Positions 1 to 64,000 are shown, counted from the first letter of the stretch. The stretch is 64,000 nt of DNA from Anaerolineae bacterium (GCA_004297445.1 SCUK01000052.1:9159-73158); one strand, 5' to 3'. Notes: generated from the sequence alone by a model not told the origin. Made by a program: numbers and translations.

Positions 1-558
1 GTGCGCGCCGCCCTTCCGGAGCTGCCCTACGCGCGGGCGCAGCGCTTTGAACGCCAGTATGGCCTGGAGGCGTACGACGCGCGGGTGCTGACGGCTGACA
101 CCGACGTGGCGAATTATTTTGAAGAACTGGCAAAGAACGTACCGGCCAAGGCGGCGGCCAACTGGCTGACCGGCGAGGTGTTCTCCTGGCTCAACGAGCG
201 CGGGCTGGGCATTGCCGCATTCCCGCTGAATTCGGAAGCGCTGGCGGCGCTGGTGCGCATGGCGGCCGATGGCGACATCAGTCTGAATACGGCCAAGAGC
301 GTGCTGGGCGAAATGCTGACGAGCGGCGGTACGGCGGCGGAAATCGTGGCGGCGAAGAACCTGGGGCTGGTGTCCGACCCCGAGGCGATTGCCGGATGGG
401 TACGCGCGGCACTGGCGGCGCACCCGGAGCAGGTAGCGGGGTATCAGGGCGGCAAGACGGGCCTGAAGCAATTCCTGTTCGGGCAGGCAATGCGGCTTTC
501 GGACGGGCGCGCCGACCCGGGCCTGTTGCAGGAGGAATTGGCGCGGCAGTTGGGGTGA
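1..558 (+). CDS. gatB: aspartyl/glutamyl-tRNA amidotransferase subunit B, C-terminal fragment (5' end outside window)
   Basis: Frame open to window edge, TGA at 556-558; translation LPELPYARAQRFERQYGLEAYDARVLT...KQFLFGQAMRLSDGRADPGLLQEEL looks like the helical/YqeY-like tail of GatB. Confidence 0.9.
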   Translation: MRAALPELPYARAQRFERQYGLEAYDARVLTADTDVANYFEELAKNVPAKAAANWLTGEVFSWLNERGLGIAAFPLNSEALAALVRMAADGDISLNTAKSVLGEMLTSGGTAAEIVAAKNLGLVSDPEAIAGWVRAALAAHPEQVAGYQGGKTGLKQFLFGQAMRLSDGRADPGLLQEELARQLG

Positions 559-593
559 GGGGGTACAGTGGGCTTTAATGCAGCGGGCTATTG

Positions 594-613
594 CAGTGGG
601 CTGAAGCCCACTG
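594..613 (+). terminator. putative intrinsic terminator after gatB
   Basis: Hairpin CAGTGGGC-tgaa-GCCCACTG 36 nt after the gatB stop, followed by tctggtt (weak U tract). Confidence 0.4.
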
Positions 614-669
614 TCTGGTTAAGAGAGGGCGGCCGCTACGTTCAGCATAAGAACTGAGATCAGGTATTC

Positions 670-760
670 TCATTCTGAGGGAAGCGGCGAAGCCGCTGAC
701 CGAAGAATCTGATTCCCAATCGAAAAGACAGATTCTTCGTCGCTACGCGGCTCAGAATGA
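670..760. repeat. REP-like element, two inverted units forming a ~90-nt imperfect palindrome
   Basis: TCATTCTGAGG...CGAAGAATCTG (670-711) is the inverted complement of CAGATTCTTCG...CTCAGAATGA (729-760); unit resembles copies at 35304-35329 and 61101-61127. Confidence 0.7.
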
Positions 761-763
761 CAA

Positions 764-1258
764 CTAATAATCCCGCAGCATGCGGTCATTGCCGCGCTGG
801 AGTTCCCACGGATAGACGATGAAGGCGTCGGTGCTGGCGGCGAAATAATCCGGGCGGGTGTTGCCGAACAGGTTGCGGTGGGGGTTGAAATGCAGGACAC
901 AGGTGCTGGGCATGCCGCCGGCGGCGGAGACGCGGTTCTTGACGGCGGTGCTGTGACGGCCGGAACCCCAGACGTCATCCACCACGAGGACACGGCGGCC
1001 GGAAATCTTGTCCGGGTCGGGGAACTGGATGAATTGCGGCCAGGCGAGCAGTTTGGAGCGCTCGCCTTCCACCTCAGCGGGAAAATCTACGGCGGCAGTG
1101 AGGATGTGGGTGATGCCCATCGCCTCGGCCAGCATGCCGCCGGGGACGATGCCGCCACGCGTGATGATGACCATGGCGTCAAACTCATGGTCGAACTGAA
1201 CGATAAGGTGGTCAATGAGCCTGTTGACTTCTTCCCATGGAATCAGTTCACGGCGCAT
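764..1258 (-). CDS. purine-type phosphoribosyltransferase family protein
   Basis: ATG at 1258 inside ORF 764..1468; MRRELIPWEEV...; PRPP-binding loop RRVLVVDDVWGSGRHSTAV; upstream ORF extension is Ala/Pro/Cys-rich noise. Confidence 0.75.
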   Translation of the reverse strand: MRRELIPWEEVNRLIDHLIVQFDHEFDAMVIITRGGIVPGGMLAEAMGITHILTAAVDFPAEVEGERSKLLAWPQFIQFPDPDKISGRRVLVVDDVWGSGRHSTAVKNRVSAAGGMPSTCVLHFNPHRNLFGNTRPDYFAASTDAFIVYPWELQRGNDRMLRDY

Positions 1259-1307
1259 GGGTTCTCCAGAGTGCGGTGTGGGTGCGGTTTCTTTAAGATT
1301 CAGCCTA

Positions 1308-3905
1308 TTATAGCAAGGAAACCGGACCGACTTCAATGCGCCAGCCGGGCAGGTCCCGCCCGCGCAGCAGGCCGGCGGGGTCCGGACCGCGCAGGAGGAT
1401 TTGCCAGCGGGTTTCACCGCCGATGCGAGCGAAGAAACAGGGGGCCGGGCCAACAATTTCCGTGGCACGGCGTTTTTCCTGCGCCAGCCAGCCCTTCACC
1501 TGCGCCGCTAACGTTTCGGCGCGCTGCTGGGCGGCGGCGGGGTTTCGGTCGCGGGTTTCCAGACGCACCAATTCGGCAAACGGCGGGTAGCCGAGCGCCC
1601 GGCGGGCGTCCAGTTCGGAGGCGATGAAGCCGGCATAGTCATGCCCGGCAGCGAACTGGATGACGGGATGCTCTGGCTGGAAGGTCTGGAGGATGACGCG
1701 CCCGCCCAGCGGGCTGCGCCCGGCGCGCCCTGCCACCTGCGCCAGCACCTGGAAGGCGCGCTCGGCGGCGAAGGGGTCCGGCAGGGTGAGGCCGACATCC
1801 GCCAGCACCGCGCCGACGAGGGTGACGCGCGGCAGGTCCAGACCCTTGGCGAGCATCTGGGTGCCGATGAGGATATCGGCGCGGTGGTTGGTGAAGTGGC
1901 TGAGAATGACTTCGTGGGCGCCCTTCTGGCGGGTGGTTTCGTGGTCCCAACGCAGCAGACGCGCATCCGGAAACAAGGTCTGAACTTCCTCTTCCACGCG
2001 CTGGGTGCCGATGCCGTAATGCCGGATGCGGGGGGACTGGCAATTGGGGCAAGTTTCCGGCATTTGGCGCGAATAGCCGCAGAAATGGCAGATCAAGTGG
2101 CCTGCGGCCACTTGATTCGGGAGAACGCCTCCGGCGTTCTCCACCCGGTCAGCAGGTTTTGATTTGGCAGTCCGGCCGGCGTCGCCTTGTTCAGTATGCA
2201 GGGTCAGGGTTGTCTCGCAGCGCGGGCATTTGAGAATGTGGCCGCAATCGCGGCAGAAGACATAGGTGGCGGCGCCGCGCCGGTTAAGGAACAGGATGGC
2301 CTGCTGTTTGTTTTGCAGGACTTCGGCAAGGGCGGCGTGCAGGGCGCGGCTGAAGATACTGCTGTTGCCGCCTTTCAACTCGGCGCGCATATCAACCACA
2401 TCCACCGGCGGCAGGTCGGTCATCTCGGCATCGTCGCCGGCGGGCTGGAAGCGGGCGGCGGGAGCGCCAAAAGTTTTGCCATAGGCGGCCACCGTCTCAC
2501 GGTGGGCGAGGATGCGGGCGGGCAGTTCCAGCAGGGTGATGTCGCCCTTTTGGGCGCGAGCGAAAGTCACGGCATCCGGCGTGGCCGAACCGAGCAGGCA
2601 AACTGCGCCGGTCAGGCCGGCAAGGGTCAGCGCGGCGCGGCGGGCGTGGTAATAGGGCAACGGATTATCCTGAAAATAGGAACCATCATGCTCCTCGTCC
2701 ACCACAATCAGGCCGATGTCCGGAAGCGGGGTAAAGAGCGCCGAGCGCGGGCCGATGATGACGGACAGGCCGCCGGCGCGGGCGCGCCGCCAGGTGTCGT
2801 AGCGCTCGCCTTCGGAGAGGCCGGAATGCACCAGGCCCACCCGTCCGGGGAAGCGCGCCAGGAAGCGGCGCACGGTTTGCGGCGTGAGGGCGATTTCGGG
2901 GACGAGGACGATGGCCTGTTTGCCGTGGCGCAGGGTCTCGGCGACGGCGCGCAGGTAGATTTCGGTCTTGCCGGAGCCGGTAACCCCGTGCAGCAGAAAG
3001 GGCTTGACCTTCTGGCCTCGGCGAGCGGACTCAATTCCGGCGCGGACGATTTCCCAGGCGCGGACCTGGTCTGTGGTGAGAGCGGGTGGGGCGGCGGGGT
3101 CGTAGGCCAGACCGGCCAGTGGGTCGCGCCAGGCTTCTTCTTCGCGCAGCATCACCAACCCTTTTTCATCCAGAGTGCGCAGGTCTTCCAGTTTGCCGCC
3201 GCTCTCGGCGTACACCCAGTTCACATCCACCGAGCCGGGTTCGCGTAGCAGAAATTCCAGCATCTTCTGGCGGCGCGCCTGTGTGGCGGGCGTACTGCCC
3301 AGCCCCTGCATGTTCGCCAGCACGAACTCCGGCGGGGCGCTCAGTTGCGCGGTGCGGATGTATTTGGCACGCACGCGCGGCGGCGGCAGGATGGGCTGGG
3401 CGGCCAGCACGCCAGCCTTCACCAGCGCGCGGGCCGCGGGTCGCCAGTTGGTTTTGGGGAGGGCATGGTCCAGTTGGGCGCCACGCAGCGGGCCGCGCTT
3501 ATCGAGTTCGGCGAGAATGCGCTGCTGGGTGGCGTTGAGCGCCGGGCGGGGAGAATCCGTAACGGTGTACAGGGTATCGGCCTGCTGGGCGAGGCCGGCC
3601 GGCAGCATCAGGCTGATGCAGGCAGCCAGCGGGGCGAGCGTATCCATGGCGAGGCGGCGCGCCAGGTTGATTTGGTGAGGCGTGAGCACCGCGGCGGCAT
3701 CCACCAGCGCTTCAACGGCTTTGGTCTCCGGTACTTCGGGCGTGTCCACGAACCCGAGCACGACGCCATGCGCCTGCTGGCTGCCGAATGGCACGGTGAC
3801 GAGATGGCCGGGCCGCGCGTGGCCTTCGAGTTCCGGCGGCAGATGGTAATGGAACACGCCGCTCAGGCTGGGGATGTTGACGGCGATTTCAACGTAGGTG
3901 GGCAT
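1308..3905 (-). CDS. priA: primosomal protein N' (replication restart helicase PriA)
   Basis: 865 aa; N-terminal MPTYVEIAVNIPSLSGVFHYHLP...GHLVTVPFG, Walker A GVTGSGKTE, DEEH box, Cys-rich zinc region CRDCGHILKCPRC...CHFCGY...CPNCQS. Confidence 0.95.
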   Translation of the reverse strand: MPTYVEIAVNIPSLSGVFHYHLPPELEGHARPGHLVTVPFGSQQAHGVVLGFVDTPEVPETKAVEALVDAAAVLTPHQINLARRLAMDTLAPLAACISLMLPAGLAQQADTLYTVTDSPRPALNATQQRILAELDKRGPLRGAQLDHALPKTNWRPAARALVKAGVLAAQPILPPPRVRAKYIRTAQLSAPPEFVLANMQGLGSTPATQARRQKMLEFLLREPGSVDVNWVYAESGGKLEDLRTLDEKGLVMLREEEAWRDPLAGLAYDPAAPPALTTDQVRAWEIVRAGIESARRGQKVKPFLLHGVTGSGKTEIYLRAVAETLRHGKQAIVLVPEIALTPQTVRRFLARFPGRVGLVHSGLSEGERYDTWRRARAGGLSVIIGPRSALFTPLPDIGLIVVDEEHDGSYFQDNPLPYYHARRAALTLAGLTGAVCLLGSATPDAVTFARAQKGDITLLELPARILAHRETVAAYGKTFGAPAARFQPAGDDAEMTDLPPVDVVDMRAELKGGNSSIFSRALHAALAEVLQNKQQAILFLNRRGAATYVFCRDCGHILKCPRCETTLTLHTEQGDAGRTAKSKPADRVENAGGVLPNQVAAGHLICHFCGYSRQMPETCPNCQSPRIRHYGIGTQRVEEEVQTLFPDARLLRWDHETTRQKGAHEVILSHFTNHRADILIGTQMLAKGLDLPRVTLVGAVLADVGLTLPDPFAAERAFQVLAQVAGRAGRSPLGGRVILQTFQPEHPVIQFAAGHDYAGFIASELDARRALGYPPFAELVRLETRDRNPAAAQQRAETLAAQVKGWLAQEKRRATEIVGPAPCFFARIGGETRWQILLRGPDPAGLLRGRDLPGWRIEVGPVSLL

Positions 3906-3934
3906 GGGGCGAAGTCCATCCCTCCCGCCCAGAA

Positions 3935-6181
3935 TCAGGGCAGGTAACTGATGTAAACCTGGTTGTCCAACGCGAGGAACACCGCCCGGGTGGGACTGAT
4001 GGCAAAGGCGGTGGCGATGCCATCCGGGAAACCGGTCTGGACGCGATACTGGCGCACCAGATTCACGCGCATGCTGAAATGGTAGATTGAGCGCGTGATG
4101 GGATCGAGGAAGAACAGCGATGGTTCAGGGGGTTCGGTGCGCAGCAGTTTGTAGAACGTGGCGCCTTCCATCTGCGGGCCGCTGGTGCGGCCGGGGCGGC
4201 TGTCGGTATAGGTGGCCGGGTCCTCGCAGCGGGTGGGGGACTCATCCAGCAAGCTGAACACGCACAGGGTGTAATGACCGTCGCTGTGCAGGAGGAAGAG
4301 GTCATCGCCGCTGGCGGTGAGGTCGATGGCGGTATCCAGCCGGGGGACTTCGGCAGAGAAGAAGAAACGCGGCGGGTTGCGGAACTGACCGTCCTCGCCG
4401 CTGTAGCGCCACACGGCATTGGTGAGCGGGTCTAGGATGTAGAGGCTGTCATTGTCCAGTGACATGGCGACCGGGTTGCCCCAGGCGCTGTCCGGCGGTA
4501 CCAGCGGCGCGGCCAGCGGGGCTTCCTCGGGGATGCAGTACAACAGATTTCCGTTGGCATCCATTGCCAGCACGGTGGCGCCGAATTCATTGATGGGCAG
4601 GGCGGCCATATCCACCAGCGGGCCAACGATGTACGCGCCGTACTGCGCCGGCCCGCAGGAGAAGTCCGGGTCCAGTTCGTAGCCGCTGCCGGTGAGCCAG
4701 GCGCGCAGAACGCTGCCGCTGTTGGCATCCAGCAGGTAGAGGTCGGTGCCATTCACCGCCATCTGGCGAATGCGGACGTTGGGGTTGAGCGTGCCGGCAA
4801 TGGCCGGGCTGAAGTTCAGGCGGAACAGGCCTTCCAAATCATCCAGGGCGGTCTGGGCCTGGGCGCGCAGGGCTTCGGTATCCGAGGTCGTGCGATAAAT
4901 CTCGGCGCGGTCGAGGTAGAAGATGACATTCTGCCAGGCGGCGGACGCGGCGTCTTTTTCTTCTGCGGCGGCGGCAGTCAGGGCGCTGGCCTGTGCCTGT
5001 TCGAGATAAGACTGGTAGCCCTGGTCACGGCCGAGGTTGAGGTACACCACGAGGGCAATGGTGGTGAGGATGACGGGCACCACCACCGCGATGATGGCCA
5101 TGGTGGACGTTGGGAGCGTGAAGAGTTCATCCCCGGGGAGGATGCGGCTAAGACCGGCGCGCAACGCCGAGCCGGTGCGCCGCACCAGCGGCCCCATCGC
5201 CTGCCGGACCCTGGCAAACGCCGGGCCGAGGGAGGGCATGGACCGCGTGCGGGGGGTCGCTTCCTCATCGTCCCTGGTGAAGGTAGGCGGCACTTCCGTC
5301 GCGACGGAATCGGCAGGGCGGGTGCGAACGACAGGTTGCGGCAGAGGTTCGGGTTCGGGAACCTCCAACGGCTGGCGGGACGGGCGTTCAATTTGCGCGG
5401 CTGGACGTTCCGCGGCGCGCGCAGTTGGCGGGGCGGCGTGCGGAGTCGGGTCGGCAGCGCGCGGGGCAGGCTCGGCGGCGCCCTGCAAAACGGCCGGGGC
5501 ACGCAGGAGGTTCAGCGCGCCCGCGCCGCGGCGGCTTTCCAGCACGATGGCCTGCAAGTTATCGCCGGCATCCGCCAGGTAACGGCGGGCGGCAGAGGCC
5601 AGCGGGCGGCCGGCCGATTCTTTGATGGTGCTGGATTTCCAGGTGGCCGGCAGGCGCGGCGTGATGAGCAGCAGCGCGCCTTCGGTCAGTTCGGTCTGGA
5701 AATAGCGCACCTGCGGCGTGCGGGACACGCCCAGACCGCGGCCGGAGGTATGCGGATCGTGCAGGTGCTCGATGTTCTGACGGGTGATGAGGAAACCGTG
5801 CGAAGGGCCGCACTGTGCCATGTAGAGCATGTCGTCGCGGGCGGTCATCAACGTCAGGTACACCACAGTGGGCTCACTGCCGCGCAGGTTACGGTTCATC
5901 AGGGCTTCGTTGAGGTTCTCGGCCAGCCCCTTGAGGACCGACGTGGCCGACCCCGCCGTGCTGTAGAAGCCGCGTTCGAGGCTGTTAAGCAGATTGTTCT
6001 GCTGTTCGCGTGAGAGCGCCGGGCCACTTTCGACATGCAGGTAAGCGATGAAGCGGTCGTTCTTGCGGCCGCGGGCGGTGCGGCGCGGCGGCAGGGCCAC
6101 GTGCACGCCGGGCAACGAGGGATAATCGCGCCCTTCGGCGCGGTTCAGGGGAAGCAGGTTAATGTCGTAGGTGTCAGCCAT
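3935..6181 (-). CDS. membrane protein: degenerate PP2C/SpoIIE-like N-domain, Pro/Ala-rich linker, one TM, repeat-rich (beta-propeller-like) C-domain
   Basis: ATG at 6181 (MADTYDINLL); TM segment MAIIAVVVPVILTTIALVVYL; about six repeats of type DLYLLD/SLYILD/DLFLLH/SLFFLD in the C-terminal half; function unknown. Confidence 0.6.
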   Translation of the reverse strand: MADTYDINLLPLNRAEGRDYPSLPGVHVALPPRRTARGRKNDRFIAYLHVESGPALSREQQNNLLNSLERGFYSTAGSATSVLKGLAENLNEALMNRNLRGSEPTVVYLTLMTARDDMLYMAQCGPSHGFLITRQNIEHLHDPHTSGRGLGVSRTPQVRYFQTELTEGALLLITPRLPATWKSSTIKESAGRPLASAARRYLADAGDNLQAIVLESRRGAGALNLLRAPAVLQGAAEPAPRAADPTPHAAPPTARAAERPAAQIERPSRQPLEVPEPEPLPQPVVRTRPADSVATEVPPTFTRDDEEATPRTRSMPSLGPAFARVRQAMGPLVRRTGSALRAGLSRILPGDELFTLPTSTMAIIAVVVPVILTTIALVVYLNLGRDQGYQSYLEQAQASALTAAAAEEKDAASAAWQNVIFYLDRAEIYRTTSDTEALRAQAQTALDDLEGLFRLNFSPAIAGTLNPNVRIRQMAVNGTDLYLLDANSGSVLRAWLTGSGYELDPDFSCGPAQYGAYIVGPLVDMAALPINEFGATVLAMDANGNLLYCIPEEAPLAAPLVPPDSAWGNPVAMSLDNDSLYILDPLTNAVWRYSGEDGQFRNPPRFFFSAEVPRLDTAIDLTASGDDLFLLHSDGHYTLCVFSLLDESPTRCEDPATYTDSRPGRTSGPQMEGATFYKLLRTEPPEPSLFFLDPITRSIYHFSMRVNLVRQYRVQTGFPDGIATAFAISPTRAVFLALDNQVYISYLP

Positions 6182-6314
6182 GTCGTCTTTGTGAGCGCCG
6201 CACGGCGCGCTGCCATCCATTATAAGTTGTGCGCGCCCTTATGCTGGTAGAATCGCAGCGGCAAGTTTGGCAAGGCCATCGAACGCATCCACGCCCACAG
6301 GAAATCCCCGCCCC

Positions 6315-7340
6315 ATGCCATTGACCGTCCTCCGCAGCGAAGCCGAATGGGCCAGCCTGGCCGCCGAATGGAACGCACTGCTTGACTCCAGTGCAACCGA
6401 CGTGCCGTTTCTGCGCCATGAATACCTGATGGCGTGGTGGCAACACCGCGGCGGCGGCGAATGGCCAGCGGAGAGCGAACTGTTTATCGTGGTTGCGCGG
6501 GATGAGGCTGGCGCGCTGGTGGGCATCGCCCCGCTGTTCTTTGCGCCGGACAAGACCGGGCAACCCGCTCTGTTGCTGCTGGGCAGCGTGGAAATCAGCG
6601 ATTTCCTCGACCTGATCGCCCGACCGGAGGACCTGCCGGGGTTCATCACGGAGTTGTTGACACTTCTCACCGGGCCGGACGCGCCCGCATGGCAACGGCT
6701 GGAGTGGCTGAACCTGCTGGAAGACTCCCCCACCCTGCCGGCGCTGAAAGCCGCCGCCGAAGCCGCCGGGCTGACCTACACCCAGGAACGGCTGCAGCCG
6801 GCGCCGTACATCCCCCTGAATGGCGATTTTGACGCGTGGCTGGAATCGATTGACGGCAAGGAACGCCAGGAATTGCGGCGCAAACTGCGCAACGCCGGGC
6901 GCTACCCGGCCCCGGTATCCTTGTACCGGCTGGAGGACGAGGCGACCTTTGATGACGAGTTCACCCAGTTCGGTCTGCTGATGAAACAGGAACGCGGCAA
7001 ACAGGATTTTCTGACACCGGAAATGGGAAGCCAAATGGCAGCGATTGCCCGGGCGGCATTGAAAGCAGGCTATCTCGACCTGCGCTTCCTTACGGCGGGC
7101 AAACAGAAGGCAGCGGCACTGTTCTGCTTTGACTACAAGAACCGCATCTGGGGGTACAACTCCGGGCTGGAAACCCGCTTCGCGGACCTCTCGCCGGGGG
7201 CAGTGCTGCTGGGCCTCACGCTGATGGACGCCTGCGAGACAAACCGTGAGGCGTTTGACTTCATGCGCGGGGACGAGGAATACAAATACCGCTATGGCGG
7301 CGTGGCGCGCTGGGTGGTGCGCGCCCGGATTGAACGATGA
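6315..7340 (+). CDS. GNAT-fold acetyltransferase, CelD/BcsL-like (Acetyltransf_6-type)
   Basis: ATG at 6315 (MPLTVLRSEAEW); C-terminal FDFMRGDEEYKYRYGG signature typical of this family; the ORF-track TTG start at 6267 is also possible. Confidence 0.65.
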   Translation: MPLTVLRSEAEWASLAAEWNALLDSSATDVPFLRHEYLMAWWQHRGGGEWPAESELFIVVARDEAGALVGIAPLFFAPDKTGQPALLLLGSVEISDFLDLIARPEDLPGFITELLTLLTGPDAPAWQRLEWLNLLEDSPTLPALKAAAEAAGLTYTQERLQPAPYIPLNGDFDAWLESIDGKERQELRRKLRNAGRYPAPVSLYRLEDEATFDDEFTQFGLLMKQERGKQDFLTPEMGSQMAAIARAALKAGYLDLRFLTAGKQKAAALFCFDYKNRIWGYNSGLETRFADLSPGAVLLGLTLMDACETNREAFDFMRGDEEYKYRYGGVARWVVRARIER

Positions 7341-7353
7341 ACCGGAGGAATCG

Positions 7354-8616
7354 ATGATGCTTGACCTGAACGCCATCCGCGCCCAGTTCCCGGCCTTTGA
7401 GAAGCGCCCGGCGATTTACTTTGACAACCCGGCGGGCACGCAGGTGGCGCGCCAGAGCGCTGACCGCATGCTGGGCTACCTGCTGGACACCAACAGCAAC
7501 AAGGGCGGCGCGTTCGCGCTCAGCCGCGAGAGCGATGCGGTACTGGACGAAGCGCGCCAGGCAGCGGCGGATTTCCTCGGCGCAGGGCGCAAGGAAGAAA
7601 TCGTCTTCGGGCCCAATATGACCTCGCTCACCCTGCACCTCAGCCGGTCGCTGGCGCACACGCTGAACCCCGGAGACAGAGTGCTGGTGACGCGGCTGGA
7701 CCATGACGCCAACATCAGCCCGTGGACGCGGGTGGCGGAGGAACGCGGGGCGGAAGTGGTGTGGGTGGATTTTGACGTGGAAGATGGCACGCTGAACGCC
7801 GACAGCCTGCGAGCGGCGCTGGACCGCGCCCCAAAACTGGCGGCCATCGGCTACGCCAGCAACGCGCTGGGTACGATTAACCCGGTGAAGGACATCATCC
7901 GGCAGGCACGGGCAGCGGGCGTGGAGACGATTTTCATCGACGCGGTGCAGTATGCCCCGCACGGGCCGATTGACGTGCAGGACCTGGGCTGTGATTTCCT
8001 CGCCTGCTCGGCGTACAAGTTCTTTGGGCCGCACCTCGGTTTACTTTATGGGCGCTACGACCTGCTGGACGGACTGACGGCCTACAAGGTACGCCCGGCC
8101 AGCAACAAGCCGCCGTACAAATGGGAGACCGGCACCGGCAACCATGAAGGCATCGCCGGGATGCTGGGCGCGCTGGAGTACCTGGGTTGGCTGGGCGAGA
8201 CGTATGGCGCGGCGCAGGAAGCACAGCTGGCCGAGAGGTATTCCGGCCGCGGCCTGCAACTCCGCAAGGGGCTGGCGGCGCTGCGGGCGTATGAGTTCGA
8301 ATTGAGCCGCGCGATGCTGGACATGCTGACCAGCCTGCCAAAAGTGCGGCTGTATGGACTGGCGGACCCGCGCCGGATAGAGGAGCGCGTGCCGACTTTC
8401 TCGATCAATATTGAGGGGATGCGCCCGCATGATGTTGCGGTGGAACTGGACAGGCGCGGCATTTACGCCTGGGACGGCAACTACTACGCGCTGGCCGTGA
8501 CGCAGCGGTTGGGCGTGGAGGACAGCGGCGGCATGGTCCGGTTGGGGCCGGTGCACTACAACACGATGGACGAAGTGCACAAGGTAGGCGAGGCGCTGGC
8601 GGAAATCAGCGGATAA
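7354..8616 (+). CDS. class V aminotransferase, cysteine desulfurase-like protein
   Basis: ATG at 7354, 13 nt after the preceding stop; MMLDLNAIRAQFPAFEK...; PLP-lysine context CSAYKFFGPHLGLLYG; TAA at 8614-8616. Confidence 0.8.
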   Translation: MMLDLNAIRAQFPAFEKRPAIYFDNPAGTQVARQSADRMLGYLLDTNSNKGGAFALSRESDAVLDEARQAAADFLGAGRKEEIVFGPNMTSLTLHLSRSLAHTLNPGDRVLVTRLDHDANISPWTRVAEERGAEVVWVDFDVEDGTLNADSLRAALDRAPKLAAIGYASNALGTINPVKDIIRQARAAGVETIFIDAVQYAPHGPIDVQDLGCDFLACSAYKFFGPHLGLLYGRYDLLDGLTAYKVRPASNKPPYKWETGTGNHEGIAGMLGALEYLGWLGETYGAAQEAQLAERYSGRGLQLRKGLAALRAYEFELSRAMLDMLTSLPKVRLYGLADPRRIEERVPTFSINIEGMRPHDVAVELDRRGIYAWDGNYYALAVTQRLGVEDSGGMVRLGPVHYNTMDEVHKVGEALAEISG

Positions 8617-8742
8617 AATGAATCCTTAAGAATATCTTCGACATGCGGATTTCTTGGGCAAATCCGATGTGGGGAGTGATTCAACCCAAGCCGCAGCAAG
8701 CAGGATTGTTGCGATTGATTTTCAAGAATCAGTAAACGGCTT

Positions 8743-9375
8743 CTATTTCAGCCATTCGGGATCGAATTCAATCGTACTAAGCACTAAATCATAATTTGTG
8801 ACGCCAACTGCCTGCCATGAATCTTCTTCATCAGCGGGTGCTCCGAAACCAAATGCAATGAACGTATTGATATCGCCCTCGACATAGTGATATTCACCCT
8901 CAAACCCCTCTGCCTGCATTGTTCCAGAAAACCCGCTCAACCCGTCTAAACAGATGGCTGACTCTTTGCCAAACTGGATATCATCCACGGTCTCCAATGG
9001 GCTAAGGCCCAGCCAGTAGAGCCATATGTCAATATATCCACGAACGGCTGTGTACGTGTTGGCGGCGGATGAAGATTCTTCATAGGATGACAGAATACCT
9101 GCAAGAGATTCATTGGATTCCATGCCCAAGCGAATGATAGTAACATATTCGGTATTATTCAGAAATACGCCTGCGCCCCACTCTCCAACGCCCCACTCTC
9201 CAGCTTCTGTGCCTTGTGGTGGCTGGAATGAAAAACCTCCGAATTCCTGTCGATCTCCCAGCAGGAATTGAGATGAAGGGCTGGCAGAATCTCTCGAACC
9301 TTGAACGCACGTCGGGCTGCAAGCCCACAGGGTTAGAGGAAAGAACACTAAGATCACCCATTTTCGATGTTTCAT
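8743..9375 (-). CDS. hypothetical lipoprotein
   Basis: 210 aa; signal plus lipobox MKHRKWVILVFFPLTLWAC; lies in low-G+C DNA (24 of 60 G+C in 8761-8820 by hand count). Confidence 0.6.
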   Translation of the reverse strand: MKHRKWVILVFFPLTLWACSPTCVQGSRDSASPSSQFLLGDRQEFGGFSFQPPQGTEAGEWGVGEWGAGVFLNNTEYVTIIRLGMESNESLAGILSSYEESSSAANTYTAVRGYIDIWLYWLGLSPLETVDDIQFGKESAICLDGLSGFSGTMQAEGFEGEYHYVEGDINTFIAFGFGAPADEEDSWQAVGVTNYDLVLSTIEFDPEWLK

Positions 9376-9609
9376 TCGGCTTCATCATAGCAGAATGAAG
9401 AACCGAAGGCAATCTCACAAAAGTTCATTGCTCACTATAGCAAAACAGGCCCGCTGGCGAATCTAGGCCAGGAAAAGATTGCAGTTGGATGAGTTGATAA
9501 GGGGAAAATGCGGCCCGAGTATTAGAACGACAATCACCGACGTGAGGGGAGTTTTGATTTATTGGAAGGCTACTACCTTCGCAGCAGTGGGAATTATCCA
9601 ACTGCTGCC

Positions 9610-9822
9610 ATCAATATTTAGGGCATGCGCCCGCATGATGTGGCCGTGGAGCTGGACAGGCGCCGCATTTACTTTTGGGACGGCAATTACTACGCGCTGG
9701 CGGTCACGCAGCGGCTGGGAGTTGAGGACAGCGGCGGCATGGTACGGCTGGGGCCGGTACACTACAACACGCTGGACGAAGTGCACAAGGTGGGCGAAGC
9801 GCTGGCGGAAATCAGCGGCTGA
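9610..9822 (+). pseudogene. displaced relic copy of the last 65 codons of the 7354..8616 aminotransferase gene
   Basis: Homology to 8404-8616 starts at ATCAATATT; an in-frame TAG replaces GAG just upstream of the shared ATG; 21 of 198 nt differ (15 silent codons, 3 replacement codons, TGA versus TAA stop). Confidence 0.85.
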
Positions 9823-9831
9823 GAATCAAAA

Positions 9832-9854
9832 CGCCCCCGTCAATAGCGGGGGCG
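9832..9854 (+). terminator. GC hairpin directly after the relic 3' gene end
   Basis: CGCCCCCG-tcaatag-CGGGGGCG, 10 nt after the TGA at 9820-9822; no clear U tract. Confidence 0.4.
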
Positions 9855-9857
9855 AGC

Positions 9858-9909
9858 GATTTAAACGACAAACGCCGAGGTGAGGGGGGCACCCCAGCGT
9901 TCATCAATT
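9858..9909. repeat. 52-nt hairpin repeat, copy 1 (degenerate)
   Basis: gatttaaacgacaaacgccgaggtgaggggggcaccccagcgttcatcaatt; 46 of 52 identical to 10005-10056. Confidence 0.8.
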
Positions 9910-10004
9910 AATATTCTACCGCAAACACGCGTGATGGGAATAGTACTTAAGTAGCAGACAATATGAAGAGCGGATAAGACTAATTTGACAGGGATTGTTG
10001 CGCT

Positions 10005-10056
10005 GATTTAAATGACAAACGTCGAGGTGAGGGGGGCACCCCGACGTTCGTCATTT
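10005..10056. repeat. 52-nt hairpin repeat, copy 2 (near-perfect stem); possible terminator of the minus-strand gene 10125..10355
   Basis: gatttaaatgacaaacgtcgaggtgaggggggcaccccgacgttcgtcattt; long arms around loop AGGGGGG; on the minus strand followed by tttgtcattt. Confidence 0.7.
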
Positions 10057-10124
10057 CGTATTATAGGCGAATGTACTGGCTTGTCAAGTGATTCGTGATA
10101 AATCGTACTAAAGTTGTAGATTTG

Positions 10125-10355
10125 CTATCCGGTCAGGCTGCGGAAGAAAAGCAACAGCCCAAACGCCGCCAGCGGGATGCCGACGATCGCGCCGGCCACC
10201 GTCAGGCTGACGATGACGCCGACGGCGATGAGGACGAAGCCGAGGATGGCGCCGACCAGCCGCCCCACCATCTCGATGATGAAGCCGACGAAGCGCAGGA
10301 TGGCCCAGAACGGCCAGATGAACCAGGGAACGTGATGCTGTGTTCGTTCAGTCAT
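10125..10355 (-). CDS. small hypothetical membrane protein (76 aa)
   Basis: ATG at 10355 (MTERTQHHVPWFIWPFWAIL...); two to three hydrophobic segments; GGAGG about 11 nt upstream. Confidence 0.55.
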   Translation of the reverse strand: MTERTQHHVPWFIWPFWAILRFVGFIIEMVGRLVGAILGFVLIAVGVIVSLTVAGAIVGIPLAAFGLLLFFRSLTG

Positions 10356-10506
10356 TGGTTTTTTGTACCTCCAATACATTAATACGGAGAACTCCAGAGG
10401 CGGTTGCACCCTCCTCCCCCATAAGGCCGATTTCGGGCTGCGGATTTCCGAGATACGATAGAGGTTGATATTTTTATACTAACCAGGCACGACAAGGAGA
10501 TTTGAG

Positions 10507-10683
10507 ATGAACCTGAAACTTTCTGCCCCCAAAGAGATTACGTGGATCATCGCCGTGGTGGCCGGTGTGTTGGGATTGCTGATGCACTTCGGCGTGATTT
10601 CCCTCGGCGGAATCTCGGCCATGTTCCTCGTCGGCCTGGGTTTCGTCCTGCTGGCGCTGGCGACACTGGTCAAGGGTCTGTAG
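10507..10683 (+). CDS. small hypothetical membrane protein (58 aa), below the ORF-track size cutoff
   Basis: ATG 10507 preceded by AAGGAGA; translates MNLKLSAPKEITWIIAVVAGVLGLLMHFGVISLGGISAMFLVGLGFVLLALATLVKGL; TAG 10681-10683; terminator follows. Confidence 0.55.
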   Translation: MNLKLSAPKEITWIIAVVAGVLGLLMHFGVISLGGISAMFLVGLGFVLLALATLVKGL

Positions 10684-10721
10684 ACTCAGCCTCCTACTGA
10701 ACATTCTCTATAGCGGAAGAT

Positions 10722-10756
10722 GAAGACCCCGGTCTCTACAAGAGACCGGGGTCTTC
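10722..10756. terminator. bidirectional intrinsic terminator
   Basis: Perfect 15-bp stem GAAGACCCCGGTCTC-tacaa-GAGACCGGGGTCTTC followed by gtttgtg; sits between the plus-strand small ORF and the 3' end of the minus-strand tRNA. Confidence 0.8.
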
Positions 10757-10763
10757 GTTTGTG

Positions 10764-10836
10764 TGCCCTGGGCAGGAATCGAACCTGCAACCTCAGCCTT
10801 AGGAGTGCTTTGCTCTGTCCATTGAGCTACCAGGGC
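10764..10836 (-). tRNA. tRNA-Arg (anticodon CCU)
   Basis: Reverse complement GCCCTGG-TA-GCTC-AATGGACA-GAGC-A-AAGCA-CTCCTAA-GGCTG-AGGTT-GCAGG-TTCGATT-CCTGC-CCAGGGC-A; good acceptor, D and T arms; anticodon stem has only 3 Watson-Crick pairs flanked by A.G; CCA not encoded. Confidence 0.8.
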
Positions 10837-10850
10837 CAACGCTTCGCGTT

Positions 10851-10941
10851 GGCTTAAGAGTTCTGCTGCGCAGAACTCTACGGCAAGTAAGGGCGAAGTG
10901 CTTGCTTAAGGATTTGGGCTACACCCAAACTCCATCGCAAG
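10851..10941 (-). repeat. two homologous hairpin units in the putative tRNA-Arg leader
   Basis: 10851-10887 gcttaag-AGTTCTG-ctgcg-CAGAACT-ctacggcaag and 10904-10941 gcttaag-GATTTGGG-ctaca-CCCAAACT-ccatcgcaag: same flanks, different but self-complementary stems. Confidence 0.65.
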
Positions 10942-10950
10942 GCACAACAA

Positions 10951-10979
10951 AGTATACAAGCGCGCACCGCGGCTGGCAA
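10951..10979 (-). promoter_or_regulatory. putative sigma-70-type promoter for tRNA-Arg
   Basis: Minus strand reads TTGCCA-N17-TATACT (plus-strand tggcaa 10974-10979, agtata 10951-10956); predicts a ~105-nt leader. Confidence 0.45.
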
Positions 10980-11111
10980 GGGGGTGATTATTCAAGACGG
11001 CATTAGGTACAGGACAAATGTCCCGCGCAAATCGTGACAGATTGCCCTGCTTCCAGCCAGCCACCCCCTCACAATGGATGGAACGAATGTGGGGGTGTTT
11101 TTGCCGTCTGC

Positions 11112-12581
11112 ATGGTTCGAGGAGGAGCCTTGAAATCTCCCAGGTTAGTAAACATTGTCATTGTGGCAAGTCTGTTGGTTGTTTCCTGCGGCGTGGTGTC
11201 TGCCCCCGATACAGAGACACAATCGCTCATCCTGACGCAGGCCGCCCAGATAAACCAGCTCGCCACCTCGGTGGCCGCCGGCAATGAACCGCCGACGGAA
11301 GAGCCAGCGGGCGACGAGCCCCCGACTGAAGACCCGTCAAGCGGCCCGCCCGTGCAGATGGGGCCAGATATATCGGTTTATCTGGTTAATGATTTTAATG
11401 TACCCATCTGTTACGTCTATTTCTGGCCTTCAGGAACAGACGGAGAGTCGGGGGCGAATCTCATCTCTGAAGAAATCATCAGCCTTATGCCAGGAGTTTA
11501 TCTGGATATCTTCCTGCCTACAGGGCGCTACGACGTGCGAATCTATGACTGTGGAGGCACTTCAAACGACGACCTGTTGACCCAGGAAAATGAGGTCCTG
11601 GTCGCTTCGGACAGTGGATGGCTTTACCTGTCAGCGGCCTGGATTTCCGACCCGAGCCGCGGCCTCTTCTATGTCTATAACAACCAGAGTGTCTCAATCT
11701 GCGCCGTCCGGGTTTCGGAGGTTGGAGTTCCGGTGAATCCAACAACTGAACCAAACCTTCTGCCTCGGAATTGGGAAATAAAGCTAGGCTATTTCTATTT
11801 TCTCTCCTACCCATCTGGCGACTGGGATATTTACGTATATGACTGCAACGGCGAACTGGCGGATGTGTCTAGTGACTTCCTGATCGATTCCAGCACCCTT
11901 GGTTTCTACGTTGATGGCCTATGGGGCGGCGTGGCGGAAGATCCCGGCGGCAGCGGTGAGCCGGAGTTCACCGCCAACCAGGACACCAACTGCCGTTACG
12001 GGCCGGGGTCCTCGAGCTTCGATATTCGTGAAACGATTCGCAGCGGCGAGAGCGTGCCCATCGTTGGCGTGGGTAAAGCGCCGGCGCAGGATTGGTGGGT
12101 GGTGGTACAGGACGGCGTGGAGTGCTGGGTGTGGATTGATACCGGCACAGCCAGCGGGGATACCACCGGCGTGCCGGGCGTGACGCCGCCTACCCCGCCG
12201 CCTTCGCCGACACCGCCAACAGCCGAGCAGGGCCAGAATGGCGGGAACCAGGGCGACGACCCCGGCGGTGAGCAACCTGCCACCTGCCCGGAACCGAATC
12301 AAGTCGTGCAAGTGGATCCCTCAAACGGAGCGCATCCCACTACCTTCACGTTCAGTATTTCGGGATTCGAGCCTAACGACACACTGTACTTCACGATTCT
12401 TCTTCTCCCGAATGAACAGATAGTCTATGAAGTAGAGTTGAAAAGCAATGCCAATGGAAACGCCACTTTCCACTTAAGTACAGAGGCCTCTGACGCCAGG
12501 GGACGATATGAAGTATGGGTTATGGCGTTTGACAAAGATATGTGTATCCAATCGACTGATGCCGTTTTCATCTTAGAGTGA
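11112..12581 (+). CDS. secreted protein or lipoprotein with two tandem Cys-containing repeats, an SH3b-like domain, a Pro-rich linker and a C-terminal beta-sandwich-like domain
   Basis: ATG 11112 (alternative TTG 11130 just after GGAGGA); signal plus lipobox LVNIVIVASLLVVSCG; two paralogous ~95-aa modules ending YDVRIYDCGG and WDIYVYDCNG; SH3b-like NCRYGPGSSSFDIRETIRSGESVPIVG. Confidence 0.6.
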   Translation: MVRGGALKSPRLVNIVIVASLLVVSCGVVSAPDTETQSLILTQAAQINQLATSVAAGNEPPTEEPAGDEPPTEDPSSGPPVQMGPDISVYLVNDFNVPICYVYFWPSGTDGESGANLISEEIISLMPGVYLDIFLPTGRYDVRIYDCGGTSNDDLLTQENEVLVASDSGWLYLSAAWISDPSRGLFYVYNNQSVSICAVRVSEVGVPVNPTTEPNLLPRNWEIKLGYFYFLSYPSGDWDIYVYDCNGELADVSSDFLIDSSTLGFYVDGLWGGVAEDPGGSGEPEFTANQDTNCRYGPGSSSFDIRETIRSGESVPIVGVGKAPAQDWWVVVQDGVECWVWIDTGTASGDTTGVPGVTPPTPPPSPTPPTAEQGQNGGNQGDDPGGEQPATCPEPNQVVQVDPSNGAHPTTFTFSISGFEPNDTLYFTILLLPNEQIVYEVELKSNANGNATFHLSTEASDARGRYEVWVMAFDKDMCIQSTDAVFILE

Positions 12582-12627
12582 GACGACAGCAGGAGGTTGC
12601 AGAAAGGCAGCACACTCTAGAAACAGA

Positions 12628-12664
12628 AGACTTCCAAGATTTCAAAGACCTTGGGAGTCTTTTT
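12628..12664. terminator. bidirectional intrinsic terminator
   Basis: AGACTTCCAAG...CTTGGGAGTCT stem (one G.U) followed by TTTT; lies between convergent genes ending at 12581 and 12712. Confidence 0.65.
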
Positions 12665-12711
12665 GAACGAGAAGGCTCTAACCCTCAGATAACAAAGCTC
12701 CCGCGGGTTGG

Positions 12712-13356
12712 CTACCCGCGCAGTTGCAGTTTGTTCCTACCGCCAAGGACATACGCCAGGACGAAGCCGGCCACAAAACCGCCGATGTGCGCCATATAGG
12801 CCACACCCCCGCCCTCGACGCCCAGCGAGCCGATGCCGCTGAAAACCTGGAGGACAAACCACAGGCCGATGGCTATGAGGGCCGGTACCGGCATGATCCC
12901 GCGCCCCTGCGCCACATAAACTTTGCCCTGCGGGAACAACACCAGGTAAGCGCCCAGCACACCGGCGATAGCCCCCGAAGCGCCCAGGTTGGGGATATTG
13001 GAATCGAGGTTGAACGCCATCTGGGCGAAGGTGGCCGCCAACCCTGTGACCAGATAGAACACCGCGAATTTGCCGTGCCCAAACCGGTCTTCTACATTGT
13101 CGCCAAAAATCCACAGGTAGAGCATATTGGACCCGATGTGCAGATAGTCGGCGTGCATGAACATGGAGGTGATCAGGGTAACGGATTCAGCAATTGGATT
13201 GGCGAGAAATCGAGCCGGGACGAACGCCCAGGTCACGATAAAGTTTTCGCCCAGCATCAATTCGGCGATAAAGAAAAGCACGTTCAGGGCGATCAGGCCA
13301 TAGGTGACCAGTGGGGTAATCCGGCGTTGGCTGTTGTCATCACTAACTGGAAGCAT
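12712..13356 (-). CDS. rhomboid family intramembrane serine protease
   Basis: 214 aa polytopic; catalytic Ser motif GASGAIAGVLGAY and His motif AHIGGFVAGF. Confidence 0.85.
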   Translation of the reverse strand: MLPVSDDNSQRRITPLVTYGLIALNVLFFIAELMLGENFIVTWAFVPARFLANPIAESVTLITSMFMHADYLHIGSNMLYLWIFGDNVEDRFGHGKFAVFYLVTGLAATFAQMAFNLDSNIPNLGASGAIAGVLGAYLVLFPQGKVYVAQGRGIMPVPALIAIGLWFVLQVFSGIGSLGVEGGGVAYMAHIGGFVAGFVLAYVLGGRNKLQLRG

Positions 13357-13512
13357 TTATTCTCTCCTTGCCATCGAGGGCAGTATAGACAGTGGGCGGC
13401 AACCGCTGCACTTGTCCCGCGGGTACGCCACTCCATAATACTGCCGCAAGCCCCAAATCGCATCCAGCCACCAGGGAGGGTGATTCTCCGCCATTTGGGG
13501 GATGTTAAAAGA

Positions 13513-13549
13513 AAAGACCCCGAAGGTCTTCCAGACCTTCGGGGTCTTT
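13513..13549 (-). terminator. intrinsic terminator of the sdh operon
   Basis: 17-bp stem AAAGACCCCGAAGGTCT-tcc-AGACCTTCGGGGTCTTT; on the minus strand followed by TTTTCTTTT. Confidence 0.8.
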
Positions 13550-13562
13550 GGTTATAGAAGTC

Positions 13563-14282
13563 CTAATCCACGTTGCCGGAGGTGATGGCGTGCTTGACCT
13601 CGGCGATGGCCTGGGTGATGTGAATCTCACGCGGGCAGGCCTCGGTGCAATTGAAGGCGGTGCGGCAGCGCCACACGCCTTCCTGCTCGTTGAGGATTTG
13701 CAGGCGCTCGCCGGGGGCCTGGTCACGACTGTCAAAGATGAAGCGGTGGGCATTGACGATGGTGGCCGGGCCGACGTACTTGCCATCACCCCAGAAGGAC
13801 GGGCAGGAGGAGGTGCAAGCGGCGCACAGGATGCATTTGGTGGTGTCATCAAAGCGCTCGCGCTGTTCAATTGACTGATGGCGCTCCTTGCCATCTGCCG
13901 GCACGTCGTCATTAATCATGTAGGGCAGCACCGAGCGATAGGATTCGAAGAACGGCTCCATATCCACGATGAGATCCTTGACGACCTTGAGGCCCATAAT
14001 GGGCTCGACGGTGATGGTGGTGCTGTTCAAGTCGCGCACCAGCACTTTGCAGGCGAGGTAGTTGCGGCCGTTGATGCGCATGGCATCCGAGCCGCACACG
14101 CCGTGGGCGCAGGAACGGCGGAAGGACAGCGTGCCGTCATGGTACCCCTTGACGAACTCCAATAGGTCGAGGACGCGGTCGGTGGGGTCGACATCGGTCA
14201 ACGTCCAGGAGTCGAACGAGGGTTTGGTGCGCCCGGCTTCGGTGTTGTAGCGAAATACTCGCAGGGTGACGTCCATGGCCAA
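13563..14282 (-). CDS. sdhB: succinate dehydrogenase/fumarate reductase iron-sulfur subunit
   Basis: 239 aa; 2Fe-2S motif CAHGVCGSDAMRINGRNYLAC, 4Fe-4S and 3Fe-4S motifs CILCAACTSSCP and CRTAFNCTEACP. Confidence 0.95.
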   Translation of the reverse strand: MAMDVTLRVFRYNTEAGRTKPSFDSWTLTDVDPTDRVLDLLEFVKGYHDGTLSFRRSCAHGVCGSDAMRINGRNYLACKVLVRDLNSTTITVEPIMGLKVVKDLIVDMEPFFESYRSVLPYMINDDVPADGKERHQSIEQRERFDDTTKCILCAACTSSCPSFWGDGKYVGPATIVNAHRFIFDSRDQAPGERLQILNEQEGVWRCRTAFNCTEACPREIHITQAIAEVKHAITSGNVD

Positions 14283-14288
14283 TATCTC

Positions 14289-16082
14289 CTAATAGACTCG
14301 TTCTTTGGGTTCGTATTTCGTAATCTTCACATCTTTGTAGCCCAGCTTCACGCCATCGGCGTTCAACCATGCCAGGCTGTGCTTGAGCCAGTTCTTGTCA
14401 TCGCGCTTGGGGTAGTCCTCGCGAGCGTGGCCGCCGCGGCTTTCCTTGCGGGCTTTGGCCGCCACGGCGGTCACTTCGGCGCAATCGAGCAGGTTGCCGA
14501 GTTCCCAGGCATTCAGCAGGTCGGTATTAAAAATCTTGCCCTTGTCCTGCACACCCATGCGAAGGTAACGCCCTTTGAGCTCGCGGATTTTTTCCACGGC
14601 CTGGCCCATGCCCTCTTCGGTGCGGAACACACCCACATGGTCCATCATGGTGACTTTCATCTCGTTGGCGATATCCACGACGTTCTCGTCGCCGGGGTTG
14701 TTCAGGATGCGGTCAAGTTGCTGGCGGGTGAAGTCGGCGGCATCCGTTGGGAACTTGCCGTACTTGCTGCCCTTGGCGTATTCAGCGGCGCGTACGCCCG
14801 CCTGCTTGCCAAACACCACGAGGTCCAACAGGGAGTTGGTGCCGAGGCGGTTGGCACCGTGAACGGACACGCAGGCGCACTCACCCACTGCATAGAAGCC
14901 GGGCATGACGGTATTCTTCTCGTCGATGACGACTTCGCCAAACATGTTGGTGGGGATGCCGCCCATGGCGTAGTGCGCGGTGGGCTGGATGGGCATGGGC
15001 TGTTTCACCGGGTCCACGCCGAGGTAAGTGCGGCAGAAGTCCACGATGTCCGGCAGTTTGCTGAGGAGTTCTTCGGCGGTGACGATATAGGGACTGCCAT
15101 CCGGGTTGGTGCGGCCATCCAGGGCGGCGTAGCGGTTGATGGTTTCGGGGCGGGCATCCAGGTAAACGTAGTTCTTGCCGCCGATGCCGTTGCCATCGCG
15201 GATTTCCATGTAGATGGAACGGCTGATGACATCGCGCGAGGCCAGGTCTTTGACGGTGGGGGCATACTTCTCCATGAAGCGCTCGCCCTTGTCATTGAGC
15301 AGGATACCGCCTTCGCCGCGCACGCCCTCGGTGATTAGAATGCCGAGCTTGCGGATGCCGGTGGGGTGGAACTGGAAGAACTCCATGTCTTCCAGCGGGA
15401 TGCCGCGCCGGGCGGCAATGGCGACGCCGTCGCCGGTGTAGGCATAGGCATTGGAGGTCACATCCCACACACGGCCGTGGCCGCCGGTGGCAAAGACCAC
15501 TGACTTGGCGTGGAAGGTGTGCAGTTCGCCCGTGGCGAGTTCGACTGCCACCACGCCGGCGGCTTTGCCGCCTTCCAGAATCAGGTCCAGGACCTGGTAT
15601 TCATCATAGAACTTGACTTTGTTCTTGGTGCACTGCTGGTAGAGGGTTTGCAGAATCATGTGGCCGGTGCGGTCGGCGGCGTAGGCGGCGCGGCGTACCG
15701 GCTTCTTGGTGGTGTTGTTGGTGTGCCCACCAAAGGGGCGCTGGGCAATGCGGCCATCCGCGGTGCGGGAGAACGGCAGGCCCATGTGCTCCAGTTCGTA
15801 AACGACCGGCACGGCCTCGTTGCACATGAACTCGATGGCATCCTGGTCACCCAGGTAGTCCGAGCCTTTCACGGTATCAAAGCTGTGCCATTCGGCGCGG
15901 TCTTCTTCCAGATTGCCGAGGGCTGCACCAATGCCGCCCTGCGCCGCGCCGGTGTGGCTACGGGTGGGGTAGAGTTTGCTAAGGACGGCGGTATCTGCGC
16001 CGCGTGAAGCGTACAGGGCGGCCATCAGGCCGGCGCCGCCGGCGCCGACGATGACGACTTCGTGTTGGTGGTGTGTGGTCAT
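14289..16082 (-). CDS. sdhA: succinate dehydrogenase flavoprotein subunit
   Basis: 597 aa; FAD fold [15 protein letters not shown], covalent-FAD His context [15 protein letters not shown] and RLGTNSLLD motifs. Confidence 0.95.
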
Positions 16083-16101
16083 GTGGGGTTCCCTATCGAT
16101 G

Positions 16102-16497
16102 TCAGGCGAGGTGTTTGGCCGCCGCGCCGAGGATGGCCGCCGCGCCGATGAAGGAAATCACCAGCCAGCCGATGAACAAAATCCAGGAGAGGTTGCGGCG
16201 TGCCTTGTCGGTCTGAAAGAAATCGAACGCCACCTGGCGCAGGCCGTTCATGCCGTGGGCGAAGGTAAAGGCCAGCAGGAGGATGTCATAAATCTGCCAA
16301 CCGATGTTGGCCCAGCGTTCGACAACGTAGTTCAGATCAATGGCATGGACGCCAACGAGCACGTCCTGGATGAGGACATGAATCCACACCAACGGAATGA
16401 GCAAGACGCCACTGTAGCGCATCCATTTCCAGGCGATGGTTTCATACGTGGGAGTGGGCTTGACGTTGGCCCGTGCGGAGGTTGTGGCTGTGGTCAT
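16102..16497 (-). CDS. sdhD: succinate dehydrogenase membrane anchor subunit (SdhD-like)
   Basis: ATG at 16497 ([14 protein letters not shown]...); three hydrophobic helices; position between sdhC and sdhA. Confidence 0.7.
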
Positions 16498-16507
16498 GGC
16501 ACGGCTC

Positions 16508-16921
16508 CTAGAGGTGGGCCAGCAGGCTGCGGGCCATGATGTAGGCCGCCGGCAACCAGATGAGAATACTGACGACCAGCGTGACGCGGGCGGCGCGGCG
16601 CTGCGTGTGTATCGACCAGGAGGAGGGCTTGACCATGTCCTGGTAGATGATGCGCAGGCCATTGACGCCGTGGAAGATGACCGAGAACACCAGCCCCATC
16701 TCGCCAATCATGAAGATGGGCAGGCGATAGAGGGCGATGGCGTGGTCATACAGTTCCGGCATCCAGTAGACGGTGGCCGTATCCACGATGTGAATGGTGA
16801 GGAAGAGCAGGGTTCCCAGCCCGGTGAGCCGGTGGAGCAGGAAGGAGTAGTGGCCTTCCCGCCCGCGGTAGTTAATGTACCCGGCGAGCGTGGTGCGGAG
16901 CGAGGCCATAAAGGTTGTCAT
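16508..16921 (-). CDS. sdhC: succinate dehydrogenase cytochrome b subunit (SdhC-like)
   Basis: ATG at 16921 preceded by AAGGAGG; MTTFMASLRTTLAGYINYRGREGHYSFLLHRLTGLG...; three helices with conserved His residues. Confidence 0.75.
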   Translation of the reverse strand: MTTFMASLRTTLAGYINYRGREGHYSFLLHRLTGLGTLLFLTIHIVDTATVYWMPELYDHAIALYRLPIFMIGEMGLVFSVIFHGVNGLRIIYQDMVKPSSWSIHTQRRAARVTLVVSILIWLPAAYIMARSLLAHL

Positions 16922-17034
16922 GCAGTTGCCTCCTTGAAATACGTTCGGTCTGATTATAGCAAAAGCGTCTACGAGTTCAGGGGAACAAGGCGCCGAGGAG
17001 ATTATTCCTCGGCGCCGCATCCCTTGTTGACGCA

Positions 17035-18333
<1,299 letters not shown>

Positions 18334-18552
18334 TGTGTGCGCGCTCCAGGAGAGAATTTTGGGTCATTATACTCCCGCGATGGGCGAAAGTGACGGGTTT
18401 CACTTGTTTATGGGATGCCGTCAAACCCCCTGCTATAATCGGCGGACAGCAAAGAATCATAGAAACTATGATGCTACAAATCTGTTGTACGAAGTATGCT
18501 GATAAAAAGCCGGTCCTGCCGGTTTCTTGCATCCCCTCATACTGGAGTGATC

Positions 18553-21363
18553 ATGACGAATGCTAAACTCGGCCAGGACGGCGCGAACGGGGAGACGCGC
18601 GACTGGCATTCCATGAGCGCCGACGAGGCACTGGCGGCGCTGGAGACCTCGGCGCAGAACGGCCTTACCACCGAGCAGGTGGCCGAGCGCACCTCACGTT
18701 ACGGACTCAACCAGCTCACCGAAGCCCCACCGCCCTCGTTCTGGGCGCTGTTGTGGGCGCAATTCAAGGACTTTGTGGTCATGCTACTCATCGGTGCGTC
18801 GGTCATTTCGGCGTTCCTGGGTGAGTGGGTCGAGGCGGCGGCCATCATGGCCATCGTCGTGCTGAACGCCATCCTGGGCATCGTGCAGGAGCGGCGTGCC
18901 GAGCAGGCGCTGGCGGCCTTGAAACAACTGGCGGCACCGGAAGCCAGTGTCATCCGCAATGGGCAGCGCGAGACCGTGCCGGCGCGTGAACTGGTGCCGG
19001 GGGATATCGTGATGCTGGAAGCCGGTAACTACATTCCGGCGGATGTTCGCCTGGTTGAAACGGTCAACCTTCGAATCGAAGAAGCCGCCTTGACGGGCGA
19101 ATCCGTGCCGGTGCAGAAAGATGCCGGCCTGCAACTGGACGCCAAAGCCGACCTGGGTGACCGCAAAAACAGCGCCTATCTGGGAACGCTGACGTCTTAC
19201 GGGCGGGGCAAAGCGCTGGTGGTGGAAACCGGCATGCAAACGGAAATCGGCCGCATTGCAGCGATGCTGGCTGCCGTGGAGCAGGAACAGACACCCCTGC
19301 AAAAGCGGCTGGAAGAACTGGGCAAGACACTGGGTTGGGCGGCACTGGGCATTTGTGCGCTGGTGTTCCTCATCGGCTGGTTGCGCGGCAATGACCCGCT
19401 GGAAATGTTCTTGGTGGCGGTGAGCCTGGCGATTGCCGCCGTCCCGGAAGGGCTGCCGGCCATCGTGACCATCAGCCTGGCGCTGGGCATGCGGGAGATG
19501 ATCGCCCGCAACGCGCTCATCCGGCGGCTGTCCTCGGTGGAGACGCTCGGCTCAGCCACCACCATCGGCTCGGACAAGACCGGCACCCTGACGCAGAACG
19601 AGATGACCGTGACGCACCTTTCGGTGGATGGCAAGGAAATCAACATCACCGGCACCGGCTACGCGCCGGAGGGCCGGTTCGAGATTCACGGCGAGCCGGT
19701 GGATTTGATTGAGTATCCGGCCAGCACGACTGCCCTGTGGGTTGGCGCGTTGAGCAACGACGCCCAACTGGTGCGCCGCGAGCAAAACGGTCAGACCACC
19801 CACCGCATGATCGGCGACCCGACCGAGGGCGCCATCATCGTGGCGGCGGCCAAGGCCAGCCGCGACTACGAGCACCTGAGCGCAGCCTACCCGCGCGTGC
19901 AGGAAATCCCGTTTGATTCGGTACGCAAGCGCATGACGACCATCCACAAAGTGGAGAATCCGCGCAAGGAAGATTTTTCGCCGTTCGTTGACAATGACCC
20001 GCACGCCGGCTCGTATGTGGTGGCGGTGAAGGGCGCGCCGGATGTGGTGCTGGACCTCTGCAAGCAGTACCAGCAACTGGATGACAGCGTGGCCTTGATG
20101 ACCGAAGGCGTGCGCCAGCGGGTGCTGGCTGCCAACAAAGACATGGCCTCGCAGGCCCTGCGAGTAATCGGCATGGCGTACAAGGTCGTGAAAGCTCTGC
20201 CGGAAACGCTGACCCCGGAAACGGTCGAAACCGACCTGATCTTTGTTGGCTTGGTGGGGATGATAGACCCGCCGCGCGAGGAAGTGAAGGACTCGCTGGC
20301 CAAAGCCCGCGCCGCCGGAATCCGCACGGTGATGATTACCGGCGATTATCCCGACACCGCCAAAGCGATTGCCGAGCACATCGGGCTGATCCAACCCGGG
20401 CACGGCGTGCTGGCCGGGCATGAACTCAACGAGATGAGCGATGAGGAACTGGCGCGCCGCGTGAATGATGTGGATGTATTCGCGCGCGTCTCACCGGAAC
20501 ACAAGGTACGCATCGTGCGCGCCCTGCGCGCCAACAACCAGGTGGTGGCGATGACCGGCGACGGCGTGAACGACGCGCCGGCCCTCAAGCAGGCCGACAT
20601 CGGCGTGGCGATGGGCATCACCGGCACCGATGTGGCCAAGGAAACCGCCGACATGGTGCTGACCGACGACAACTATTCGAGCATCGTCTCGGCCATTGAG
20701 CAGGGGCGCATCATCTACAGCAACATCCGCAAGTTCGTGTTCTTCCTGCTGTCCTGCAATACCGCCGAAATCGCCATCATCTTCACGGCCATCCTGGTGG
20801 ACCTGCCCTCGCCGTTGAATCCGATCCAACTGCTGTGGCTCAACCTGCTGACGGACGGTGCGCCGGCGCTGGCGCTGGGCATGGAGAAGGGCGACCCGGA
20901 CATCATGGACCAGAAGCCGCGCCCGGCCAATGAACCCATCATCGACAGGGAAATGCGCATCGGCATCCTGATCCAGACGATTGTCAAGACAATCGCGGTG
21001 CTGGGCGCGTACCTGCTGGGCCTGAAGCAATACCCGATGCCGGACGGCCACGCGTTCAACCCGACCGCGGCGACGATGGCGTTCGTGACGCTGGCCTTCT
21101 GCGAATTGCTGCGGGCCTACACCGCCCGCTCGGAGCATTACCCATTGCTAAAGATCGGCGTGTTCAGCAACAAGAGCATGAACTGGGCGGTACTGATCTC
21201 GGCGGTGTTGATCCTGGTGGTGGTGTATATCCCGTTCCTGAACGGCGTGTTTGAGACCGTGCCGCTGGGCTGGACACAGTGGCTGGAAGTGATGCCGCTC
21301 ATCTGGCTGCCGGCTATTGCCGCTGAAATCACCAAAGTGTTCCTGTCGCGACGGGCGAAGTAA
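18553..21363 (+). CDS. P-type cation-transporting ATPase (P2, Ca2+/PacL-like)
   Basis: ATG 18553 after GGAG; TGES, phosphorylation site DKTGTLT, hinge MTGDGVNDAPALK, ten predicted TM segments. Confidence 0.9.
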   Translation: MTNAKLGQDGANGETRDWHSMSADEALAALETSAQNGLTTEQVAERTSRYGLNQLTEAPPPSFWALLWAQFKDFVVMLLIGASVISAFLGEWVEAAAIMAIVVLNAILGIVQERRAEQALAALKQLAAPEASVIRNGQRETVPARELVPGDIVMLEAGNYIPADVRLVETVNLRIEEAALTGESVPVQKDAGLQLDAKADLGDRKNSAYLGTLTSYGRGKALVVETGMQTEIGRIAAMLAAVEQEQTPLQKRLEELGKTLGWAALGICALVFLIGWLRGNDPLEMFLVAVSLAIAAVPEGLPAIVTISLALGMREMIARNALIRRLSSVETLGSATTIGSDKTGTLTQNEMTVTHLSVDGKEINITGTGYAPEGRFEIHGEPVDLIEYPASTTALWVGALSNDAQLVRREQNGQTTHRMIGDPTEGAIIVAAAKASRDYEHLSAAYPRVQEIPFDSVRKRMTTIHKVENPRKEDFSPFVDNDPHAGSYVVAVKGAPDVVLDLCKQYQQLDDSVALMTEGVRQRVLAANKDMASQALRVIGMAYKVVKALPETLTPETVETDLIFVGLVGMIDPPREEVKDSLAKARAAGIRTVMITGDYPDTAKAIAEHIGLIQPGHGVLAGHELNEMSDEELARRVNDVDVFARVSPEHKVRIVRALRANNQVVAMTGDGVNDAPALKQADIGVAMGITGTDVAKETADMVLTDDNYSSIVSAIEQGRIIYSNIRKFVFFLLSCNTAEIAIIFTAILVDLPSPLNPIQLLWLNLLTDGAPALALGMEKGDPDIMDQKPRPANEPIIDREMRIGILIQTIVKTIAVLGAYLLGLKQYPMPDGHAFNPTAATMAFVTLAFCELLRAYTARSEHYPLLKIGVFSNKSMNWAVLISAVLILVVVYIPFLNGVFETVPLGWTQWLEVMPLIWLPAIAAEITKVFLSRRAK

Positions 21364-21396
21364 CCGGGCCGCGTTGAGTCGAATTCCATTATTTTG

Positions 21397-21438
21397 AAAA
21401 CGAGAGGCGGTCACCGTGAAGTGGCCGCCTCTCGTTTT
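21397..21438. terminator. bidirectional intrinsic terminator
   Basis: AAAACGAGAGGCGG...CCGCCTCTCGTTTT; A and T runs on both sides; lies between convergent genes. Confidence 0.8.
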
Positions 21439-21460
21439 GCCAGATATTTAGGGTCTTTTC

Positions 21461-23461
21461 TTATTTCATTCGTTCGGCCACAATTTCAGCGACATCCTTG
21501 ACCACCATCCCCTCGCCGGCAGCCTTGTTGGCGTCGTTCATCATCACCATGCAGAACGGGCAGCCCACAGCCAGCGTGCCCGCGCCGGTGGCCTGCGCCT
21601 GGGCATAGCGGTTGGCGTTGACGCCTTCGGTGCCGTGTTCTTCTTCTTTCCACATCTGCGCGCCGCCCGCGCCGCAACAGAATGACCCGGAGCCGTGCTT
21701 CTGCATCTCGACCAGGTTTGCGCCCGTGCTTTCCAGCACCTGGCGCGGGTCAATGAGGATGCTGTTCTGACGGCCGAGGTAACACGGGTCATGGAAAGTG
21801 AGGCTTTCGGAGCTGCCCTCTTCCAGAGTGAGTTTCCCGGATTGAATCAGTTCGTTGATGAGCTGGGTGTGGTGGACGACCTCGTAGTTGCCGCCGAATG
21901 CGGGGTACTCGTTCAGCAGGGTGTGCAGGCAGTGCGGGCAGGCGGCGACAATGCGTTTGGGCTTGACTTCGTTCAGCAGTTCGACGTTGGCCTTCGCCAT
22001 CTCGAAGAACAGGTACTCATTGCCGGCACGGCGGGCGCTGTCGCCGGTGCAGGTTTCGTGTTGGCCCAACACGGCGTAGTTCACGCCAGCCTTGTTGAGG
22101 ATGGCGGCGAAGGCGCGGGCGGTTTTCTGGGCGCGGGCGTCGGTGCTGGCGGCACAACCCACCCACCACAGGATGTCCGGCTCGGGGTTCTGGTCGATGG
22201 TTTTTACATCCAGCCCTTCGGCCCACTTGAGTCGCTCGGTGGCAGGCACGCCCCAGGGGTTGCTGGCACGCTCCATGCCGCGGAAGGCGGTCTGCCACTG
22301 CTCCGGGAACTTGTTTTCCATGAGCACCAGCGAACGGCGGACTTCGAGGATGTCGCGCATCGGGTCGTTGCCGACCGGGCAGATTTCGGTGCACGCGCCG
22401 CAGGCGGTGCAGGCCATCACGGCTTCCTGGGTGATGGCGAACTCCAGCAGGGTCTTGCTGCTGGCCTCGCCACGCGCCAGCCGTCCACTCTCTTCGTTCA
22501 GGAAGTAGCGTTTGTTGATTTCCAGCGCGGCCGGGGAGAGCACCTTGCCGGTGGTGTAGGCGGGGCAGGCGTCCTGGCAGCGATTGCACATGATGCAGGC
22601 GTAGGCATCCAGGATGGAGTGCCACGGCAGGTCTTCGATGCGGGTGGCGCCGAACTGCGAAATGCTCTCGTCTTCAAAGTTAATGGGGGTCAGCGCGCCG
22701 GGGGATTTGAACCGCGGCCGCAACAGGTAGTTGATGGGGGCCATAAACAGGTGCACGTGCTTGGAGATGAGGAAGTAAGGCATGAAGGCCATGATGACGC
22801 CCAGCGCCACCCAGAACCCGACGTGCACGCCCGTTTCCAACGCCGCGGGACTCCAACCGGCCCACAGTCCGCCCAACAGCGAAGCGAACGGCTGGAAGGC
22901 ATCCGGTTCGAGGACGACCTCGAAAGATTTGCCGAGGAAGCGGAAGCCGATGTGCACCAGAATAAAGACGCCGACGATGAGCGAATCGCGCATCTTGCCG
23001 AAAGCGGCCTTGGGGTGCAGCAGGGTGGTGGCGCGGGTGTTGAGGGCGGGGTCACGGCGCACGAAGCGGCGGACGAGCAGGAGGGTCATGCCGATGAGCA
23101 CCCCCACGCTCAACACGTCGGCGAGCAGACGGTAGAAGTTTCCGAGCGGGCCGGCGCCGAGCATGTGGAACTCCGGCAGGTAGCCTTCCAGCACATCGCC
23201 AAGGTTTACCAATAGATACAAGGTAAAGCCCCACGCCACGAGGGCATGGAACAGGCTGGCGAGCGGGCGGGTTTTCCAGGTGGGGGTGAGGCCGACGAAC
23301 TTGACGGCGACATCGACCAAGCGACCGGGGATGATGGACCAGTCCGGCTTTCCCTGGCCGCGGCCAATGGTTCGAGCGATGCGCAGTGCGACGAAGCCGG
23401 CGGCGCCGGCGGCGGCCACAGCGGCGATGAGGAAGATGATGCGTTCAATGGGAGAGAGCAT
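21461..23461 (-). CDS. membrane-anchored HdrD/GlpC/DsrK-like Fe-S oxidoreductase (polytopic N-domain, 2x[4Fe-4S], 2x CCG domain)
   Basis: 666 aa; N-terminal ~250 aa hydrophobic; CIMCNRCQDACP and CTACGACTEICP ferredoxin motifs; Cys-rich CCG-type motifs VGCAAS...CPHC and HDPCYLGR...CCGAGG...CPFC. Confidence 0.75.
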   Translation of the reverse strand: MLSPIERIIFLIAAVAAAGAAGFVALRIARTIGRGQGKPDWSIIPGRLVDVAVKFVGLTPTWKTRPLASLFHALVAWGFTLYLLVNLGDVLEGYLPEFHMLGAGPLGNFYRLLADVLSVGVLIGMTLLLVRRFVRRDPALNTRATTLLHPKAAFGKMRDSLIVGVFILVHIGFRFLGKSFEVVLEPDAFQPFASLLGGLWAGWSPAALETGVHVGFWVALGVIMAFMPYFLISKHVHLFMAPINYLLRPRFKSPGALTPINFEDESISQFGATRIEDLPWHSILDAYACIMCNRCQDACPAYTTGKVLSPAALEINKRYFLNEESGRLARGEASSKTLLEFAITQEAVMACTACGACTEICPVGNDPMRDILEVRRSLVLMENKFPEQWQTAFRGMERASNPWGVPATERLKWAEGLDVKTIDQNPEPDILWWVGCAASTDARAQKTARAFAAILNKAGVNYAVLGQHETCTGDSARRAGNEYLFFEMAKANVELLNEVKPKRIVAACPHCLHTLLNEYPAFGGNYEVVHHTQLINELIQSGKLTLEEGSSESLTFHDPCYLGRQNSILIDPRQVLESTGANLVEMQKHGSGSFCCGAGGAQMWKEEEHGTEGVNANRYAQAQATGAGTLAVGCPFCMVMMNDANKAAGEGMVVKDVAEIVAERMK

Positions 23462-23645
23462 GGGCGGACCTCGCGGGGCTAATCAAGGGATGGGGCTGGC
23501 GCGATGCGGGCGGTATTGAAAGGTGCGGGCCGTGCGCGAAAAGTTTACCATGAGGGGTTGACCAGGTTTACACCCAAATTTGGAACTAACTACAAGTCTC
23601 CCAACAGTTGATTAGGTTAAGTTCTAGGGCAGGTAAATATATCGG

Positions 23646-24224
23646 TTACGTCGGCTGATTTTCTAGAGTTTCCCGTATCGCTCTTGCATCTCGAATCCAA
23701 TTCTCAAGAAGTCTTCTACCCGGTAATTTCCTTACCAGTTTCTTCTTGCTGTTTGTCTCTTTGGCTTGTAGATAAAGATCTTCAGGAACTAGTTCTGTAA
23801 GATCTTCGATGTTTACAATACCTAGATTGCTTAATAAATCCACATACTCTTCTGTCATTCCACGAAGCACAAATAAGTCTGATGGTTGAATCTGAATGTA
23901 TCCGGAGTTTGTTACATTGAGAATCTCAACAATATGTGCATTGAGACTCTTGTGCTCTTGCCGTGCACGAATCGTCAGGCGGCGGTGCAGTTCAGGGTCG
24001 ATACGAAGAACGAACTTGCCGGAAAACGGGCGTTCCGGTTCTTCACCCCGTTCTTTGCAAAAGGCCAAGTAATCTTCTACCGAGTCGGCAAGCGCCTGAC
24101 GAAGTTCATCCGGCGTGGTGCCCTGAAACGTAATCACGTCGCTAGTATTGATGACCTCGCCGTGAAAAATCCCGGCTTCGTCATCAAATTCCACGGTGGC
24201 GATATAGTTTTTGTATTCCATCAT
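23646..24224 (-). CDS. hicB: HicB-family antitoxin with RHH segment and a C-terminal DUF4332-like extension
   Basis: N-terminal YIATVEFDDEAGIFHGEV...TFQGTTPDELRQALADSVEDYLAFC; RHH-like RLTIRARQEHKSLNAHIVEIL; extra ~85 aa ending KKKLVRKLPGRRLLENWIRDARAI; ATG abuts the hicA stop. Confidence 0.8.
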   Translation of the reverse strand: MMEYKNYIATVEFDDEAGIFHGEVINTSDVITFQGTTPDELRQALADSVEDYLAFCKERGEEPERPFSGKFVLRIDPELHRRLTIRARQEHKSLNAHIVEILNVTNSGYIQIQPSDLFVLRGMTEEYVDLLSNLGIVNIEDLTELVPEDLYLQAKETNSKKKLVRKLPGRRLLENWIRDARAIRETLENQPT

Positions 24225-24485
24225 CTATCCTTCCGGGGCGATTCCGGCGGTAAATAGGAACCGTCTCATAGATTTCATCGCGCCCTTGTCTGTTTCTTTT
24301 TGCGGGTGAGGGCGGTGAAACACGGCACGAACACCGTTCAATGTAACCCGCAAACGCGAACCACTACCTTCTGATATCTCCGCACCTAAGGCCGTCAATA
24401 GATTTTCAATGTCTTTCCAATTGAGGTTGGAGGGAATCGGGTCCGTGAAGATGCGTTCTAGAGTTCGACGCTGACGGGCATTCAT
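24225..24485 (-). CDS. hicA: HicA-family mRNA interferase toxin
   Basis: 86 aa; MNARQRRTLERIFTDPIPSNLNWKDIENLLTALGAEISEGSGSRLRV...FHRPHP; directly upstream of hicB. Confidence 0.85.
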   Translation of the reverse strand: MNARQRRTLERIFTDPIPSNLNWKDIENLLTALGAEISEGSGSRLRVTLNGVRAVFHRPHPQKETDKGAMKSMRRFLFTAGIAPEG

Positions 24486-24494
24486 TGTGGGTGT

Positions 24495-24523
24495 ATAGTA
24501 TCATTTAATAGTACCATTGTCAA
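24495..24523 (-). promoter_or_regulatory. hicAB promoter
   Basis: Minus strand reads TTGACA-N17-TACTAT, then 9 nt, then the hicA ATG (very short or no leader). Confidence 0.6.
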
Positions 24524-24605
24524 TCTATCCTACCTTCACCGCCAGCCTTGGATACAGCGCTTACTGTACCGCGGTGGGAAAGTTGAACTCCACAAGCTTA
24601 TACGG

Positions 24606-24935
24606 TCATACCGCGAACATGGCCGCGAGGGTGGCCAGCACCGACTTGCCGGTAGCAGAAGACACCACACCTAGCCGTTTAACCAGCCTTTTCTTGTCCA
24701 CCGTGCGCAGTTGGTCCAGCACCACCCAGCCATTCTTACCCTGAAATCTGCAGGGCACCCGCGTAGGGTACTCCCGCCCTTTCGTCGTCATCGGCGCGAC
24801 GATGACTGTACCGATGTGCTCGTTCATTTCATCCGGCGAGATGACCAGGGCTGGGCGGGTCTTGCGCATCTCACGCCCCACGGTCGGGTCAAAGCTGACC
24901 AGGTACACCTCAAAGCGGCGGGCTACCACTCCCAT
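24606..24935 (-). CDS. mazF: MazF/PemK-family endoribonuclease toxin
   Basis: 109 aa; FEVYLVSFDPTVGREMRKTRPALVISPDEMN...VIVAPMTT signature; overlaps mazE by 13 nt. Confidence 0.85.
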   Translation of the reverse strand: MGVVARRFEVYLVSFDPTVGREMRKTRPALVISPDEMNEHIGTVIVAPMTTKGREYPTRVPCRFQGKNGWVVLDQLRTVDKKRLVKRLGVVSSATGKSVLATLAAMFAV

Positions 24936-25183
24936 TCCTCATCGTCCCACTCATGGTTCAGGTCATCGCTCTCCAACAGAGCGTCATCCCCAACCGCGGC
25001 CATGCGGGCGAAGGCTTCGGCCCAGCCGGTGCGAGGTTCGATCAGGGCGCGCAGAATGAGCTGGTTCTCACCGACAACCAGTTCGACTTCTTCGCCCAGA
25101 TTGGCCTGTTCCAGCAATATCTTCGGGATACGCACCCCCTGCGAGTTGCCGATTTTCACAATCTTTGTGGTCGGATTATTCAT
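24923..25183 (-). CDS. mazE: AbrB/MazE/SpoVT-family antitoxin
   Basis: 86 aa; KIVKIGNSQGVRIPKILLEQANL swapped-hairpin motif, acidic C-terminal tail; GGAGG 5 nt upstream. Confidence 0.85.
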   Translation of the reverse strand: MNNPTTKIVKIGNSQGVRIPKILLEQANLGEEVELVVGENQLILRALIEPRTGWAEAFARMAAVGDDALLESDDLNHEWDDEEWEW

Positions 25184-25197
25184 GCCACACCTCCGTA

Positions 25198-25220
25198 GTA
25201 ATCACATTGTAATTACATTG
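25198..25220 (-). promoter_or_regulatory. tandem direct repeat upstream of mazE (candidate operator)
   Basis: GTAATCACATTG followed by TAATTACATTG, starting 15 nt upstream of the mazE start. Confidence 0.4.
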
Positions 25221-25247
25221 GCTGGCGGTGTCAACCCGGGTCAATCC

Positions 25248-26096
25248 TTACCCCAACAACCTCTTCAAATAATCCAGATGCGGTTCGACGGCGAGGGCGC
25301 CCTGCTCAATGATGAAGGGAATCTTGGCGACATCGTTCAGGCCGATGTTGTACTCAAACGGCGGCACGATGGTGATGATCTCGGCGTGGTGCATCAGGCT
25401 GGCAGAGGCGAACTGGTAGGCCAGCAACTGGTTGGTCATGTTGCTGAACATCTGCATGGCGTAAGCGCCGACGGTGCGCACGTCTTTCTGCGGCGGGGTC
25501 TCGAAACCCACAGCGATAATGAGGTCTGCGCCGGCGCGCACCGCCACATCCACCGGTAACGGGTCGGACAGTGCGCCATCCACCAGCAGGCGGCCATCCA
25601 CCTCGCGCGGCTCGAACAACAAGGGGATACCGGCGCTGGCGCGCACCGCATCCACCAGCCGCCCGCGGGTAATCACCACGGGTTCGCCGGTCAGCAAGTC
25701 GGTACACACCACATGAAAGGGGATGCGGGTGTGCTCGAACATGGTGAATTTGCCGTAGGCGGCCTCGAAGCCGCGCAGTATGGGCGCATCACGGAAGATG
25801 CCAAAGCGCTCGGAGAATTTCAGCCATTTGGGCAGGGCCATCTCGGCAATGTCGCGATAATTCACCTGACTGGTCACGTCCGACTTCCAGGCCAGCATGG
25901 CGGTCTTGACGGCCTGTTCCGGGGCAAATCCCAGCGCGACCAGCGCACCGAAGATGGCGCCTCCGGAGCAACCGACGACGAAATCAATGCCGATGCCGGC
26001 CTCGGTCAGCCGCCGCCAAGTGCCCAAGGCGGCGGCGCACTTCAGCCCGCCAGAGCCGATGACCAGCGCCACACGTTGCTTCGGGGCGTCGCTCAT
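25248..26096 (-). CDS. patatin-like phospholipase (catalytic motifs intact)
   Basis: 282 aa; oxyanion GSGGLK, nucleophile elbow GCSGG, catalytic Asp DGALSDPLP. Confidence 0.85.
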   Translation of the reverse strand: MSDAPKQRVALVIGSGGLKCAAALGTWRRLTEAGIGIDFVVGCSGGAIFGALVALGFAPEQAVKTAMLAWKSDVTSQVNYRDIAEMALPKWLKFSERFGIFRDAPILRGFEAAYGKFTMFEHTRIPFHVVCTDLLTGEPVVITRGRLVDAVRASAGIPLLFEPREVDGRLLVDGALSDPLPVDVAVRAGADLIIAVGFETPPQKDVRTVGAYAMQMFSNMTNQLLAYQFASASLMHHAEIITIVPPFEYNIGLNDVAKIPFIIEQGALAVEPHLDYLKRLLG

Positions 26097-26938
26097 GTCG
26101 ACTCCATCAGACGCATCAATTGCGGCAGGATGCGTTCGCCTTCGCGCTCCCCCACCGAGATAATGTAAGGAACTTCGTGGGTGTCGAACTGGTGAATCGG
26201 GCGGTCGAACCGCGGCACGATGGAAATCACTTCCAAATGGTGCGCCATGCTATGAAAAGCCGAGGACGCTTTGAGCAGATTCCCAGTCATCACACCCTGC
26301 ACGTGGAAAAGGAACTTGCCAAAGTTATCCAGGGGGATGATGGGCGTGGATTCAAACCCGAGGGCCAGGATGATGTCTGCGCCTTCGCGCATCGCCACGC
26401 CCACCGGCAACGGGTCGGAAAGGTAGGCATCCGCCAGCAGTTGCTCGCCGCGACGCACCGGCGCAAACACCAGCGGCAGGGCGATGCTGGCGCGCACCGC
26501 CTCCCACAGCAGGCCTTCGCTCAACACCACCTGGTGGCCGGTCATGTAATCCGTGGCGGGGATAAAGAGCGGGATGATGCAATCGGCAAAGGTCTTGCCG
26601 TTAAAAGCGGTCTGAAGGCGTTCGTTAATCAAGCGGTCTTCGCGCAGGTAAAAGAACTCGCGCGCCTTGAACTGGCGCGGGAAGAGCAATTGCAGGATGG
26701 CGAGGCGATTGGGCAGTTCGGTGACATCGCGGGTCCACAGGCGGGCGTTCATCTCCACGATGTCATCCACCGGGTGGCCAAGAGCGAACAGCGCGGCATA
26801 GATACTGCCTCCTCCGCCGCCGACCAGCAGGTCAATTTCAATGCCCTCGCGGCGCAGAACGCGCAGCAGGCCGAGAGCGGCCGTGCATTTCACGCTGCCC
26901 CAACCCACCACCAGCGCGATGCGCTTGCGGTTCGTCAT
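26093..26938 (-). CDS. patatin-like paralog lacking the nucleophile serine (probable pseudoenzyme)
   Basis: ATG at 26938 (MTNRKRIALVV); aligns without gaps to the downstream paralog, but GCSGG is GGGGG and GSGGLK is GWGSVK; Asp kept (ADAYLSDPLP); ATGA overlap with the next gene. Confidence 0.8.
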   Translation of the reverse strand: MTNRKRIALVVGWGSVKCTAALGLLRVLRREGIEIDLLVGGGGGSIYAALFALGHPVDDIVEMNARLWTRDVTELPNRLAILQLLFPRQFKAREFFYLREDRLINERLQTAFNGKTFADCIIPLFIPATDYMTGHQVVLSEGLLWEAVRASIALPLVFAPVRRGEQLLADAYLSDPLPVGVAMREGADIILALGFESTPIIPLDNFGKFLFHVQGVMTGNLLKASSAFHSMAHHLEVISIVPRFDRPIHQFDTHEVPYIISVGEREGERILPQLMRLMEST

Positions 26939-27001
26939 AAGAGGCTCTCCATTAATAGGATGATACCAAAGACACGCGGGTATCCGGCGTATAATCTCGG
27001 C

Positions 27002-27778
27002 ATGCCGCGCCCCCTGCGTTCCTTCCGGGTGGAGGCCATCGTCCTCAAACACAACGAACATGGGGAAGCCGACCGGCTGCTCACCGTCTACACCCGCGAA
27101 CGCGGCAAACTGAAAGTGCTGGCCAAAGGCGTGCGAAAGCTGAGCAGCCGCAAAGCCGGGCACGTGGAACCCTTCAGCCGCGTCACGCTGCTGCTGGCCA
27201 CCGGCAGCACCTGGTATGTGCTGCAACAGGCCGAAGCTCAGGAAACCTACAATGGCCTGCGGGCCGACCTCACCCGCATGGGCCAGACAGCCTACGCCGC
27301 CGAACTGTTGGACCGTTTCACCATTGAAGAAGAGGAGCACGCGGCGCTGTACCGCCTGCTGGCGCAAACGCTGGGGCGGCTGGCCACCGAAGACGATATT
27401 GACCTGGTTATTCGCTATTACGAGATGCGGCTGTTGGACAACCTGGGCTTCCGACCTGAACTGCAAAAATGCGTGGTCACCGGCGCAGCCATTGTGGCCG
27501 AGGACCAGTACTTCTCGGCATCGCTGGGCGGGGCGGTGAGCGCGGCGGCCGGGCGCGGGCTGGCGGGGGCCGCGCCGGTGAGCCTGGCGGCGTTAAAATA
27601 CATGCGCCACATGCAGCGCAGCAGTTACCGGGAAGCGCAGCGCGCCCGCATCGGCCCCGAGGTGAAACGCGAGATGGAAATCCTGATGCAGCATTACATC
27701 ACCTACCTGCTGGAGCGCGGCCTCAACTCGCCGGCCTTTCTGCGCCGCCTGCGGCAGGACGATGCCGCCCGCAACTGA
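27002..27778 (+). CDS. recO: DNA repair protein RecO
   Basis: ATG 27002; 258 aa; MPRPLRSFRVEAIVLKHNEHGEADRLLTVYTRERGKLKVLAKGVRK... OB-fold N-terminus typical of RecO. Confidence 0.9.
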   Translation: MPRPLRSFRVEAIVLKHNEHGEADRLLTVYTRERGKLKVLAKGVRKLSSRKAGHVEPFSRVTLLLATGSTWYVLQQAEAQETYNGLRADLTRMGQTAYAAELLDRFTIEEEEHAALYRLLAQTLGRLATEDDIDLVIRYYEMRLLDNLGFRPELQKCVVTGAAIVAEDQYFSASLGGAVSAAAGRGLAGAAPVSLAALKYMRHMQRSSYREAQRARIGPEVKREMEILMQHYITYLLERGLNSPAFLRRLRQDDAARN

Positions 27779-27804
27779 GCCTGCCCTGCTTTGAGAACTC
27801 CCCG

Positions 27805-29940
27805 ATGAAATCGCCCCTGAAACTCGTGCTACGGCTGGCAGGCGTGGCGTTGGTCGCCTGGGCAGCGTGGGGCCTGCGCGCCCATGCCGTTGCGGAATTG
27901 CCGCCAGACTACGACGAAGACGATTACCTGCGCGCGGCACAGTTGTACGCTGACGGCCTGCGCGCCGGGGATTGGCGTATCCTTACCGAAGTCAATTACC
28001 GCGAAGAACATCCCCCACTGGCAAAAGTCCTGTATGCGCTGCCGCTGGCCAGCCTGGAGCCCGCCGCAGAAATCCCGGACCGCCCTACCAGCGCCGGGCC
28101 GGCGCACGACCTGCCGCCGGAGTACCTGGAGGAAGCGCGTGCCCAGGCGGCGCGTTTCGGCACGTTGGAGGCCATCCTCCTGGCGCTGGTGAACCCGCTT
28201 GCGGGTCTGTTCCTGGCGGTGCATTCCTTTACCATCAAGTACCAATCCCAGGTGATGCTGGAAGCCCTGCCGGCACTGACCAGCGCGGCGCTGGTGCTGG
28301 CCTACGAGCGTTCGCGCGTGTGGGAGACGGGGCGCGCCAGCGGCTGGCTGGCGGCTTCGGCCGTGCTGCTGGGGCTGACGGCGGCCGGAAAATATATCTA
28401 CGCGGTGGCGGGCGTGGCGGCGCTGGCACACTGGCTGTGGCACGGGCGCGGTAGCTTGCGCAAAACTCTGCCGCTGGCGCTGGGCTGGGGGGCGGTTTCG
28501 CTGGTGGTGTTCTTCGGTGCCAATCCGTACCTGTGGCCGGACCCGCTGGGGCGATTGAGCGCTTCGGTGCTGTACCATGCGGGCTATGCCACCGGCGCGG
28601 CCGAAGTGGAGAGCGCGGGGTTCCCGGTGTGGCAACCGCTCGTGTGGCTGTTCGGTTCTGTGCCGTGGCATCCGGGGGCGATCCTGATATTGGCGGACCT
28701 GCCCATCACGCTGCTGGCGTTGTTCGGGCTGCGGCGCACGGCCAGTTCGCGGCCGGTGTTCCTGTGGTGGCTGGCGGTAGCCCTGTTGTTCCTGTTCCTG
28801 TGGCCCACCAAGTGGCCGCAGTACATCTTAGTACTCACCTTCCCGCTGGCGTTTGCCGCGGCCGAAGGCGCGCGGGCGCTGGTCTGGGAACCGCTGACGG
28901 CGGCGTGGCGCGCCCGCGGGACACGCCAACCCCGAATACACGCCCGCCGCGGCGAAGCGGCGCGCGCCGCGCTGTGGCTGCTGCCGGGCGTGGTGGCCGT
29001 AACAGTCATCACCTTCTTCCCGTTGCTGTTCCAGAGCGGCATGATGCTGACCGACTTCAACGCGCGTTCCATACGCGACGGGTTGCAGGGCGGCGTGAGC
29101 CGCGCGGCACTGGCGGGCCTCACCGGCCAGGTGGAACCGCCCGAAGAGTATTCGTTTTGGGAACCCGGCCGCGGCCAGGAGGTGAGCTATGTGGGGTTCC
29201 GCCAGTTCTTTGAAGTGCTCAACGGCATCCCGGATGTGTGGGTGTTCAATCTATTATGGATGATTCTCTCGGTAGCATTGCAGGTGGCGCTGGGCATGGG
29301 CGTGGCGTTGCTGCTGCACACGCGCGGCCTGCGCGGCCGCCCGGTGTGGATGGCGCTGTTCCTGCTGCCGTGGGCCATCCCGGAGTTCGTGGGCGTGCTG
29401 TCCTGGATCCAGGTATTCAGTCCGGACAGCGGCTGGGTGGGGCTGGCGGCCAGCGGCTCGTTTGGGCAGACCAACGGCAACCCGTTCGCAGCGGCCGTGA
29501 CGCAATGGACCAACGACCCCAACCTGGCGATGCTGGTGCTGTTGCTGGTGGGCCTGTGGATGGGCTGGCCACTCATCATGCTGGCCGCCTCGGCGGGGCT
29601 GCGTTTGCTACCGCGCGAAGTATATGAGGCGGCCGAACTGGACGGCGCGGGCGGCTGGCAGGTATTCCGCACCATCACCTGGCCGCTGCTGTTCCCCCTG
29701 CTCACGCCGATCATCCTGCTACGGGCCATTTCGGCGTTCAACCAGTTCTACCTGTTCTGGGTATTCAACCCGCCTTGGCCAGTCCTCACAGCCTCCTCGC
29801 TTTCCTATTATCTTTTCCGCTACGATAACCTGTACGCCGGTTCCGCGACAGTCAATATGATCACGGTACTGATTCTGGCCGGGATGATCGTGTGGTTCGC
29901 CCGCAGCACCCGCGCCGGCGAGGGAGTGACCTATGCTTAG
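27805..29940 (+). CDS. fusion protein: GT-C (ArnT/PMT_2-like) membrane glycosyltransferase domain plus MalF/UgpA-type ABC permease
   Basis: ATG 27805; residues ~30-80 DYDEDDYLRAAQLYADGLRAGDW...NYREEHPPLAKVLY, then about 9-10 hydrophobic segments; from about residue 380 RRGEAARAALWLLPGVVAVTVITFFPLL..., YVGFRQFFEVL, EAA loop EAAELDGAGGWQVFRTITWPLLFP. Confidence 0.75.
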   Translation: MKSPLKLVLRLAGVALVAWAAWGLRAHAVAELPPDYDEDDYLRAAQLYADGLRAGDWRILTEVNYREEHPPLAKVLYALPLASLEPAAEIPDRPTSAGPAHDLPPEYLEEARAQAARFGTLEAILLALVNPLAGLFLAVHSFTIKYQSQVMLEALPALTSAALVLAYERSRVWETGRASGWLAASAVLLGLTAAGKYIYAVAGVAALAHWLWHGRGSLRKTLPLALGWGAVSLVVFFGANPYLWPDPLGRLSASVLYHAGYATGAAEVESAGFPVWQPLVWLFGSVPWHPGAILILADLPITLLALFGLRRTASSRPVFLWWLAVALLFLFLWPTKWPQYILVLTFPLAFAAAEGARALVWEPLTAAWRARGTRQPRIHARRGEAARAALWLLPGVVAVTVITFFPLLFQSGMMLTDFNARSIRDGLQGGVSRAALAGLTGQVEPPEEYSFWEPGRGQEVSYVGFRQFFEVLNGIPDVWVFNLLWMILSVALQVALGMGVALLLHTRGLRGRPVWMALFLLPWAIPEFVGVLSWIQVFSPDSGWVGLAASGSFGQTNGNPFAAAVTQWTNDPNLAMLVLLLVGLWMGWPLIMLAASAGLRLLPREVYEAAELDGAGGWQVFRTITWPLLFPLLTPIILLRAISAFNQFYLFWVFNPPWPVLTASSLSYYLFRYDNLYAGSATVNMITVLILAGMIVWFARSTRAGEGVTYA

Positions 29941-30781
29941 GAGTACCCCGCTGGGCCGCGGCGGCGCCTACCTGCTTCTGGGGGTGGTGGCGGTATTCGT
30001 GCTGCTACCCATCTGGGGGCTGTTCAATGTGGCGCTGGATGGCTCGCTGAAAGGCGCACCGGTCGAATTACGTTTCGTACCCAAGGAGCCGTCGCTGGAA
30101 GCCTTCCGCAGCGTGTGGAATGAACCGGCGCAATCGTTGAATTTTCTGGGCTTGCTGCGCAACAGCCTGGTGGTCTCCGGCGGCGCGGCGCTGGTTTCGG
30201 TGGGGTTCGGGTTGAGCGCGGCGTACGCCTTTGCCCGTTTCCGCTTTCCCGGCCGCGGGCCGGGCCTGTTCCTGCTGCTACTGGGCACGCTGTTGCCACC
30301 GGTGGCATTGATGACGCCGCTGTGGTTGCTGCTTTCCATGCTTGGATTGCGCACATCCTTGCTGGGACTGATGCTGGTGTACACGGCGTTCGCCATGCCA
30401 TTCTGCATCTGGACGATGCGCGCCGCGTTCCAGGCTATCCCGCTTGAACTTGAAGAAGCCGCCCTGCTGGATGGCGCCAGTACGCTGGTGACATTCGTGC
30501 GGGTCAGCCTGCCGCTGGCGTTGCCGCCGATTGCGGTGGCGGCGCTGATTGCTTTCGTGCTGGGCTACTCGGAATTCGCCATCGGCTGGCTGTTCGTGGA
30601 GAGCGCCCAGAATGTGACGCTGGCGATGGGCATCTCCGGCCTGATGGATCTGGGCCGGCCATGGAGCGCGACCGCCGCCCTGGCCCTGCTGATGAGCCTG
30701 CCAGTGGTCATTCTGTTCCTTCTGCTGCGGCGCTGGCTGCTTACCGGCCTGTCGTTGGGCACCATTCAGGAAGAGGAGTAA
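29933..30781 (+). CDS. carbohydrate ABC transporter permease (MalG-type)
   Basis: 282 aa; 8-nt overlap with the upstream gene; EAA loop EEAALLDGASTLVTFVRVSLPLALP; six hydrophobic segments. Confidence 0.85.
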   Translation: MLRSTPLGRGGAYLLLGVVAVFVLLPIWGLFNVALDGSLKGAPVELRFVPKEPSLEAFRSVWNEPAQSLNFLGLLRNSLVVSGGAALVSVGFGLSAAYAFARFRFPGRGPGLFLLLLGTLLPPVALMTPLWLLLSMLGLRTSLLGLMLVYTAFAMPFCIWTMRAAFQAIPLELEEAALLDGASTLVTFVRVSLPLALPPIAVAALIAFVLGYSEFAIGWLFVESAQNVTLAMGISGLMDLGRPWSATAALALLMSLPVVILFLLLRRWLLTGLSLGTIQEEE

Positions 30782-30786
30782 TCATC

Positions 30787-31962
30787 GTGAGCAGCAGCCC
30801 GCTCCTTAACCTGGCGCAGATGCGGCTTTCCGACGCGCTGGAAACGGATGTGACCCTGACCACCTCCGGCACGCTGGACAGCCAGCATGCGATGCTGCGC
30901 TGCCGTGTGGAAGGGCCGGGGCATGTGCCGGAGAGTATCATCATCAAGCAGTTCACCCGGCAGGAAGACAATGCCGAGGGCGTGCGGCGTTTCCGCAATG
31001 AGTGGGCGGCGATGGAGTTCCTCAGCGGGCTGGGTCTGCAACTCTCGCCCAACCTGCTGCTGGGCGACCCGGCCGCCAATCTTATGATCATTGAAGACCT
31101 GGGCGTACGGCCCACGGTGCAGGACCTGCTGTTTGAGCCCAATTCCCAGAATGCCGAAGAGGCGCTGGTGGAACTGGGCACCTGCCTGGGCCGCCTGCAC
31201 GCCGCCACCGCCGGCCGCGAAGAAGAGTTTGCCGCCCTGCAAGCGCGGCTGGGCGCCCGTGCGCCGGTGAGCGATTCGAGCCTGGACCTGCGCCACCGCT
31301 GGGAGACCATCGAAGATTGTTTCGCCGGGCTGGGCATCCCCCTGGGCGCGGACTTTGCCGGGGCGGCGGCGGAGATGGAATCCTGGCTGCACGGCGTGCA
31401 CCCGTTACGCGCTTTGGCGCACTGCGATGCCGGCGTGCACAACTTCCTTTGGATGGACCCCGGTGTGCGGCTGATGGATTTTGAGTTTGCCTCCTATGAA
31501 TGCGCCCTGTTGGACGTGGTGCCGGCGCGGCTGGGGTTCCCGCCCTCCTTCCGCAGCCGGCGTGTGCCGCCGGAACTGGTGGCGCGGCTGGAAGCCAACT
31601 ACCGCACCGAACTGGGCAAGGCGCTGCCGGCGGCGTGGGAAGACGACTTGTTCCAGACCGCGCTGGTGGATGCCTGCGCCCACTGGGCGCTGAGCCGGGT
31701 GGAAGGCATCTGGCGCAATTACCTCAAGATGATGGTGGAAGAAGGCGAAGAGCGCGCCCGCGAGACCGTGGGCGTGGCGGATGAGCGCATCCAGGTGTAC
31801 CGGGCCAAAGTGTTTACCTACGTAAGCGGATTCGTGGCGGCTGCCGCAGAGTTCGAGCGCGCCGATGCCCTGCGCAAGCCGCTCAAGGCGCTGCTGGGCG
31901 AGTTCAAGAAACTGTGGCCGGATATCGCGCCGGTGGACGTGTACGCGGCGTTGGCGGAGTAG
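30787..31962 (+). CDS. APH-fold phosphotransferase (kinase) family protein
   Basis: GTG 30787, 7 nt after GGAAGAGGAG; nucleotide-Lys context ESIIIKQF, catalytic loop LAHCDAGVHNFLW, metal-binding LMDFEFA; start codon uncertain. Confidence 0.7.
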   Translation: MSSSPLLNLAQMRLSDALETDVTLTTSGTLDSQHAMLRCRVEGPGHVPESIIIKQFTRQEDNAEGVRRFRNEWAAMEFLSGLGLQLSPNLLLGDPAANLMIIEDLGVRPTVQDLLFEPNSQNAEEALVELGTCLGRLHAATAGREEEFAALQARLGARAPVSDSSLDLRHRWETIEDCFAGLGIPLGADFAGAAAEMESWLHGVHPLRALAHCDAGVHNFLWMDPGVRLMDFEFASYECALLDVVPARLGFPPSFRSRRVPPELVARLEANYRTELGKALPAAWEDDLFQTALVDACAHWALSRVEGIWRNYLKMMVEEGEERARETVGVADERIQVYRAKVFTYVSGFVAAAAEFERADALRKPLKALLGEFKKLWPDIAPVDVYAALAE

Positions 31963-32013
31963 CCGTTCCGAATATGTGGCAAGGTTCGCCTGATGATGTG
32001 GTTTGTTGGTTGT

Positions 32014-32040
32014 GCAGGGTCGAGCTTAGCTCGACCCTGC
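32014..32040 (+). terminator. intrinsic terminator after the kinase gene
   Basis: 12-bp stem GCAGGGTCGAGC-tta-GCTCGACCCTGC followed by TTTCAC. Confidence 0.65.
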
Positions 32041-32375
32041 TTTCACAGCCGGTGCAGGAATTAGAACCCACTTTCAAAGTCATCGAGCATTCATTTGCAA
32101 TATTTTTCACAATCTGGTAAACTCTGAATACCACCTCCTTTCTGCATGAAGAGACCTGCCCCCTCCTCGGCCGGTCTCTTCTATTTCTCCGAGCCTGATG
32201 GCCGGTGCAGTTGGGCTTTTGCCGCCAATAAGCCAATTCCAATTTCGGACAAATAAAATCATATTTCTCCGCGATGCGGGACATGTGTCCTTGCATGTAA
32301 AGGGCATCTGCAACTGCGGATTCAGGGGATCAAGCCTTTTAATAAGACAGCAGAAACCCATCAGGAGCGTGATAA

Positions 32376-33815
32376 ATGCAAGCCATTCCCGGAGACCTCC
32401 TCGCCATAGACCGCCAGGGCCGCGCCAAGACTCCTTCTTTGAATCTGGAGTTGCGCAATTCCACCCAGCGGGTGTGCGATTTTGACGAAGTCCTTTTGCC
32501 CTTCTCGCCTGAGCAGGCCATCTTTGAGGCGGCGCGCTGTATCCATTGCCCGGACCCGGCGCCGTGTGTGCGCGCCTGCCCGGCCGAAAATGACATCCCC
32601 TCGGCGATGTGGCTGATTGAGCAGGGTCGTTTCCTGGATGCCGCCGACCTGTACCGCCAGACCAGCAGCATGCCGGAAATCTGCTCGCGGGTGTGCCCGC
32701 ACGAAGCACTATGCCAGGGGTCGTGCGTGATGGGCAAGCACGAAGAGCCGGTGCAGACCGGTATGCTGGAACGGTTCGTGACCGACTACCAGCGCTACGT
32801 CGGCGAACTGAGCATTGATGTGGCTGAACCGACCGGCAAGCGAGTGGCGGTTATCGGCGCGGGACCTTCCGGCATTGCCTGCGCCGAACAACTGGCGCGC
32901 GCCGGTCATGACGTGACCATTTTCGACGCCAAGCCCCAGCCGGGCGGCCTGCTGCTGTATGGCATCCCCAATTTCAAACTTGAAAAAGACGTTGTGTTCG
33001 CCCGGGTCGATGACCTGTTCCGCATGGGCGTGAAATTCGTCGGCAATACGTTCATCGGCCGCGACAAGACCATTGACCAGCTGGAGGCGGAAGGCTTCCA
33101 GGCATTCTATATCGCCACCGGCACCTGGATTGACTCGCCCATGAATGTGGACGGCGAAAACCTGCCGGGCGTGTGGAAGGGTACCGAGTTCCTCATCCGC
33201 GCCAATGTTAAGACGGCCTATCTGCCGGACGATATGAAAGACCGGCCGGAAATCGGCAAGAAGGTCGTGGTCATCGGCGGCGGCGACACCGCCAGCGACT
33301 GCCTGCGCACCGCGCTGCGCATGGGCGCCGAAGAGGTGACCTGCGTGTACCGCCGCACCGAAAATGAAATGCCGGGCGGCAGCAAGGACCGCAAGCTGGC
33401 CCGCGAAGAGGGCGCCAGTTACCAGTTCCTCACCCAGCCGTTGCGCTTCATCGCCGGTTCGGACGGCCACCTGGCTGCCATCGAGTGCATGCGCATGGAA
33501 CTGGGCGAGCCGGATGCCAGCGGCCGCCGCAAGCCGATGCCGGTGGAAGGCAGCGAGTTCCTGATTGAAGCCGACACCGCCATCCTGGCGTTGGGCTACT
33601 GGCCGGACGAAACCATCGGAAAGACCACGCCGCAGTTGGAAACGCACAAATACGGCCTGATCGTGACCGGCAAGACCACCGGGCAAACCACCCGGCCGGG
33701 CGTGTACGCCGGCGGCGACGCCGTGACCGGCCCGGATCTGGTGGTGACCGCCATGACGGCCGGACGACGAGCCGCCGAGGCGATCGACTCTTACTTACGA
33801 ACCAGGGTGAACTGA
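32376..33815 (+). CDS. gltD: glutamate synthase small-subunit-like NAD(P)H oxidoreductase
   Basis: 479 aa; AGGAG RBS; N-terminal Fe-S motifs CIHCPDPAPCVRACP and CSRVCPHEALCQGSC; dinucleotide folds VAVIGAGPSGIACA and VVVIGGGDTASDC. Confidence 0.85.
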   Translation: MQAIPGDLLAIDRQGRAKTPSLNLELRNSTQRVCDFDEVLLPFSPEQAIFEAARCIHCPDPAPCVRACPAENDIPSAMWLIEQGRFLDAADLYRQTSSMPEICSRVCPHEALCQGSCVMGKHEEPVQTGMLERFVTDYQRYVGELSIDVAEPTGKRVAVIGAGPSGIACAEQLARAGHDVTIFDAKPQPGGLLLYGIPNFKLEKDVVFARVDDLFRMGVKFVGNTFIGRDKTIDQLEAEGFQAFYIATGTWIDSPMNVDGENLPGVWKGTEFLIRANVKTAYLPDDMKDRPEIGKKVVVIGGGDTASDCLRTALRMGAEEVTCVYRRTENEMPGGSKDRKLAREEGASYQFLTQPLRFIAGSDGHLAAIECMRMELGEPDASGRRKPMPVEGSEFLIEADTAILALGYWPDETIGKTTPQLETHKYGLIVTGKTTGQTTRPGVYAGGDAVTGPDLVVTAMTAGRRAAEAIDSYLRTRVN

Positions 33816-34186
33816 GCTATCTGCTACCGCAGACGGAGCGCGCCGCTCATCACAGCCTCACCGCTGCCTGCTATCGCTCTCCGACACTGACGCATCGCTG
33901 ATGCCAGCATCGCAACTGCACTGACGAGTTCACCTTTTGTTCACTCCTTTTGGGTAGAGCGGCCCCGCGCAAGCGGGGTCGCTCGATTCAAGGGGACAGT
34001 GAGTGGGGATTAGGAATCAGGAATTGGTTATTCATACATCGTTATTCGATATTCGAATCCTTGCCTCGAAACCATTCGCTCATTGACCGCGCGGACCAGG
34101 GACAAAGAACAAAGGACTGTAACACTGCCGCACTTCAGAACTTCCACACTTCCGCACACCCCATCGTTTGCGGCTAAAATAACTGA

Positions 34187-35182
34187 ATGATGGAAAACTG
34201 GGGCCTGCTGGGCCATGAATGGGCGGTGGACCTGTTGCGCAAGCACGTGGTGAATGGCCCGCGCCATGCGTACCTGTTCACCGGCCCGCAGGGCGTGGGG
34301 CGGCGCACGCTGGCGCTGCGGTTTGCGCAGGCGCTGAACGCCGAAGCCGCCCCTGCCCCGGGCGAGTTTGACCCGGCCAGCCGCACCAGCCAGCAAATCG
34401 AGCGCATGCAACACCCGGATTTGAGCGTGGTGCAGGTAGCGGAAGACCGTCGCGACATCCTGATTGACCAGATTCGCGAGCTGGGGCGCGGGCTGGCGCT
34501 CTCGCCGTACATGGCGCGCTGGAAAATCGCACTGTTGCTGAATTTCGAACACGCCAACGAGAACGCCCAGAACGCCCTGCTGAAAACGCTGGAAGAACCG
34601 CCGGCGCGGGTGATCCTGTTGATGACGGCGGAAAGCGCCGAGGCGCTGCTGCCGACGATTTCGTCGCGTTGTGAAGTGTTGCGCCTGCGGCCGATGGCGG
34701 CGGGGGCGCTGGCAGCCGGGTTGGAACGGACGGCGGGCGTAGCGGCGGCGCAGGCAGGACTGCTGGCGCATGTTTCGGCGGGGAAACCGGGGGCCGCGCT
34801 GCGCTTGAACGGCCAACCGGACGCGCTGGCGCGCCGCAATACCTGGCTGGATGGCCTGGCGGAGGCTCTGGCCGGCGGGCCGGTGGCGCGCTTTGCCTAT
34901 GCCCATGAATTAAGCAAAGACAAGGCGACCCTGATGGGCGCGCTGGACGTGTGGCTGTCGTTGTGGCGGGACGTGATGATTCAGGCGGCCGGGGCAGGCG
35001 CGGCGCTGGCGAACCCGGACCGCGCCGCGCAGGTGGATGCGCTGGCCGCGGGCGTGGGGCTGGCGGCGGCACGGCGGGCAGCGGCGGCGGTGGAACGCAC
35101 GGCCGGGTTGTTGCAGCAGACGAACGTGAACGCCCGCCTAGCGGCGGAAGTGCTGTTGATGGAGATGCCGGGAACGACGTAG
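34187..35182 (+). CDS. holB: DNA polymerase III delta' subunit
   Basis: 331 aa; GHEWAVDLLRKHVVNGPRHAYLFTGPQGVGRRTLA..., NALLKTLEEPP, SRC motif ISSRC. Confidence 0.85.
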   Translation: MMENWGLLGHEWAVDLLRKHVVNGPRHAYLFTGPQGVGRRTLALRFAQALNAEAAPAPGEFDPASRTSQQIERMQHPDLSVVQVAEDRRDILIDQIRELGRGLALSPYMARWKIALLLNFEHANENAQNALLKTLEEPPARVILLMTAESAEALLPTISSRCEVLRLRPMAAGALAAGLERTAGVAAAQAGLLAHVSAGKPGAALRLNGQPDALARRNTWLDGLAEALAGGPVARFAYAHELSKDKATLMGALDVWLSLWRDVMIQAAGAGAALANPDRAAQVDALAAGVGLAAARRAAAAVERTAGLLQQTNVNARLAAEVLLMEMPGTT

Positions 35183-35303
35183 GATCTGGGAGTCTTTGGG
35201 TTTGGAAGGTGCGGAAGGATGAGGATGAGCCCCTAGTCCGTTAGGAAAGGGTCGCGATTAGGATTTGCTTTCCAGAGAATCGGTCTGAAAATAGTGCTGA
35301 GCG

Positions 35304-35329
35304 GGATTCCTCGCTGCGCTCGGAATGAC
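35304..35329. repeat. REP-like palindromic element (ATTCC-TCGCTGCGCTC-GGAAT core)
   Basis: gggattcctcgctgcgctcggaatgac; 21-nt core identical to 61106-61126. Confidence 0.75.
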
Positions 35330-35511
35330 AAAGGTGGGCATTTGAATCTGAGCAAAGATACTTCATTATCCCATTACATCGTTAATCACGATATTTTTCT
35401 AAATAATTATATACAGCAAAATATTTTGCTATTCGTTGGCATGGACCTGAATCAGGGCGTGTATTCTGCCCTGCCCTTCCCATGCTATACTCGTCTTAAT
35501 TTGGCGCTTCT

Positions 35512-37596
35512 ATGACCGACCAACTTACCGAATCCAGCGGCACGCTTGCTTCTCTGCGGCTGATTTACGAAATCAGCCGTGAACTGGCGACCGCCATTGA
35601 CCTGCGGACGGTGCTGACGCGGGTGCTGTTCCTGTCGTTGCGCAATGTGCAGGGCAGCAGCGGCGCGGTCATCGTGCTAGATGACAACGGGGAACCGGTC
35701 GATTCGGCCATCATCCACGCCGGAAGCGTACAGAATCCCAATACACAACGCTTACGCACCACCCTGGACGGCGGCCTGGCGGGTTGGGTGGTACGCACGC
35801 GCCAATCCGCGCTGGTGACGGACACCAGCAATGACGAACGCTGGATTAAACGCCAGTACGACGGCGAAGCCGATTCCGGCCCCAAATCCTCCGTGTCTGC
35901 GCCGTTGATGGTGCGCGACCGGCTGGTGGGGGTCATCACCCTCACCCACCCGCAAAAAGACTTCTTTACTACGGAGCATCAGGCGCTGATTCAGGCCATC
36001 GCTGACCAGGCAGCCATCGCGGTACTCAACGCGCGCCTGCTGGACGAAAGCAACCGCAAGGCGGCGGCGATGACGGCGCTGGCACAGAGCGCAGCCAGCA
36101 TCAACGCCACGCTGGACCCGGAAGAGGTGCTCCAACGCATCCTCGAGCAGACCAGCGAGGTATTCAAGGCCGAGGCCGTCTCGCTGTTGCTGGTAGACCC
36201 GGTCACAAACGACCTCGTGTTCCGCGCCGCCACCGGCACCAAGCGCAATGAAATCCTGGGCAAACGCCTGGCGATGGGCCAGGGCGTGGTGGGCTGGGTG
36301 GCCGAGAAAGGCGAGGGCGTGGTGCTGCAGGATGCGATCAAAGATGAGCGTTTCTTCGCCGAGATGGACAAGAACACCGGCTACAAGACCCGCGCCCTGG
36401 CGGCGGCGCCCATCCGCGCCAAAGGGCAAATCATTGGCGTGCTGGAAGCGCTGAACCCGGCCAAACCGTTCCAGAGCGACGCGCTAACAGTGCTGGAAGG
36501 CATTGGCAGCCTGGCGGGCACGGCGATTGACCACGCCCAACTGTTCAACCAGGTGGCGGCGGCACGCACCCGCTACCTTGAACTCTTTGAAGACAGCATC
36601 GACCCCATCTTCATCACCGACCAGGATGGGCGCATCGTCGAGTCCAACCGGCGGGCGGAACTGTTCACCGGCTTTAACGGCGCATCGCTGCACAAGATGA
36701 ACATCTACCAACTGCACAAGGTGGACCTGAAAGCCGTGGGCGAAGACTTTGCTGCCCTGCGCGGGGTGGAACCTTTGATGTACGAGTCCCGTCTGCAAGG
36801 CAGCGGCGAAAAAGAAATCGATATCGAAGTCCACATCCGCAACGTGACGATTGACGGCGCCGACCGCCTGCAATGGCTGATGCGGGACATCTCCGAACGC
36901 AAGGAACTGGATAAACTGCGCGACGACCTGATGTCGATGATCTACCACGACCTGCGCTCGCCGCTTTCCAACGTGATTTCCAGCCTGGACCTGATTGCGG
37001 CAATGCTGCCACAGGATGACGCCAACCTGAAGAGCCTGCTGGAAATCGCAGTGCGTTCCACGGAGCGCGTGCAACGGCTGGCGGCCTCGCTGCTGGATAC
37101 GGCGCGGCTGGAAGCCGGCCAGCGCATCGGCAACCAGGTGCCGTCCTCGCTCAACGCAATCCTGCTGGAAGCGGTGGATGCGGTGGCACATTCAGCGGAG
37201 TCCAAACAGATGCCGCTGGGAACCGCCTACCCCAAACCCGACCTGACGGTAAAAGTTGACGCCGACATGATTCGGCGGGTGGTCATCAACCTGCTGGAAA
37301 ACGCGGTCAAATACTCGCCGGAGGGTACCCAGCTCACGCTTGGCGCAGCCGAAGTGGACGGCATGGCGCAGGTATGGGTGGCGGACACCGGCAAGGGCAT
37401 CCCGGAAGAAGACCAGAGCCGCATTTTTGAGAAATACACTCGCGCCCGCATCGGCACCGGCACCGCCAAAGGGCTGGGGCTGGGGCTGGCGTTCTGCAAG
37501 CTGGCGGTGGAGGGGCACGGGGGCAAAATCTGGGTGAAGAGCGAGCTTGAAAAAGGCTCGACGTTTACCTTCACCCTGCCGCTGGCAGCCGAATAA
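35512..37596 (+). CDS. sensor histidine kinase (GAF-GAF-PAS-HisKA-HATPase_c)
   Basis: 694 aa; H-box MIYHDLRSPLSNV, N-box NLLENAVKYSP, G-boxes DTGKGIP and GLGLGLAFCK; no adjacent response regulator. Confidence 0.85.
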   Translation: MTDQLTESSGTLASLRLIYEISRELATAIDLRTVLTRVLFLSLRNVQGSSGAVIVLDDNGEPVDSAIIHAGSVQNPNTQRLRTTLDGGLAGWVVRTRQSALVTDTSNDERWIKRQYDGEADSGPKSSVSAPLMVRDRLVGVITLTHPQKDFFTTEHQALIQAIADQAAIAVLNARLLDESNRKAAAMTALAQSAASINATLDPEEVLQRILEQTSEVFKAEAVSLLLVDPVTNDLVFRAATGTKRNEILGKRLAMGQGVVGWVAEKGEGVVLQDAIKDERFFAEMDKNTGYKTRALAAAPIRAKGQIIGVLEALNPAKPFQSDALTVLEGIGSLAGTAIDHAQLFNQVAAARTRYLELFEDSIDPIFITDQDGRIVESNRRAELFTGFNGASLHKMNIYQLHKVDLKAVGEDFAALRGVEPLMYESRLQGSGEKEIDIEVHIRNVTIDGADRLQWLMRDISERKELDKLRDDLMSMIYHDLRSPLSNVISSLDLIAAMLPQDDANLKSLLEIAVRSTERVQRLAASLLDTARLEAGQRIGNQVPSSLNAILLEAVDAVAHSAESKQMPLGTAYPKPDLTVKVDADMIRRVVINLLENAVKYSPEGTQLTLGAAEVDGMAQVWVADTGKGIPEEDQSRIFEKYTRARIGTGTAKGLGLGLAFCKLAVEGHGGKIWVKSELEKGSTFTFTLPLAAE

Positions 37597-37626
37597 AGCG
37601 GCCGCCTGTATAATGATTCCGAAGCC

Positions 37627-38502
37627 ATGAAACAAATCGGCAAGGGCGTTTTCATTGAAGATTCCTACCCCGGCGTCACGCTCGGCGCGCTGGTCATGCC
37701 GCGCGGGGTGGTGATGATTGACGCGCCGCCGCGCCCGGACGATGGGCGCGCCTGGCTGGCCGACCTGCGCAAGAGCACCAAGAGCAAGCAGCGTCTGCTG
37801 GTCAACCTCGATTCGCACCCGGACCGCACGCTGGGCGCACGCGTGCTGGATTGCGCCGTGCTGGCGCACAACGAAACGCTGGACCTGTTCCGCCAGCGCA
37901 GCTCCATCTTCAAGGCGCAGGGCGCCGACAGCGGCGCGGACTGGGAAGGGCTGAGCGGGCTGAGCGGCCTGCGCTGGCTGGCCCCGGGCATCACCTTTGA
38001 CGAACAGGCGCGCCTGCACATGGAAGGCCAGCCGGTGCTGGTGACGGCCCGGCCCGGCCCGGAACCCGGCGCCTGCTGGGTGGAACTGCCGCAGTCGAAA
38101 ATCGTGTTCATCGGCGATGCCGTGATGGTAAAACAGCCGCCTTTCCTGGCGTTTGCGAACCTGGAAGAGTGGCTGGAAACGCTGGACACCTTGCTGGGCA
38201 GGAACTACAAGGGCTGGAAGGTGGTCGCCAGCCGCGGCGGCGTGATTAATGAGAAGCACATCCGCGCCTTCCGCAAGGCGCTGGCTGCCCTGCACCTGAA
38301 ACTGGAAAAGATCGGCCCGCGCAAGCGCGGCGCGCTGGACGCGGCGGAAAAATTGATACCCAAGTTACTGGTGAGCTTCGAGTCGCCGGCGCGCGCCAAG
38401 GCTCACCACACGCAACGCCTGCGCTACGGGCTGAAGCGCTATCTGCACCGCAATTACGGGACCGTCTCGACGGCGGCGCTGGGCGAGTCGGAAAGCAGCT
38501 AG
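37627..38502 (+). CDS. MBL-fold-like protein with degenerate metal-binding motif
   Basis: 291 aa; VVMIDAPP...LLVNLDSHPDRTLGA where HxHxDH is expected; FIGDAVM later; assignment tentative. Confidence 0.45.
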   Translation: MKQIGKGVFIEDSYPGVTLGALVMPRGVVMIDAPPRPDDGRAWLADLRKSTKSKQRLLVNLDSHPDRTLGARVLDCAVLAHNETLDLFRQRSSIFKAQGADSGADWEGLSGLSGLRWLAPGITFDEQARLHMEGQPVLVTARPGPEPGACWVELPQSKIVFIGDAVMVKQPPFLAFANLEEWLETLDTLLGRNYKGWKVVASRGGVINEKHIRAFRKALAALHLKLEKIGPRKRGALDAAEKLIPKLLVSFESPARAKAHHTQRLRYGLKRYLHRNYGTVSTAALGESESS

Positions 38503-38514
38503 AAACGAAAGCAG

Positions 38515-38545
38515 CTCACGCAAAGGCGCAAAGCTGCTAAGAATA
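38515..38545 (+). repeat. CTCACGCAAAG-type purine-rich intergenic motif, copy 1
   Basis: ctcacgcaaaggcgcaaagctgctaagaata, 12 nt after the stop at 38500-38502. Confidence 0.7.
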
Positions 38546-38669
38546 CAACTGCAAGGAAGAGCGGCTCTGCCACAAAGGTACAGAGAAAAGCTAAACCCGC
38601 TCATGCAAAGTGGCAGTGAAGATAGACACGCCAAGAAGAATCTTCCAAGAACGAGAACCAGATAACCCA

Positions 38670-39719
38670 ATGACGCTTACGCCCTACACGCCGCTCTACG
38701 AACTTACCCGCGGGCGAGTGGTGGAGTCGGTGCATTTTGGCGCGCTGGCGGTGGTGGACGCAACCGGCAAACTGCTGGCATGGGCCGGGGACCCGCACGG
38801 CCAGGCCTACCTGCGCTCCACCGCCAAACCGTTCCAGGCGCTGCCGTTCATTGAAGCAGGCGGGCATACCCACTTCAACTTCACGCAGAAAGAAGTGGCG
38901 CTGATTTGCGCGTCGCACACCGGCACGGATGCGCACGCCGAAGTCGCGGCGGGCATCCAGGCGCGCATCGGGCTGGGCGAGGAGGCGCTGCAATGCGGCG
39001 TGCACCCGCCCTACGATGCGGCCACCGCCGAGCGACTGAAAGCCGCGGGACAGGAGCCGACCCCCAACCGCCACAACTGCTCCGGCAAACACACCGGCAT
39101 GCTGGCGCACGCAGTTTTGAAGGGGGCGGACGCGGCCACGTACCTCGAACATGACAACCCGGTGCAACAGGCCATCCTGACGGCGTTTGCCGAGATGTGC
39201 GGTCTGGAACCGCGCGAGGTGGAAATCGGGATTGATGGCTGCTCGGCGCCAAACTTCAGCGTGCCATTTCACAACGCGGCGTGGGCATTGGCGCGGCTGG
39301 CCGACCCGGCCGGGTTGAGCGAGCCGCGCACCGCGGCCTGCCGCACCATCACCGCGGCGATGCTGGCGTACCCGGAGATGGTGAGCGGCCCCGACACGTT
39401 TGACACCGACCTGATGCAGGCTACCGGCGGGCGCATCCTGACCAAGGGCGGCGCGGAAGGCTACCAGGGCGTATGCGTGATGCCCGGCGCGCTCGGCAAA
39501 GCGTCGAAGGCGCTGGGCATTGTGCTCAAAATCGCGGACGGTGACCGGCGCGGCTGGGCGCGGCCGGCGGTGACGCTGGCGCTGCTGGCAGAATTGGGCG
39601 CGCTGAGCGAAAGTGAAATGGCGGCGCTGGTGAAGTACGGGCCGCGCCGCGAAGTGACCAACTGGCGCGGCCTGCTGGCCGGCGAGGCGCGGCCGTGCTT
39701 TACCCTGGAGCGCGCGTGA
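38670..39719 (+). CDS. asparaginase II-type (PF06089-like) amidohydrolase
   Basis: ATG 38670 (MTLTPYTPLYELTRGRVVESVHFGALAVVD...); RSTAKPFQALP and CASHTGTDAH, NCSGKHTGML motifs. Confidence 0.7.
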   Translation: MTLTPYTPLYELTRGRVVESVHFGALAVVDATGKLLAWAGDPHGQAYLRSTAKPFQALPFIEAGGHTHFNFTQKEVALICASHTGTDAHAEVAAGIQARIGLGEEALQCGVHPPYDAATAERLKAAGQEPTPNRHNCSGKHTGMLAHAVLKGADAATYLEHDNPVQQAILTAFAEMCGLEPREVEIGIDGCSAPNFSVPFHNAAWALARLADPAGLSEPRTAACRTITAAMLAYPEMVSGPDTFDTDLMQATGGRILTKGGAEGYQGVCVMPGALGKASKALGIVLKIADGDRRGWARPAVTLALLAELGALSESEMAALVKYGPRREVTNWRGLLAGEARPCFTLERA

Positions 39720-40393
39720 GCCAGGCGGCATTAAAGAAGAAAGCGCTGGCGGTTCACGAACGGCTGATGGCCCACTACGGCAAGCCGACCTGGCGCACGC
39801 CCCTGCCGGCGCTGGATGAACTGGTGTCCACCATCCTCTCGCAGGCGACCAGTGACCTGAACCGCGACAAGGGCTTCGACGCGCTGAAAGCGAACTTCAA
39901 GGATTGGGAGGCGGTGCGCGATGCGCCCGCTAAAGACGTGGTCACGGCCATCACCCCTGCCGGGCTGGCGAACCAGAAAGGCCCGCGCATCCAGCAGGTG
40001 TTGCGCGAAATCACCGAAAAGACCGGCGCGCTGAGCCTAGAATTTCTGCGCGGCTACACGCCCCAACAGGCAATTGAATGGCTGGTGCAGTTCAAAGGCG
40101 TGGGACGCAAGACCGCCAGCATCGTGCTGCAATTTTCACTGGATCTGCCGGCCTTCCCGGTGGACACGCATGTGCACCGCGTGAGCGGGCGGCTGGGGCT
40201 GCGGCCGGAGAAAATGAGCGCCGACGCCGCCCACGAACACCTGGAAGCCTTGTTCCCCCCGGAAACGTATTATGATGGGCACCTGAACATCATCCGGCTG
40301 GGACGCGAAGTATGCCAGGCGCGCACCCCGCGCTGTGCGGACTGCCCGCTGCAAGACCTGTGCGATTACCGCAAAACCCACCCTGACGCGTGA
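39716..40393 (+). CDS. nth: endonuclease III / HhH-GPD base-excision DNA glycosylase
   Basis: GTG 39716 overlapping the upstream TGA (GTGA); HhH FKGVGRKTASIVL, catalytic Asp VDTHVHRV, 4Fe-4S CQARTPRCADCPLQDLC. Confidence 0.8.
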   Translation: MSQAALKKKALAVHERLMAHYGKPTWRTPLPALDELVSTILSQATSDLNRDKGFDALKANFKDWEAVRDAPAKDVVTAITPAGLANQKGPRIQQVLREITEKTGALSLEFLRGYTPQQAIEWLVQFKGVGRKTASIVLQFSLDLPAFPVDTHVHRVSGRLGLRPEKMSADAAHEHLEALFPPETYYDGHLNIIRLGREVCQARTPRCADCPLQDLCDYRKTHPDA

Positions 40394-41196
40394 GGGATGC
40401 CATGAGCCATCCGAACATTGATAAATTGAGAAGCGCACTGGACGCATTGGGCGCGGATGCCGAGACCCGCGCGGCGCTGGACGCGCTGGAGGCCGAACTG
40501 GCTAACGCCACCGATGAAAAGGCCAAGTTCGTATCGGTCATCACGCACGAACTGCGCCTGCCGATGACGAGCATCCAGGGCTACACCGACCTGCTGCGCC
40601 AGGGGGCGATGGGCGAAATCAACGACAACCAGCGCAACTTCCTCAACGTCATCCGCGCCAACGTACACCGGATGAATGCGCTGGTGACCAGCCTGTCAGA
40701 CATGACCAAGGCGGAGGTCGGGCGATTGAAACTGGACCCTGCGACAGTGGCCTTGCGCCCGCTGGTGGACAAAGCGGCGGGCGCCAAAAAGGAAGCGCTT
40801 GCGGAATTCGAGCAGACGGTGGACAACCAGGTGGCGGAGGGCCTGCCGAATGTGCTGGCCGACCCGCAGCGCGTCCAGCAGGTGCTGGAACACCTGATAG
40901 ACAACGCGGCGCGCTACGCCGACCCGGGCGGGACAATTACGGTGGGTGCGGAAGATAAGAACGGAAGCATTCGAATCACGGTACATGACAACGGCTACGG
41001 CATCCCCGAAGAAGACCTGCCCAAAGTATTTGAGCCGTTCTACCGCTCGGATGACCAGCGGGTGCGGGACAAGCACGGCTGGGGATTGGGACTGAGCGTG
41101 TGCCGCCAGCTGGTGGCGTTGATGAGCGGAAACGTGGGGCTGGAAAGCCGCCCCGGCGAGGGCACCACCGTGTGGGTGGAGTTGCCGAAGGCGTAA
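40390..41196 (+). CDS. histidine kinase without recognizable sensor domain (coiled-coil, HisKA, HATPase_c)
   Basis: GTG 40390 (or ATG 40402); H-box ITHELRLPMTSIQGY, N-box LIDNAARYA, DNGYGIP, GWGLGLSVCR. Confidence 0.8.
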   Translation: MRDAMSHPNIDKLRSALDALGADAETRAALDALEAELANATDEKAKFVSVITHELRLPMTSIQGYTDLLRQGAMGEINDNQRNFLNVIRANVHRMNALVTSLSDMTKAEVGRLKLDPATVALRPLVDKAAGAKKEALAEFEQTVDNQVAEGLPNVLADPQRVQQVLEHLIDNAARYADPGGTITVGAEDKNGSIRITVHDNGYGIPEEDLPKVFEPFYRSDDQRVRDKHGWGLGLSVCRQLVALMSGNVGLESRPGEGTTVWVELPKA

Positions 41197-41211
41197 CCGG
41201 AGCGACGCAAC

Positions 41212-41263
41212 AAAGAAACCCGATTTCGAGGCATGTGCCTTTAAGAAATCGGGTTTCTTTTTT
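41212..41263. terminator. bidirectional intrinsic terminator
   Basis: 16-bp stem AAAGAAACCCGATTTC...GAAATCGGGTTTCTTT plus TTT; lies between convergent genes. Confidence 0.8.
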
Positions 41264-41289
41264 AGGGAAAGCCAGGACGCCGAGATCGC

Positions 41290-41694
41290 TTACTGCACCT
41301 GGAAGGTGAGGGTGGTGTTCAGTTCGCCATTCAGATAGATATCCGCTTTGTAGTCACCGGAAGGCCAGAGGAAACCAGCCTCGTTGGTGAGGTTGAAGGT
41401 GAGGATCGCGTCTGTGCTGGTCGTTGTGACTTCGTCAATCACAGTATTGGGCGCCTCGCCCTCTGCACTCACGGCGGTCCACACCACGCGCACCTCGGTC
41501 GTGTCCGGGGCGTTAGCAAGTTCCACGATGGCGTAAAACGTCTGGTCGTCGGAATACACGGTGGTGCGCTGGGCGCCATCGCCATCGGCGGCCATGTAGG
41601 CTTCGGCAATGTTGGCGGTGCTGAAACTGCACGCCAGGGCGGTCAGGACTAGAACGGCAAGGGCAAAAATCAGTTTGCGTTGATTCGGGGACAT
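41290..41694 (-). CDS. small hypothetical lipoprotein
   Basis: 134 aa; signal plus lipobox LIFALAVLVLTALAC; beta-rich remainder. Confidence 0.6.
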   Translation of the reverse strand: MSPNQRKLIFALAVLVLTALACSFSTANIAEAYMAADGDGAQRTTVYSDDQTFYAIVELANAPDTTEVRVVWTAVSAEGEAPNTVIDEVTTTSTDAILTFNLTNEAGFLWPSGDYKADIYLNGELNTTLTFQVQ

Positions 41695-41736
41695 CGAACG
41701 GCTCCTTATGAAGTAAGTAGTGGCGGTGCGGCTATT

Positions 41737-42546
41737 TTAGCCCGGAGGTGCATTCCATGCGAGTTCGTGTTCGATGAAGGGCACGAGGGTTTCCACCTCA
41801 CCGGCGATATCTTCGCGCAGGCGGGCGGCGAACACCGGCGCGAACCAGGGGCGCAGGTCAGCGCGCGGGTGGGGACTGTGCCTGAAGTATTCGCTCAGAT
41901 AGACTCGGGTGAACAGGCGGCGCACCAGTTGGATGAGGGCATAGCCGGGCGTGGCCGGATCTACGTAGGAATATTGCAGCAATAACACTGAACGCGCTAC
42001 ATCTGCCAGCGGGTGGCCACAGGCGGCATCCACCCAGTCCAGCACCATCGGGCCGTCTGGCGTGTCGTAGACATTCTCCAGATGGAAGTCACCATGCAGC
42101 AGACGGTCGCCGCGCGGCAGCGAGTCGAGGCGAGCCAGCAGGGCGATGCGCTGCTCCTCGGTAGCGCCGTCCAACCCGGCGATGCGGCGTTTGAGTTTGG
42201 CGTGGGCATCCGGCAGACCTTCGGGCGTGCGGGTGTGCATTTCGGCGTGCAGGCGGGCCAGGCGGCGGGCCAGCGCGGGAAAGCGCCAGGGCGATTTCTG
42301 AAAGTCAGCCAGCAATGGCCGGCCCTGGATGCGCTGGTAGAGGATGCCGGGGCGTTTCTCTACTTTTACCCGTTCAAATACCTGCGGGCAGGGGTAGCCG
42401 GTGGCCTGCACGGCACTGGCGACTTCAAATTCGTAGTCGGCGGCCCCAGAATCCCAGCCGGGGCGAAAGAGTTTGAGGATACGGTCGTCGCCCCAGGCGA
42501 AGACTTCAGCGGTGCGGCCGTCGGCGAGGTGGGGGCCCTTTTGCAT
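41737..42546 (-). CDS. APH-fold phosphotransferase (kinase) family protein
   Basis: ATG 42546 (track start 42564 is TTG); catalytic loop LLHGDFHLENV, VLDWVDA; TATAAT lies 6 nt upstream of the ATG, no SD. Confidence 0.7.
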   Translation of the reverse strand: MQKGPHLADGRTAEVFAWGDDRILKLFRPGWDSGAADYEFEVASAVQATGYPCPQVFERVKVEKRPGILYQRIQGRPLLADFQKSPWRFPALARRLARLHAEMHTRTPEGLPDAHAKLKRRIAGLDGATEEQRIALLARLDSLPRGDRLLHGDFHLENVYDTPDGPMVLDWVDAACGHPLADVARSVLLLQYSYVDPATPGYALIQLVRRLFTRVYLSEYFRHSPHPRADLRPWFAPVFAARLREDIAGEVETLVPFIEHELAWNAPPG

Positions 42547-42610
42547 GTCGAGATTATACGGCAAGCGGCAGGGACCAGCTGCCTACCCCAAAACCTCAGG
42601 ATCTGGCAGT

Positions 42611-43153
42611 CTACCCGCCATTCAGCATCATGAATTGAGACGCGTAGTCAGGGTTGGCAAAATCAAGCTTAATCCAGCCCTTGCCGAACAGGGGAGGCAG
42701 CTTGAAGCCCACCATCGTCACGGAAGTCAATAAACGCGTAACGCGCTCGCGCACTTCGGGCGGCTTGTTGGCGACCGAGTATATTCTCACCAGCCAGATG
42801 CCGACAAAGAGTCCAACAATGGCACAAAGGGCGGGCAGCCATTCAAACCGGAAACTAGACAAGAGGTCCAGGAAGCTGCCAAAACCATATCCTACAGCTG
42901 CCATCAGGAGTCCCCCCAGGCAGCCCATCCGCCCGGCCGAAACGTAGGCCTTGTTGGCCTGGTTGCACTCTTCGCAGATGGGGAACTTGAGCCAAACGTG
43001 CTGTTTGTTATTCCAACTGGACTTGCCCACCTGGTACACATGCGGTGTGACCGGATTGCCACAGGCCACACACCCAGGCGGCATGTTGTAACTTCCGAAG
43101 TACCCCACCTGGATGCGGGTCCTGGGTGTGCGCGCGGCTTTCTGATTGACCAT
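42611..43153 (-). CDS. hypothetical zinc-ribbon membrane protein
   Basis: ATG 43153 after GGGAGGG; CVACGN...CEECNQ pair of CxxC, then two hydrophobic segments. Confidence 0.5.
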   Translation of the reverse strand: MVNQKAARTPRTRIQVGYFGSYNMPPGCVACGNPVTPHVYQVGKSSWNNKQHVWLKFPICEECNQANKAYVSAGRMGCLGGLLMAAVGYGFGSFLDLLSSFRFEWLPALCAIVGLFVGIWLVRIYSVANKPPEVRERVTRLLTSVTMVGFKLPPLFGKGWIKLDFANPDYASQFMMLNGG

Positions 43154-43351
43154 GTTGCCCTCCCGAGAGAGAAAAGGGGATTCTGCCTGCCATTGCGAAA
43201 GTCTTTTTGAAAATCTTCTAAATCGGGCAGACATCCTCCAAAATGTGATATTTTTCACATTTTATTTATTGTACGCTTTTCCAATCGCTGAATCAACTCC
43301 CCTCCCCTTTTTTGACTTGCCTGCCGCTTCGCGCTATACTCTCACTACAGT

Positions 43352-43475
43352 TACGCACGGGGAGCTCGGTATTGCCGGGCTGAGAGGCAGACCGGCGTTG
43401 GGTGACGCCAACGCAAAGTCTGCGACCCGCGAACCTGAACCGGATAATGCCGGCGGAGGAATCGCTACCCCTGTA
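43352..43475 (+). promoter_or_regulatory. TPP (THI-box) riboswitch aptamer
   Basis: ggggagc...CTGAGAGg (43380-43386)...ACCCgcGAACCTGAaCcGGATAATGCCgGCGgAGGaA...cccctg; matches the conserved THI-element boxes; upstream of thiamine genes. Confidence 0.85.
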
Positions 43476-43481
43476 CCCCAC

Positions 43482-43516
43482 AGCCTCCGCCGACCCCCAG
43501 CGGAGGCTTTTGTTTT
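43482..43516 (+). terminator. riboswitch expression-platform terminator that also contains the thiN SD
   Basis: AGCCTCCGC-cgaccccca-GCGGAGGCT followed by TTTGTTTTG; the GGAGG of the 3' arm lies 8 nt before TTG 43515. Confidence 0.7.
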
Positions 43517-44153
43517 GCGAGCGGTTATCTTTGCTAATGGCGAACTGAACAACCTGGAAACGGCGCGCGGCCTGCTGCGGCCGGACGACCTGCTGCTGGC
43601 CGCCGACGGCGGCGGGCGGCACTGCCTGGCGCTGGGCGTAAGCCCGGCGGTGGTCATCGGCGATATGGACTCGCTGACAGCGGAAGAACTACGCCAACTG
43701 GAAATTCGCGGGGCCGACGTGCGCCGCCACCCGCCGCGCAAGGACGAAACCGATCTGGAACTGGCGCTGCTGCTGGCGAAGGAACGCATGGCAGACGAGG
43801 TATTGGTGCTGGGCGGGTTGGGGAATCGATGGGACATGAGCCTCGCCAACCTGCTGCTGGCGGCCTACCCGCCGCTGGCCGGCCTGCACATCACTTTCTG
43901 GGAAGATGGGCAACGACTGTTCCTCATCCGGGATACAGCGCGGATAGAGGGACATACGGGCGAAACGGTGTCTCTGATTCCGGTGGGCGGGGATGCGCAC
44001 GGCGTGACGACCGAGGGGCTGGAATATCCGCTGCACGGCGAAACGCTGGCCTTTGGCGGCACGCGCGGCGTAAGCAACCGGATGACTGGAGAGCGGGCGC
44101 AGGTGACGTTGGAGGCGGGGTTGTTGTTGTGTGTGGTGGGGACTTCGCAATGA
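43515..44153 (+). CDS. thiN: thiamine pyrophosphokinase
   Basis: TTG 43515 in frame; 212 aa; AVIFANGEL...LLLAADGGGRHCLALGVSPAVVIGDMDS...DETDLELAL...VLGGLGNRWDM; C-terminal thiamine-binding domain. Confidence 0.8.
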   Translation: MRAVIFANGELNNLETARGLLRPDDLLLAADGGGRHCLALGVSPAVVIGDMDSLTAEELRQLEIRGADVRRHPPRKDETDLELALLLAKERMADEVLVLGGLGNRWDMSLANLLLAAYPPLAGLHITFWEDGQRLFLIRDTARIEGHTGETVSLIPVGGDAHGVTTEGLEYPLHGETLAFGGTRGVSNRMTGERAQVTLEAGLLLCVVGTSQ

Positions 44154-44167
44154 AGAAGAAAAACCAT

Positions 44168-44186
44168 CTCACGCACAGCCGCAAAG
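44168..44186 (+). repeat. CTCACGCAAAG-type motif, copy 2 (diverged)
   Basis: ctcacgcacagccgcaaag, 14 nt after the thiN stop; followed by aaagacaaaagaata. Confidence 0.55.
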
Positions 44187-44216
44187 AAAGACAAAAGAAT
44201 AACCACAGATACAGTC

Positions 44217-44262
44217 GGTCGAGCGTTGCTCGACCTCAAGCAGAAGGCCTATGGCCTTCTGC
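44217..44262 (+). repeat. two adjacent GC hairpins in the thiN-thiB spacer
   Basis: GGTCGAGC-gtt-GCTCGACC (44217-44235, same core as the 32014-32040 terminator) and GCAGAAGGCC-tat-GGCCTTCTGC (44240-44262); no U tract. Confidence 0.6.
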
Positions 44263-44298
44263 ACTCGGATGAACACAAATAGAAAGATGAGGTCATGG

Positions 44299-45348
44299 AT
44301 GACAAAGTCGTTTAGCAAGGTGAGTGGATTTCTACTTGCAGTGTTGCTTGCTGGTTGCGCGGCGCAAACGCCGGAACCCGGCGCGCGGCGTACGCTGACG
44401 GTGTTGACGCATGACTCGTTCGCGGTGTCGGACGAGGTGGTAGCGGCCTTCGAAGCCGAGCACAACGCCGACGTTGTGTTCCTGAAAGGCGGGGACGCCG
44501 GGACAGCGCTCAACAAAGCGCTGCTCACCAGCCAGCCGTATGCCGATGTGTTCTACGGCGTGGACAACGCCTTCTTAAGCCGGGCAATCGAGGAGCACCT
44601 GTTCGAGCCGTATGAGTCGCCGCTGCTGGCGGACATCCCGGACGAGTTCGAACTGGACCCGGAACACGGCGCGCTGCCGGTGGACTACGGCGATGTCTGC
44701 ATCAACGCCGACCTGGCGTGGTTTGAAGAACGCGGCCTGGCGCTGCCCGCGTCGCTGGATGACTTGCTGAAACCGGAATACGCCGGCCTGCTGGTGGTGG
44801 AGAACCCGGCCGCCTCCTCGCCGGGGATGGCCTTCCTGCTCGCCACCATCGGCCATTACGGCGAAGACGGCTACCTGGAATTCTGGAACGCCCTGGTGGA
44901 CAACGAGGTTAAGGTGGTAAACGACTGGGAGACCGCCTACTACACGGATTTCAGCCGCTGGGGCGGGCAGTACCCGCTGGCGGTGTCGTATGCCTCCAGC
45001 CCGCCGTTTGAGGTGTTGTTTGCCGAAGAACCGCTGGATACACCGCCCACCGCGGCGCTGACCGGCGATGGCATGTGCTTCCGGCAGATCGAGTTCGTGG
45101 GCATCGTGCGCGGCGCGCCGGAGCGCGAACTGGCCGAAGCCTGGATTGACTTCATGCTTTCGCCACAGTTCCAGGAAGATATCCCATTGCAGATGTTCGT
45201 GTTCCCGGTGAACACGAACGCGGCGCTGGACCCGGCGTTTGTGGCGTTTCTGCAAGAGCCGGAGAACCCGGCGTTCGTGAGTCCGGCGGACATCGCCGCG
45301 CACCGCGAGGAGTGGATTGAGGCGTGGCGGGCGGTGGTACTGCGGTAG
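44299..45348 (+). CDS. thiB: thiamine ABC transporter substrate-binding lipoprotein
   Basis: ATG 44299 after GAGG (alternatives 44269 and 44287); lipobox LLAVLLAGC; TLTVLTHDSFAVS...VFLKGGDAG...ADVFYGVDN pattern of ThiB/TbpA; riboswitch context. Confidence 0.75.
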   Translation: MTKSFSKVSGFLLAVLLAGCAAQTPEPGARRTLTVLTHDSFAVSDEVVAAFEAEHNADVVFLKGGDAGTALNKALLTSQPYADVFYGVDNAFLSRAIEEHLFEPYESPLLADIPDEFELDPEHGALPVDYGDVCINADLAWFEERGLALPASLDDLLKPEYAGLLVVENPAASSPGMAFLLATIGHYGEDGYLEFWNALVDNEVKVVNDWETAYYTDFSRWGGQYPLAVSYASSPPFEVLFAEEPLDTPPTAALTGDGMCFRQIEFVGIVRGAPERELAEAWIDFMLSPQFQEDIPLQMFVFPVNTNAALDPAFVAFLQEPENPAFVSPADIAAHREEWIEAWRAVVLR

Positions 45349-45375
45349 GTGGCACAGAAAAAGAGACAAAGGCGC

Positions 45376-45395
45376 CTCACGCAAAGAACGCAAAG
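45376..45395 (+). repeat. CTCACGCAAAG-type motif, copy 3
   Basis: ctcacgcaaagaacgcaaag, 27 nt after the thiB stop; followed by ttaaaagcgcttagaat. Confidence 0.7.
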
Positions 45396-45452
45396 TTAAA
45401 AGCGCTTAGAATCCGATTCCAGTCTTCATGCACAAATCAGATGGAAAGGAAC

Positions 45453-45932
45453 ATGAGTATGGCGAAGAGAATCTCCCGACCGCACATGCCCGGCTATGGC
45501 ATCAAGCCGGAGAATGAAGGCGCCGGCCTGCTGCCCTACGCGTGGGTGGAGGAGCGCATGGCGGCGGCGCGCAATTACTGGGTGTGCACCGTGACGCCGG
45601 AAGGCAAGCCGCACGCCGCGCCAGTATGGGGGCTGTGGCACGCGGGCGCGTTCTATTTCGGGACGGGCGACACTTCGCGCAAGGGGCGCAACCTGGCGGC
45701 CAGCCCGGCCATCAAAGTGCACCTGGAAAGCGGCGACGAGGCGGTGATGATCGAAGGCGAAGTACAGAACGTGACCGATGCCACACTTTTGAAGACACTG
45801 GACAAGGCGTATAAGGCCAAATATCAGGTGCCGTTTCACTCGGCGCTGTGCGTGCGGCCGAAGGTGGCCTTCGCCTGGCGCGAAGCGGACTTTCCGGGCA
45901 GCGCGACGCGGTTTGTGCTGGAAGGCGATTAA
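45453..45932 (+). CDS. pyridoxamine 5'-phosphate oxidase-family (FMN-binding split barrel) protein
   Basis: ATG 45453 after GGAAAGGA; NYWVCTVTPEGKPHAAPVWGLWHAGAFYFGT...RKGRNLAASP pattern of the PNPOx-like fold. Confidence 0.65.
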   Translation: MSMAKRISRPHMPGYGIKPENEGAGLLPYAWVEERMAAARNYWVCTVTPEGKPHAAPVWGLWHAGAFYFGTGDTSRKGRNLAASPAIKVHLESGDEAVMIEGEVQNVTDATLLKTLDKAYKAKYQVPFHSALCVRPKVAFAWREADFPGSATRFVLEGD

Positions 45933-46033
45933 CGAGGCGACGTGTCAACGAGGCACGAGGAAACACCCCTTGATTCGTGCGTTACACGGGTTTTCGAATT
46001 TCCTCGTTTACCCATCCCTCGGCAACTCGTTGG
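45931..46033 (+). repeat. intergenic repeat family R (AACGAGG...CTCGTT), copy 1
   Basis: Starts inside the TAA stop (tAACGAGGCGACG); internal hairpin CGTG-cgtta-CACG; ends CAACTCGTTGG 10 nt before the thiP ATG. Confidence 0.75.
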
Positions 46034-46042
46034 CATAATCAA

Positions 46043-47743
46043 ATGAAACCCTCCCCGCGCTACGCCCTCCTCTGGTTGCTGCCACTTGGTTTCCTGGCGC
46101 TGTTCTATTTCTATCCGCTGGGCAGTATTCTGGCGCTGTCCTTCGGGCGCGGGGAGGACGGGCTGGCGGCGCCGTTCCTGGAGGCGCTGGGGTCGGAGAG
46201 CATCCGGCGGGTGCTGGGCTTCACAGTGTGGCAGGCGGCGCTCTCCACGTTGCTGACGCTGGCGTTGGGCCTGCCGGCGGCGTACCTGTTCGCCCGGTTT
46301 GAATTCCGCGGGCGGCACCTGCTGCGGGCGCTCACCGGCGTGCCGTTCGTGCTGCCCACGCTGGTGGTGGCGGCGGCGTTCAGCGCGCTGCTGGGACCGC
46401 GCGGCTGGGTCAATCTGGCGCTGATGAGCTTGCTGGGGCTGGACGCGCCGCCCATCGAGTTCCTCAACTCGTTTGCCGCCATCCTGACCGCGCACGTGTT
46501 TTACAACCTGACCATTGTGCTGCGGTTGGTGGGCGATTTCTGGGCGCGGCTGGACCCGCGGTTGGAAGGCGCGGCGCGGGCGCTGGGCGCGGGCCGCTGG
46601 GCGGCGTTCCGGCACGTGACGTTGCCGCTGTTGGCTCCAGCGATGCTGGCCGCGGCGCTGCTGGTTTTCATCTTTGATTTCACCTCGTTCGGCGTGGTGC
46701 TGGTGCTGGGCGGGCCGCGCTTCGCCACGCTGGAAGTGGAAATTTACACCCAGACCATCAGCCTGTTCAACCTGCCGCTGGCGGGGGCGCTATCCAGCAT
46801 TCAACTGGCGGCCACGCTGGCGCTGACGGTGGCCTACACGCGCCTCAATGCGCGCCTGAGCCGGCCGCTGGCGCTGCGCCCGCCGGAGAACGCCCGCCGC
46901 CCGCTAAACACGCCGCGCCGCCGCCTGCTGGCGGGGCTGACGCTGGGCGCGCTGGCCGTGCTGGCGCTGGCCCCGCTGGGCGCGCTGGCGGCGCGCTCGC
47001 TGGTGCGGCTGGAACCCGACCGCGGCCAGCGCACGGCGCAAACCGGACTGACGCTGGAGTTTTACCGCGCCCTGGCTTCCGGCGAGCGCGTCTCCGGGTT
47101 CTACGACTCGCCGCTGGGCGCGATCCGCACCTCGCTGGGGTACGCGGCGGCCACGGTGGCGCTTTCGCTGGCGCTGGGCGGGCCGGCAGCCTGGGCGCTG
47201 GCGCGGCGGCCGGAGGCGCGCTTGAGCCGCATACTGGACCCACTGCTGATGCTGCCACTGGGGACGTCGGCGGTGACGCTGGGGCTGGGGTTCATCGTGG
47301 CTCTCGATATCCCGCCGCTGGACCTGCGGGCATCGCCCCTGCTCATCCCGCTGGCGCACACGCTGGTGGCGTTTCCGTTCATAGTGCGCAGCCTCACGCC
47401 GGCGCTGCGCAGCATCCAGCCCAAACTGCGGCAGGCGGCGGCGGTGCTGGGCGCCTCGCCGTGGCAGGCGGTTCGCCACATTGATCTGCCGCTGGCGGCG
47501 CGCGCCGGCCTGGTGGCAGCGGCGTTCGCTTTCACTATCTCGCTGGGGGAGTTCGGCGCCACCGCGCTGGTAGCGAGGCCGGAATTCCCCACCCTGCCGG
47601 TGATGATCTACCGATTCCTTTCGCAACCGGGCGGGCTGAACTATGGGCAGGCGATGGCGCTGGCGACGCTGTTGATGGTCGTCACTACCATCGGGATGCT
47701 TGGGATTGAACGATTGCGGATTGGGGAGGCGGGGGAGTTTTAG
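46043..47743 (+). CDS. thiP: thiamine-type ABC transporter permease (duplicated two-module permease)
   Basis: ATG 46043 (MKPSPRYALLWLLPLGF); two tandem permease modules, each with an EAA-like loop (EGAARALGAGRWAAFRHVTLPLL and RQAAAVLGASPWQAVRHIDLPLA). Confidence 0.7.
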   Translation: MKPSPRYALLWLLPLGFLALFYFYPLGSILALSFGRGEDGLAAPFLEALGSESIRRVLGFTVWQAALSTLLTLALGLPAAYLFARFEFRGRHLLRALTGVPFVLPTLVVAAAFSALLGPRGWVNLALMSLLGLDAPPIEFLNSFAAILTAHVFYNLTIVLRLVGDFWARLDPRLEGAARALGAGRWAAFRHVTLPLLAPAMLAAALLVFIFDFTSFGVVLVLGGPRFATLEVEIYTQTISLFNLPLAGALSSIQLAATLALTVAYTRLNARLSRPLALRPPENARRPLNTPRRRLLAGLTLGALAVLALAPLGALAARSLVRLEPDRGQRTAQTGLTLEFYRALASGERVSGFYDSPLGAIRTSLGYAAATVALSLALGGPAAWALARRPEARLSRILDPLLMLPLGTSAVTLGLGFIVALDIPPLDLRASPLLIPLAHTLVAFPFIVRSLTPALRSIQPKLRQAAAVLGASPWQAVRHIDLPLAARAGLVAAAFAFTISLGEFGATALVARPEFPTLPVMIYRFLSQPGGLNYGQAMALATLLMVVTTIGMLGIERLRIGEAGEF

Positions 47744-47838
47744 AACGAGGCAACGAGGCGAAAGAAAACACCCCTTGACACGCGGGTTGCGCGTTTTCAA
47801 TCATTCCTCGGCGACCCATACGGCAGCAACTCGTTGAC
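47744..47838 (+). repeat. intergenic repeat family R, copy 2
   Basis: Starts right after the TAG stop (AACGAGGCAACGAGG); internal hairpin ACGCG-ggttg-CGCGT; ends CAACTCGTTGA. Confidence 0.75.
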
Positions 47839-47856
47839 CTCCTTTATAATCCCCCC

Positions 47857-48151
47857 ATGTCCCTCACACGCGAAGACGTCCAACATATTGCCCACCTGGC
47901 GCGGCTGACGCTGACCGAAGAAGAACTGGAGCGCTACCGGGAGCAGTTGTCCAGCATCCTGGAGCATGTGGCGCGCCTGCAGGAACTGGATACGACGGAT
48001 GTGCCGCCCTATTCCGGCGCGCTGGCGGCCGCCATGCCCCTGCGGCCGGACGAACCGGGCAAAACGCTGCCGACCCAGACACTGCTGCGCGCGGCGCCGG
48101 ACACCGCCGCCGACCAGTTCCGCGTGCCGCCGATTCTGGATGAGGGCCGTG

Positions 48152-48159
<8 letters not shown>
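47857..48159 (+). CDS. gatC: aspartyl/glutamyl-tRNA amidotransferase subunit C
   Basis: 100 aa; MSLTREDVQHIAHLARLTLTEEELERY...; TATAAT 6 nt upstream of the ATG, no SD. Confidence 0.9.
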
Positions 48160-49613
<1,454 letters not shown>

Positions 49614-49615
<2 letters not shown>

Positions 49616-49706
49616 CGAGGCGACGAGGCAAAAGAAAACCCTCCATAAATTCGCGTGATACGCGGATGCGAGTTCCCTCGTTGACCCATACCTCATCAAC
49701 ACGTTT
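49614..49706 (+). repeat. intergenic repeat family R, copy 3
   Basis: Starts inside the TAA stop (tAACGAGGCGACGAGG); internal hairpin CGCG-tgata-CGCG; ends CAACACGTTT. Confidence 0.7.
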
Positions 49707-49732
49707 ACATTCTTTGCATACAGGAGACTCCC

Positions 49733-51433
49733 ATGACCATCCTCAAAGATTTCCCCGCTGACGCTCACGCCGCCATGACCTGGGGCTGGGAGGGATTCCG
49801 GCCGCACTTTGAAGCGCTGGAACAGCACGACCTGAGCGCGAGCACGCTGGAAGACTGGATGCGCGCCTGGGATCGCCTGCAACGTCTGGTGTACGAAGTG
49901 CGCGAACGGCTGTACGTGGCGACCACGCTGAACACCACCGATGAAGCCGCCGAAAAAGCCTTTAACGACTATTACGAAAACATCTTTCCGAACTCCCAGA
50001 CCGAAAACCAGAAGCTGAAGGAAATGCTGCTGCAAAGCGGCTTGCAACCGCCGGGTTTTGAAATCCAGATGCGCAATCTGCGCGCCGAGGCGGCGCTGTT
50101 CCGCGAGGAAAACGTGCCGCTGCTGGCCGATGAACAGAAATTGAGCAACGAGTACGACAAAATTGTTGGGGCGATGAATGTGATGTGGGACGGCAAGGAA
50201 GTGCCGCTGCCGCGCGTGCTGCCGGCGCTGGAAGAACAGGACCGCGCCCGGCGCGAACTGGCCTGGCGCACCTACGTGGGGCGCTACTTGCAGGACGCCG
50301 ACAACATCAAAGGCCTGTGGACGCGCTACATGGACCTGCGGGCGAAAATCGCCGCCAATGCCGGTCTGCCGTCCTTCCGTGAATACCGCTGGCAACAGAT
50401 GCTGCGGCTGGACTACACGCCGGAAGACTGCAAGCGATTCCATGCCGCCATTGAGCAGGTCGTGGTGCCGGCGGCGAAGGAATTACGCGAAAAGCGCCGC
50501 CAGAAACTGGGGCTGGAAACGCTGCGGCCGTGGGACATGGACGTGGACATCAGCGGCCTGCCGCCACTGCACCCCTACCAGACCGAGGACGAACTGAACG
50601 CCAAATCCGCCGCCATCTTCCACAAGGTGGACCCAGAACTGGGCGCGCAGTTCGAAAAGATGCGCCGCGAGAAACTGCTGGACCTGGAAAGCCGAAAGGG
50701 CAAGGCTCCCGGCGGCTACTGCACCGACTTCCCGCTGAAGGGCGAGCCGTTTATCTTCATGAACGCGGTGGGCCAGCACAGCGATGTGCAAACCCTGTTG
50801 CACGAAGCCGGGCACGCCTTCCATGCCTTCGCGGTGTACCCATTGCCGTATTACCCCCAACTGCAAATCGGCATGGAAATCGCCGAGGTGGCTTCGATGG
50901 GCATGGAACTGCTGTCCGCGCCGTACCTGGGCGAGTTCTACGGCGAGGCAGAAGCGGCGCGGGCGCGCATCCAGCACCTCGAAGACAGCCTGATGTTCTG
51001 GCCCTACATGGCGGTGGTGGATGCCTTCCAGCACTGGGTGTATGAAAACGCCAGTGTGGCGCGCGACGCCGACCGGTGCGACGAAATATGGTGCGAACTG
51101 TGGGATCGCTTCACGCCCGGCATTGATTTCAGCGGGCTGGAAAAAGAGAAGGCTTCCCGCTGGCTGCGGCAACTGCACATCCACCAGGTGCCGTTCTACT
51201 ATGTGGACTACGGGCTGGCACAACTGGGCGCGGTGCAGGTGTGGGCCAACGCAATCAAGGACCAGGCGGCGGCCACGCGCAAGTACCGCACCATGCTGGC
51301 GCTGGGGGCGACGCGGCCGCTGCCGGAACTATACGCCGCGGCGGGCGTGAAACTGGCCTTCGATGCCGACACGTTGGGCAAAGCGACGGATTTGATGATG
51401 GGTACGATTGCGAAACTTGAGGCTGTCAATTAA
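49733..51433 (+). CDS. pepF: M3-family oligoendopeptidase F
   Basis: 566 aa; AGGAGA RBS; zinc motif HEAGHAFH. Confidence 0.85.
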   Translation: MTILKDFPADAHAAMTWGWEGFRPHFEALEQHDLSASTLEDWMRAWDRLQRLVYEVRERLYVATTLNTTDEAAEKAFNDYYENIFPNSQTENQKLKEMLLQSGLQPPGFEIQMRNLRAEAALFREENVPLLADEQKLSNEYDKIVGAMNVMWDGKEVPLPRVLPALEEQDRARRELAWRTYVGRYLQDADNIKGLWTRYMDLRAKIAANAGLPSFREYRWQQMLRLDYTPEDCKRFHAAIEQVVVPAAKELREKRRQKLGLETLRPWDMDVDISGLPPLHPYQTEDELNAKSAAIFHKVDPELGAQFEKMRREKLLDLESRKGKAPGGYCTDFPLKGEPFIFMNAVGQHSDVQTLLHEAGHAFHAFAVYPLPYYPQLQIGMEIAEVASMGMELLSAPYLGEFYGEAEAARARIQHLEDSLMFWPYMAVVDAFQHWVYENASVARDADRCDEIWCELWDRFTPGIDFSGLEKEKASRWLRQLHIHQVPFYYVDYGLAQLGAVQVWANAIKDQAAATRKYRTMLALGATRPLPELYAAAGVKLAFDADTLGKATDLMMGTIAKLEAVN

Positions 51434-51493
51434 GTGCGTGCTGGAATGCGGAGGTACTGGCGTGCTGAAATTGATAGTGGAGGCTGAGGCTCT

Positions 51494-52324
51494 ATGAACG
51501 GAGTGTTTCCCGTGCTGGATGGATTGGGGGCAACAAGGGACACCCTGCACCTGTACGCGCAGGCGGTGGACGCGTTTCCGCGCGCCCATGCCGAGCCGCA
51601 CGATAAGTGGTGGCACATCGGGCTGCGGCTGCGGCCCAACGGCTTCACCACTGCCGAGATGCCCTTGCCGGACGGCGGGACCTTCCGGCTGTTTATGAAT
51701 TTCAAGACGCACCGCATCGAGTTGGAAGCGCGCAATGCGGTGGTTGCGAGTTGGGACATGAGCGCACGCTGGACCGGCAAGGCGCTGGGCGAGAGCCTGA
51801 TGGCTGCGGTGGGGGCGCTGGGCGTCCGCGGCGAATACAGCCGCGAGCGCTTCGAGAGCGATGCGCCGCGCGCCTATGACAAATGGGCAGCGGCGGCATG
51901 GTTTGCCGCGGCTTCGCTGGCGAGCGAGGTCTTTGAGGCGCTGCGCGTGGCGGTGGGCGGCGAGACCAGCCCGGTACACCTGTGGCCGCACCACTTTGAC
52001 CTCTCGACGGAGTTTTTCGGGACACGGACGGTGGATGTGCAAGAACACGGGGAGGTGAAATCGTACCCGGCGCAATTGAACCTGGGCTTTTCGACCGGCG
52101 ATGCCGGACACCCCGGGCCGTATTTCTATTCCAACCCGTACCCGTTTGATGAGTCGCTGGTGAGGGAGCCGCTGCCGGAGGGGGCGCGCTGGCATATTGG
52201 GGCGTGGAAAGGAAGTTTGCTGCCCTATTCAGAAGTGGCCGGGCGGCCTGACGGAGTGAAACTCCTGGCGGGGTATGCCGAGGCGGTGTATAAAGCGGCG
52301 AAGGCGGGGCTGGGGTTGGCGTAA
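51494..52324 (+). CDS. hypothetical protein, DUF5996-like
   Basis: 276 aa; TRDTLHLYAQAV...HDKWWHIGLRLRPNGFTT...WPHHFD resembles my recollection of DUF5996; unverified. Confidence 0.45.
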   Translation: MNGVFPVLDGLGATRDTLHLYAQAVDAFPRAHAEPHDKWWHIGLRLRPNGFTTAEMPLPDGGTFRLFMNFKTHRIELEARNAVVASWDMSARWTGKALGESLMAAVGALGVRGEYSRERFESDAPRAYDKWAAAAWFAAASLASEVFEALRVAVGGETSPVHLWPHHFDLSTEFFGTRTVDVQEHGEVKSYPAQLNLGFSTGDAGHPGPYFYSNPYPFDESLVREPLPEGARWHIGAWKGSLLPYSEVAGRPDGVKLLAGYAEAVYKAAKAGLGLA

Positions 52325-52410
52325 TCAGTTTTCGCTACAGGGGCACACAGACACAACGAAAAGAATTTCTTTGAATCTTGCAACGGATTAAGTTGATTCA
52401 AGCCGAAACA

Positions 52411-52438
52411 GTAGGGGGGGTTTGAAACCCGCCCCTAC
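52411..52438. repeat. REP-like hairpin GTAGGGGGGG-tttgaa-ACCCGCCCCTAC
   Basis: Imperfect 10-bp GC stem in a low-G+C spacer; single copy in this window. Confidence 0.5.
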
Positions 52439-52551
52439 ATTGACGTAATTGACCAACATCATAAACAAGGTCAAGACTGATTCAAGGGACTATTTGTTTT
52501 TTCCAAGTCCCAACCTTCTCAAAGTTTGTATTAAGAGAAATGCAAAAGGAG

Positions 52552-52568
52552 CTCACGCAAAGGGAAAG
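52552..52568 (+). repeat. CTCACGCAAAG-type motif, copy 4 (short)
   Basis: ctcacgcaaagggaaag, followed by cttaattagaaagc. Confidence 0.55.
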
Positions 52569-52578
52569 CTTAATTAGA

Positions 52579-52605
52579 AAGCGCCCCGACTGAGTCGGGG
52601 CGCTT
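52579..52605 (-). terminator. intrinsic terminator of the 52624..52854 gene
   Basis: AAGCGCCCCGAC-tga-GTCGGGGCGCTT; on the minus strand followed by TCTAATT. Confidence 0.6.
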
Positions 52606-52623
52606 GTCTTGCACATCAAAACT

Positions 52624-52854
52624 TCAAGAGGCTTTGACCGGATTGGTGGCGATGAAGCCCCACACCACCGCGGCAATGAGCGTCCCCCACAGCACCAGCG
52701 CGCCAGTAAAGAAACCGACGGCCGCACCGGCCAGCAGCAGGATGCCGATATTGCGGGCGGTATCGCCCTGAAGGATGCGCGAGTTGGTTATCTTAATTTC
52801 CTTCTTTACCAGGGCGTAGATGCCGAAAATCACTTCAATCGCAAACAGAATCAT
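52624..52854 (-). CDS. small hypothetical membrane protein (76 aa)
   Basis: MILFAIEVIFGIYALV...NIGILLLAGAAVGFFTGALVLWGTLIAAVVWGFI; three hydrophobic segments. Confidence 0.5.
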   Translation of the reverse strand: MILFAIEVIFGIYALVKKEIKITNSRILQGDTARNIGILLLAGAAVGFFTGALVLWGTLIAAVVWGFIATNPVKAS

Positions 52855-52993
52855 GGTCTCGTCTCCTCGAGGTGGTTGGGTGAACGCATTCTAGCCAAAA
52901 AAGGCCAAATTTGCATACTCTACATAACCCCAATTTATGGGGAAGTTGCGGCCCGCCGCCGTTTATAATCTCCCCATCCCCACCCGGCTGCCT

Positions 52994-54604
52994 ATGGAAA
53001 CCCTGCACACTTCCCTCAACCCCGCTGACGCGAAGTTCAAAGAGAACGAGGCGCATCACCGCGCTCTGGCCGAAGAGCTGCGCACGCGGCTGGCGAAGAA
53101 CCGCGAGGGCGGCGGCGAGAAGTACCGCCTGCGCCACGAGGAACGCGGCAAGCTGTTCGTGCGTGACCGCATTGACAGGCTGCTGGACCCCGGCTCGCCG
53201 TTCCTGGAAGTTGCGCCGCTGGCTGCCTGGGGGCTGTATGACGGCGAAGCCGCCGGGGCGGGCATTGTGGCCGGCATCGGGCGGGTGATGGGCGTGGAAG
53301 TGATGATCGTCGCCAATGACGCCACGGTGAAGGGCGGCTCGTATTACCCGCTCACGGTCAGCAAGCACCTGCGCGCCCAGCACATCGCGCTGGACAACCA
53401 CCTGCCGTGTATTTACCTGGTGGACTCGGGCGGGGCGTTCCTGCCGATGCAGGATGAAGTCTTCCCCGGCGAAACGCACTTCGGGCGCATCTTCTACAAC
53501 CAGGCGCAAATGAGCAGCCGCCGCATCCCGCAAATTGCGGCGGTGATGGGCAGTTGCACCGCGGGCGGCGCGTATGTACCTGCCATGAGCGACGAAGCCA
53601 TCATCGTGAAGGGCACCGGCACGATTTTCCTGGCCGGGCCGCCGCTGGTGAAAGCCGCCACCGGCGAGGACGTGAGCGCCGAAGATTTGGGCGGGGCGGA
53701 TGTGCATACACGCCTCTCCGGCGTGGCCGACCACTTCGCTGAGGACGACGACCACGCCATCGAGATTTTGCGCGGCATCGTGGAGACGCTCAACCACCGG
53801 CCCAAGCTGAACGTGGAAGTGGCCGCGCCGGAAGAACCGTTGTACCCCGCGGAAGAGTTGTACGGCCTGCTGCCAACGACATTCCGCGAGCAGTATGACG
53901 TGCGCGAAGTCATCGCCCGGCTGGTGGACGGCAGCAAGTTCCGCGAGTTCAAGGCGCGCTACGGCGCCACGCTGGTATGCGGCTTTGCGCGCATCGAGGG
54001 TTACCCGGTGGGCATCATTGCCAACAACGGCATCCTGTTCAGCGAGTCGTCGCTCAAAGGCGCGCACTTCATTGAGTTGTGCGAGCAGCGCGGCGTGCCG
54101 CTCATCTTTTTGCAGAACATCACCGGCTTCATGGTCGGACGCGAGTACGAGGCGGGCGGCATCGCCAAGGACGGGGCCAAGCTGGTGCATGCCGTCGCGA
54201 CCTGCACCGTGCCGAAACTGACGGTCATCATCGGCGGGAGTTTTGGAGCGGGCAACTACGGCATGGCAGGGCGCGGCTACCTGCCGCGCTTCCTGTGGAT
54301 GTGGCCGAATGCGCGCATCAGCGTGATGGGCGGCGAGCAGGCCGCCAACGTGATGCTGACCATCAAGCAGGACCAACTGGCGGCAGAAGGCAAACCGCCG
54401 CTCACCCCGGCCGAAGCCGAGGAACTGAAACGCCCGATTCTGGAAAAATACGAAACCGAAGGCAGCCCGTACTACTCATCGGCGCGGCTGTGGGACGACG
54501 GCGTAATTGACCCGGCCGAAACGCGCCGGGTGCTGGCGCTGGCGCTCTCGGTGGTGCTGAAAGCCCCGCGGCAGGGCGAGGGCTTTGGCGTGTTCAGGAT
54601 GTGA
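52994..54604 (+). CDS. methylcrotonyl-CoA carboxylase carboxyltransferase (beta) subunit
   Basis: ATG 52994; 536 aa; [16 protein letters not shown]-type N-terminus, GGAYVPAM and [11 protein letters not shown] motifs of acyl-CoA carboxyltransferases. Confidence 0.8.
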
Positions 54605-54628
54605 AAGGCGGGTTTAAGGCAACCAGAA

Positions 54629-55180
54629 TCAGGCATCAGGAAGTCGCAGGGCCGATGGCTTGCTATCGAATGGCTTGAACCCTACCACCGGGAATGCCTG
54701 CACAACTTTTCGCAGACCTTCATCATCCAGCCCAATCACCTCCCCCAACAAGTGCGACCACATACGTGGCGCGTAAGGATTCTTTGGGATGAAGGCGCGC
54801 ATATGTGCGATGGCCTCCTCCTCCGGCCAGACGCGTGCCGCGGCCGCGCACTTCCTGCTCCCGGTCTGCACCGTGCAGTGAGGGTCGGCAACCAGATTAC
54901 GGAACCAGTCTGTTTTGCCGCCCCAGCCGGCGCTGACCACCAATTCACCGGTAGGCTCGTCCCGGCCATAGCCCAGCGCGGCGTGGCGCGGTTGGCCGGA
55001 TACCCGGCCGGTGGTCGTCAGCAACAGCACGCTGCCGCCCATCATCCAACCAAAACCGAGGTTGTAGGACCAGATGGGCATACGGAGGATGAACCGCCAT
55101 ATGCCGGTGACGCGCGTCGGGAACCGCCGGGCGAGAAAGTATTCGATGGCCTGATAAGTGCGCTGCATGAGTGCCTGCAT
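54629..55180 (-). CDS. deazaflavin (F420)-dependent nitroreductase/DDN-family protein
   Basis: 183 aa; LLLTTTGRVSGQPRHAALGY...VVSAGWGGKTDWFRNL pattern of the DUF385/DDN family. Confidence 0.65.
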   Translation of the reverse strand: MQALMQRTYQAIEYFLARRFPTRVTGIWRFILRMPIWSYNLGFGWMMGGSVLLLTTTGRVSGQPRHAALGYGRDEPTGELVVSAGWGGKTDWFRNLVADPHCTVQTGSRKCAAAARVWPEEEAIAHMRAFIPKNPYAPRMWSHLLGEVIGLDDEGLRKVVQAFPVVGFKPFDSKPSALRLPDA

Positions 55181-55299
55181 GGCAAACTCCCCGGGCGGGC
55201 AGGCGGGATATTCGTATTATAGTACCGAGCGAAAATTCGCCCCACCATTGCGCGATTTTCATGTGAAAATCTACCCATTATTCTTGAGGACACACGACC

Positions 55300-56259
55300 A
55301 TGAACCTCCTCATCCTCGGCGGGACGCAGTTTGTGGGCCGCCACATCACCGAAGCCGCGCTGCAACGCGGACACACCGTCACGCTGTTCAACCGCGGCAA
55401 GACCAATGCCGACCTGTTTCCGGACGTCGAGAAAATCCACGGCGACCGGAGCAACCCGAACGACCTGAAACCGCTGGCGGGCCGGGCATGGGACGCGGTG
55501 ATAGACGTGAACGGCTACCTGCCGCGGCAGGTGCGCCAGATGCTGGCGGCGCTGGACGGGCGCGGCGGGCATTACGTCTATATCTCATCGATTTCGGTGT
55601 ATGCAGACTTCAGCCAGCCGATGGATGAAGACTCGCCGCTGGCCGAACTGGCCGACCCGGCAACGGAAGAAATCACCAACGAGACTTATGGCGCGCTGAA
55701 AGCGGCCTGTGAGCGCGCCCTGCCGGAGGGCGCGGCCATCGTGCGGCCCTCCTACATCGTTGGGCCGCACGACCACACCGACCGCTTCACCTATTGGCCG
55801 CTGCGGGTGGCGCGCGGCGGCCAGATGCTGACCCCGCCTCCGAACGAAGCCGTGACGCTGGTGGATGCGCGCGACCTGGCAGCGTTCACCCTTAAATTGA
55901 CCGAAGAACGGAAGGGCGGCGTGTACAACGCCACGCAAACCGTTTCGTTTGGCGAGGTACTGGAGACAAGCCGGCGTCTATCGGGCAGCGATGCGGAGTT
56001 CATAACAATTAGCGAGCAGATTGCTAAAGATCGGGGCGTGCTGGGGCGCGGCCTGCCGGTGTGGAACCCGGGGCCGGAGGAAGCCGGGGTGAATGCCATC
56101 GTTTCGCGCCGCGCCGCTGCCGCCGGGCTGGTCTTCCGGCCACTGGCGGACACGATACGCGACACCCTGGCTTGGGCGAAGAGCCGCCCGGCAGATTACG
56201 TGTTGAAAGCCGGACTTACCACCGAACAGGAAGCCGCCCTGCTGGAGGAATTGAGCTGA
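55300..56259 (+). CDS. NAD-dependent epimerase/dehydratase (SDR) family protein
   Basis: 319 aa; Rossmann motif MNLLILGGTQFVGRH. Confidence 0.7.
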   Translation: MNLLILGGTQFVGRHITEAALQRGHTVTLFNRGKTNADLFPDVEKIHGDRSNPNDLKPLAGRAWDAVIDVNGYLPRQVRQMLAALDGRGGHYVYISSISVYADFSQPMDEDSPLAELADPATEEITNETYGALKAACERALPEGAAIVRPSYIVGPHDHTDRFTYWPLRVARGGQMLTPPPNEAVTLVDARDLAAFTLKLTEERKGGVYNATQTVSFGEVLETSRRLSGSDAEFITISEQIAKDRGVLGRGLPVWNPGPEEAGVNAIVSRRAAAAGLVFRPLADTIRDTLAWAKSRPADYVLKAGLTTEQEAALLEELS

Positions 56260-56984
56260 TGAACGACCTCGAAACACTGCTGGAGCGCGCCGCGCAGGAC
56301 CCCGGCCAGCGCCCGGCGTTCTATCTCGGGCTGCTCGAGGCGCAAATCTTTGCGCTGGGCAACGCCACGCGCGACGCGGACGGGAAGGTGACCGCCCTCA
56401 ACCTGCAGCACTGGGGCAAAGCGGACGGCTCGCCCATCCTGCCGTTCTTCACCTCCCTCATGCGGCTACGTCAGGCCATCAGTGCAGAACAATCCTATGT
56501 GGAGTTGCCGGCGCGGGCGTTTCTGGAAGCCACGCGCGGCGAGGCGCTGATTTTGAACCCCAACACCGAGCGTGGCAAGGAGTTCACCCCCTCCGAAGTG
56601 GCGGCGCTGCTGGACGGCACGCTGTTCCAGCAGGGGCACACGCGGGTCATCGAAGAAGAACGACAGGTGTTGCTCGGCCAGCCGGCAAATTACCCCACGG
56701 CGCTGGTGGAAGCGCTGAACTCGCTTTTCCACACATTGCCGGAGGTGAAGACCGCCTGGCTGACGTATATGGACGACCCGCAAGACGGAGCTGGGCCGCA
56801 TCTGGTGTTCGGGCTGGAAGTGGTGGGCGACGAAGCCGCCTTCCGAAATGTGTCCGGGCAGGCCGGGCGCGTGGCGAACGATGTGCTGCCGGGCGAAATC
56901 GTGGACTTCACGCCCATCGGCGCGGGCGGCATGACGGACTATTTCCGCGCCAACGTGAAACCTTTCTACCAGAATCTGGCGTGA
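56259..56984 (+). CDS. SseB-family protein
   Basis: ATG 56259 overlaps the upstream TGA by 1 nt; MNDLETLLERAAQDPGQRPAFYLGLLEAQIF...; family call tentative. Confidence 0.45.
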   Translation: MNDLETLLERAAQDPGQRPAFYLGLLEAQIFALGNATRDADGKVTALNLQHWGKADGSPILPFFTSLMRLRQAISAEQSYVELPARAFLEATRGEALILNPNTERGKEFTPSEVAALLDGTLFQQGHTRVIEEERQVLLGQPANYPTALVEALNSLFHTLPEVKTAWLTYMDDPQDGAGPHLVFGLEVVGDEAAFRNVSGQAGRVANDVLPGEIVDFTPIGAGGMTDYFRANVKPFYQNLA

Positions 56985-57024
56985 GCGGGATAGAATTGAA
57001 CCGGCCAGACAAACGGAGGACGCG

Positions 57025-58263
57025 TTGAAAGACACCGCCATCAAAATATTCCTGTGGGTTGCACAACTGGGAACGACGGCCGATGATTCGGATGAAATCA
57101 GGCTCCGAAAAGCCATCGCCTCGTGGGGCTGGATCGCGACTGTCGGATTCCTGTGCGGCATTCTTACCCCGGCATACCTGATTGGGGGAGTGTCCGGCGC
57201 GTGGGTCATGCTGGCATTCTCCGCATTCGGGGTGGTGAGTTTCCTCCTCTATGTTGGCTGGCACAAGAACATGGATGCCTTCCTCACCAGCATCGCGATT
57301 CCCGCGCTGCCTGCGCATCTCCTGGCAGTTTCCTGGGCCGGCGGATTTCTTAATGCGGGCGGCATGCCCATCTGGGGGCTTTTCTATCCAGCCCTCGGAT
57401 ACCTGATTTTCTATGGATTTCGGCCAGGGGTCCTGTGGTTTGTGCTTTTCATGTTGACATTCGGTCTGTCCCTGTTTGTCCCGGTGATTAATCCGAATCC
57501 TGCTGAAGTCCCGTTCGAAACTGGTCTGGCATTATTGGTGATGAATGTCGGGTTCATTGCGACCATGATTTTCGGCGTGATGGGTTATTTTGTGAGCCAG
57601 AGGGAAACGGCCTACCGATTACTTGAAGGCGAACAGGAGCGTTCCGAGAATCTCCTGTTGAACATCCTGCCCAAAGAAATCGCCGCCATCCTCAAGGCCG
57701 AGCCGCGCACCATTGCCGAGCACTTCGAAGGCGCCAGCGTGCTTTTCGCCGACGTGGTGAACTTCACCCCGATGTCGGCGCAGATGCAGCCGGTGGAACT
57801 GGTAGAACTTCTCAACGAAGTGTTCAGTCACTTCGACGACCTCGCCGACGATTACAAACTTGAAAAAATCAAGACGATTGGCGATTGTTACATGGTGGCC
57901 GCCGGGGTGCCGAACCCGCGCCCGGACCATGCACAGGTCATCACCCGCATGGCGCTGGCGATGCGCGAGCATGTAACCACGCATGAGGTACGCGGGCGCA
58001 AACTTGCGTTTCGCATCGGCATCAACTCCGGGCCGGTGGTGGCAGGCGTCATCGGCCGCAAGAAGTTCATTTACGACCTGTGGGGCGACGCGGTGAACAC
58101 CGCCAGCCGGATGGAATCGCACGGCGCGGGCGGGGTGATTCAGGTGACACGCGCCACCTATGACCTCATCAAAGATGAATTTAGTTGCGAGCCGCGCGGC
58201 ACCGTTCATGTGAAGGGCAAAGGCGAAATGGACGTGTGGCACGTGATGGGACCGCGTCCGTAA
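57025..58263 (+). CDS. class III adenylate cyclase with N-terminal six-TM domain
   Basis: TTG 57025 after GGAGGA; cyclase core ASVLFADVVNFT...IKTIGDCYMVAAG...FRIGINSGPVVAGVIG...YDLWGDAVNTASRMES. Confidence 0.85.
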   Translation: MKDTAIKIFLWVAQLGTTADDSDEIRLRKAIASWGWIATVGFLCGILTPAYLIGGVSGAWVMLAFSAFGVVSFLLYVGWHKNMDAFLTSIAIPALPAHLLAVSWAGGFLNAGGMPIWGLFYPALGYLIFYGFRPGVLWFVLFMLTFGLSLFVPVINPNPAEVPFETGLALLVMNVGFIATMIFGVMGYFVSQRETAYRLLEGEQERSENLLLNILPKEIAAILKAEPRTIAEHFEGASVLFADVVNFTPMSAQMQPVELVELLNEVFSHFDDLADDYKLEKIKTIGDCYMVAAGVPNPRPDHAQVITRMALAMREHVTTHEVRGRKLAFRIGINSGPVVAGVIGRKKFIYDLWGDAVNTASRMESHGAGGVIQVTRATYDLIKDEFSCEPRGTVHVKGKGEMDVWHVMGPRP

Positions 58264-59108
58264 TGCACACCTTTACCGATCCCCAGGAATTCCTGAACGC
58301 CGCGCGGGCCTGGCTGGAAACTGAGGAAGCGAAGAACAGCCTGATGCTGGGAAATACCCTGCGCATGGTGGCGCAGCCGGGCTACTTCGAGGAGACGCCG
58401 TATTACGCGGTGGTCGGGGAGCCGGGCGAGGTGGCGCTGGCGGCGATGATGACGCCGCCGTTCGGGCTGGTGCTGGCGACGGCGCGCCGCCAGCCGGAGG
58501 ACAAGGAGTTGCGCGAACTCATTGATGATTTGCGCGGCCGAGGGCTGACGCCTCCGGACGTGATTGGCCCCAACCCTCACGGACTGCGCTTCGCCGAGCT
58601 GTGGCACGGGCAGACGGGGCTGCAACCGGAGATTCGCCAGCGGCTGTACGAATTGCGGGCGGTGACGCCGGACACGCTGACGGCGGCGCAGGGCAGTTTC
58701 CGCATGGCGCGCGAGGATGAAATCGAACTGCTGACGGGCTGGGCGATGGCGTTTGACGTGGAGGCTTTCGGGCGCGCCACGCGGCCGCCGGAGTCGTTTC
58801 GCAGCCTGATCGAGAAACGCTGGGGGGACATCGCGGTGTGGGAGGACGGCAGGGCGGCGGTGAGCATGGCCATGCGCTCGCGCCCGACGCGACATGGCAT
58901 CACGGTGAATCTGGTGTACACGCCGCCGGACGGGCGCGGGCGCGGTTACGCCACGGCCTGCGTGGCACGGTTGAGCCAATCCCTGTTGGACGAAGGATTC
59001 CAGTTCTGTACGCTGTTCACGGACATGGACAACCCGACCAGCAATTCAATTTATATGAAAATTGGGTACACGCCGGTGTGCGATTTTGATAAGTACACGT
59101 TGGGGTAA
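58263..59108 (+). CDS. GNAT-family N-acetyltransferase with N-terminal accessory domain
   Basis: ATG 58263 shares its A with the cyclase TAA (TAATG); acetyl-CoA loop PPDGRGRGYATACV, NPTSNSIYMKIGY. Confidence 0.7.
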   Translation: MHTFTDPQEFLNAARAWLETEEAKNSLMLGNTLRMVAQPGYFEETPYYAVVGEPGEVALAAMMTPPFGLVLATARRQPEDKELRELIDDLRGRGLTPPDVIGPNPHGLRFAELWHGQTGLQPEIRQRLYELRAVTPDTLTAAQGSFRMAREDEIELLTGWAMAFDVEAFGRATRPPESFRSLIEKRWGDIAVWEDGRAAVSMAMRSRPTRHGITVNLVYTPPDGRGRGYATACVARLSQSLLDEGFQFCTLFTDMDNPTSNSIYMKIGYTPVCDFDKYTLG

Positions 59109-59125
59109 GAAAAGCGAAAATCAAT

Positions 59126-59152
59126 CTCACGCCAAGGCGCAAAGACGCAAAG
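59126..59152 (+). repeat. CTCACGCAAAG-type motif, copy 5
   Basis: ctcacgccaaggcgcaaagacgcaaagg, 17 nt after the stop at 59106-59108. Confidence 0.65.
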
Positions 59153-59210
59153 GAAAACAAAAGCATTTCACAAAGATGGGCTGTATTGTGATTCTTAGCG
59201 AGCGAAGAAT

Positions 59211-60152
59211 CTAGCGGGTGAACTGCTCCACCACCGGAAAGATTAACTCCCAGCGCGGGAGGAGGATTTGCGCGCCATCGCTGGTGACGCTGGGGGTCAC
59301 CATCTCGCGCTTGACGGCGTAGGACTCGGGGCTGGTGAGCGCGCCGCGCGCCAGCGCAAGCCCCAGGCGCGGCCACTGCCAGAAGGGGATGTCGGTGTCC
59401 ACCACGTCGTTGAGGGCGAAGAGGAAGAACGGCAGACGAATCCATTTGAGCGGGTTGAACAGGCTGCGCAGGACGGCGGCGGCCAGCACCTGCCCCTGCT
59501 GGGTACGTTCGAAGTCATCGATGCTGCGGTCGCGCACGAACGCCAGCGCCTCGTCGCCGTTCAGGTGGTGTTTGCCCTTGGGCAGGCCGCCCATTTTGTA
59601 GGGCAGGTCCACCGTCACGCCGCCCAGCGCGTCGATGACCTGCGGGAAGTTCTCCAGGCGGATGCGGACGTAGCGGTCCGGCGTAATGCCGAAGTTGTAT
59701 TCGATGGTGTCTGCGGCCACCTGCGGGCCGCTGCCGGGGGCGTTCAGTTCGCCGAAGTAGTGGGCGGCGTTGATGCGCTGCTCGCCGTAGCCGGGGATGA
59801 CGAGCCACAGGTCACGCGGGATGGAGAACAGGCGCAGGTCGCCGGAAAGCGGTTCCACGGAGAGCAGCAGGTTGGTGTCGCTGCGGCCGGCGGCGGTGCC
59901 TTCGGCGGCGCGGTCGATGCCGAGGACGAGGATGAGGCTGCGATTGGGGAACAGGAAGTAGATGCCCAGGAGCAGCAGGATGGCGAGCAGGCAGCCGCCG
60001 CGTTCGGCACGCCGCCGCCGGATGCGCCCACTGCGGTCGATGGGGATGGGCTGGTAGGAGGCGAGGGGGTCCGGCGCGGGCGGGTAGGCCGGCGGCGCGG
60101 GCCGCTGGGAGGGCTGGGTGGGGCCGAGGGGGTCAGGGGGTGGGTGGGTCAT
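59211..60152 (-). CDS. LytR-CpsA-Psr (LCP) family cell-envelope protein
   Basis: 313 aa; Pro-rich cytoplasmic N-terminus, one TM, then LVLGIDR...GRSDTNLLLSV...LFSIPRDLWV LCP core. Confidence 0.8.
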   Translation of the reverse strand: MTHPPPDPLGPTQPSQRPAPPAYPPAPDPLASYQPIPIDRSGRIRRRRAERGGCLLAILLLLGIYFLFPNRSLILVLGIDRAAEGTAAGRSDTNLLLSVEPLSGDLRLFSIPRDLWLVIPGYGEQRINAAHYFGELNAPGSGPQVAADTIEYNFGITPDRYVRIRLENFPQVIDALGGVTVDLPYKMGGLPKGKHHLNGDEALAFVRDRSIDDFERTQQGQVLAAAVLRSLFNPLKWIRLPFFLFALNDVVDTDIPFWQWPRLGLALARGALTSPESYAVKREMVTPSVTSDGAQILLPRWELIFPVVEQFTR

Positions 60153-60178
60153 AGGAGTGCGGAATGAATCAAAGGCGG

Positions 60179-60207
60179 CTCACTCAGAGAGCACAAAGTT
60201 CGCAAAG
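60179..60207 (+). repeat. CTCACGCAAAG-type motif, copy 6 (diverged)
   Basis: ctcactcagagagcacaaagttcgcaaag, followed by aagaaggataagc; lies between two minus-strand genes but on the plus strand. Confidence 0.5.
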
Positions 60208-60224
60208 AAGAAGGATAAGCGATT

Positions 60225-61088
60225 CTACCGCCCCACCCGCGCCAGGACGCGCTCGGCGGCCTTGACGACCGGCATATCGATCATCTTGCCGTCAATGGCG
60301 AACGCGCCGGTGCCTTTCTTCTGGTGCTCGGTGTGGGCGTCCACCACTTTGCGCGCCCACGCCACATCTTCGGCGGTGGGGGTGAAAGCCGCCTGCACCA
60401 CCGGCACCTGAGCGGGGTGGATGGTCTGCTTGCCGCTGAAGCCCATCTCCAGCCCCTGGCGGGATTCGCGCGCCAGCGCGTCCATGTCCTTGTAGTCGGT
60501 GCGCACCAGGTCAATCGCCTGCAGGTCAAAGGCGGCGGCGTGGGTGGCGACAGCGCTGCGGGCGTAGAACACTTCCATGGCGGCTTCGGTGCGCACCGCG
60601 CCGATGTCACTGGCGAAATCTTCCGCGCCGAAAATGAGAGCCTCAAGGCGCGCATCGGCACCGGCGATTTCGCGCAGGTTAACGATGCCGCGGGCGCTTT
60701 CCACGATGGCGATGAGGCCAATGGACGGCAGGCCGTGTTCAGACTGCAGGCGGCGCACGGTTTTACTCACCCAGCGGATTTCATCGGCGTCGTTCACTTT
60801 GGGGACGACGATGCCATCCGGCCGGGCGGGGACGACGGTCTTGAGGTCGTCGGCTTCGAGACCGGAGCCGACCGGGTTGATGCGCACCAGACGTTCGCGC
60901 GGGCCAAAGTCCAGCGATTGGAGCGCTTTCACCGCCGAGACGCGGGCTTCTTCTTTACGGTTGAGCGCTACGCCGTCTTCCAGGTCAACGCACACGCTAT
61001 CGACCACCAGTTCGGTGGCGGCTTTTTCGATTTTGCGCCAGTCGGTGGCGGGCATGTAGAGCAGAGCACGGCGGGGGCGGTGGGTCAT
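60225..61088 (-). CDS. HpcH/HpaI-CitE-like acyl-CoA lyase
   Basis: 287 aa; RRALLYMPA...DSVCVDLEDGV...; CitE beta-subunit-like fold; context with MaoC and biotin carboxylase genes. Confidence 0.75.
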   Translation of the reverse strand: MTHRPRRALLYMPATDWRKIEKAATELVVDSVCVDLEDGVALNRKEEARVSAVKALQSLDFGPRERLVRINPVGSGLEADDLKTVVPARPDGIVVPKVNDADEIRWVSKTVRRLQSEHGLPSIGLIAIVESARGIVNLREIAGADARLEALIFGAEDFASDIGAVRTEAAMEVFYARSAVATHAAAFDLQAIDLVRTDYKDMDALARESRQGLEMGFSGKQTIHPAQVPVVQAAFTPTAEDVAWARKVVDAHTEHQKKGTGAFAIDGKMIDMPVVKAAERVLARVGR

Positions 61089-61100
61089 GGGGTTCTCCTT

Positions 61101-61127
61101 GTCATTCCTCGCTGCGCTCGGAATGAC
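61101..61127. repeat. REP-like palindromic element GTCATTCC-TCGCTGCGCTC-GGAATGAC
   Basis: Perfect 8-bp stem filling the 40-nt spacer between the MaoC stop (61129) and the CitE-like start (61088). Confidence 0.8.
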
Positions 61128-61128
61128 A

Positions 61129-61584
61129 CTATTTTTGGGACTTCTTTAGAAAGAGGACGGTTCTTTCCACTTCAACGACGACGATGCCATCCTGGTTACG
61201 GCCGGTCTGTTTGAGGCGCACGATGCCGCGGTCCGGTTTGGACTGGCTTTCGCGCATTTCCAGCACTTCAGACTCGACCGAAATGGTGTCGCCGGGGAAG
61301 ACCGGCGCGGGGTGGCGCACGTTTTCGTAGCCGAGGTTGGCAACGATGGTCCCGGCGGTCAGTTCCTCCACCGAGATGCCAACCACCAGTCCCAGGGTGA
61401 AAATACCGTTGACGATGCGCCGCCCGAACTCGGTACCAGCGGCGAACTGCTCATCCATGTGCAGGGGCTGGTCGTTCATGGTGAGCGCGTTGAACAGCAC
61501 GTTGTCCGTCTCGGTGACGGTGCGGCGCGTGCTGTGCTTGAGGGTCAGTCCAACGTGCAGGTCGTCGTAATATTTGCCGGGCAT
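61129..61584 (-). CDS. MaoC-family (R)-specific enoyl-CoA hydratase/dehydratase
   Basis: ATG 61584 after GGAGA; hot-dog fold pattern DNVLFNALTMNDQPLHMDEQFA...GRRIVNG. Confidence 0.8.
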   Translation of the reverse strand: MPGKYYDDLHVGLTLKHSTRRTVTETDNVLFNALTMNDQPLHMDEQFAAGTEFGRRIVNGIFTLGLVVGISVEELTAGTIVANLGYENVRHPAPVFPGDTISVESEVLEMRESQSKPDRGIVRLKQTGRNQDGIVVVEVERTVLFLKKSQK

Positions 61585-61679
61585 GGATTCTCCATAATCA
61601 AAGGTCAATGAGGGTAGAGGCAACGAGTTGCGGGGGAAACTCATCGTTGCAGCATTGACCCATTACTCGGTGACTATTT

Positions 61680-62168
61680 CTATGCTATCTCTACCAACAC
61701 ATCATCCTTATTGACGGTTGCACCGACAGCGGCGCGCAGGACGGCCACGATGCCGGCGCGCGGCGCGGCGATGCGAATCTCCATCTTCATCGCTTCCATC
61801 AGCAGTAGGGGCTGGCCCTGAACCACTTCGTCGCCTTCAGCCACCAGCACGGCGCGAATCTGGCCGGGCATGGGCGCGGCCACCTGCCCCCCACCCGCGC
61901 CACCATCGTGGCCGCGGCGGCGGGCGGGGCCGGATTTCTCCAACGTGTACGTGCGGCCCGCTACAGCCACCCAGCGCTTCTGCGGTCCATCGAGCGCCAC
62001 GCGGGCGCGGTGCGGCACGCCGTCCAGCCGGAAATGCACCGCGCCGTTCTCTGCGCCAAGCAACTCAACTTCAAAGGTCTGTTCGCCGATCCTGGCACGG
62101 TAGCCATCGCCGTGCTTTTCGAGCGTGAGCGTGTGCTCCTGCCCGTTAGAGGTGTAGGTGAATTTCAT
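61680..62168 (-). CDS. biotin carboxyl carrier (biotinyl-domain) protein
   Basis: 162 aa; biotinylation motif LMEAMKMEIRI; ATGA overlap with the upstream biotin carboxylase gene. Confidence 0.85.
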   Translation of the reverse strand: MKFTYTSNGQEHTLTLEKHGDGYRARIGEQTFEVELLGAENGAVHFRLDGVPHRARVALDGPQKRWVAVAGRTYTLEKSGPARRRGHDGGAGGGQVAAPMPGQIRAVLVAEGDEVVQGQPLLLMEAMKMEIRIAAPRAGIVAVLRAAVGATVNKDDVLVEIA

Positions 62169-63670
62169 CCGCCCCCCATGCGAAAGCCGGTAGGCCGCGC
62201 CCAGGGCGAATATGGGTCGGCATCCGCGGCGGGGGTCGCGCCGTTGCTTGAGGCGGGTGCGCGCAGTTCGGCTAGCGCGGCGGCGATGAGCGCGGCGGGC
62301 GGCACGCTGGTGGCGGGACGCCAGTTCGGCAGGTGTTCTTCAATGAAACGCGTGGTGGCTTCCCCGGCGGCGAACACCGGATGCTGAAGCACGTCCAGCA
62401 GGAACTCGCGGTTGGTGGTCACACCCAGCACGACGGTTTCAGAGAGCGCGGTCTGCATGCGGCGCAGGGCGGCCGGACGGTCCCCGGCATGCACGATGAG
62501 TTTGGCCATCAGCGGGTCGTAATGCACGCTGATTTCCGAGCCTTCGGTCACGCCGCTGTCGACGCGCACGCCGGGGCCGGAGGGCAGGTCGAAGGCCAAG
62601 AGGGTGCCGGTGGAGGGCAGAAAACCCGTGGCGGGGTCTTCGGCATACAGACGGCACTCAATGGCATGGCCGTGCGGCGTAAGGTCGGCCTGCTGGAAAG
62701 GAAGGCGTTCCCCGGCGGCGATGCGAATTTGCCACTGGGCGAGGTCGAGCCCGGTGATGGCTTCGGTGATGGGATGCTCCACCTGAAGGCGGGTGTTCAT
62801 TTCAAGGAAGTAGAAGGCGCGCGTATCCGGGTCCACGATGAATTCCACCGTGCCGGCGTTGGTATAGCCGACGGCCTGCGCGGCGGCCACCGCGGCATCG
62901 CCCATCGCGCTCCGCAAATCATCATCCAGCAGGGGCGAAGGCGTTTCTTCAATGATTTTCTGGTGGCGGCGCTGGACGGAACACTCGCGCTCGAACAGGT
63001 GCACGGTGTTGCCATGCTGGTCGGCGAGCACCTGGATTTCCACGTGCCGCCCGCGGGCAACGTACTTTTCAAGAATCAGGCGGTCATCGCCAAAGGCGTT
63101 TAGCGCCTCGCGGCGGGCGGCGGCGGCGCTTTCCAGCAGGTCGGCAGATGCATTGACTACACGCATACCCTTGCCGCCGCCCCCGGCAGCGGCTTTGACC
63201 AGCACCGGGAAGCCGATGTCTTTTGCGGCTTTCGCCAGCGCTTTATCATCTGCAACGTCCTGCACGCCCGGCACCACCGGCACGCCGCTGGACTGCATGA
63301 GGACGCGCGCCGCGGCTTTGTCGCCCATCGCGTCGATGGCCCCGGGCGGCGGACCGATGAAGACCAGCCCGGCGGCAGCGGCACGGCGGGCGAACCCGGC
63401 GTTCTCGGACAGGAAGCCATAGCCCGGGTGCACCGCCGCCGCCCCGCTTTGCAGCGCGGCGGCGATGACCTTCTCCATGTTCAGGTAACTCTCGGCGGGC
63501 GCGGCCGGGCCAAGCAGGATGGCTTCATCCGCCAGGCGGACGTGGAGGGCCTCGCGGTCGACCTCGGAGTAAACAGCGACGGGTGAGATGCCCAGTTCGC
63601 GGCAGGCGCGGAGGAGGCGCACTGCGATCTCGCCACGGTTGGCGATGAGGATGCGGTCGAAAAGGGGCAT
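62165..63670 (-). CDS. biotin carboxylase subunit of an acyl-CoA (probably methylcrotonyl-CoA) carboxylase
   Basis: 501 aa; MPLFDRILIANRGEIAVRLLRAC, ATP-grasp GGGGKGMRVV, EMNTRLQVEHPITE. Confidence 0.9.
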   Translation of the reverse strand: MPLFDRILIANRGEIAVRLLRACRELGISPVAVYSEVDREALHVRLADEAILLGPAAPAESYLNMEKVIAAALQSGAAAVHPGYGFLSENAGFARRAAAAGLVFIGPPPGAIDAMGDKAAARVLMQSSGVPVVPGVQDVADDKALAKAAKDIGFPVLVKAAAGGGGKGMRVVNASADLLESAAAARREALNAFGDDRLILEKYVARGRHVEIQVLADQHGNTVHLFERECSVQRRHQKIIEETPSPLLDDDLRSAMGDAAVAAAQAVGYTNAGTVEFIVDPDTRAFYFLEMNTRLQVEHPITEAITGLDLAQWQIRIAAGERLPFQQADLTPHGHAIECRLYAEDPATGFLPSTGTLLAFDLPSGPGVRVDSGVTEGSEISVHYDPLMAKLIVHAGDRPAALRRMQTALSETVVLGVTTNREFLLDVLQHPVFAAGEATTRFIEEHLPNWRPATSVPPAALIAAALAELRAPASSNGATPAADADPYSPWARPTGFRMGGG

Positions 63671-63733
63671 GGGGGAGATTATAAGGCAGGCGAAATGCGG
63701 TAGGATTGATTATTAACGCAGAAGGAGGAAGAT

Positions 63734-64000
63734 ATGGCGATAGAGTTTGAAATCACTGTGGTGATTCCGGCCGCTCCCGAAACGGTGTACACGGCCTGGC
63801 TGGACTCGGCGTCTCACACCGCCATGACCGGCGGCATGCTGTCGCATGTGAGCGCAGAACCGGGCGCGACGTTCGACGCCTGCGATAACTACATCGCCGG
63901 GCGCAACCTGGAATTAGAGGAAGGACGGCGCATCGTGCAGGCGTGGCGCACGCACGAGTTCACTAAGGACGACCCGGATTCACGGCTGGAACTGCGCTTT
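63734..64000 (+). CDS. SRPBCC/AHSA1-like protein, N-terminal fragment (3' end outside window)
   Basis: ATG 63734 after GGAGGAAG; MAIEFEITVVIPAAPETVYTAWLDSASHTAMTGG...; frame open to window end; not in the ORF track. Confidence 0.6.
   Translation, partial: MAIEFEITVVIPAAPETVYTAWLDSASHTAMTGGMLSHVSAEPGATFDACDNYIAGRNLELEEGRRIVQAWRTHEFTKDDPDSRLELRF

Follow-up and report, generated by a model that had tools for sequence, protein, structure and literature searches.

A PMT-like GT-C glycosyltransferase module joined to a MalF-type ABC importer permease in a single gene of Anaerolineae

Protein O-mannosyltransferases (PMTs; GT39; PF02366 / PF13231), such as M. tuberculosis Rv1002c, S. coelicolor Pmt and yeast Pmt1/2/4, are GT-C enzymes. 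In M. tuberculosis PMT (MtPMT), D74, which is the equivalent of the DE motif, and the EL2 aspartate D176 are essential, as are R441 and Y444 of loop 5, and a D176E change nearly abolished activity (PMC12331936). In S. coelicolor, ABC-transporter binding lipoproteins, polysaccharide hydrolases and an ABC membrane protein are substrates of Pmt (PMC6593405). Among sugar importers, E. coli MalF (MalFGK2-MalE) and Gram-positive MdxF/GanP belong to the CUT1 group (TC 3.A.1.1), and SugA is a permease of LpqY-SugABC, which functions in trehalose recycling in M. smegmatis / M. tuberculosis. Both halves of the protein described here come from these well-studied superfamilies. For their joining, no description was found in the full-text literature: our searches returned no report of a PMT fused to a transporter subunit.

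We analyzed a window of 64,000 nucleotides from an Anaerolineae bacterium (GCA_004297445.1 SCUK01000052.1:9159-73158); positions are counted from its first letter. The predicted GT-C module encoded there has in common with PMTs the GT-C fold, the DE motif of outer loop 1, HPPL-K and a conserved Arg where helix 2 begins. As in PMTs, loop 2 contains an acid, helix 5 is followed by Lys-Tyr, and the last outer loop has a basic/aromatic motif. In contrast to PMT/GT39 enzymes, which have 11 helices including PMT_4TMC, the module has only 10 helices in ~370 aa. It lacks PMT_4TMC, the MIR domain of eukaryotic PMTs and the WW-like hairpin, has Glu for the loop 2 Asp and Kx3Y for Rx2Y, and, in the window protein, falls below every Pfam threshold. 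The best sequence and fold match of the C-terminal half is the MalF group, with which it shares the EAA loop and an adjoining, translationally coupled MalG; about half of the orthologues' loci also contain a MalE-like-type binding protein (SBP) and GH13. However, E. coli MalF has 8 helices, whereas the fused permease is a 6-helix core without MalF helices 1-2 and the P2 loop. Furthermore, it carries a 380-aa N-terminal enzyme module and a family-specific helix in outer loop 1, and in this window no SBP or ATPase gene is nearby. For the permease core, the best structural match over the whole chain is SugA (TM-score 0.72-0.78, normalised to the target). SugA is likewise a CUT1 permease of 6 helices, and it acts together with a lipoprotein SBP in a bacterium whose lipoproteins are glycosylated in a PMT-dependent manner, but it has no enzyme domain and its sequence similarity is lower than that of MalF (E 1.4e-14). 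PglB/STT3, ArnT, AftD, YfhO and the sister forms described below combine a catalytic membrane module, an outward-crossing helix and an extracytoplasmic module. Unlike in these proteins, the appended module of the fused protein is a polytopic transporter subunit and not a soluble domain.

One gene for two membrane modules

The fused gene and its parts are as follows.

27805..29940, + strand: fused gene, 711 aa plus stop codon, encoding the GT-C module, the cytoplasmic linker and the MalF-type permease (continuous ORF)
27805..28920, + strand: compact 10-helix PMT-like GT-C glycosyltransferase module, aa 1-372, predicted by AlphaFold, Foldseek, family profile and hhalign
28921..28971, + strand: Arg-rich linker between the modules, predicted to be cytoplasmic, aa 373-389 (direct sequence reading; low pLDDT at aa 374-377)
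28972..29937, + strand: MalF-type (CUT1) ABC importer permease core, 6 helices, aa 390-711 (PF00528, NCBIfam, 2r6g_F, Foldseek)

In the ORF listing, an uninterrupted + strand ORF spans 27469..29940. The ATG at 27805 is located 27 nt past the RecO stop codon, and the 711-aa product ends at the stop codon 29938-29940. The identical protein is present in a public protein collection as gene call P0121. An earlier note, made from the sequence alone, had described a single ORF with no stop or frame change between the halves, and both the ORF listing and the public gene call agree with it. The motifs which that note quoted are also in place (ELPPDYDEDDY...EEHPPLAKVLY at aa 31-77, ALWLLPGVV at aa 389-397 and EAAELDGAGG at aa 608-617). 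The linker contains neither a stop codon nor an internal ATG, and its length and positive charge are both conserved; the positive-inside rule suggests that it lies on the cytoplasmic side. The AlphaFold model of the whole 711-aa chain has a pLDDT of 88.5 and a pTM of 0.87, and the full-length model matched MalF/SugA and also Pmt4/ArnT in Foldseek. Thus, a PMT-like GT-C module is covalently joined to a 6-helix MalF-type permease via a short Arg-rich cytoplasmic linker.

We surveyed the loci of the 80 best-matching GTDB species-representative genomes. Both halves are encoded in one ORF in 77 of them, and all carriers in this survey are Chloroflexota, nearly all labelled Anaerolineae-type. Full-length homologues (691-755 aa, 47-57 % identity) form at least 120 protein clusters; the public annotation of fused proteins is simply "sugar ABC transporter permease". 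The fusion described in the earlier note is therefore genuine and not sequencing-derived, and we consider it almost certain that it is real and under selection. Its retention in 77 of the 80 best-matching genomes provides a strong "Rosetta stone" argument that the transferase and the sugar importer work as one physical unit. A split form (L003/L004) also exists, in which the stop and start codons overlap; thus, the two parts can also work as separate chains. A neighbour-joining tree of 264 GT-C modules was used to ask whether the fusion arose once. Fused and "stand-alone" modules interleave in this tree; because the stand-alone class includes contig-end fragments and split or frameshifted calls, we draw no conclusion from it on the origin of the fusion.

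Fold and active-site positions of the GT-C module

In direct scans, the N-terminal half of the window protein alone gave no Pfam or NCBIfam GT-C match at E <= 1. Therefore, the GT-C assignment was taken from the family profile, hhalign and the predicted structure. The AlphaFold model of aa 1-372 (pLDDT 93.2, pTM 0.92) has 10 membrane helices; the earlier note had counted roughly nine hydrophobic segments after the first motifs, with no soluble C-terminal domain, which is consistent with this model. When aa 1-372 was compared with the PDB by Foldseek, the top 22 matches were all GT-C enzymes (PMTs, STT3/PglB, AftB, ALG9/12/3 and Emb), PMTs being first, and the best match was Pmt4 (9i5k_A, E 5e-5, TM-score 0.66). 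The N-domain family profile matched solved PMTs (PDB sequences) at E 1.7e-5. PF02366 was matched by 17 of 40 N-domain homologues (best E 3.2e-8) and PF13231 by 10 of the 40. Alignment with a Pfam-positive PMT/PMT_2 protein by hhalign gave a probability of 96.8 % with every signature motif aligned, covering only residues 4-303 of the 492-aa PMT_2 protein. Pfam scans for PF16192 (PMT_4TMC) gave no match in the window N-terminal half or in the 40 homologues. Taken as predictions from sequence profiles and modelling, these results support the assignment of the N-terminal half to the GT-C fold, nearest to PMT (GT39) / PMT_2 enzymes. The PMT/PMT_2-like GT-C domain proposed earlier was thus recovered; a direct profile match of the window protein alone, whose absence the earlier note had named as refuting, was not, but the family profile and the predicted structure overrule this.

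Residue invariance was judged in two alignments, a 40-sequence N-domain set and 45 fused homologues. The conserved elements below were identified from these alignments.

27907..27927, + strand: DYDEDDY, aa 35-41, acidic "DE" motif of the first outer loop, after helix 1
28006..28026, + strand: EHPPLAK, aa 68-74, HPPL-K signature of PMT / PMT_2, first outer loop
28261..28263, + strand: E153 in MLEALP, second conserved acid, outer loop 2, invariant in both alignments
28390..28392, + strand: K196 in AAGKY, conserved lysine (helix 5/6, outer end), invariant in both alignments
28801..28824, + strand: WPTKWPQY, aa 333-340, basic/aromatic motif of the last outer loop

D37/E38, H69, K74, R112, E153, K196 and K336/Y340 are invariant in both alignments. 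Within DYDEDDY, D35, D37, E38 and Y41 are invariant among the 40 N-domains, and D35, D37, E38, D39, D40 and Y41 among the 45 fused homologues. This motif aligned with SDEAVY of the PMT/PMT_2 protein in hhalign. D37-E38 is presumed to be the catalytic pair, and the model and the positive-inside rule suggest that the DE motif is on the outer face. E68, H69, P70 and K74 of the second motif are invariant in the fused homologues, and HMMER aligned it with HPPLGK of solved PMTs. E153 aligned with D of "LLDA" in solved PMTs and D of "LLDG" in a bacterial PMT_2 protein; judged by motif and loop position, not by direct alignment, it appears equivalent to D176 of MtPMT. K196 aligned with K of "STKY" in solved PMTs. 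In the last outer loop, W333, T335, K336, W337, P338, Q339 and Y340 are invariant in the fused homologues, and WPTKWPQY aligned with WPTKGFQY of the PMT/PMT_2 protein, at the position of the PMT Rx2Y motif. Compared with the residues essential in MtPMT, D37/E38 of loop 1 is present, loop 2 has Glu for Asp, and the last loop has K336...Y340 for Rx2Y. From this conservation, the module is probably catalytically active. Two observations count against an active transferase: E153 is Glu where PMTs have Asp, and the module has no PMT_4TMC helices and none of the elements (hairpin or MIR) with which characterised PMTs bind the acceptor.

The N-terminus and C-terminus of the module are both likely to be cytoplasmic. 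Sister architectures (P0261, P0312 and P0318) have exactly one extra hydrophobic helix and then an outward beta-propeller, of the Reg_prop type, or FGE-like domain; one inserted helix before an outward domain fits a module with a cytoplasmic C-terminus. Reg_prop propellers often bind carbohydrates. The GT-C module also occurs alone, often adjoining ABC-importer genes. For example, stand-alone members are beside SBP-dependent ABC importer genes in L089, L086 and L002, inside a GH3/GH5 cluster in L088, near GH99-like, PMT and GtrA-DPMS genes in L087, and in unrelated contexts in L001 and L085. These modules are 42-51 % identical to the window N-domain, as similar as fused orthologues.

The permease half and its genomic neighbourhood

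Two further elements of the permease and the adjoining partner gene are given below.

29047..29127, + strand: conserved helix specific to this family, TDF..SIRDG..GGV...GLTGQ, aa 415-441, permease outer loop 1 (alignment and model)
29626..29697, + strand: EAA loop / coupling helix, EAAELDGAGGWQVFRTITWPLLFP, aa 608-631, predicted ABC ATPase docking site (alignments)
29933..30781, + strand: MalG-type partner permease gene (PF00528, 51.8 bits; NCBIfam MalG, E 9e-31)

The C-terminal half scored 42.3 bits with PF00528 (BPD_transp_1), above the curated cut-off of 26.4, and among solved structures its best relative proved to be MalF of E. coli (2r6g_F, E 2.7e-26); this agrees with the earlier description of a sugar-type MalF permease with an EAA loop. 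The same description had called the permease complete. MalF type and EAA loop stand, but it is a 6-helix core without the extra N-terminal helices and P2 loop of E. coli MalF. NCBIfam MalF matched the half at E 3e-27, below the equivalog cut-off (NF008232, 95.5 bits against 392), with only profile positions 285-450 matched. In the EAA loop, which aligned with the EAS-MDGAG loop of E. coli MalF, A609, D613, G614 and A615 are invariant in the 45 fused homologues. In the family-specific segment, T416, D425, G429, G430 and G438 are invariant in the same set and a helix is predicted at aa 420-439. This helix is missing from the neighbouring canonical MalF' in L054; it may serve as a contact surface for the GT-C module or for a partner that docks there. 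E527 and R640 are invariant charged residues and align with S329 and S433 of E. coli MalF, which are reported to be maltose contacts (Oldham et al. 2007); this comparison carries little weight. With several presumed contacts replaced by invariant charged residues, the transported substrate may not be maltodextrin.

The fused gene and malG share 8 nt at the stop codon of the former, and the pair is translationally coupled. Its orthologue (50-69 % identity) is directly downstream in 74 of the 77 fused loci, which are all that extend far enough, and also in the split loci L003 and L052. The fused MalF domain is 41-53 % identical across species and only ~25 % identical to the neighbouring canonical MalF'; thus, it represents an old, distinct orthologous group. 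Judging from sequence conservation, it is quite likely that the permease is a working importer.

About half of the loci are in maltodextrin clusters with a MalE-like SBP, a second MalFG pair and GH13 lipoproteins. A canonical permease pair is upstream of the fused gene in 37 of the 80 loci and an SBP in 31 (in L054, its type scored as MalE-like). A GH13 lipoprotein gene is directly upstream in 22 loci, a second GH13 gene immediately follows malG in 17, and an ATPase motif was present in only 6 of the 80. A lipobox followed by an Ala/Pro/Thr-rich tether was found in 34 of 35 neighbouring SBPs; it may be that all lipoproteins of these bacteria have such tethers. In this window, as in about half of the loci, there is no sugar SBP, GH13 or ATPase gene near the fused gene, and tblastn found no counterpart of the GH13 and SBP genes of related loci. 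There is thus no evident dedicated SBP partner. In monoderm bacteria, CUT1 systems usually share an ATPase encoded elsewhere. The sole SBP in the window (44251-45348) is of the thiamine/iron type; the only other ABC system of the window, at 44-48 kb, is of this type as well and is unrelated. A downstream kinase-like ORF (30835-31962) was rejected as a maltokinase or partner, since it has weak similarity to choline kinase and LxmK and a counterpart in none of the 80 related loci. In L003/L004, the split form is immediately preceded by a patatin gene, which was not found in other loci; we treat this as a coincidence or a lineage-specific feature. A conserved polyprenyl-phosphate-sugar synthase gene was not found in the neighbourhoods of the fused loci, nor were conserved cell-wall or glycolipid biosynthesis genes found around the fused gene in the 80 loci. 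Other conserved neighbours (RF1, UvrC, TsaD, Sua5 and others) reflect housekeeping synteny and are uninformative.

Proposed function, alternatives and significance

The conservation described above suggests that both halves are functional. Since the EAA coupling loop is kept, the MalF-type half should form the membrane part of a CUT1 importer with MalG; the ATPase and the lipoprotein binding protein would be encoded elsewhere, and in about half of the genomes the importer partners appear to belong to the adjoining maltodextrin / alpha-glucan cluster. Since PMT-type active-site positions are kept on the predicted outer face, the GT-C module should transfer a sugar from a polyprenyl-phosphate-sugar donor to an outside acceptor. 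Our leading proposal, put forward tentatively, is that the protein is a sugar-importer permease carrying an active polyprenyl-phosphate-sugar transferase, which modifies something that docks at the transporter. Speculatively, the MalF/MalG platform would take the role of the acceptor-presenting appendage of the sister forms, and the enzyme would glycosylate whatever docks there. The most plausible targets might then be the lipoprotein binding protein and neighbouring GH13 lipoproteins, at their Ala/Pro/Thr-rich tethers; a possible parallel is actinobacterial Pmt, which O-mannosylates ABC-transporter binding lipoproteins and secreted glycoside hydrolases. That the acceptor is a transporter-associated protein is conceivable, although we would not expect it to be the probable outcome.

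A competing explanation, less probable, is that the GT-C module is active on a non-protein acceptor (a glycolipid, a cell-wall/sheath polysaccharide or an oligosaccharide) and that the fusion to MalF serves only co-localisation or stoichiometric co-expression with carbohydrate uptake, for example by linking envelope glycan decoration to sugar supply. The conserved active-site residues fit this, and most bacterial PMT_2/ArnT-type GT-C enzymes act on lipids or glycans. The stand-alone member L087, near GH99-like, PMT and GtrA-DPMS genes, and the Reg_prop beta-propellers of the sister forms are also in its favour; because stand-alone modules are as similar to the window N-domain as fused orthologues, a MalF-independent function is suggested. 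However, a covalent fusion kept by 77 of the 80 best-matching species representatives suggests a role beyond co-expression, cell-wall/glycolipid biosynthesis genes are not conserved around the fused gene, and the nearest solved relatives by sequence and fold are protein O-mannosyltransferases.

It is rather unlikely that the GT-C module is a non-catalytic accessory of the importer, that is, a membrane dock for the SBP anchor or tether, a receptor for lipid-linked or polymeric substrate, or a stabilising domain. ABC importer permeases commonly bear extra N-terminal helices, as in E. coli MalF. Moreover, the elements with which PMTs recognise the acceptor at the C-terminal end are missing from the module, and an SBP gene is not nearby in about half of the loci. 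The pTM of the full-length model, at 0.87, is high and suggests that the two modules pack in a fixed manner. Nevertheless, the invariance of D37/E38, H69, K74, R112, E153, K196 and K336/Y340 is not expected of a pure scaffold, and the stand-alone protein exists in unrelated contexts (L001 and L085). A membrane-embedded domain, furthermore, cannot reproduce the opening and closing of a binding protein, by which type I importers are triggered to hydrolyse ATP. The earlier note had raised two possibilities, uptake coupled to glycan transfer or recognition and a GT-C-derived receptor; the latter belongs to this accessory reading. Overall, the evidence favours an active transferase whose target would be brought by the transporter, and argues against the GT-C module replacing the binding protein.

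More doubtful still is a repurposed MalF/MalG pair which, powered by an ABC ATPase, imports no sugar but serves the transferase: it would, for example, deal with the lipid-linked donor or the polyprenyl phosphate that is released, or it would export the acceptor or hold it in position. A distinct orthologous group that shares only ~25-35 % identity with the adjacent canonical MalF'G' would fit this idea, as would the frequent lack of an own SBP, the position of the pair as a second permease pair in a single-SBP locus, and the charged residues E527 and R640 at the positions of MalF S329 and S433. In contrast, the pair keeps the EAA loop and general fold of a standard importer, the stand-alone GT-C members (L001, L085 and L087) do without such a partner, and we know of no type I importer fold that flips lipids or exports. 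Finally, an artefact in which two adjacent genes of this contig were joined by a lost stop codon or frameshift was rejected as extremely improbable: although a real split arrangement (L003/L004) and, in some noisy long-read assemblies, broken versions (L052, L090 and P0017) exist, the one-ORF form comes from 77 of 80 independent species-level genomes of many studies and assemblers and from at least 120 homologue clusters, with linker length and charge conserved.

If the transferase acts at the transporter as we propose, the stand-alone homologues that recur beside other ABC importer operons would mean that the partnership is wider than the fusion. The ~370-aa, 10-helix module is among the smallest predicted GT-C catalytic units and is an attractive minimal model for studies of structure and mechanism. 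In activated sludge, digesters and sediments, Anaerolineae are abundant scavengers of carbohydrates, and the envelope biology of Chloroflexota is poorly known. Should the enzyme act on lipoprotein partners, it would represent the first bacterial device for dedicated, substrate-proximal protein glycosylation and a first handle on protein glycosylation in Chloroflexota. More broadly, though at present this is only a modest possibility, a transporter-integrated glycosyltransferase may represent a new accessory module of type I ABC importers, which would modify docking partners or the incoming glycan itself and so couple sugar capture to extracytoplasmic glycosylation.

The fused gene and its permease half

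The earlier note had proposed that a single gene joins a GT-C (ArnT/PMT-like) glycosyltransferase domain to a MalF-type permease, with no stop between the halves. In the ORF listing of the window, 27469..29940 (+) is one unbroken reading frame; the RecO gene ends at 27778, and the next ATG, at 27805, gives a 711-aa product. The identical 711-aa protein is a called gene (P0121) in the public protein collection. The junction (nt 28860-29040) encodes an Arg-rich stretch and contains neither a stop codon nor an ATG. Thus, direct reading of the junction and the gene call bear out the claim of a continuous frame. The motifs DYDEDDY (aa 35-41), EHPPLAK (68-74), ALWLLPGVV (389-397) and EAAELDGAGG (608-617) lie where the note had placed them. 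The fused gene and the features discussed with it are as follows.

25248-26096 (-), patatin-like phospholipase gene, Pfam E 1e-29
26093-26935 (-), second patatin-like phospholipase gene, in tandem with the first, Pfam E 2e-23
27805-29940 (+), fused gene: GT-C module (aa 1-372), linker, MalF-type permease (aa 390-711)
29933-30781, MalG-like partner gene, overlapping the stop codon of the fused gene
30835-31962 (+), unclassifiable kinase-like ORF of ~375 aa, directly after malG
43146-47743 (+), thiamin pyrophosphokinase, SBP_bac_6 binding protein and a 588-aa permease with two BPD_transp_1 matches

The C-terminal half is a MalF-type permease, as the note had read it: Pfam BPD_transp_1 matches aa 496-694 with 42.3 bits (cut-off 26.4), and among solved structures E. 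coli MalF (2r6g_F, E 2.7e-26) is the nearest and mycobacterial SugA comes next. The top NCBIfam match is the MalF model (E 3e-27), far under the equivalog cut-off of that model. The full-length AlphaFold model (pLDDT 88.5, pTM 0.87) matched MalF and SugA chains in Foldseek. In this model, the permease has a 6-helix core that includes the EAA coupling helix, and the EAA residues A609, D613, G614 and A615 are unchanged across 45 homologues. The outer loop carries a family-specific conserved helix (aa 415-441).

Two family-invariant motifs within permease helices, PWAIPEF (aa 523-528, nt 29371-29388) and R..I..FNQFYL (aa 640-650, nt 29722-29754), bring in the conserved charged residues E527 and R640; AlphaFold confidence is below 50 at aa 526-532. 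Both motifs align with segments of E. coli MalF that we take to line the maltose site. The positions that presumably contact maltose in E. coli MalF are W523 and the invariant E527, R640 and Q647 in the fused protein. If this contact list is correct, the transported substrate may not be maltodextrin.

The N-terminal GT-C module

For the N-terminal half, the GT-C assignment of the earlier note is upheld by the family profile, hhalign and a Foldseek search of the model, but not by a direct profile match: Pfam and NCBIfam scans of the N-terminal half from the window alone gave zero matches. Homologues of this half are abundant (345 matches). A profile built from 40 of them matches solved protein O-mannosyltransferases (PMTs), namely C. 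thermophilum Pmt4 (E 1.7e-5) and yeast Pmt4 (1.2e-4), and 17 and 10 of the 40 homologues match Pfam PMT and PMT_2, respectively. With the AlphaFold model of aa 1-380 (pLDDT 93.2, pTM 0.92), the top 22 Foldseek matches in the PDB were all GT-C proteins, with PMTs first, then STT3/PglB, AftB, ALG9/12 and Emb. By hhalign, the window family aligned with a Pfam-positive PMT/PMT_2 protein encoded in a related locus (L087) with a probability of 96.8 % and E 2e-10. This alignment paired DYDEDDY with SDEAVY, EHPPL with AHPML, R112 with R, MLEA with LLDG, GKY with CKE, and WPTKWPQY with WPTKGFQY.

In alignments of 40 and 45 sequences, D37, E38, H69, R112, E153, K196, K336 and Y340 are invariant in the window family. 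In M. tuberculosis PMT, one residue each of loops 1 and 2 (D74 and D176) and two of loop 5 (R441 and Y444) have been shown to be essential (PMC12331936). The motif positions of the GT-C module appear to correspond to these residues, the loop 2 match being made by motif and loop position. In contrast to PMTs, the module has Glu in place of Asp in loop 2 and Kx3Y in place of Rx2Y in the last loop, and it possesses only 10 helices, without a PMT_4TMC or MIR module. Given the shared motifs and these differences, the module is compact and only distantly related to PMT/PMT_2 enzymes, and the criteria of Pfam itself place it outside GT39.

The 10 membrane helices were counted in aa 1-372 of the AlphaFold model. 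With the N-terminus inside, every invariant polar residue would be on the outer face, and the Arg-rich linker (aa 373-389) is predicted to be cytoplasmic, as the N-in start of the MalF core requires. In three homologous proteins with other C-terminal domains (P0261, P0312 and P0318), exactly one additional hydrophobic helix separates the GT-C module from the C-terminal domain. This insertion independently supports the predicted topology.

Conservation and gene neighbourhood

In a survey of one genome per species, relatives were found in 374 species, and the best 80 loci were analysed. All 80 are from Chloroflexota; most are labelled Anaerolineae/Anaerolineales, some Thermoflexales or Limnocylindrales, and several Chloroflexia. 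The GT-C and MalF parts share one ORF in 77 of the 80 loci. A MalG gene (50-69 % identity) lies directly downstream, usually with a small overlap, in 74 of these 77, that is, in every fused locus that reaches far enough. Proteins of 691-755 aa with 47-57 % identity over their entire length form at least 120 clusters. Because of these 77 loci and full-length clusters, a sequencing-derived fusion, a possibility raised in the earlier note, is ruled out, as is an assembly artefact. The annotation of the clusters reads 'ABC-type sugar transport system permease' or 'maltooligosaccharide transport system permease'; one JGI entry, P0235, has a double name, which includes 'ArnT-like glycosyltransferase'.

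A split form occurs in two loci, L003 (5171-9003) and L004 (113-2714), where patatin is followed by GT-C (367 aa), MalF (353 aa) and MalG, with the GT-C stop codon overlapping the MalF start. The split form thus has a patatin-like phospholipase gene immediately before it, and the two patatin genes of the window lie a short way upstream of the fused gene.

The recurring gene order is SBP (substrate-binding protein), MalF', MalG', GH13, the fused gene, MalG and, in some loci, GH13. Among the 80 loci, a canonical MalF'/MalG' pair is upstream on the same strand in 37, an SBP is upstream in 31 (the representative in locus L054 scores MalE-like), a GH13 lipoprotein gene is directly upstream in 22, a second GH13 gene follows malG in 17, and an ATPase motif is present anywhere in the locus in 6. 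The second GH13 gene, ~+3000 to +4800 from the fused-gene start, is divergent (24-29 % identical to the upstream GH13); such loci include L006, L009, L013, L022, L023, L033, L035, L046, L049, L057, L060, L062, L069, L073, L079 and L083. In them, alpha-glucan enzymes bracket the fused pair. Identity between the fused MalF domain and the canonical MalF' next to it is only ~25 %, whereas fused orthologues share 41-53 % across species. As judged from these identities, the fused pair forms an orthologous group that is old and separate, and it did not arise by recent duplication at the locus.

In the window, RecO and the two divergently transcribed patatin genes lie upstream of the fused gene. The window has no gene for a sugar SBP, a GH13 protein or an ATPase in the vicinity of the fused gene, and a visible SBP partner is missing at about half of the 80 loci, the window included. 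The sole SBP in the window (44-48 kb) is of the thiamine/iron type and unrelated to the fused gene; the 43146-47743 set is probably a thiamine-type ABC importer unrelated to the fusion. The kinase-like ORF showed weak similarity only, to choline kinase (E 0.003) and LxmK, a lanthionine-synthetase kinase subunit (E 6e-5), and has no counterpart in the 80 related loci. Judged from translations only, 23646-24485 (-) and the adjacent 24606-25183 (-) are toxin-antitoxin-like pairs, HicB-like (192 aa) with HicA-like (86 aa), and MazF/PemK-like (109 aa) with AbrB/MazE-like (86 aa).

The wider GT-C family and a candidate role

An exhaustive profile search gave 341 clusters (50 % identity) at E <= 1e-30; the compact GT-C family is without a Pfam model of its own. 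Among 380 collected proteins, 139 are MalF-fused, 164 are of stand-alone length (some being fragments or split calls), 30 have GT-C first and a non-MalF C-terminal region, 10 have the GT-C module C-terminal, and 37 are fragments. In the class of 30, 23 are full-length (~650-770 aa) and the remaining 7 are apparently MalF fusions that were truncated or missed. In a neighbour-joining tree of 264 GT-C modules, fused sequences and those of stand-alone length are intermingled, the latter class including pieces from contig ends and split or frameshifted calls. Ten non-MalF C-terminal regions were scanned: eight are Reg_prop beta-propellers (P0296, P0312, P0318, P0330, P0337, P0349, P0361 and P0328), one is FGE-sulfatase-like (P0261) and one had no match. 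The ten proteins with a C-terminal GT-C module (for example, P0348, P0351, P0369, P0375 and P0315) have an N-terminal helix, an outer region of ~150 aa (beta-rich by sequence look) and several more helices. The family thus appears to be modular, a 'catalytic engine' combined with a targeting domain.

In the fused protein, a GT-C module with an invariant set of PMT-like residues forms one chain with a MalF-type permease, which keeps the loop for ATPase coupling and has MalG as its partner. On sequence grounds, the GT-C and permease modules are probably both active. The sugar that the GT-C module transfers would come from a polyprenyl-phosphate donor on the outer side of the membrane; no donor-synthase gene is conserved in the neighbourhood of the fused gene in the related loci. 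In GT-C enzymes at large, and likewise in the sister architectures, the region after the catalytic module might reach outward and present the acceptor. In the fused protein, MalF helix 1, the aa 415-441 helix and the MalFG platform could occupy this position, and the partner docking on MalFG could be a lipoprotein binding protein. By a crude test of neighbours only, 34 of 35 neighbouring SBPs carry a lipobox and, behind it, an Ala/Pro/Thr-rich tether; by the same test, a lipobox is present in at least 28 of the 52 GH13 neighbours, with more variable tethers. S. coelicolor Pmt glycosylates ABC-transporter binding lipoproteins, polysaccharide hydrolases and an ABC membrane subunit (PMC6593405). 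Because of the putative docking lipoprotein, the lipobox tethers and this precedent, we favour on-site O-glycosylation of transporter-associated lipoproteins, tentatively as regards this specific acceptor.

That the GT-C module acts on a non-protein acceptor is rather doubtful. A non-catalytic, docking role is unlikely for the module, whose PMT-like residue set is invariant in both alignments. It is improbable that MalF/MalG is a repurposed permease pair.

Stand-alone GT-C genes, verified on long contigs, lie in the following contexts.

L089 (1391-7179), directly after an SBP-permease-permease sugar CUT1 set
L086 (2163-7146), after a phosphonate SBP-ATPase-permease set
L002 (6001-10036), followed by SBP and amylase
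L088 (2463-9732), inside a GH3/GH5 cluster
L087, near GH99, PMT and GtrA-DPMS genes
L001 and L085, in unrelated contexts

Full-text searches of the literature brought up no account of an ABC importer permease with a GT-C/PMT module fused to it, and the numerous fused proteins in databases are labelled as permeases only, apart from P0235. Each component is of a known kind; what is new is their combination, together with its conservation and the broader linkage of GT-C and ABC-importer genes. Because stand-alone GT-C genes adjoin importer genes, the link to binding-protein-dependent importers exceeds the fusion itself, and their places by importers or in glycoside-hydrolase clusters tie this family to nutrient-uptake loci independently of the fusion.
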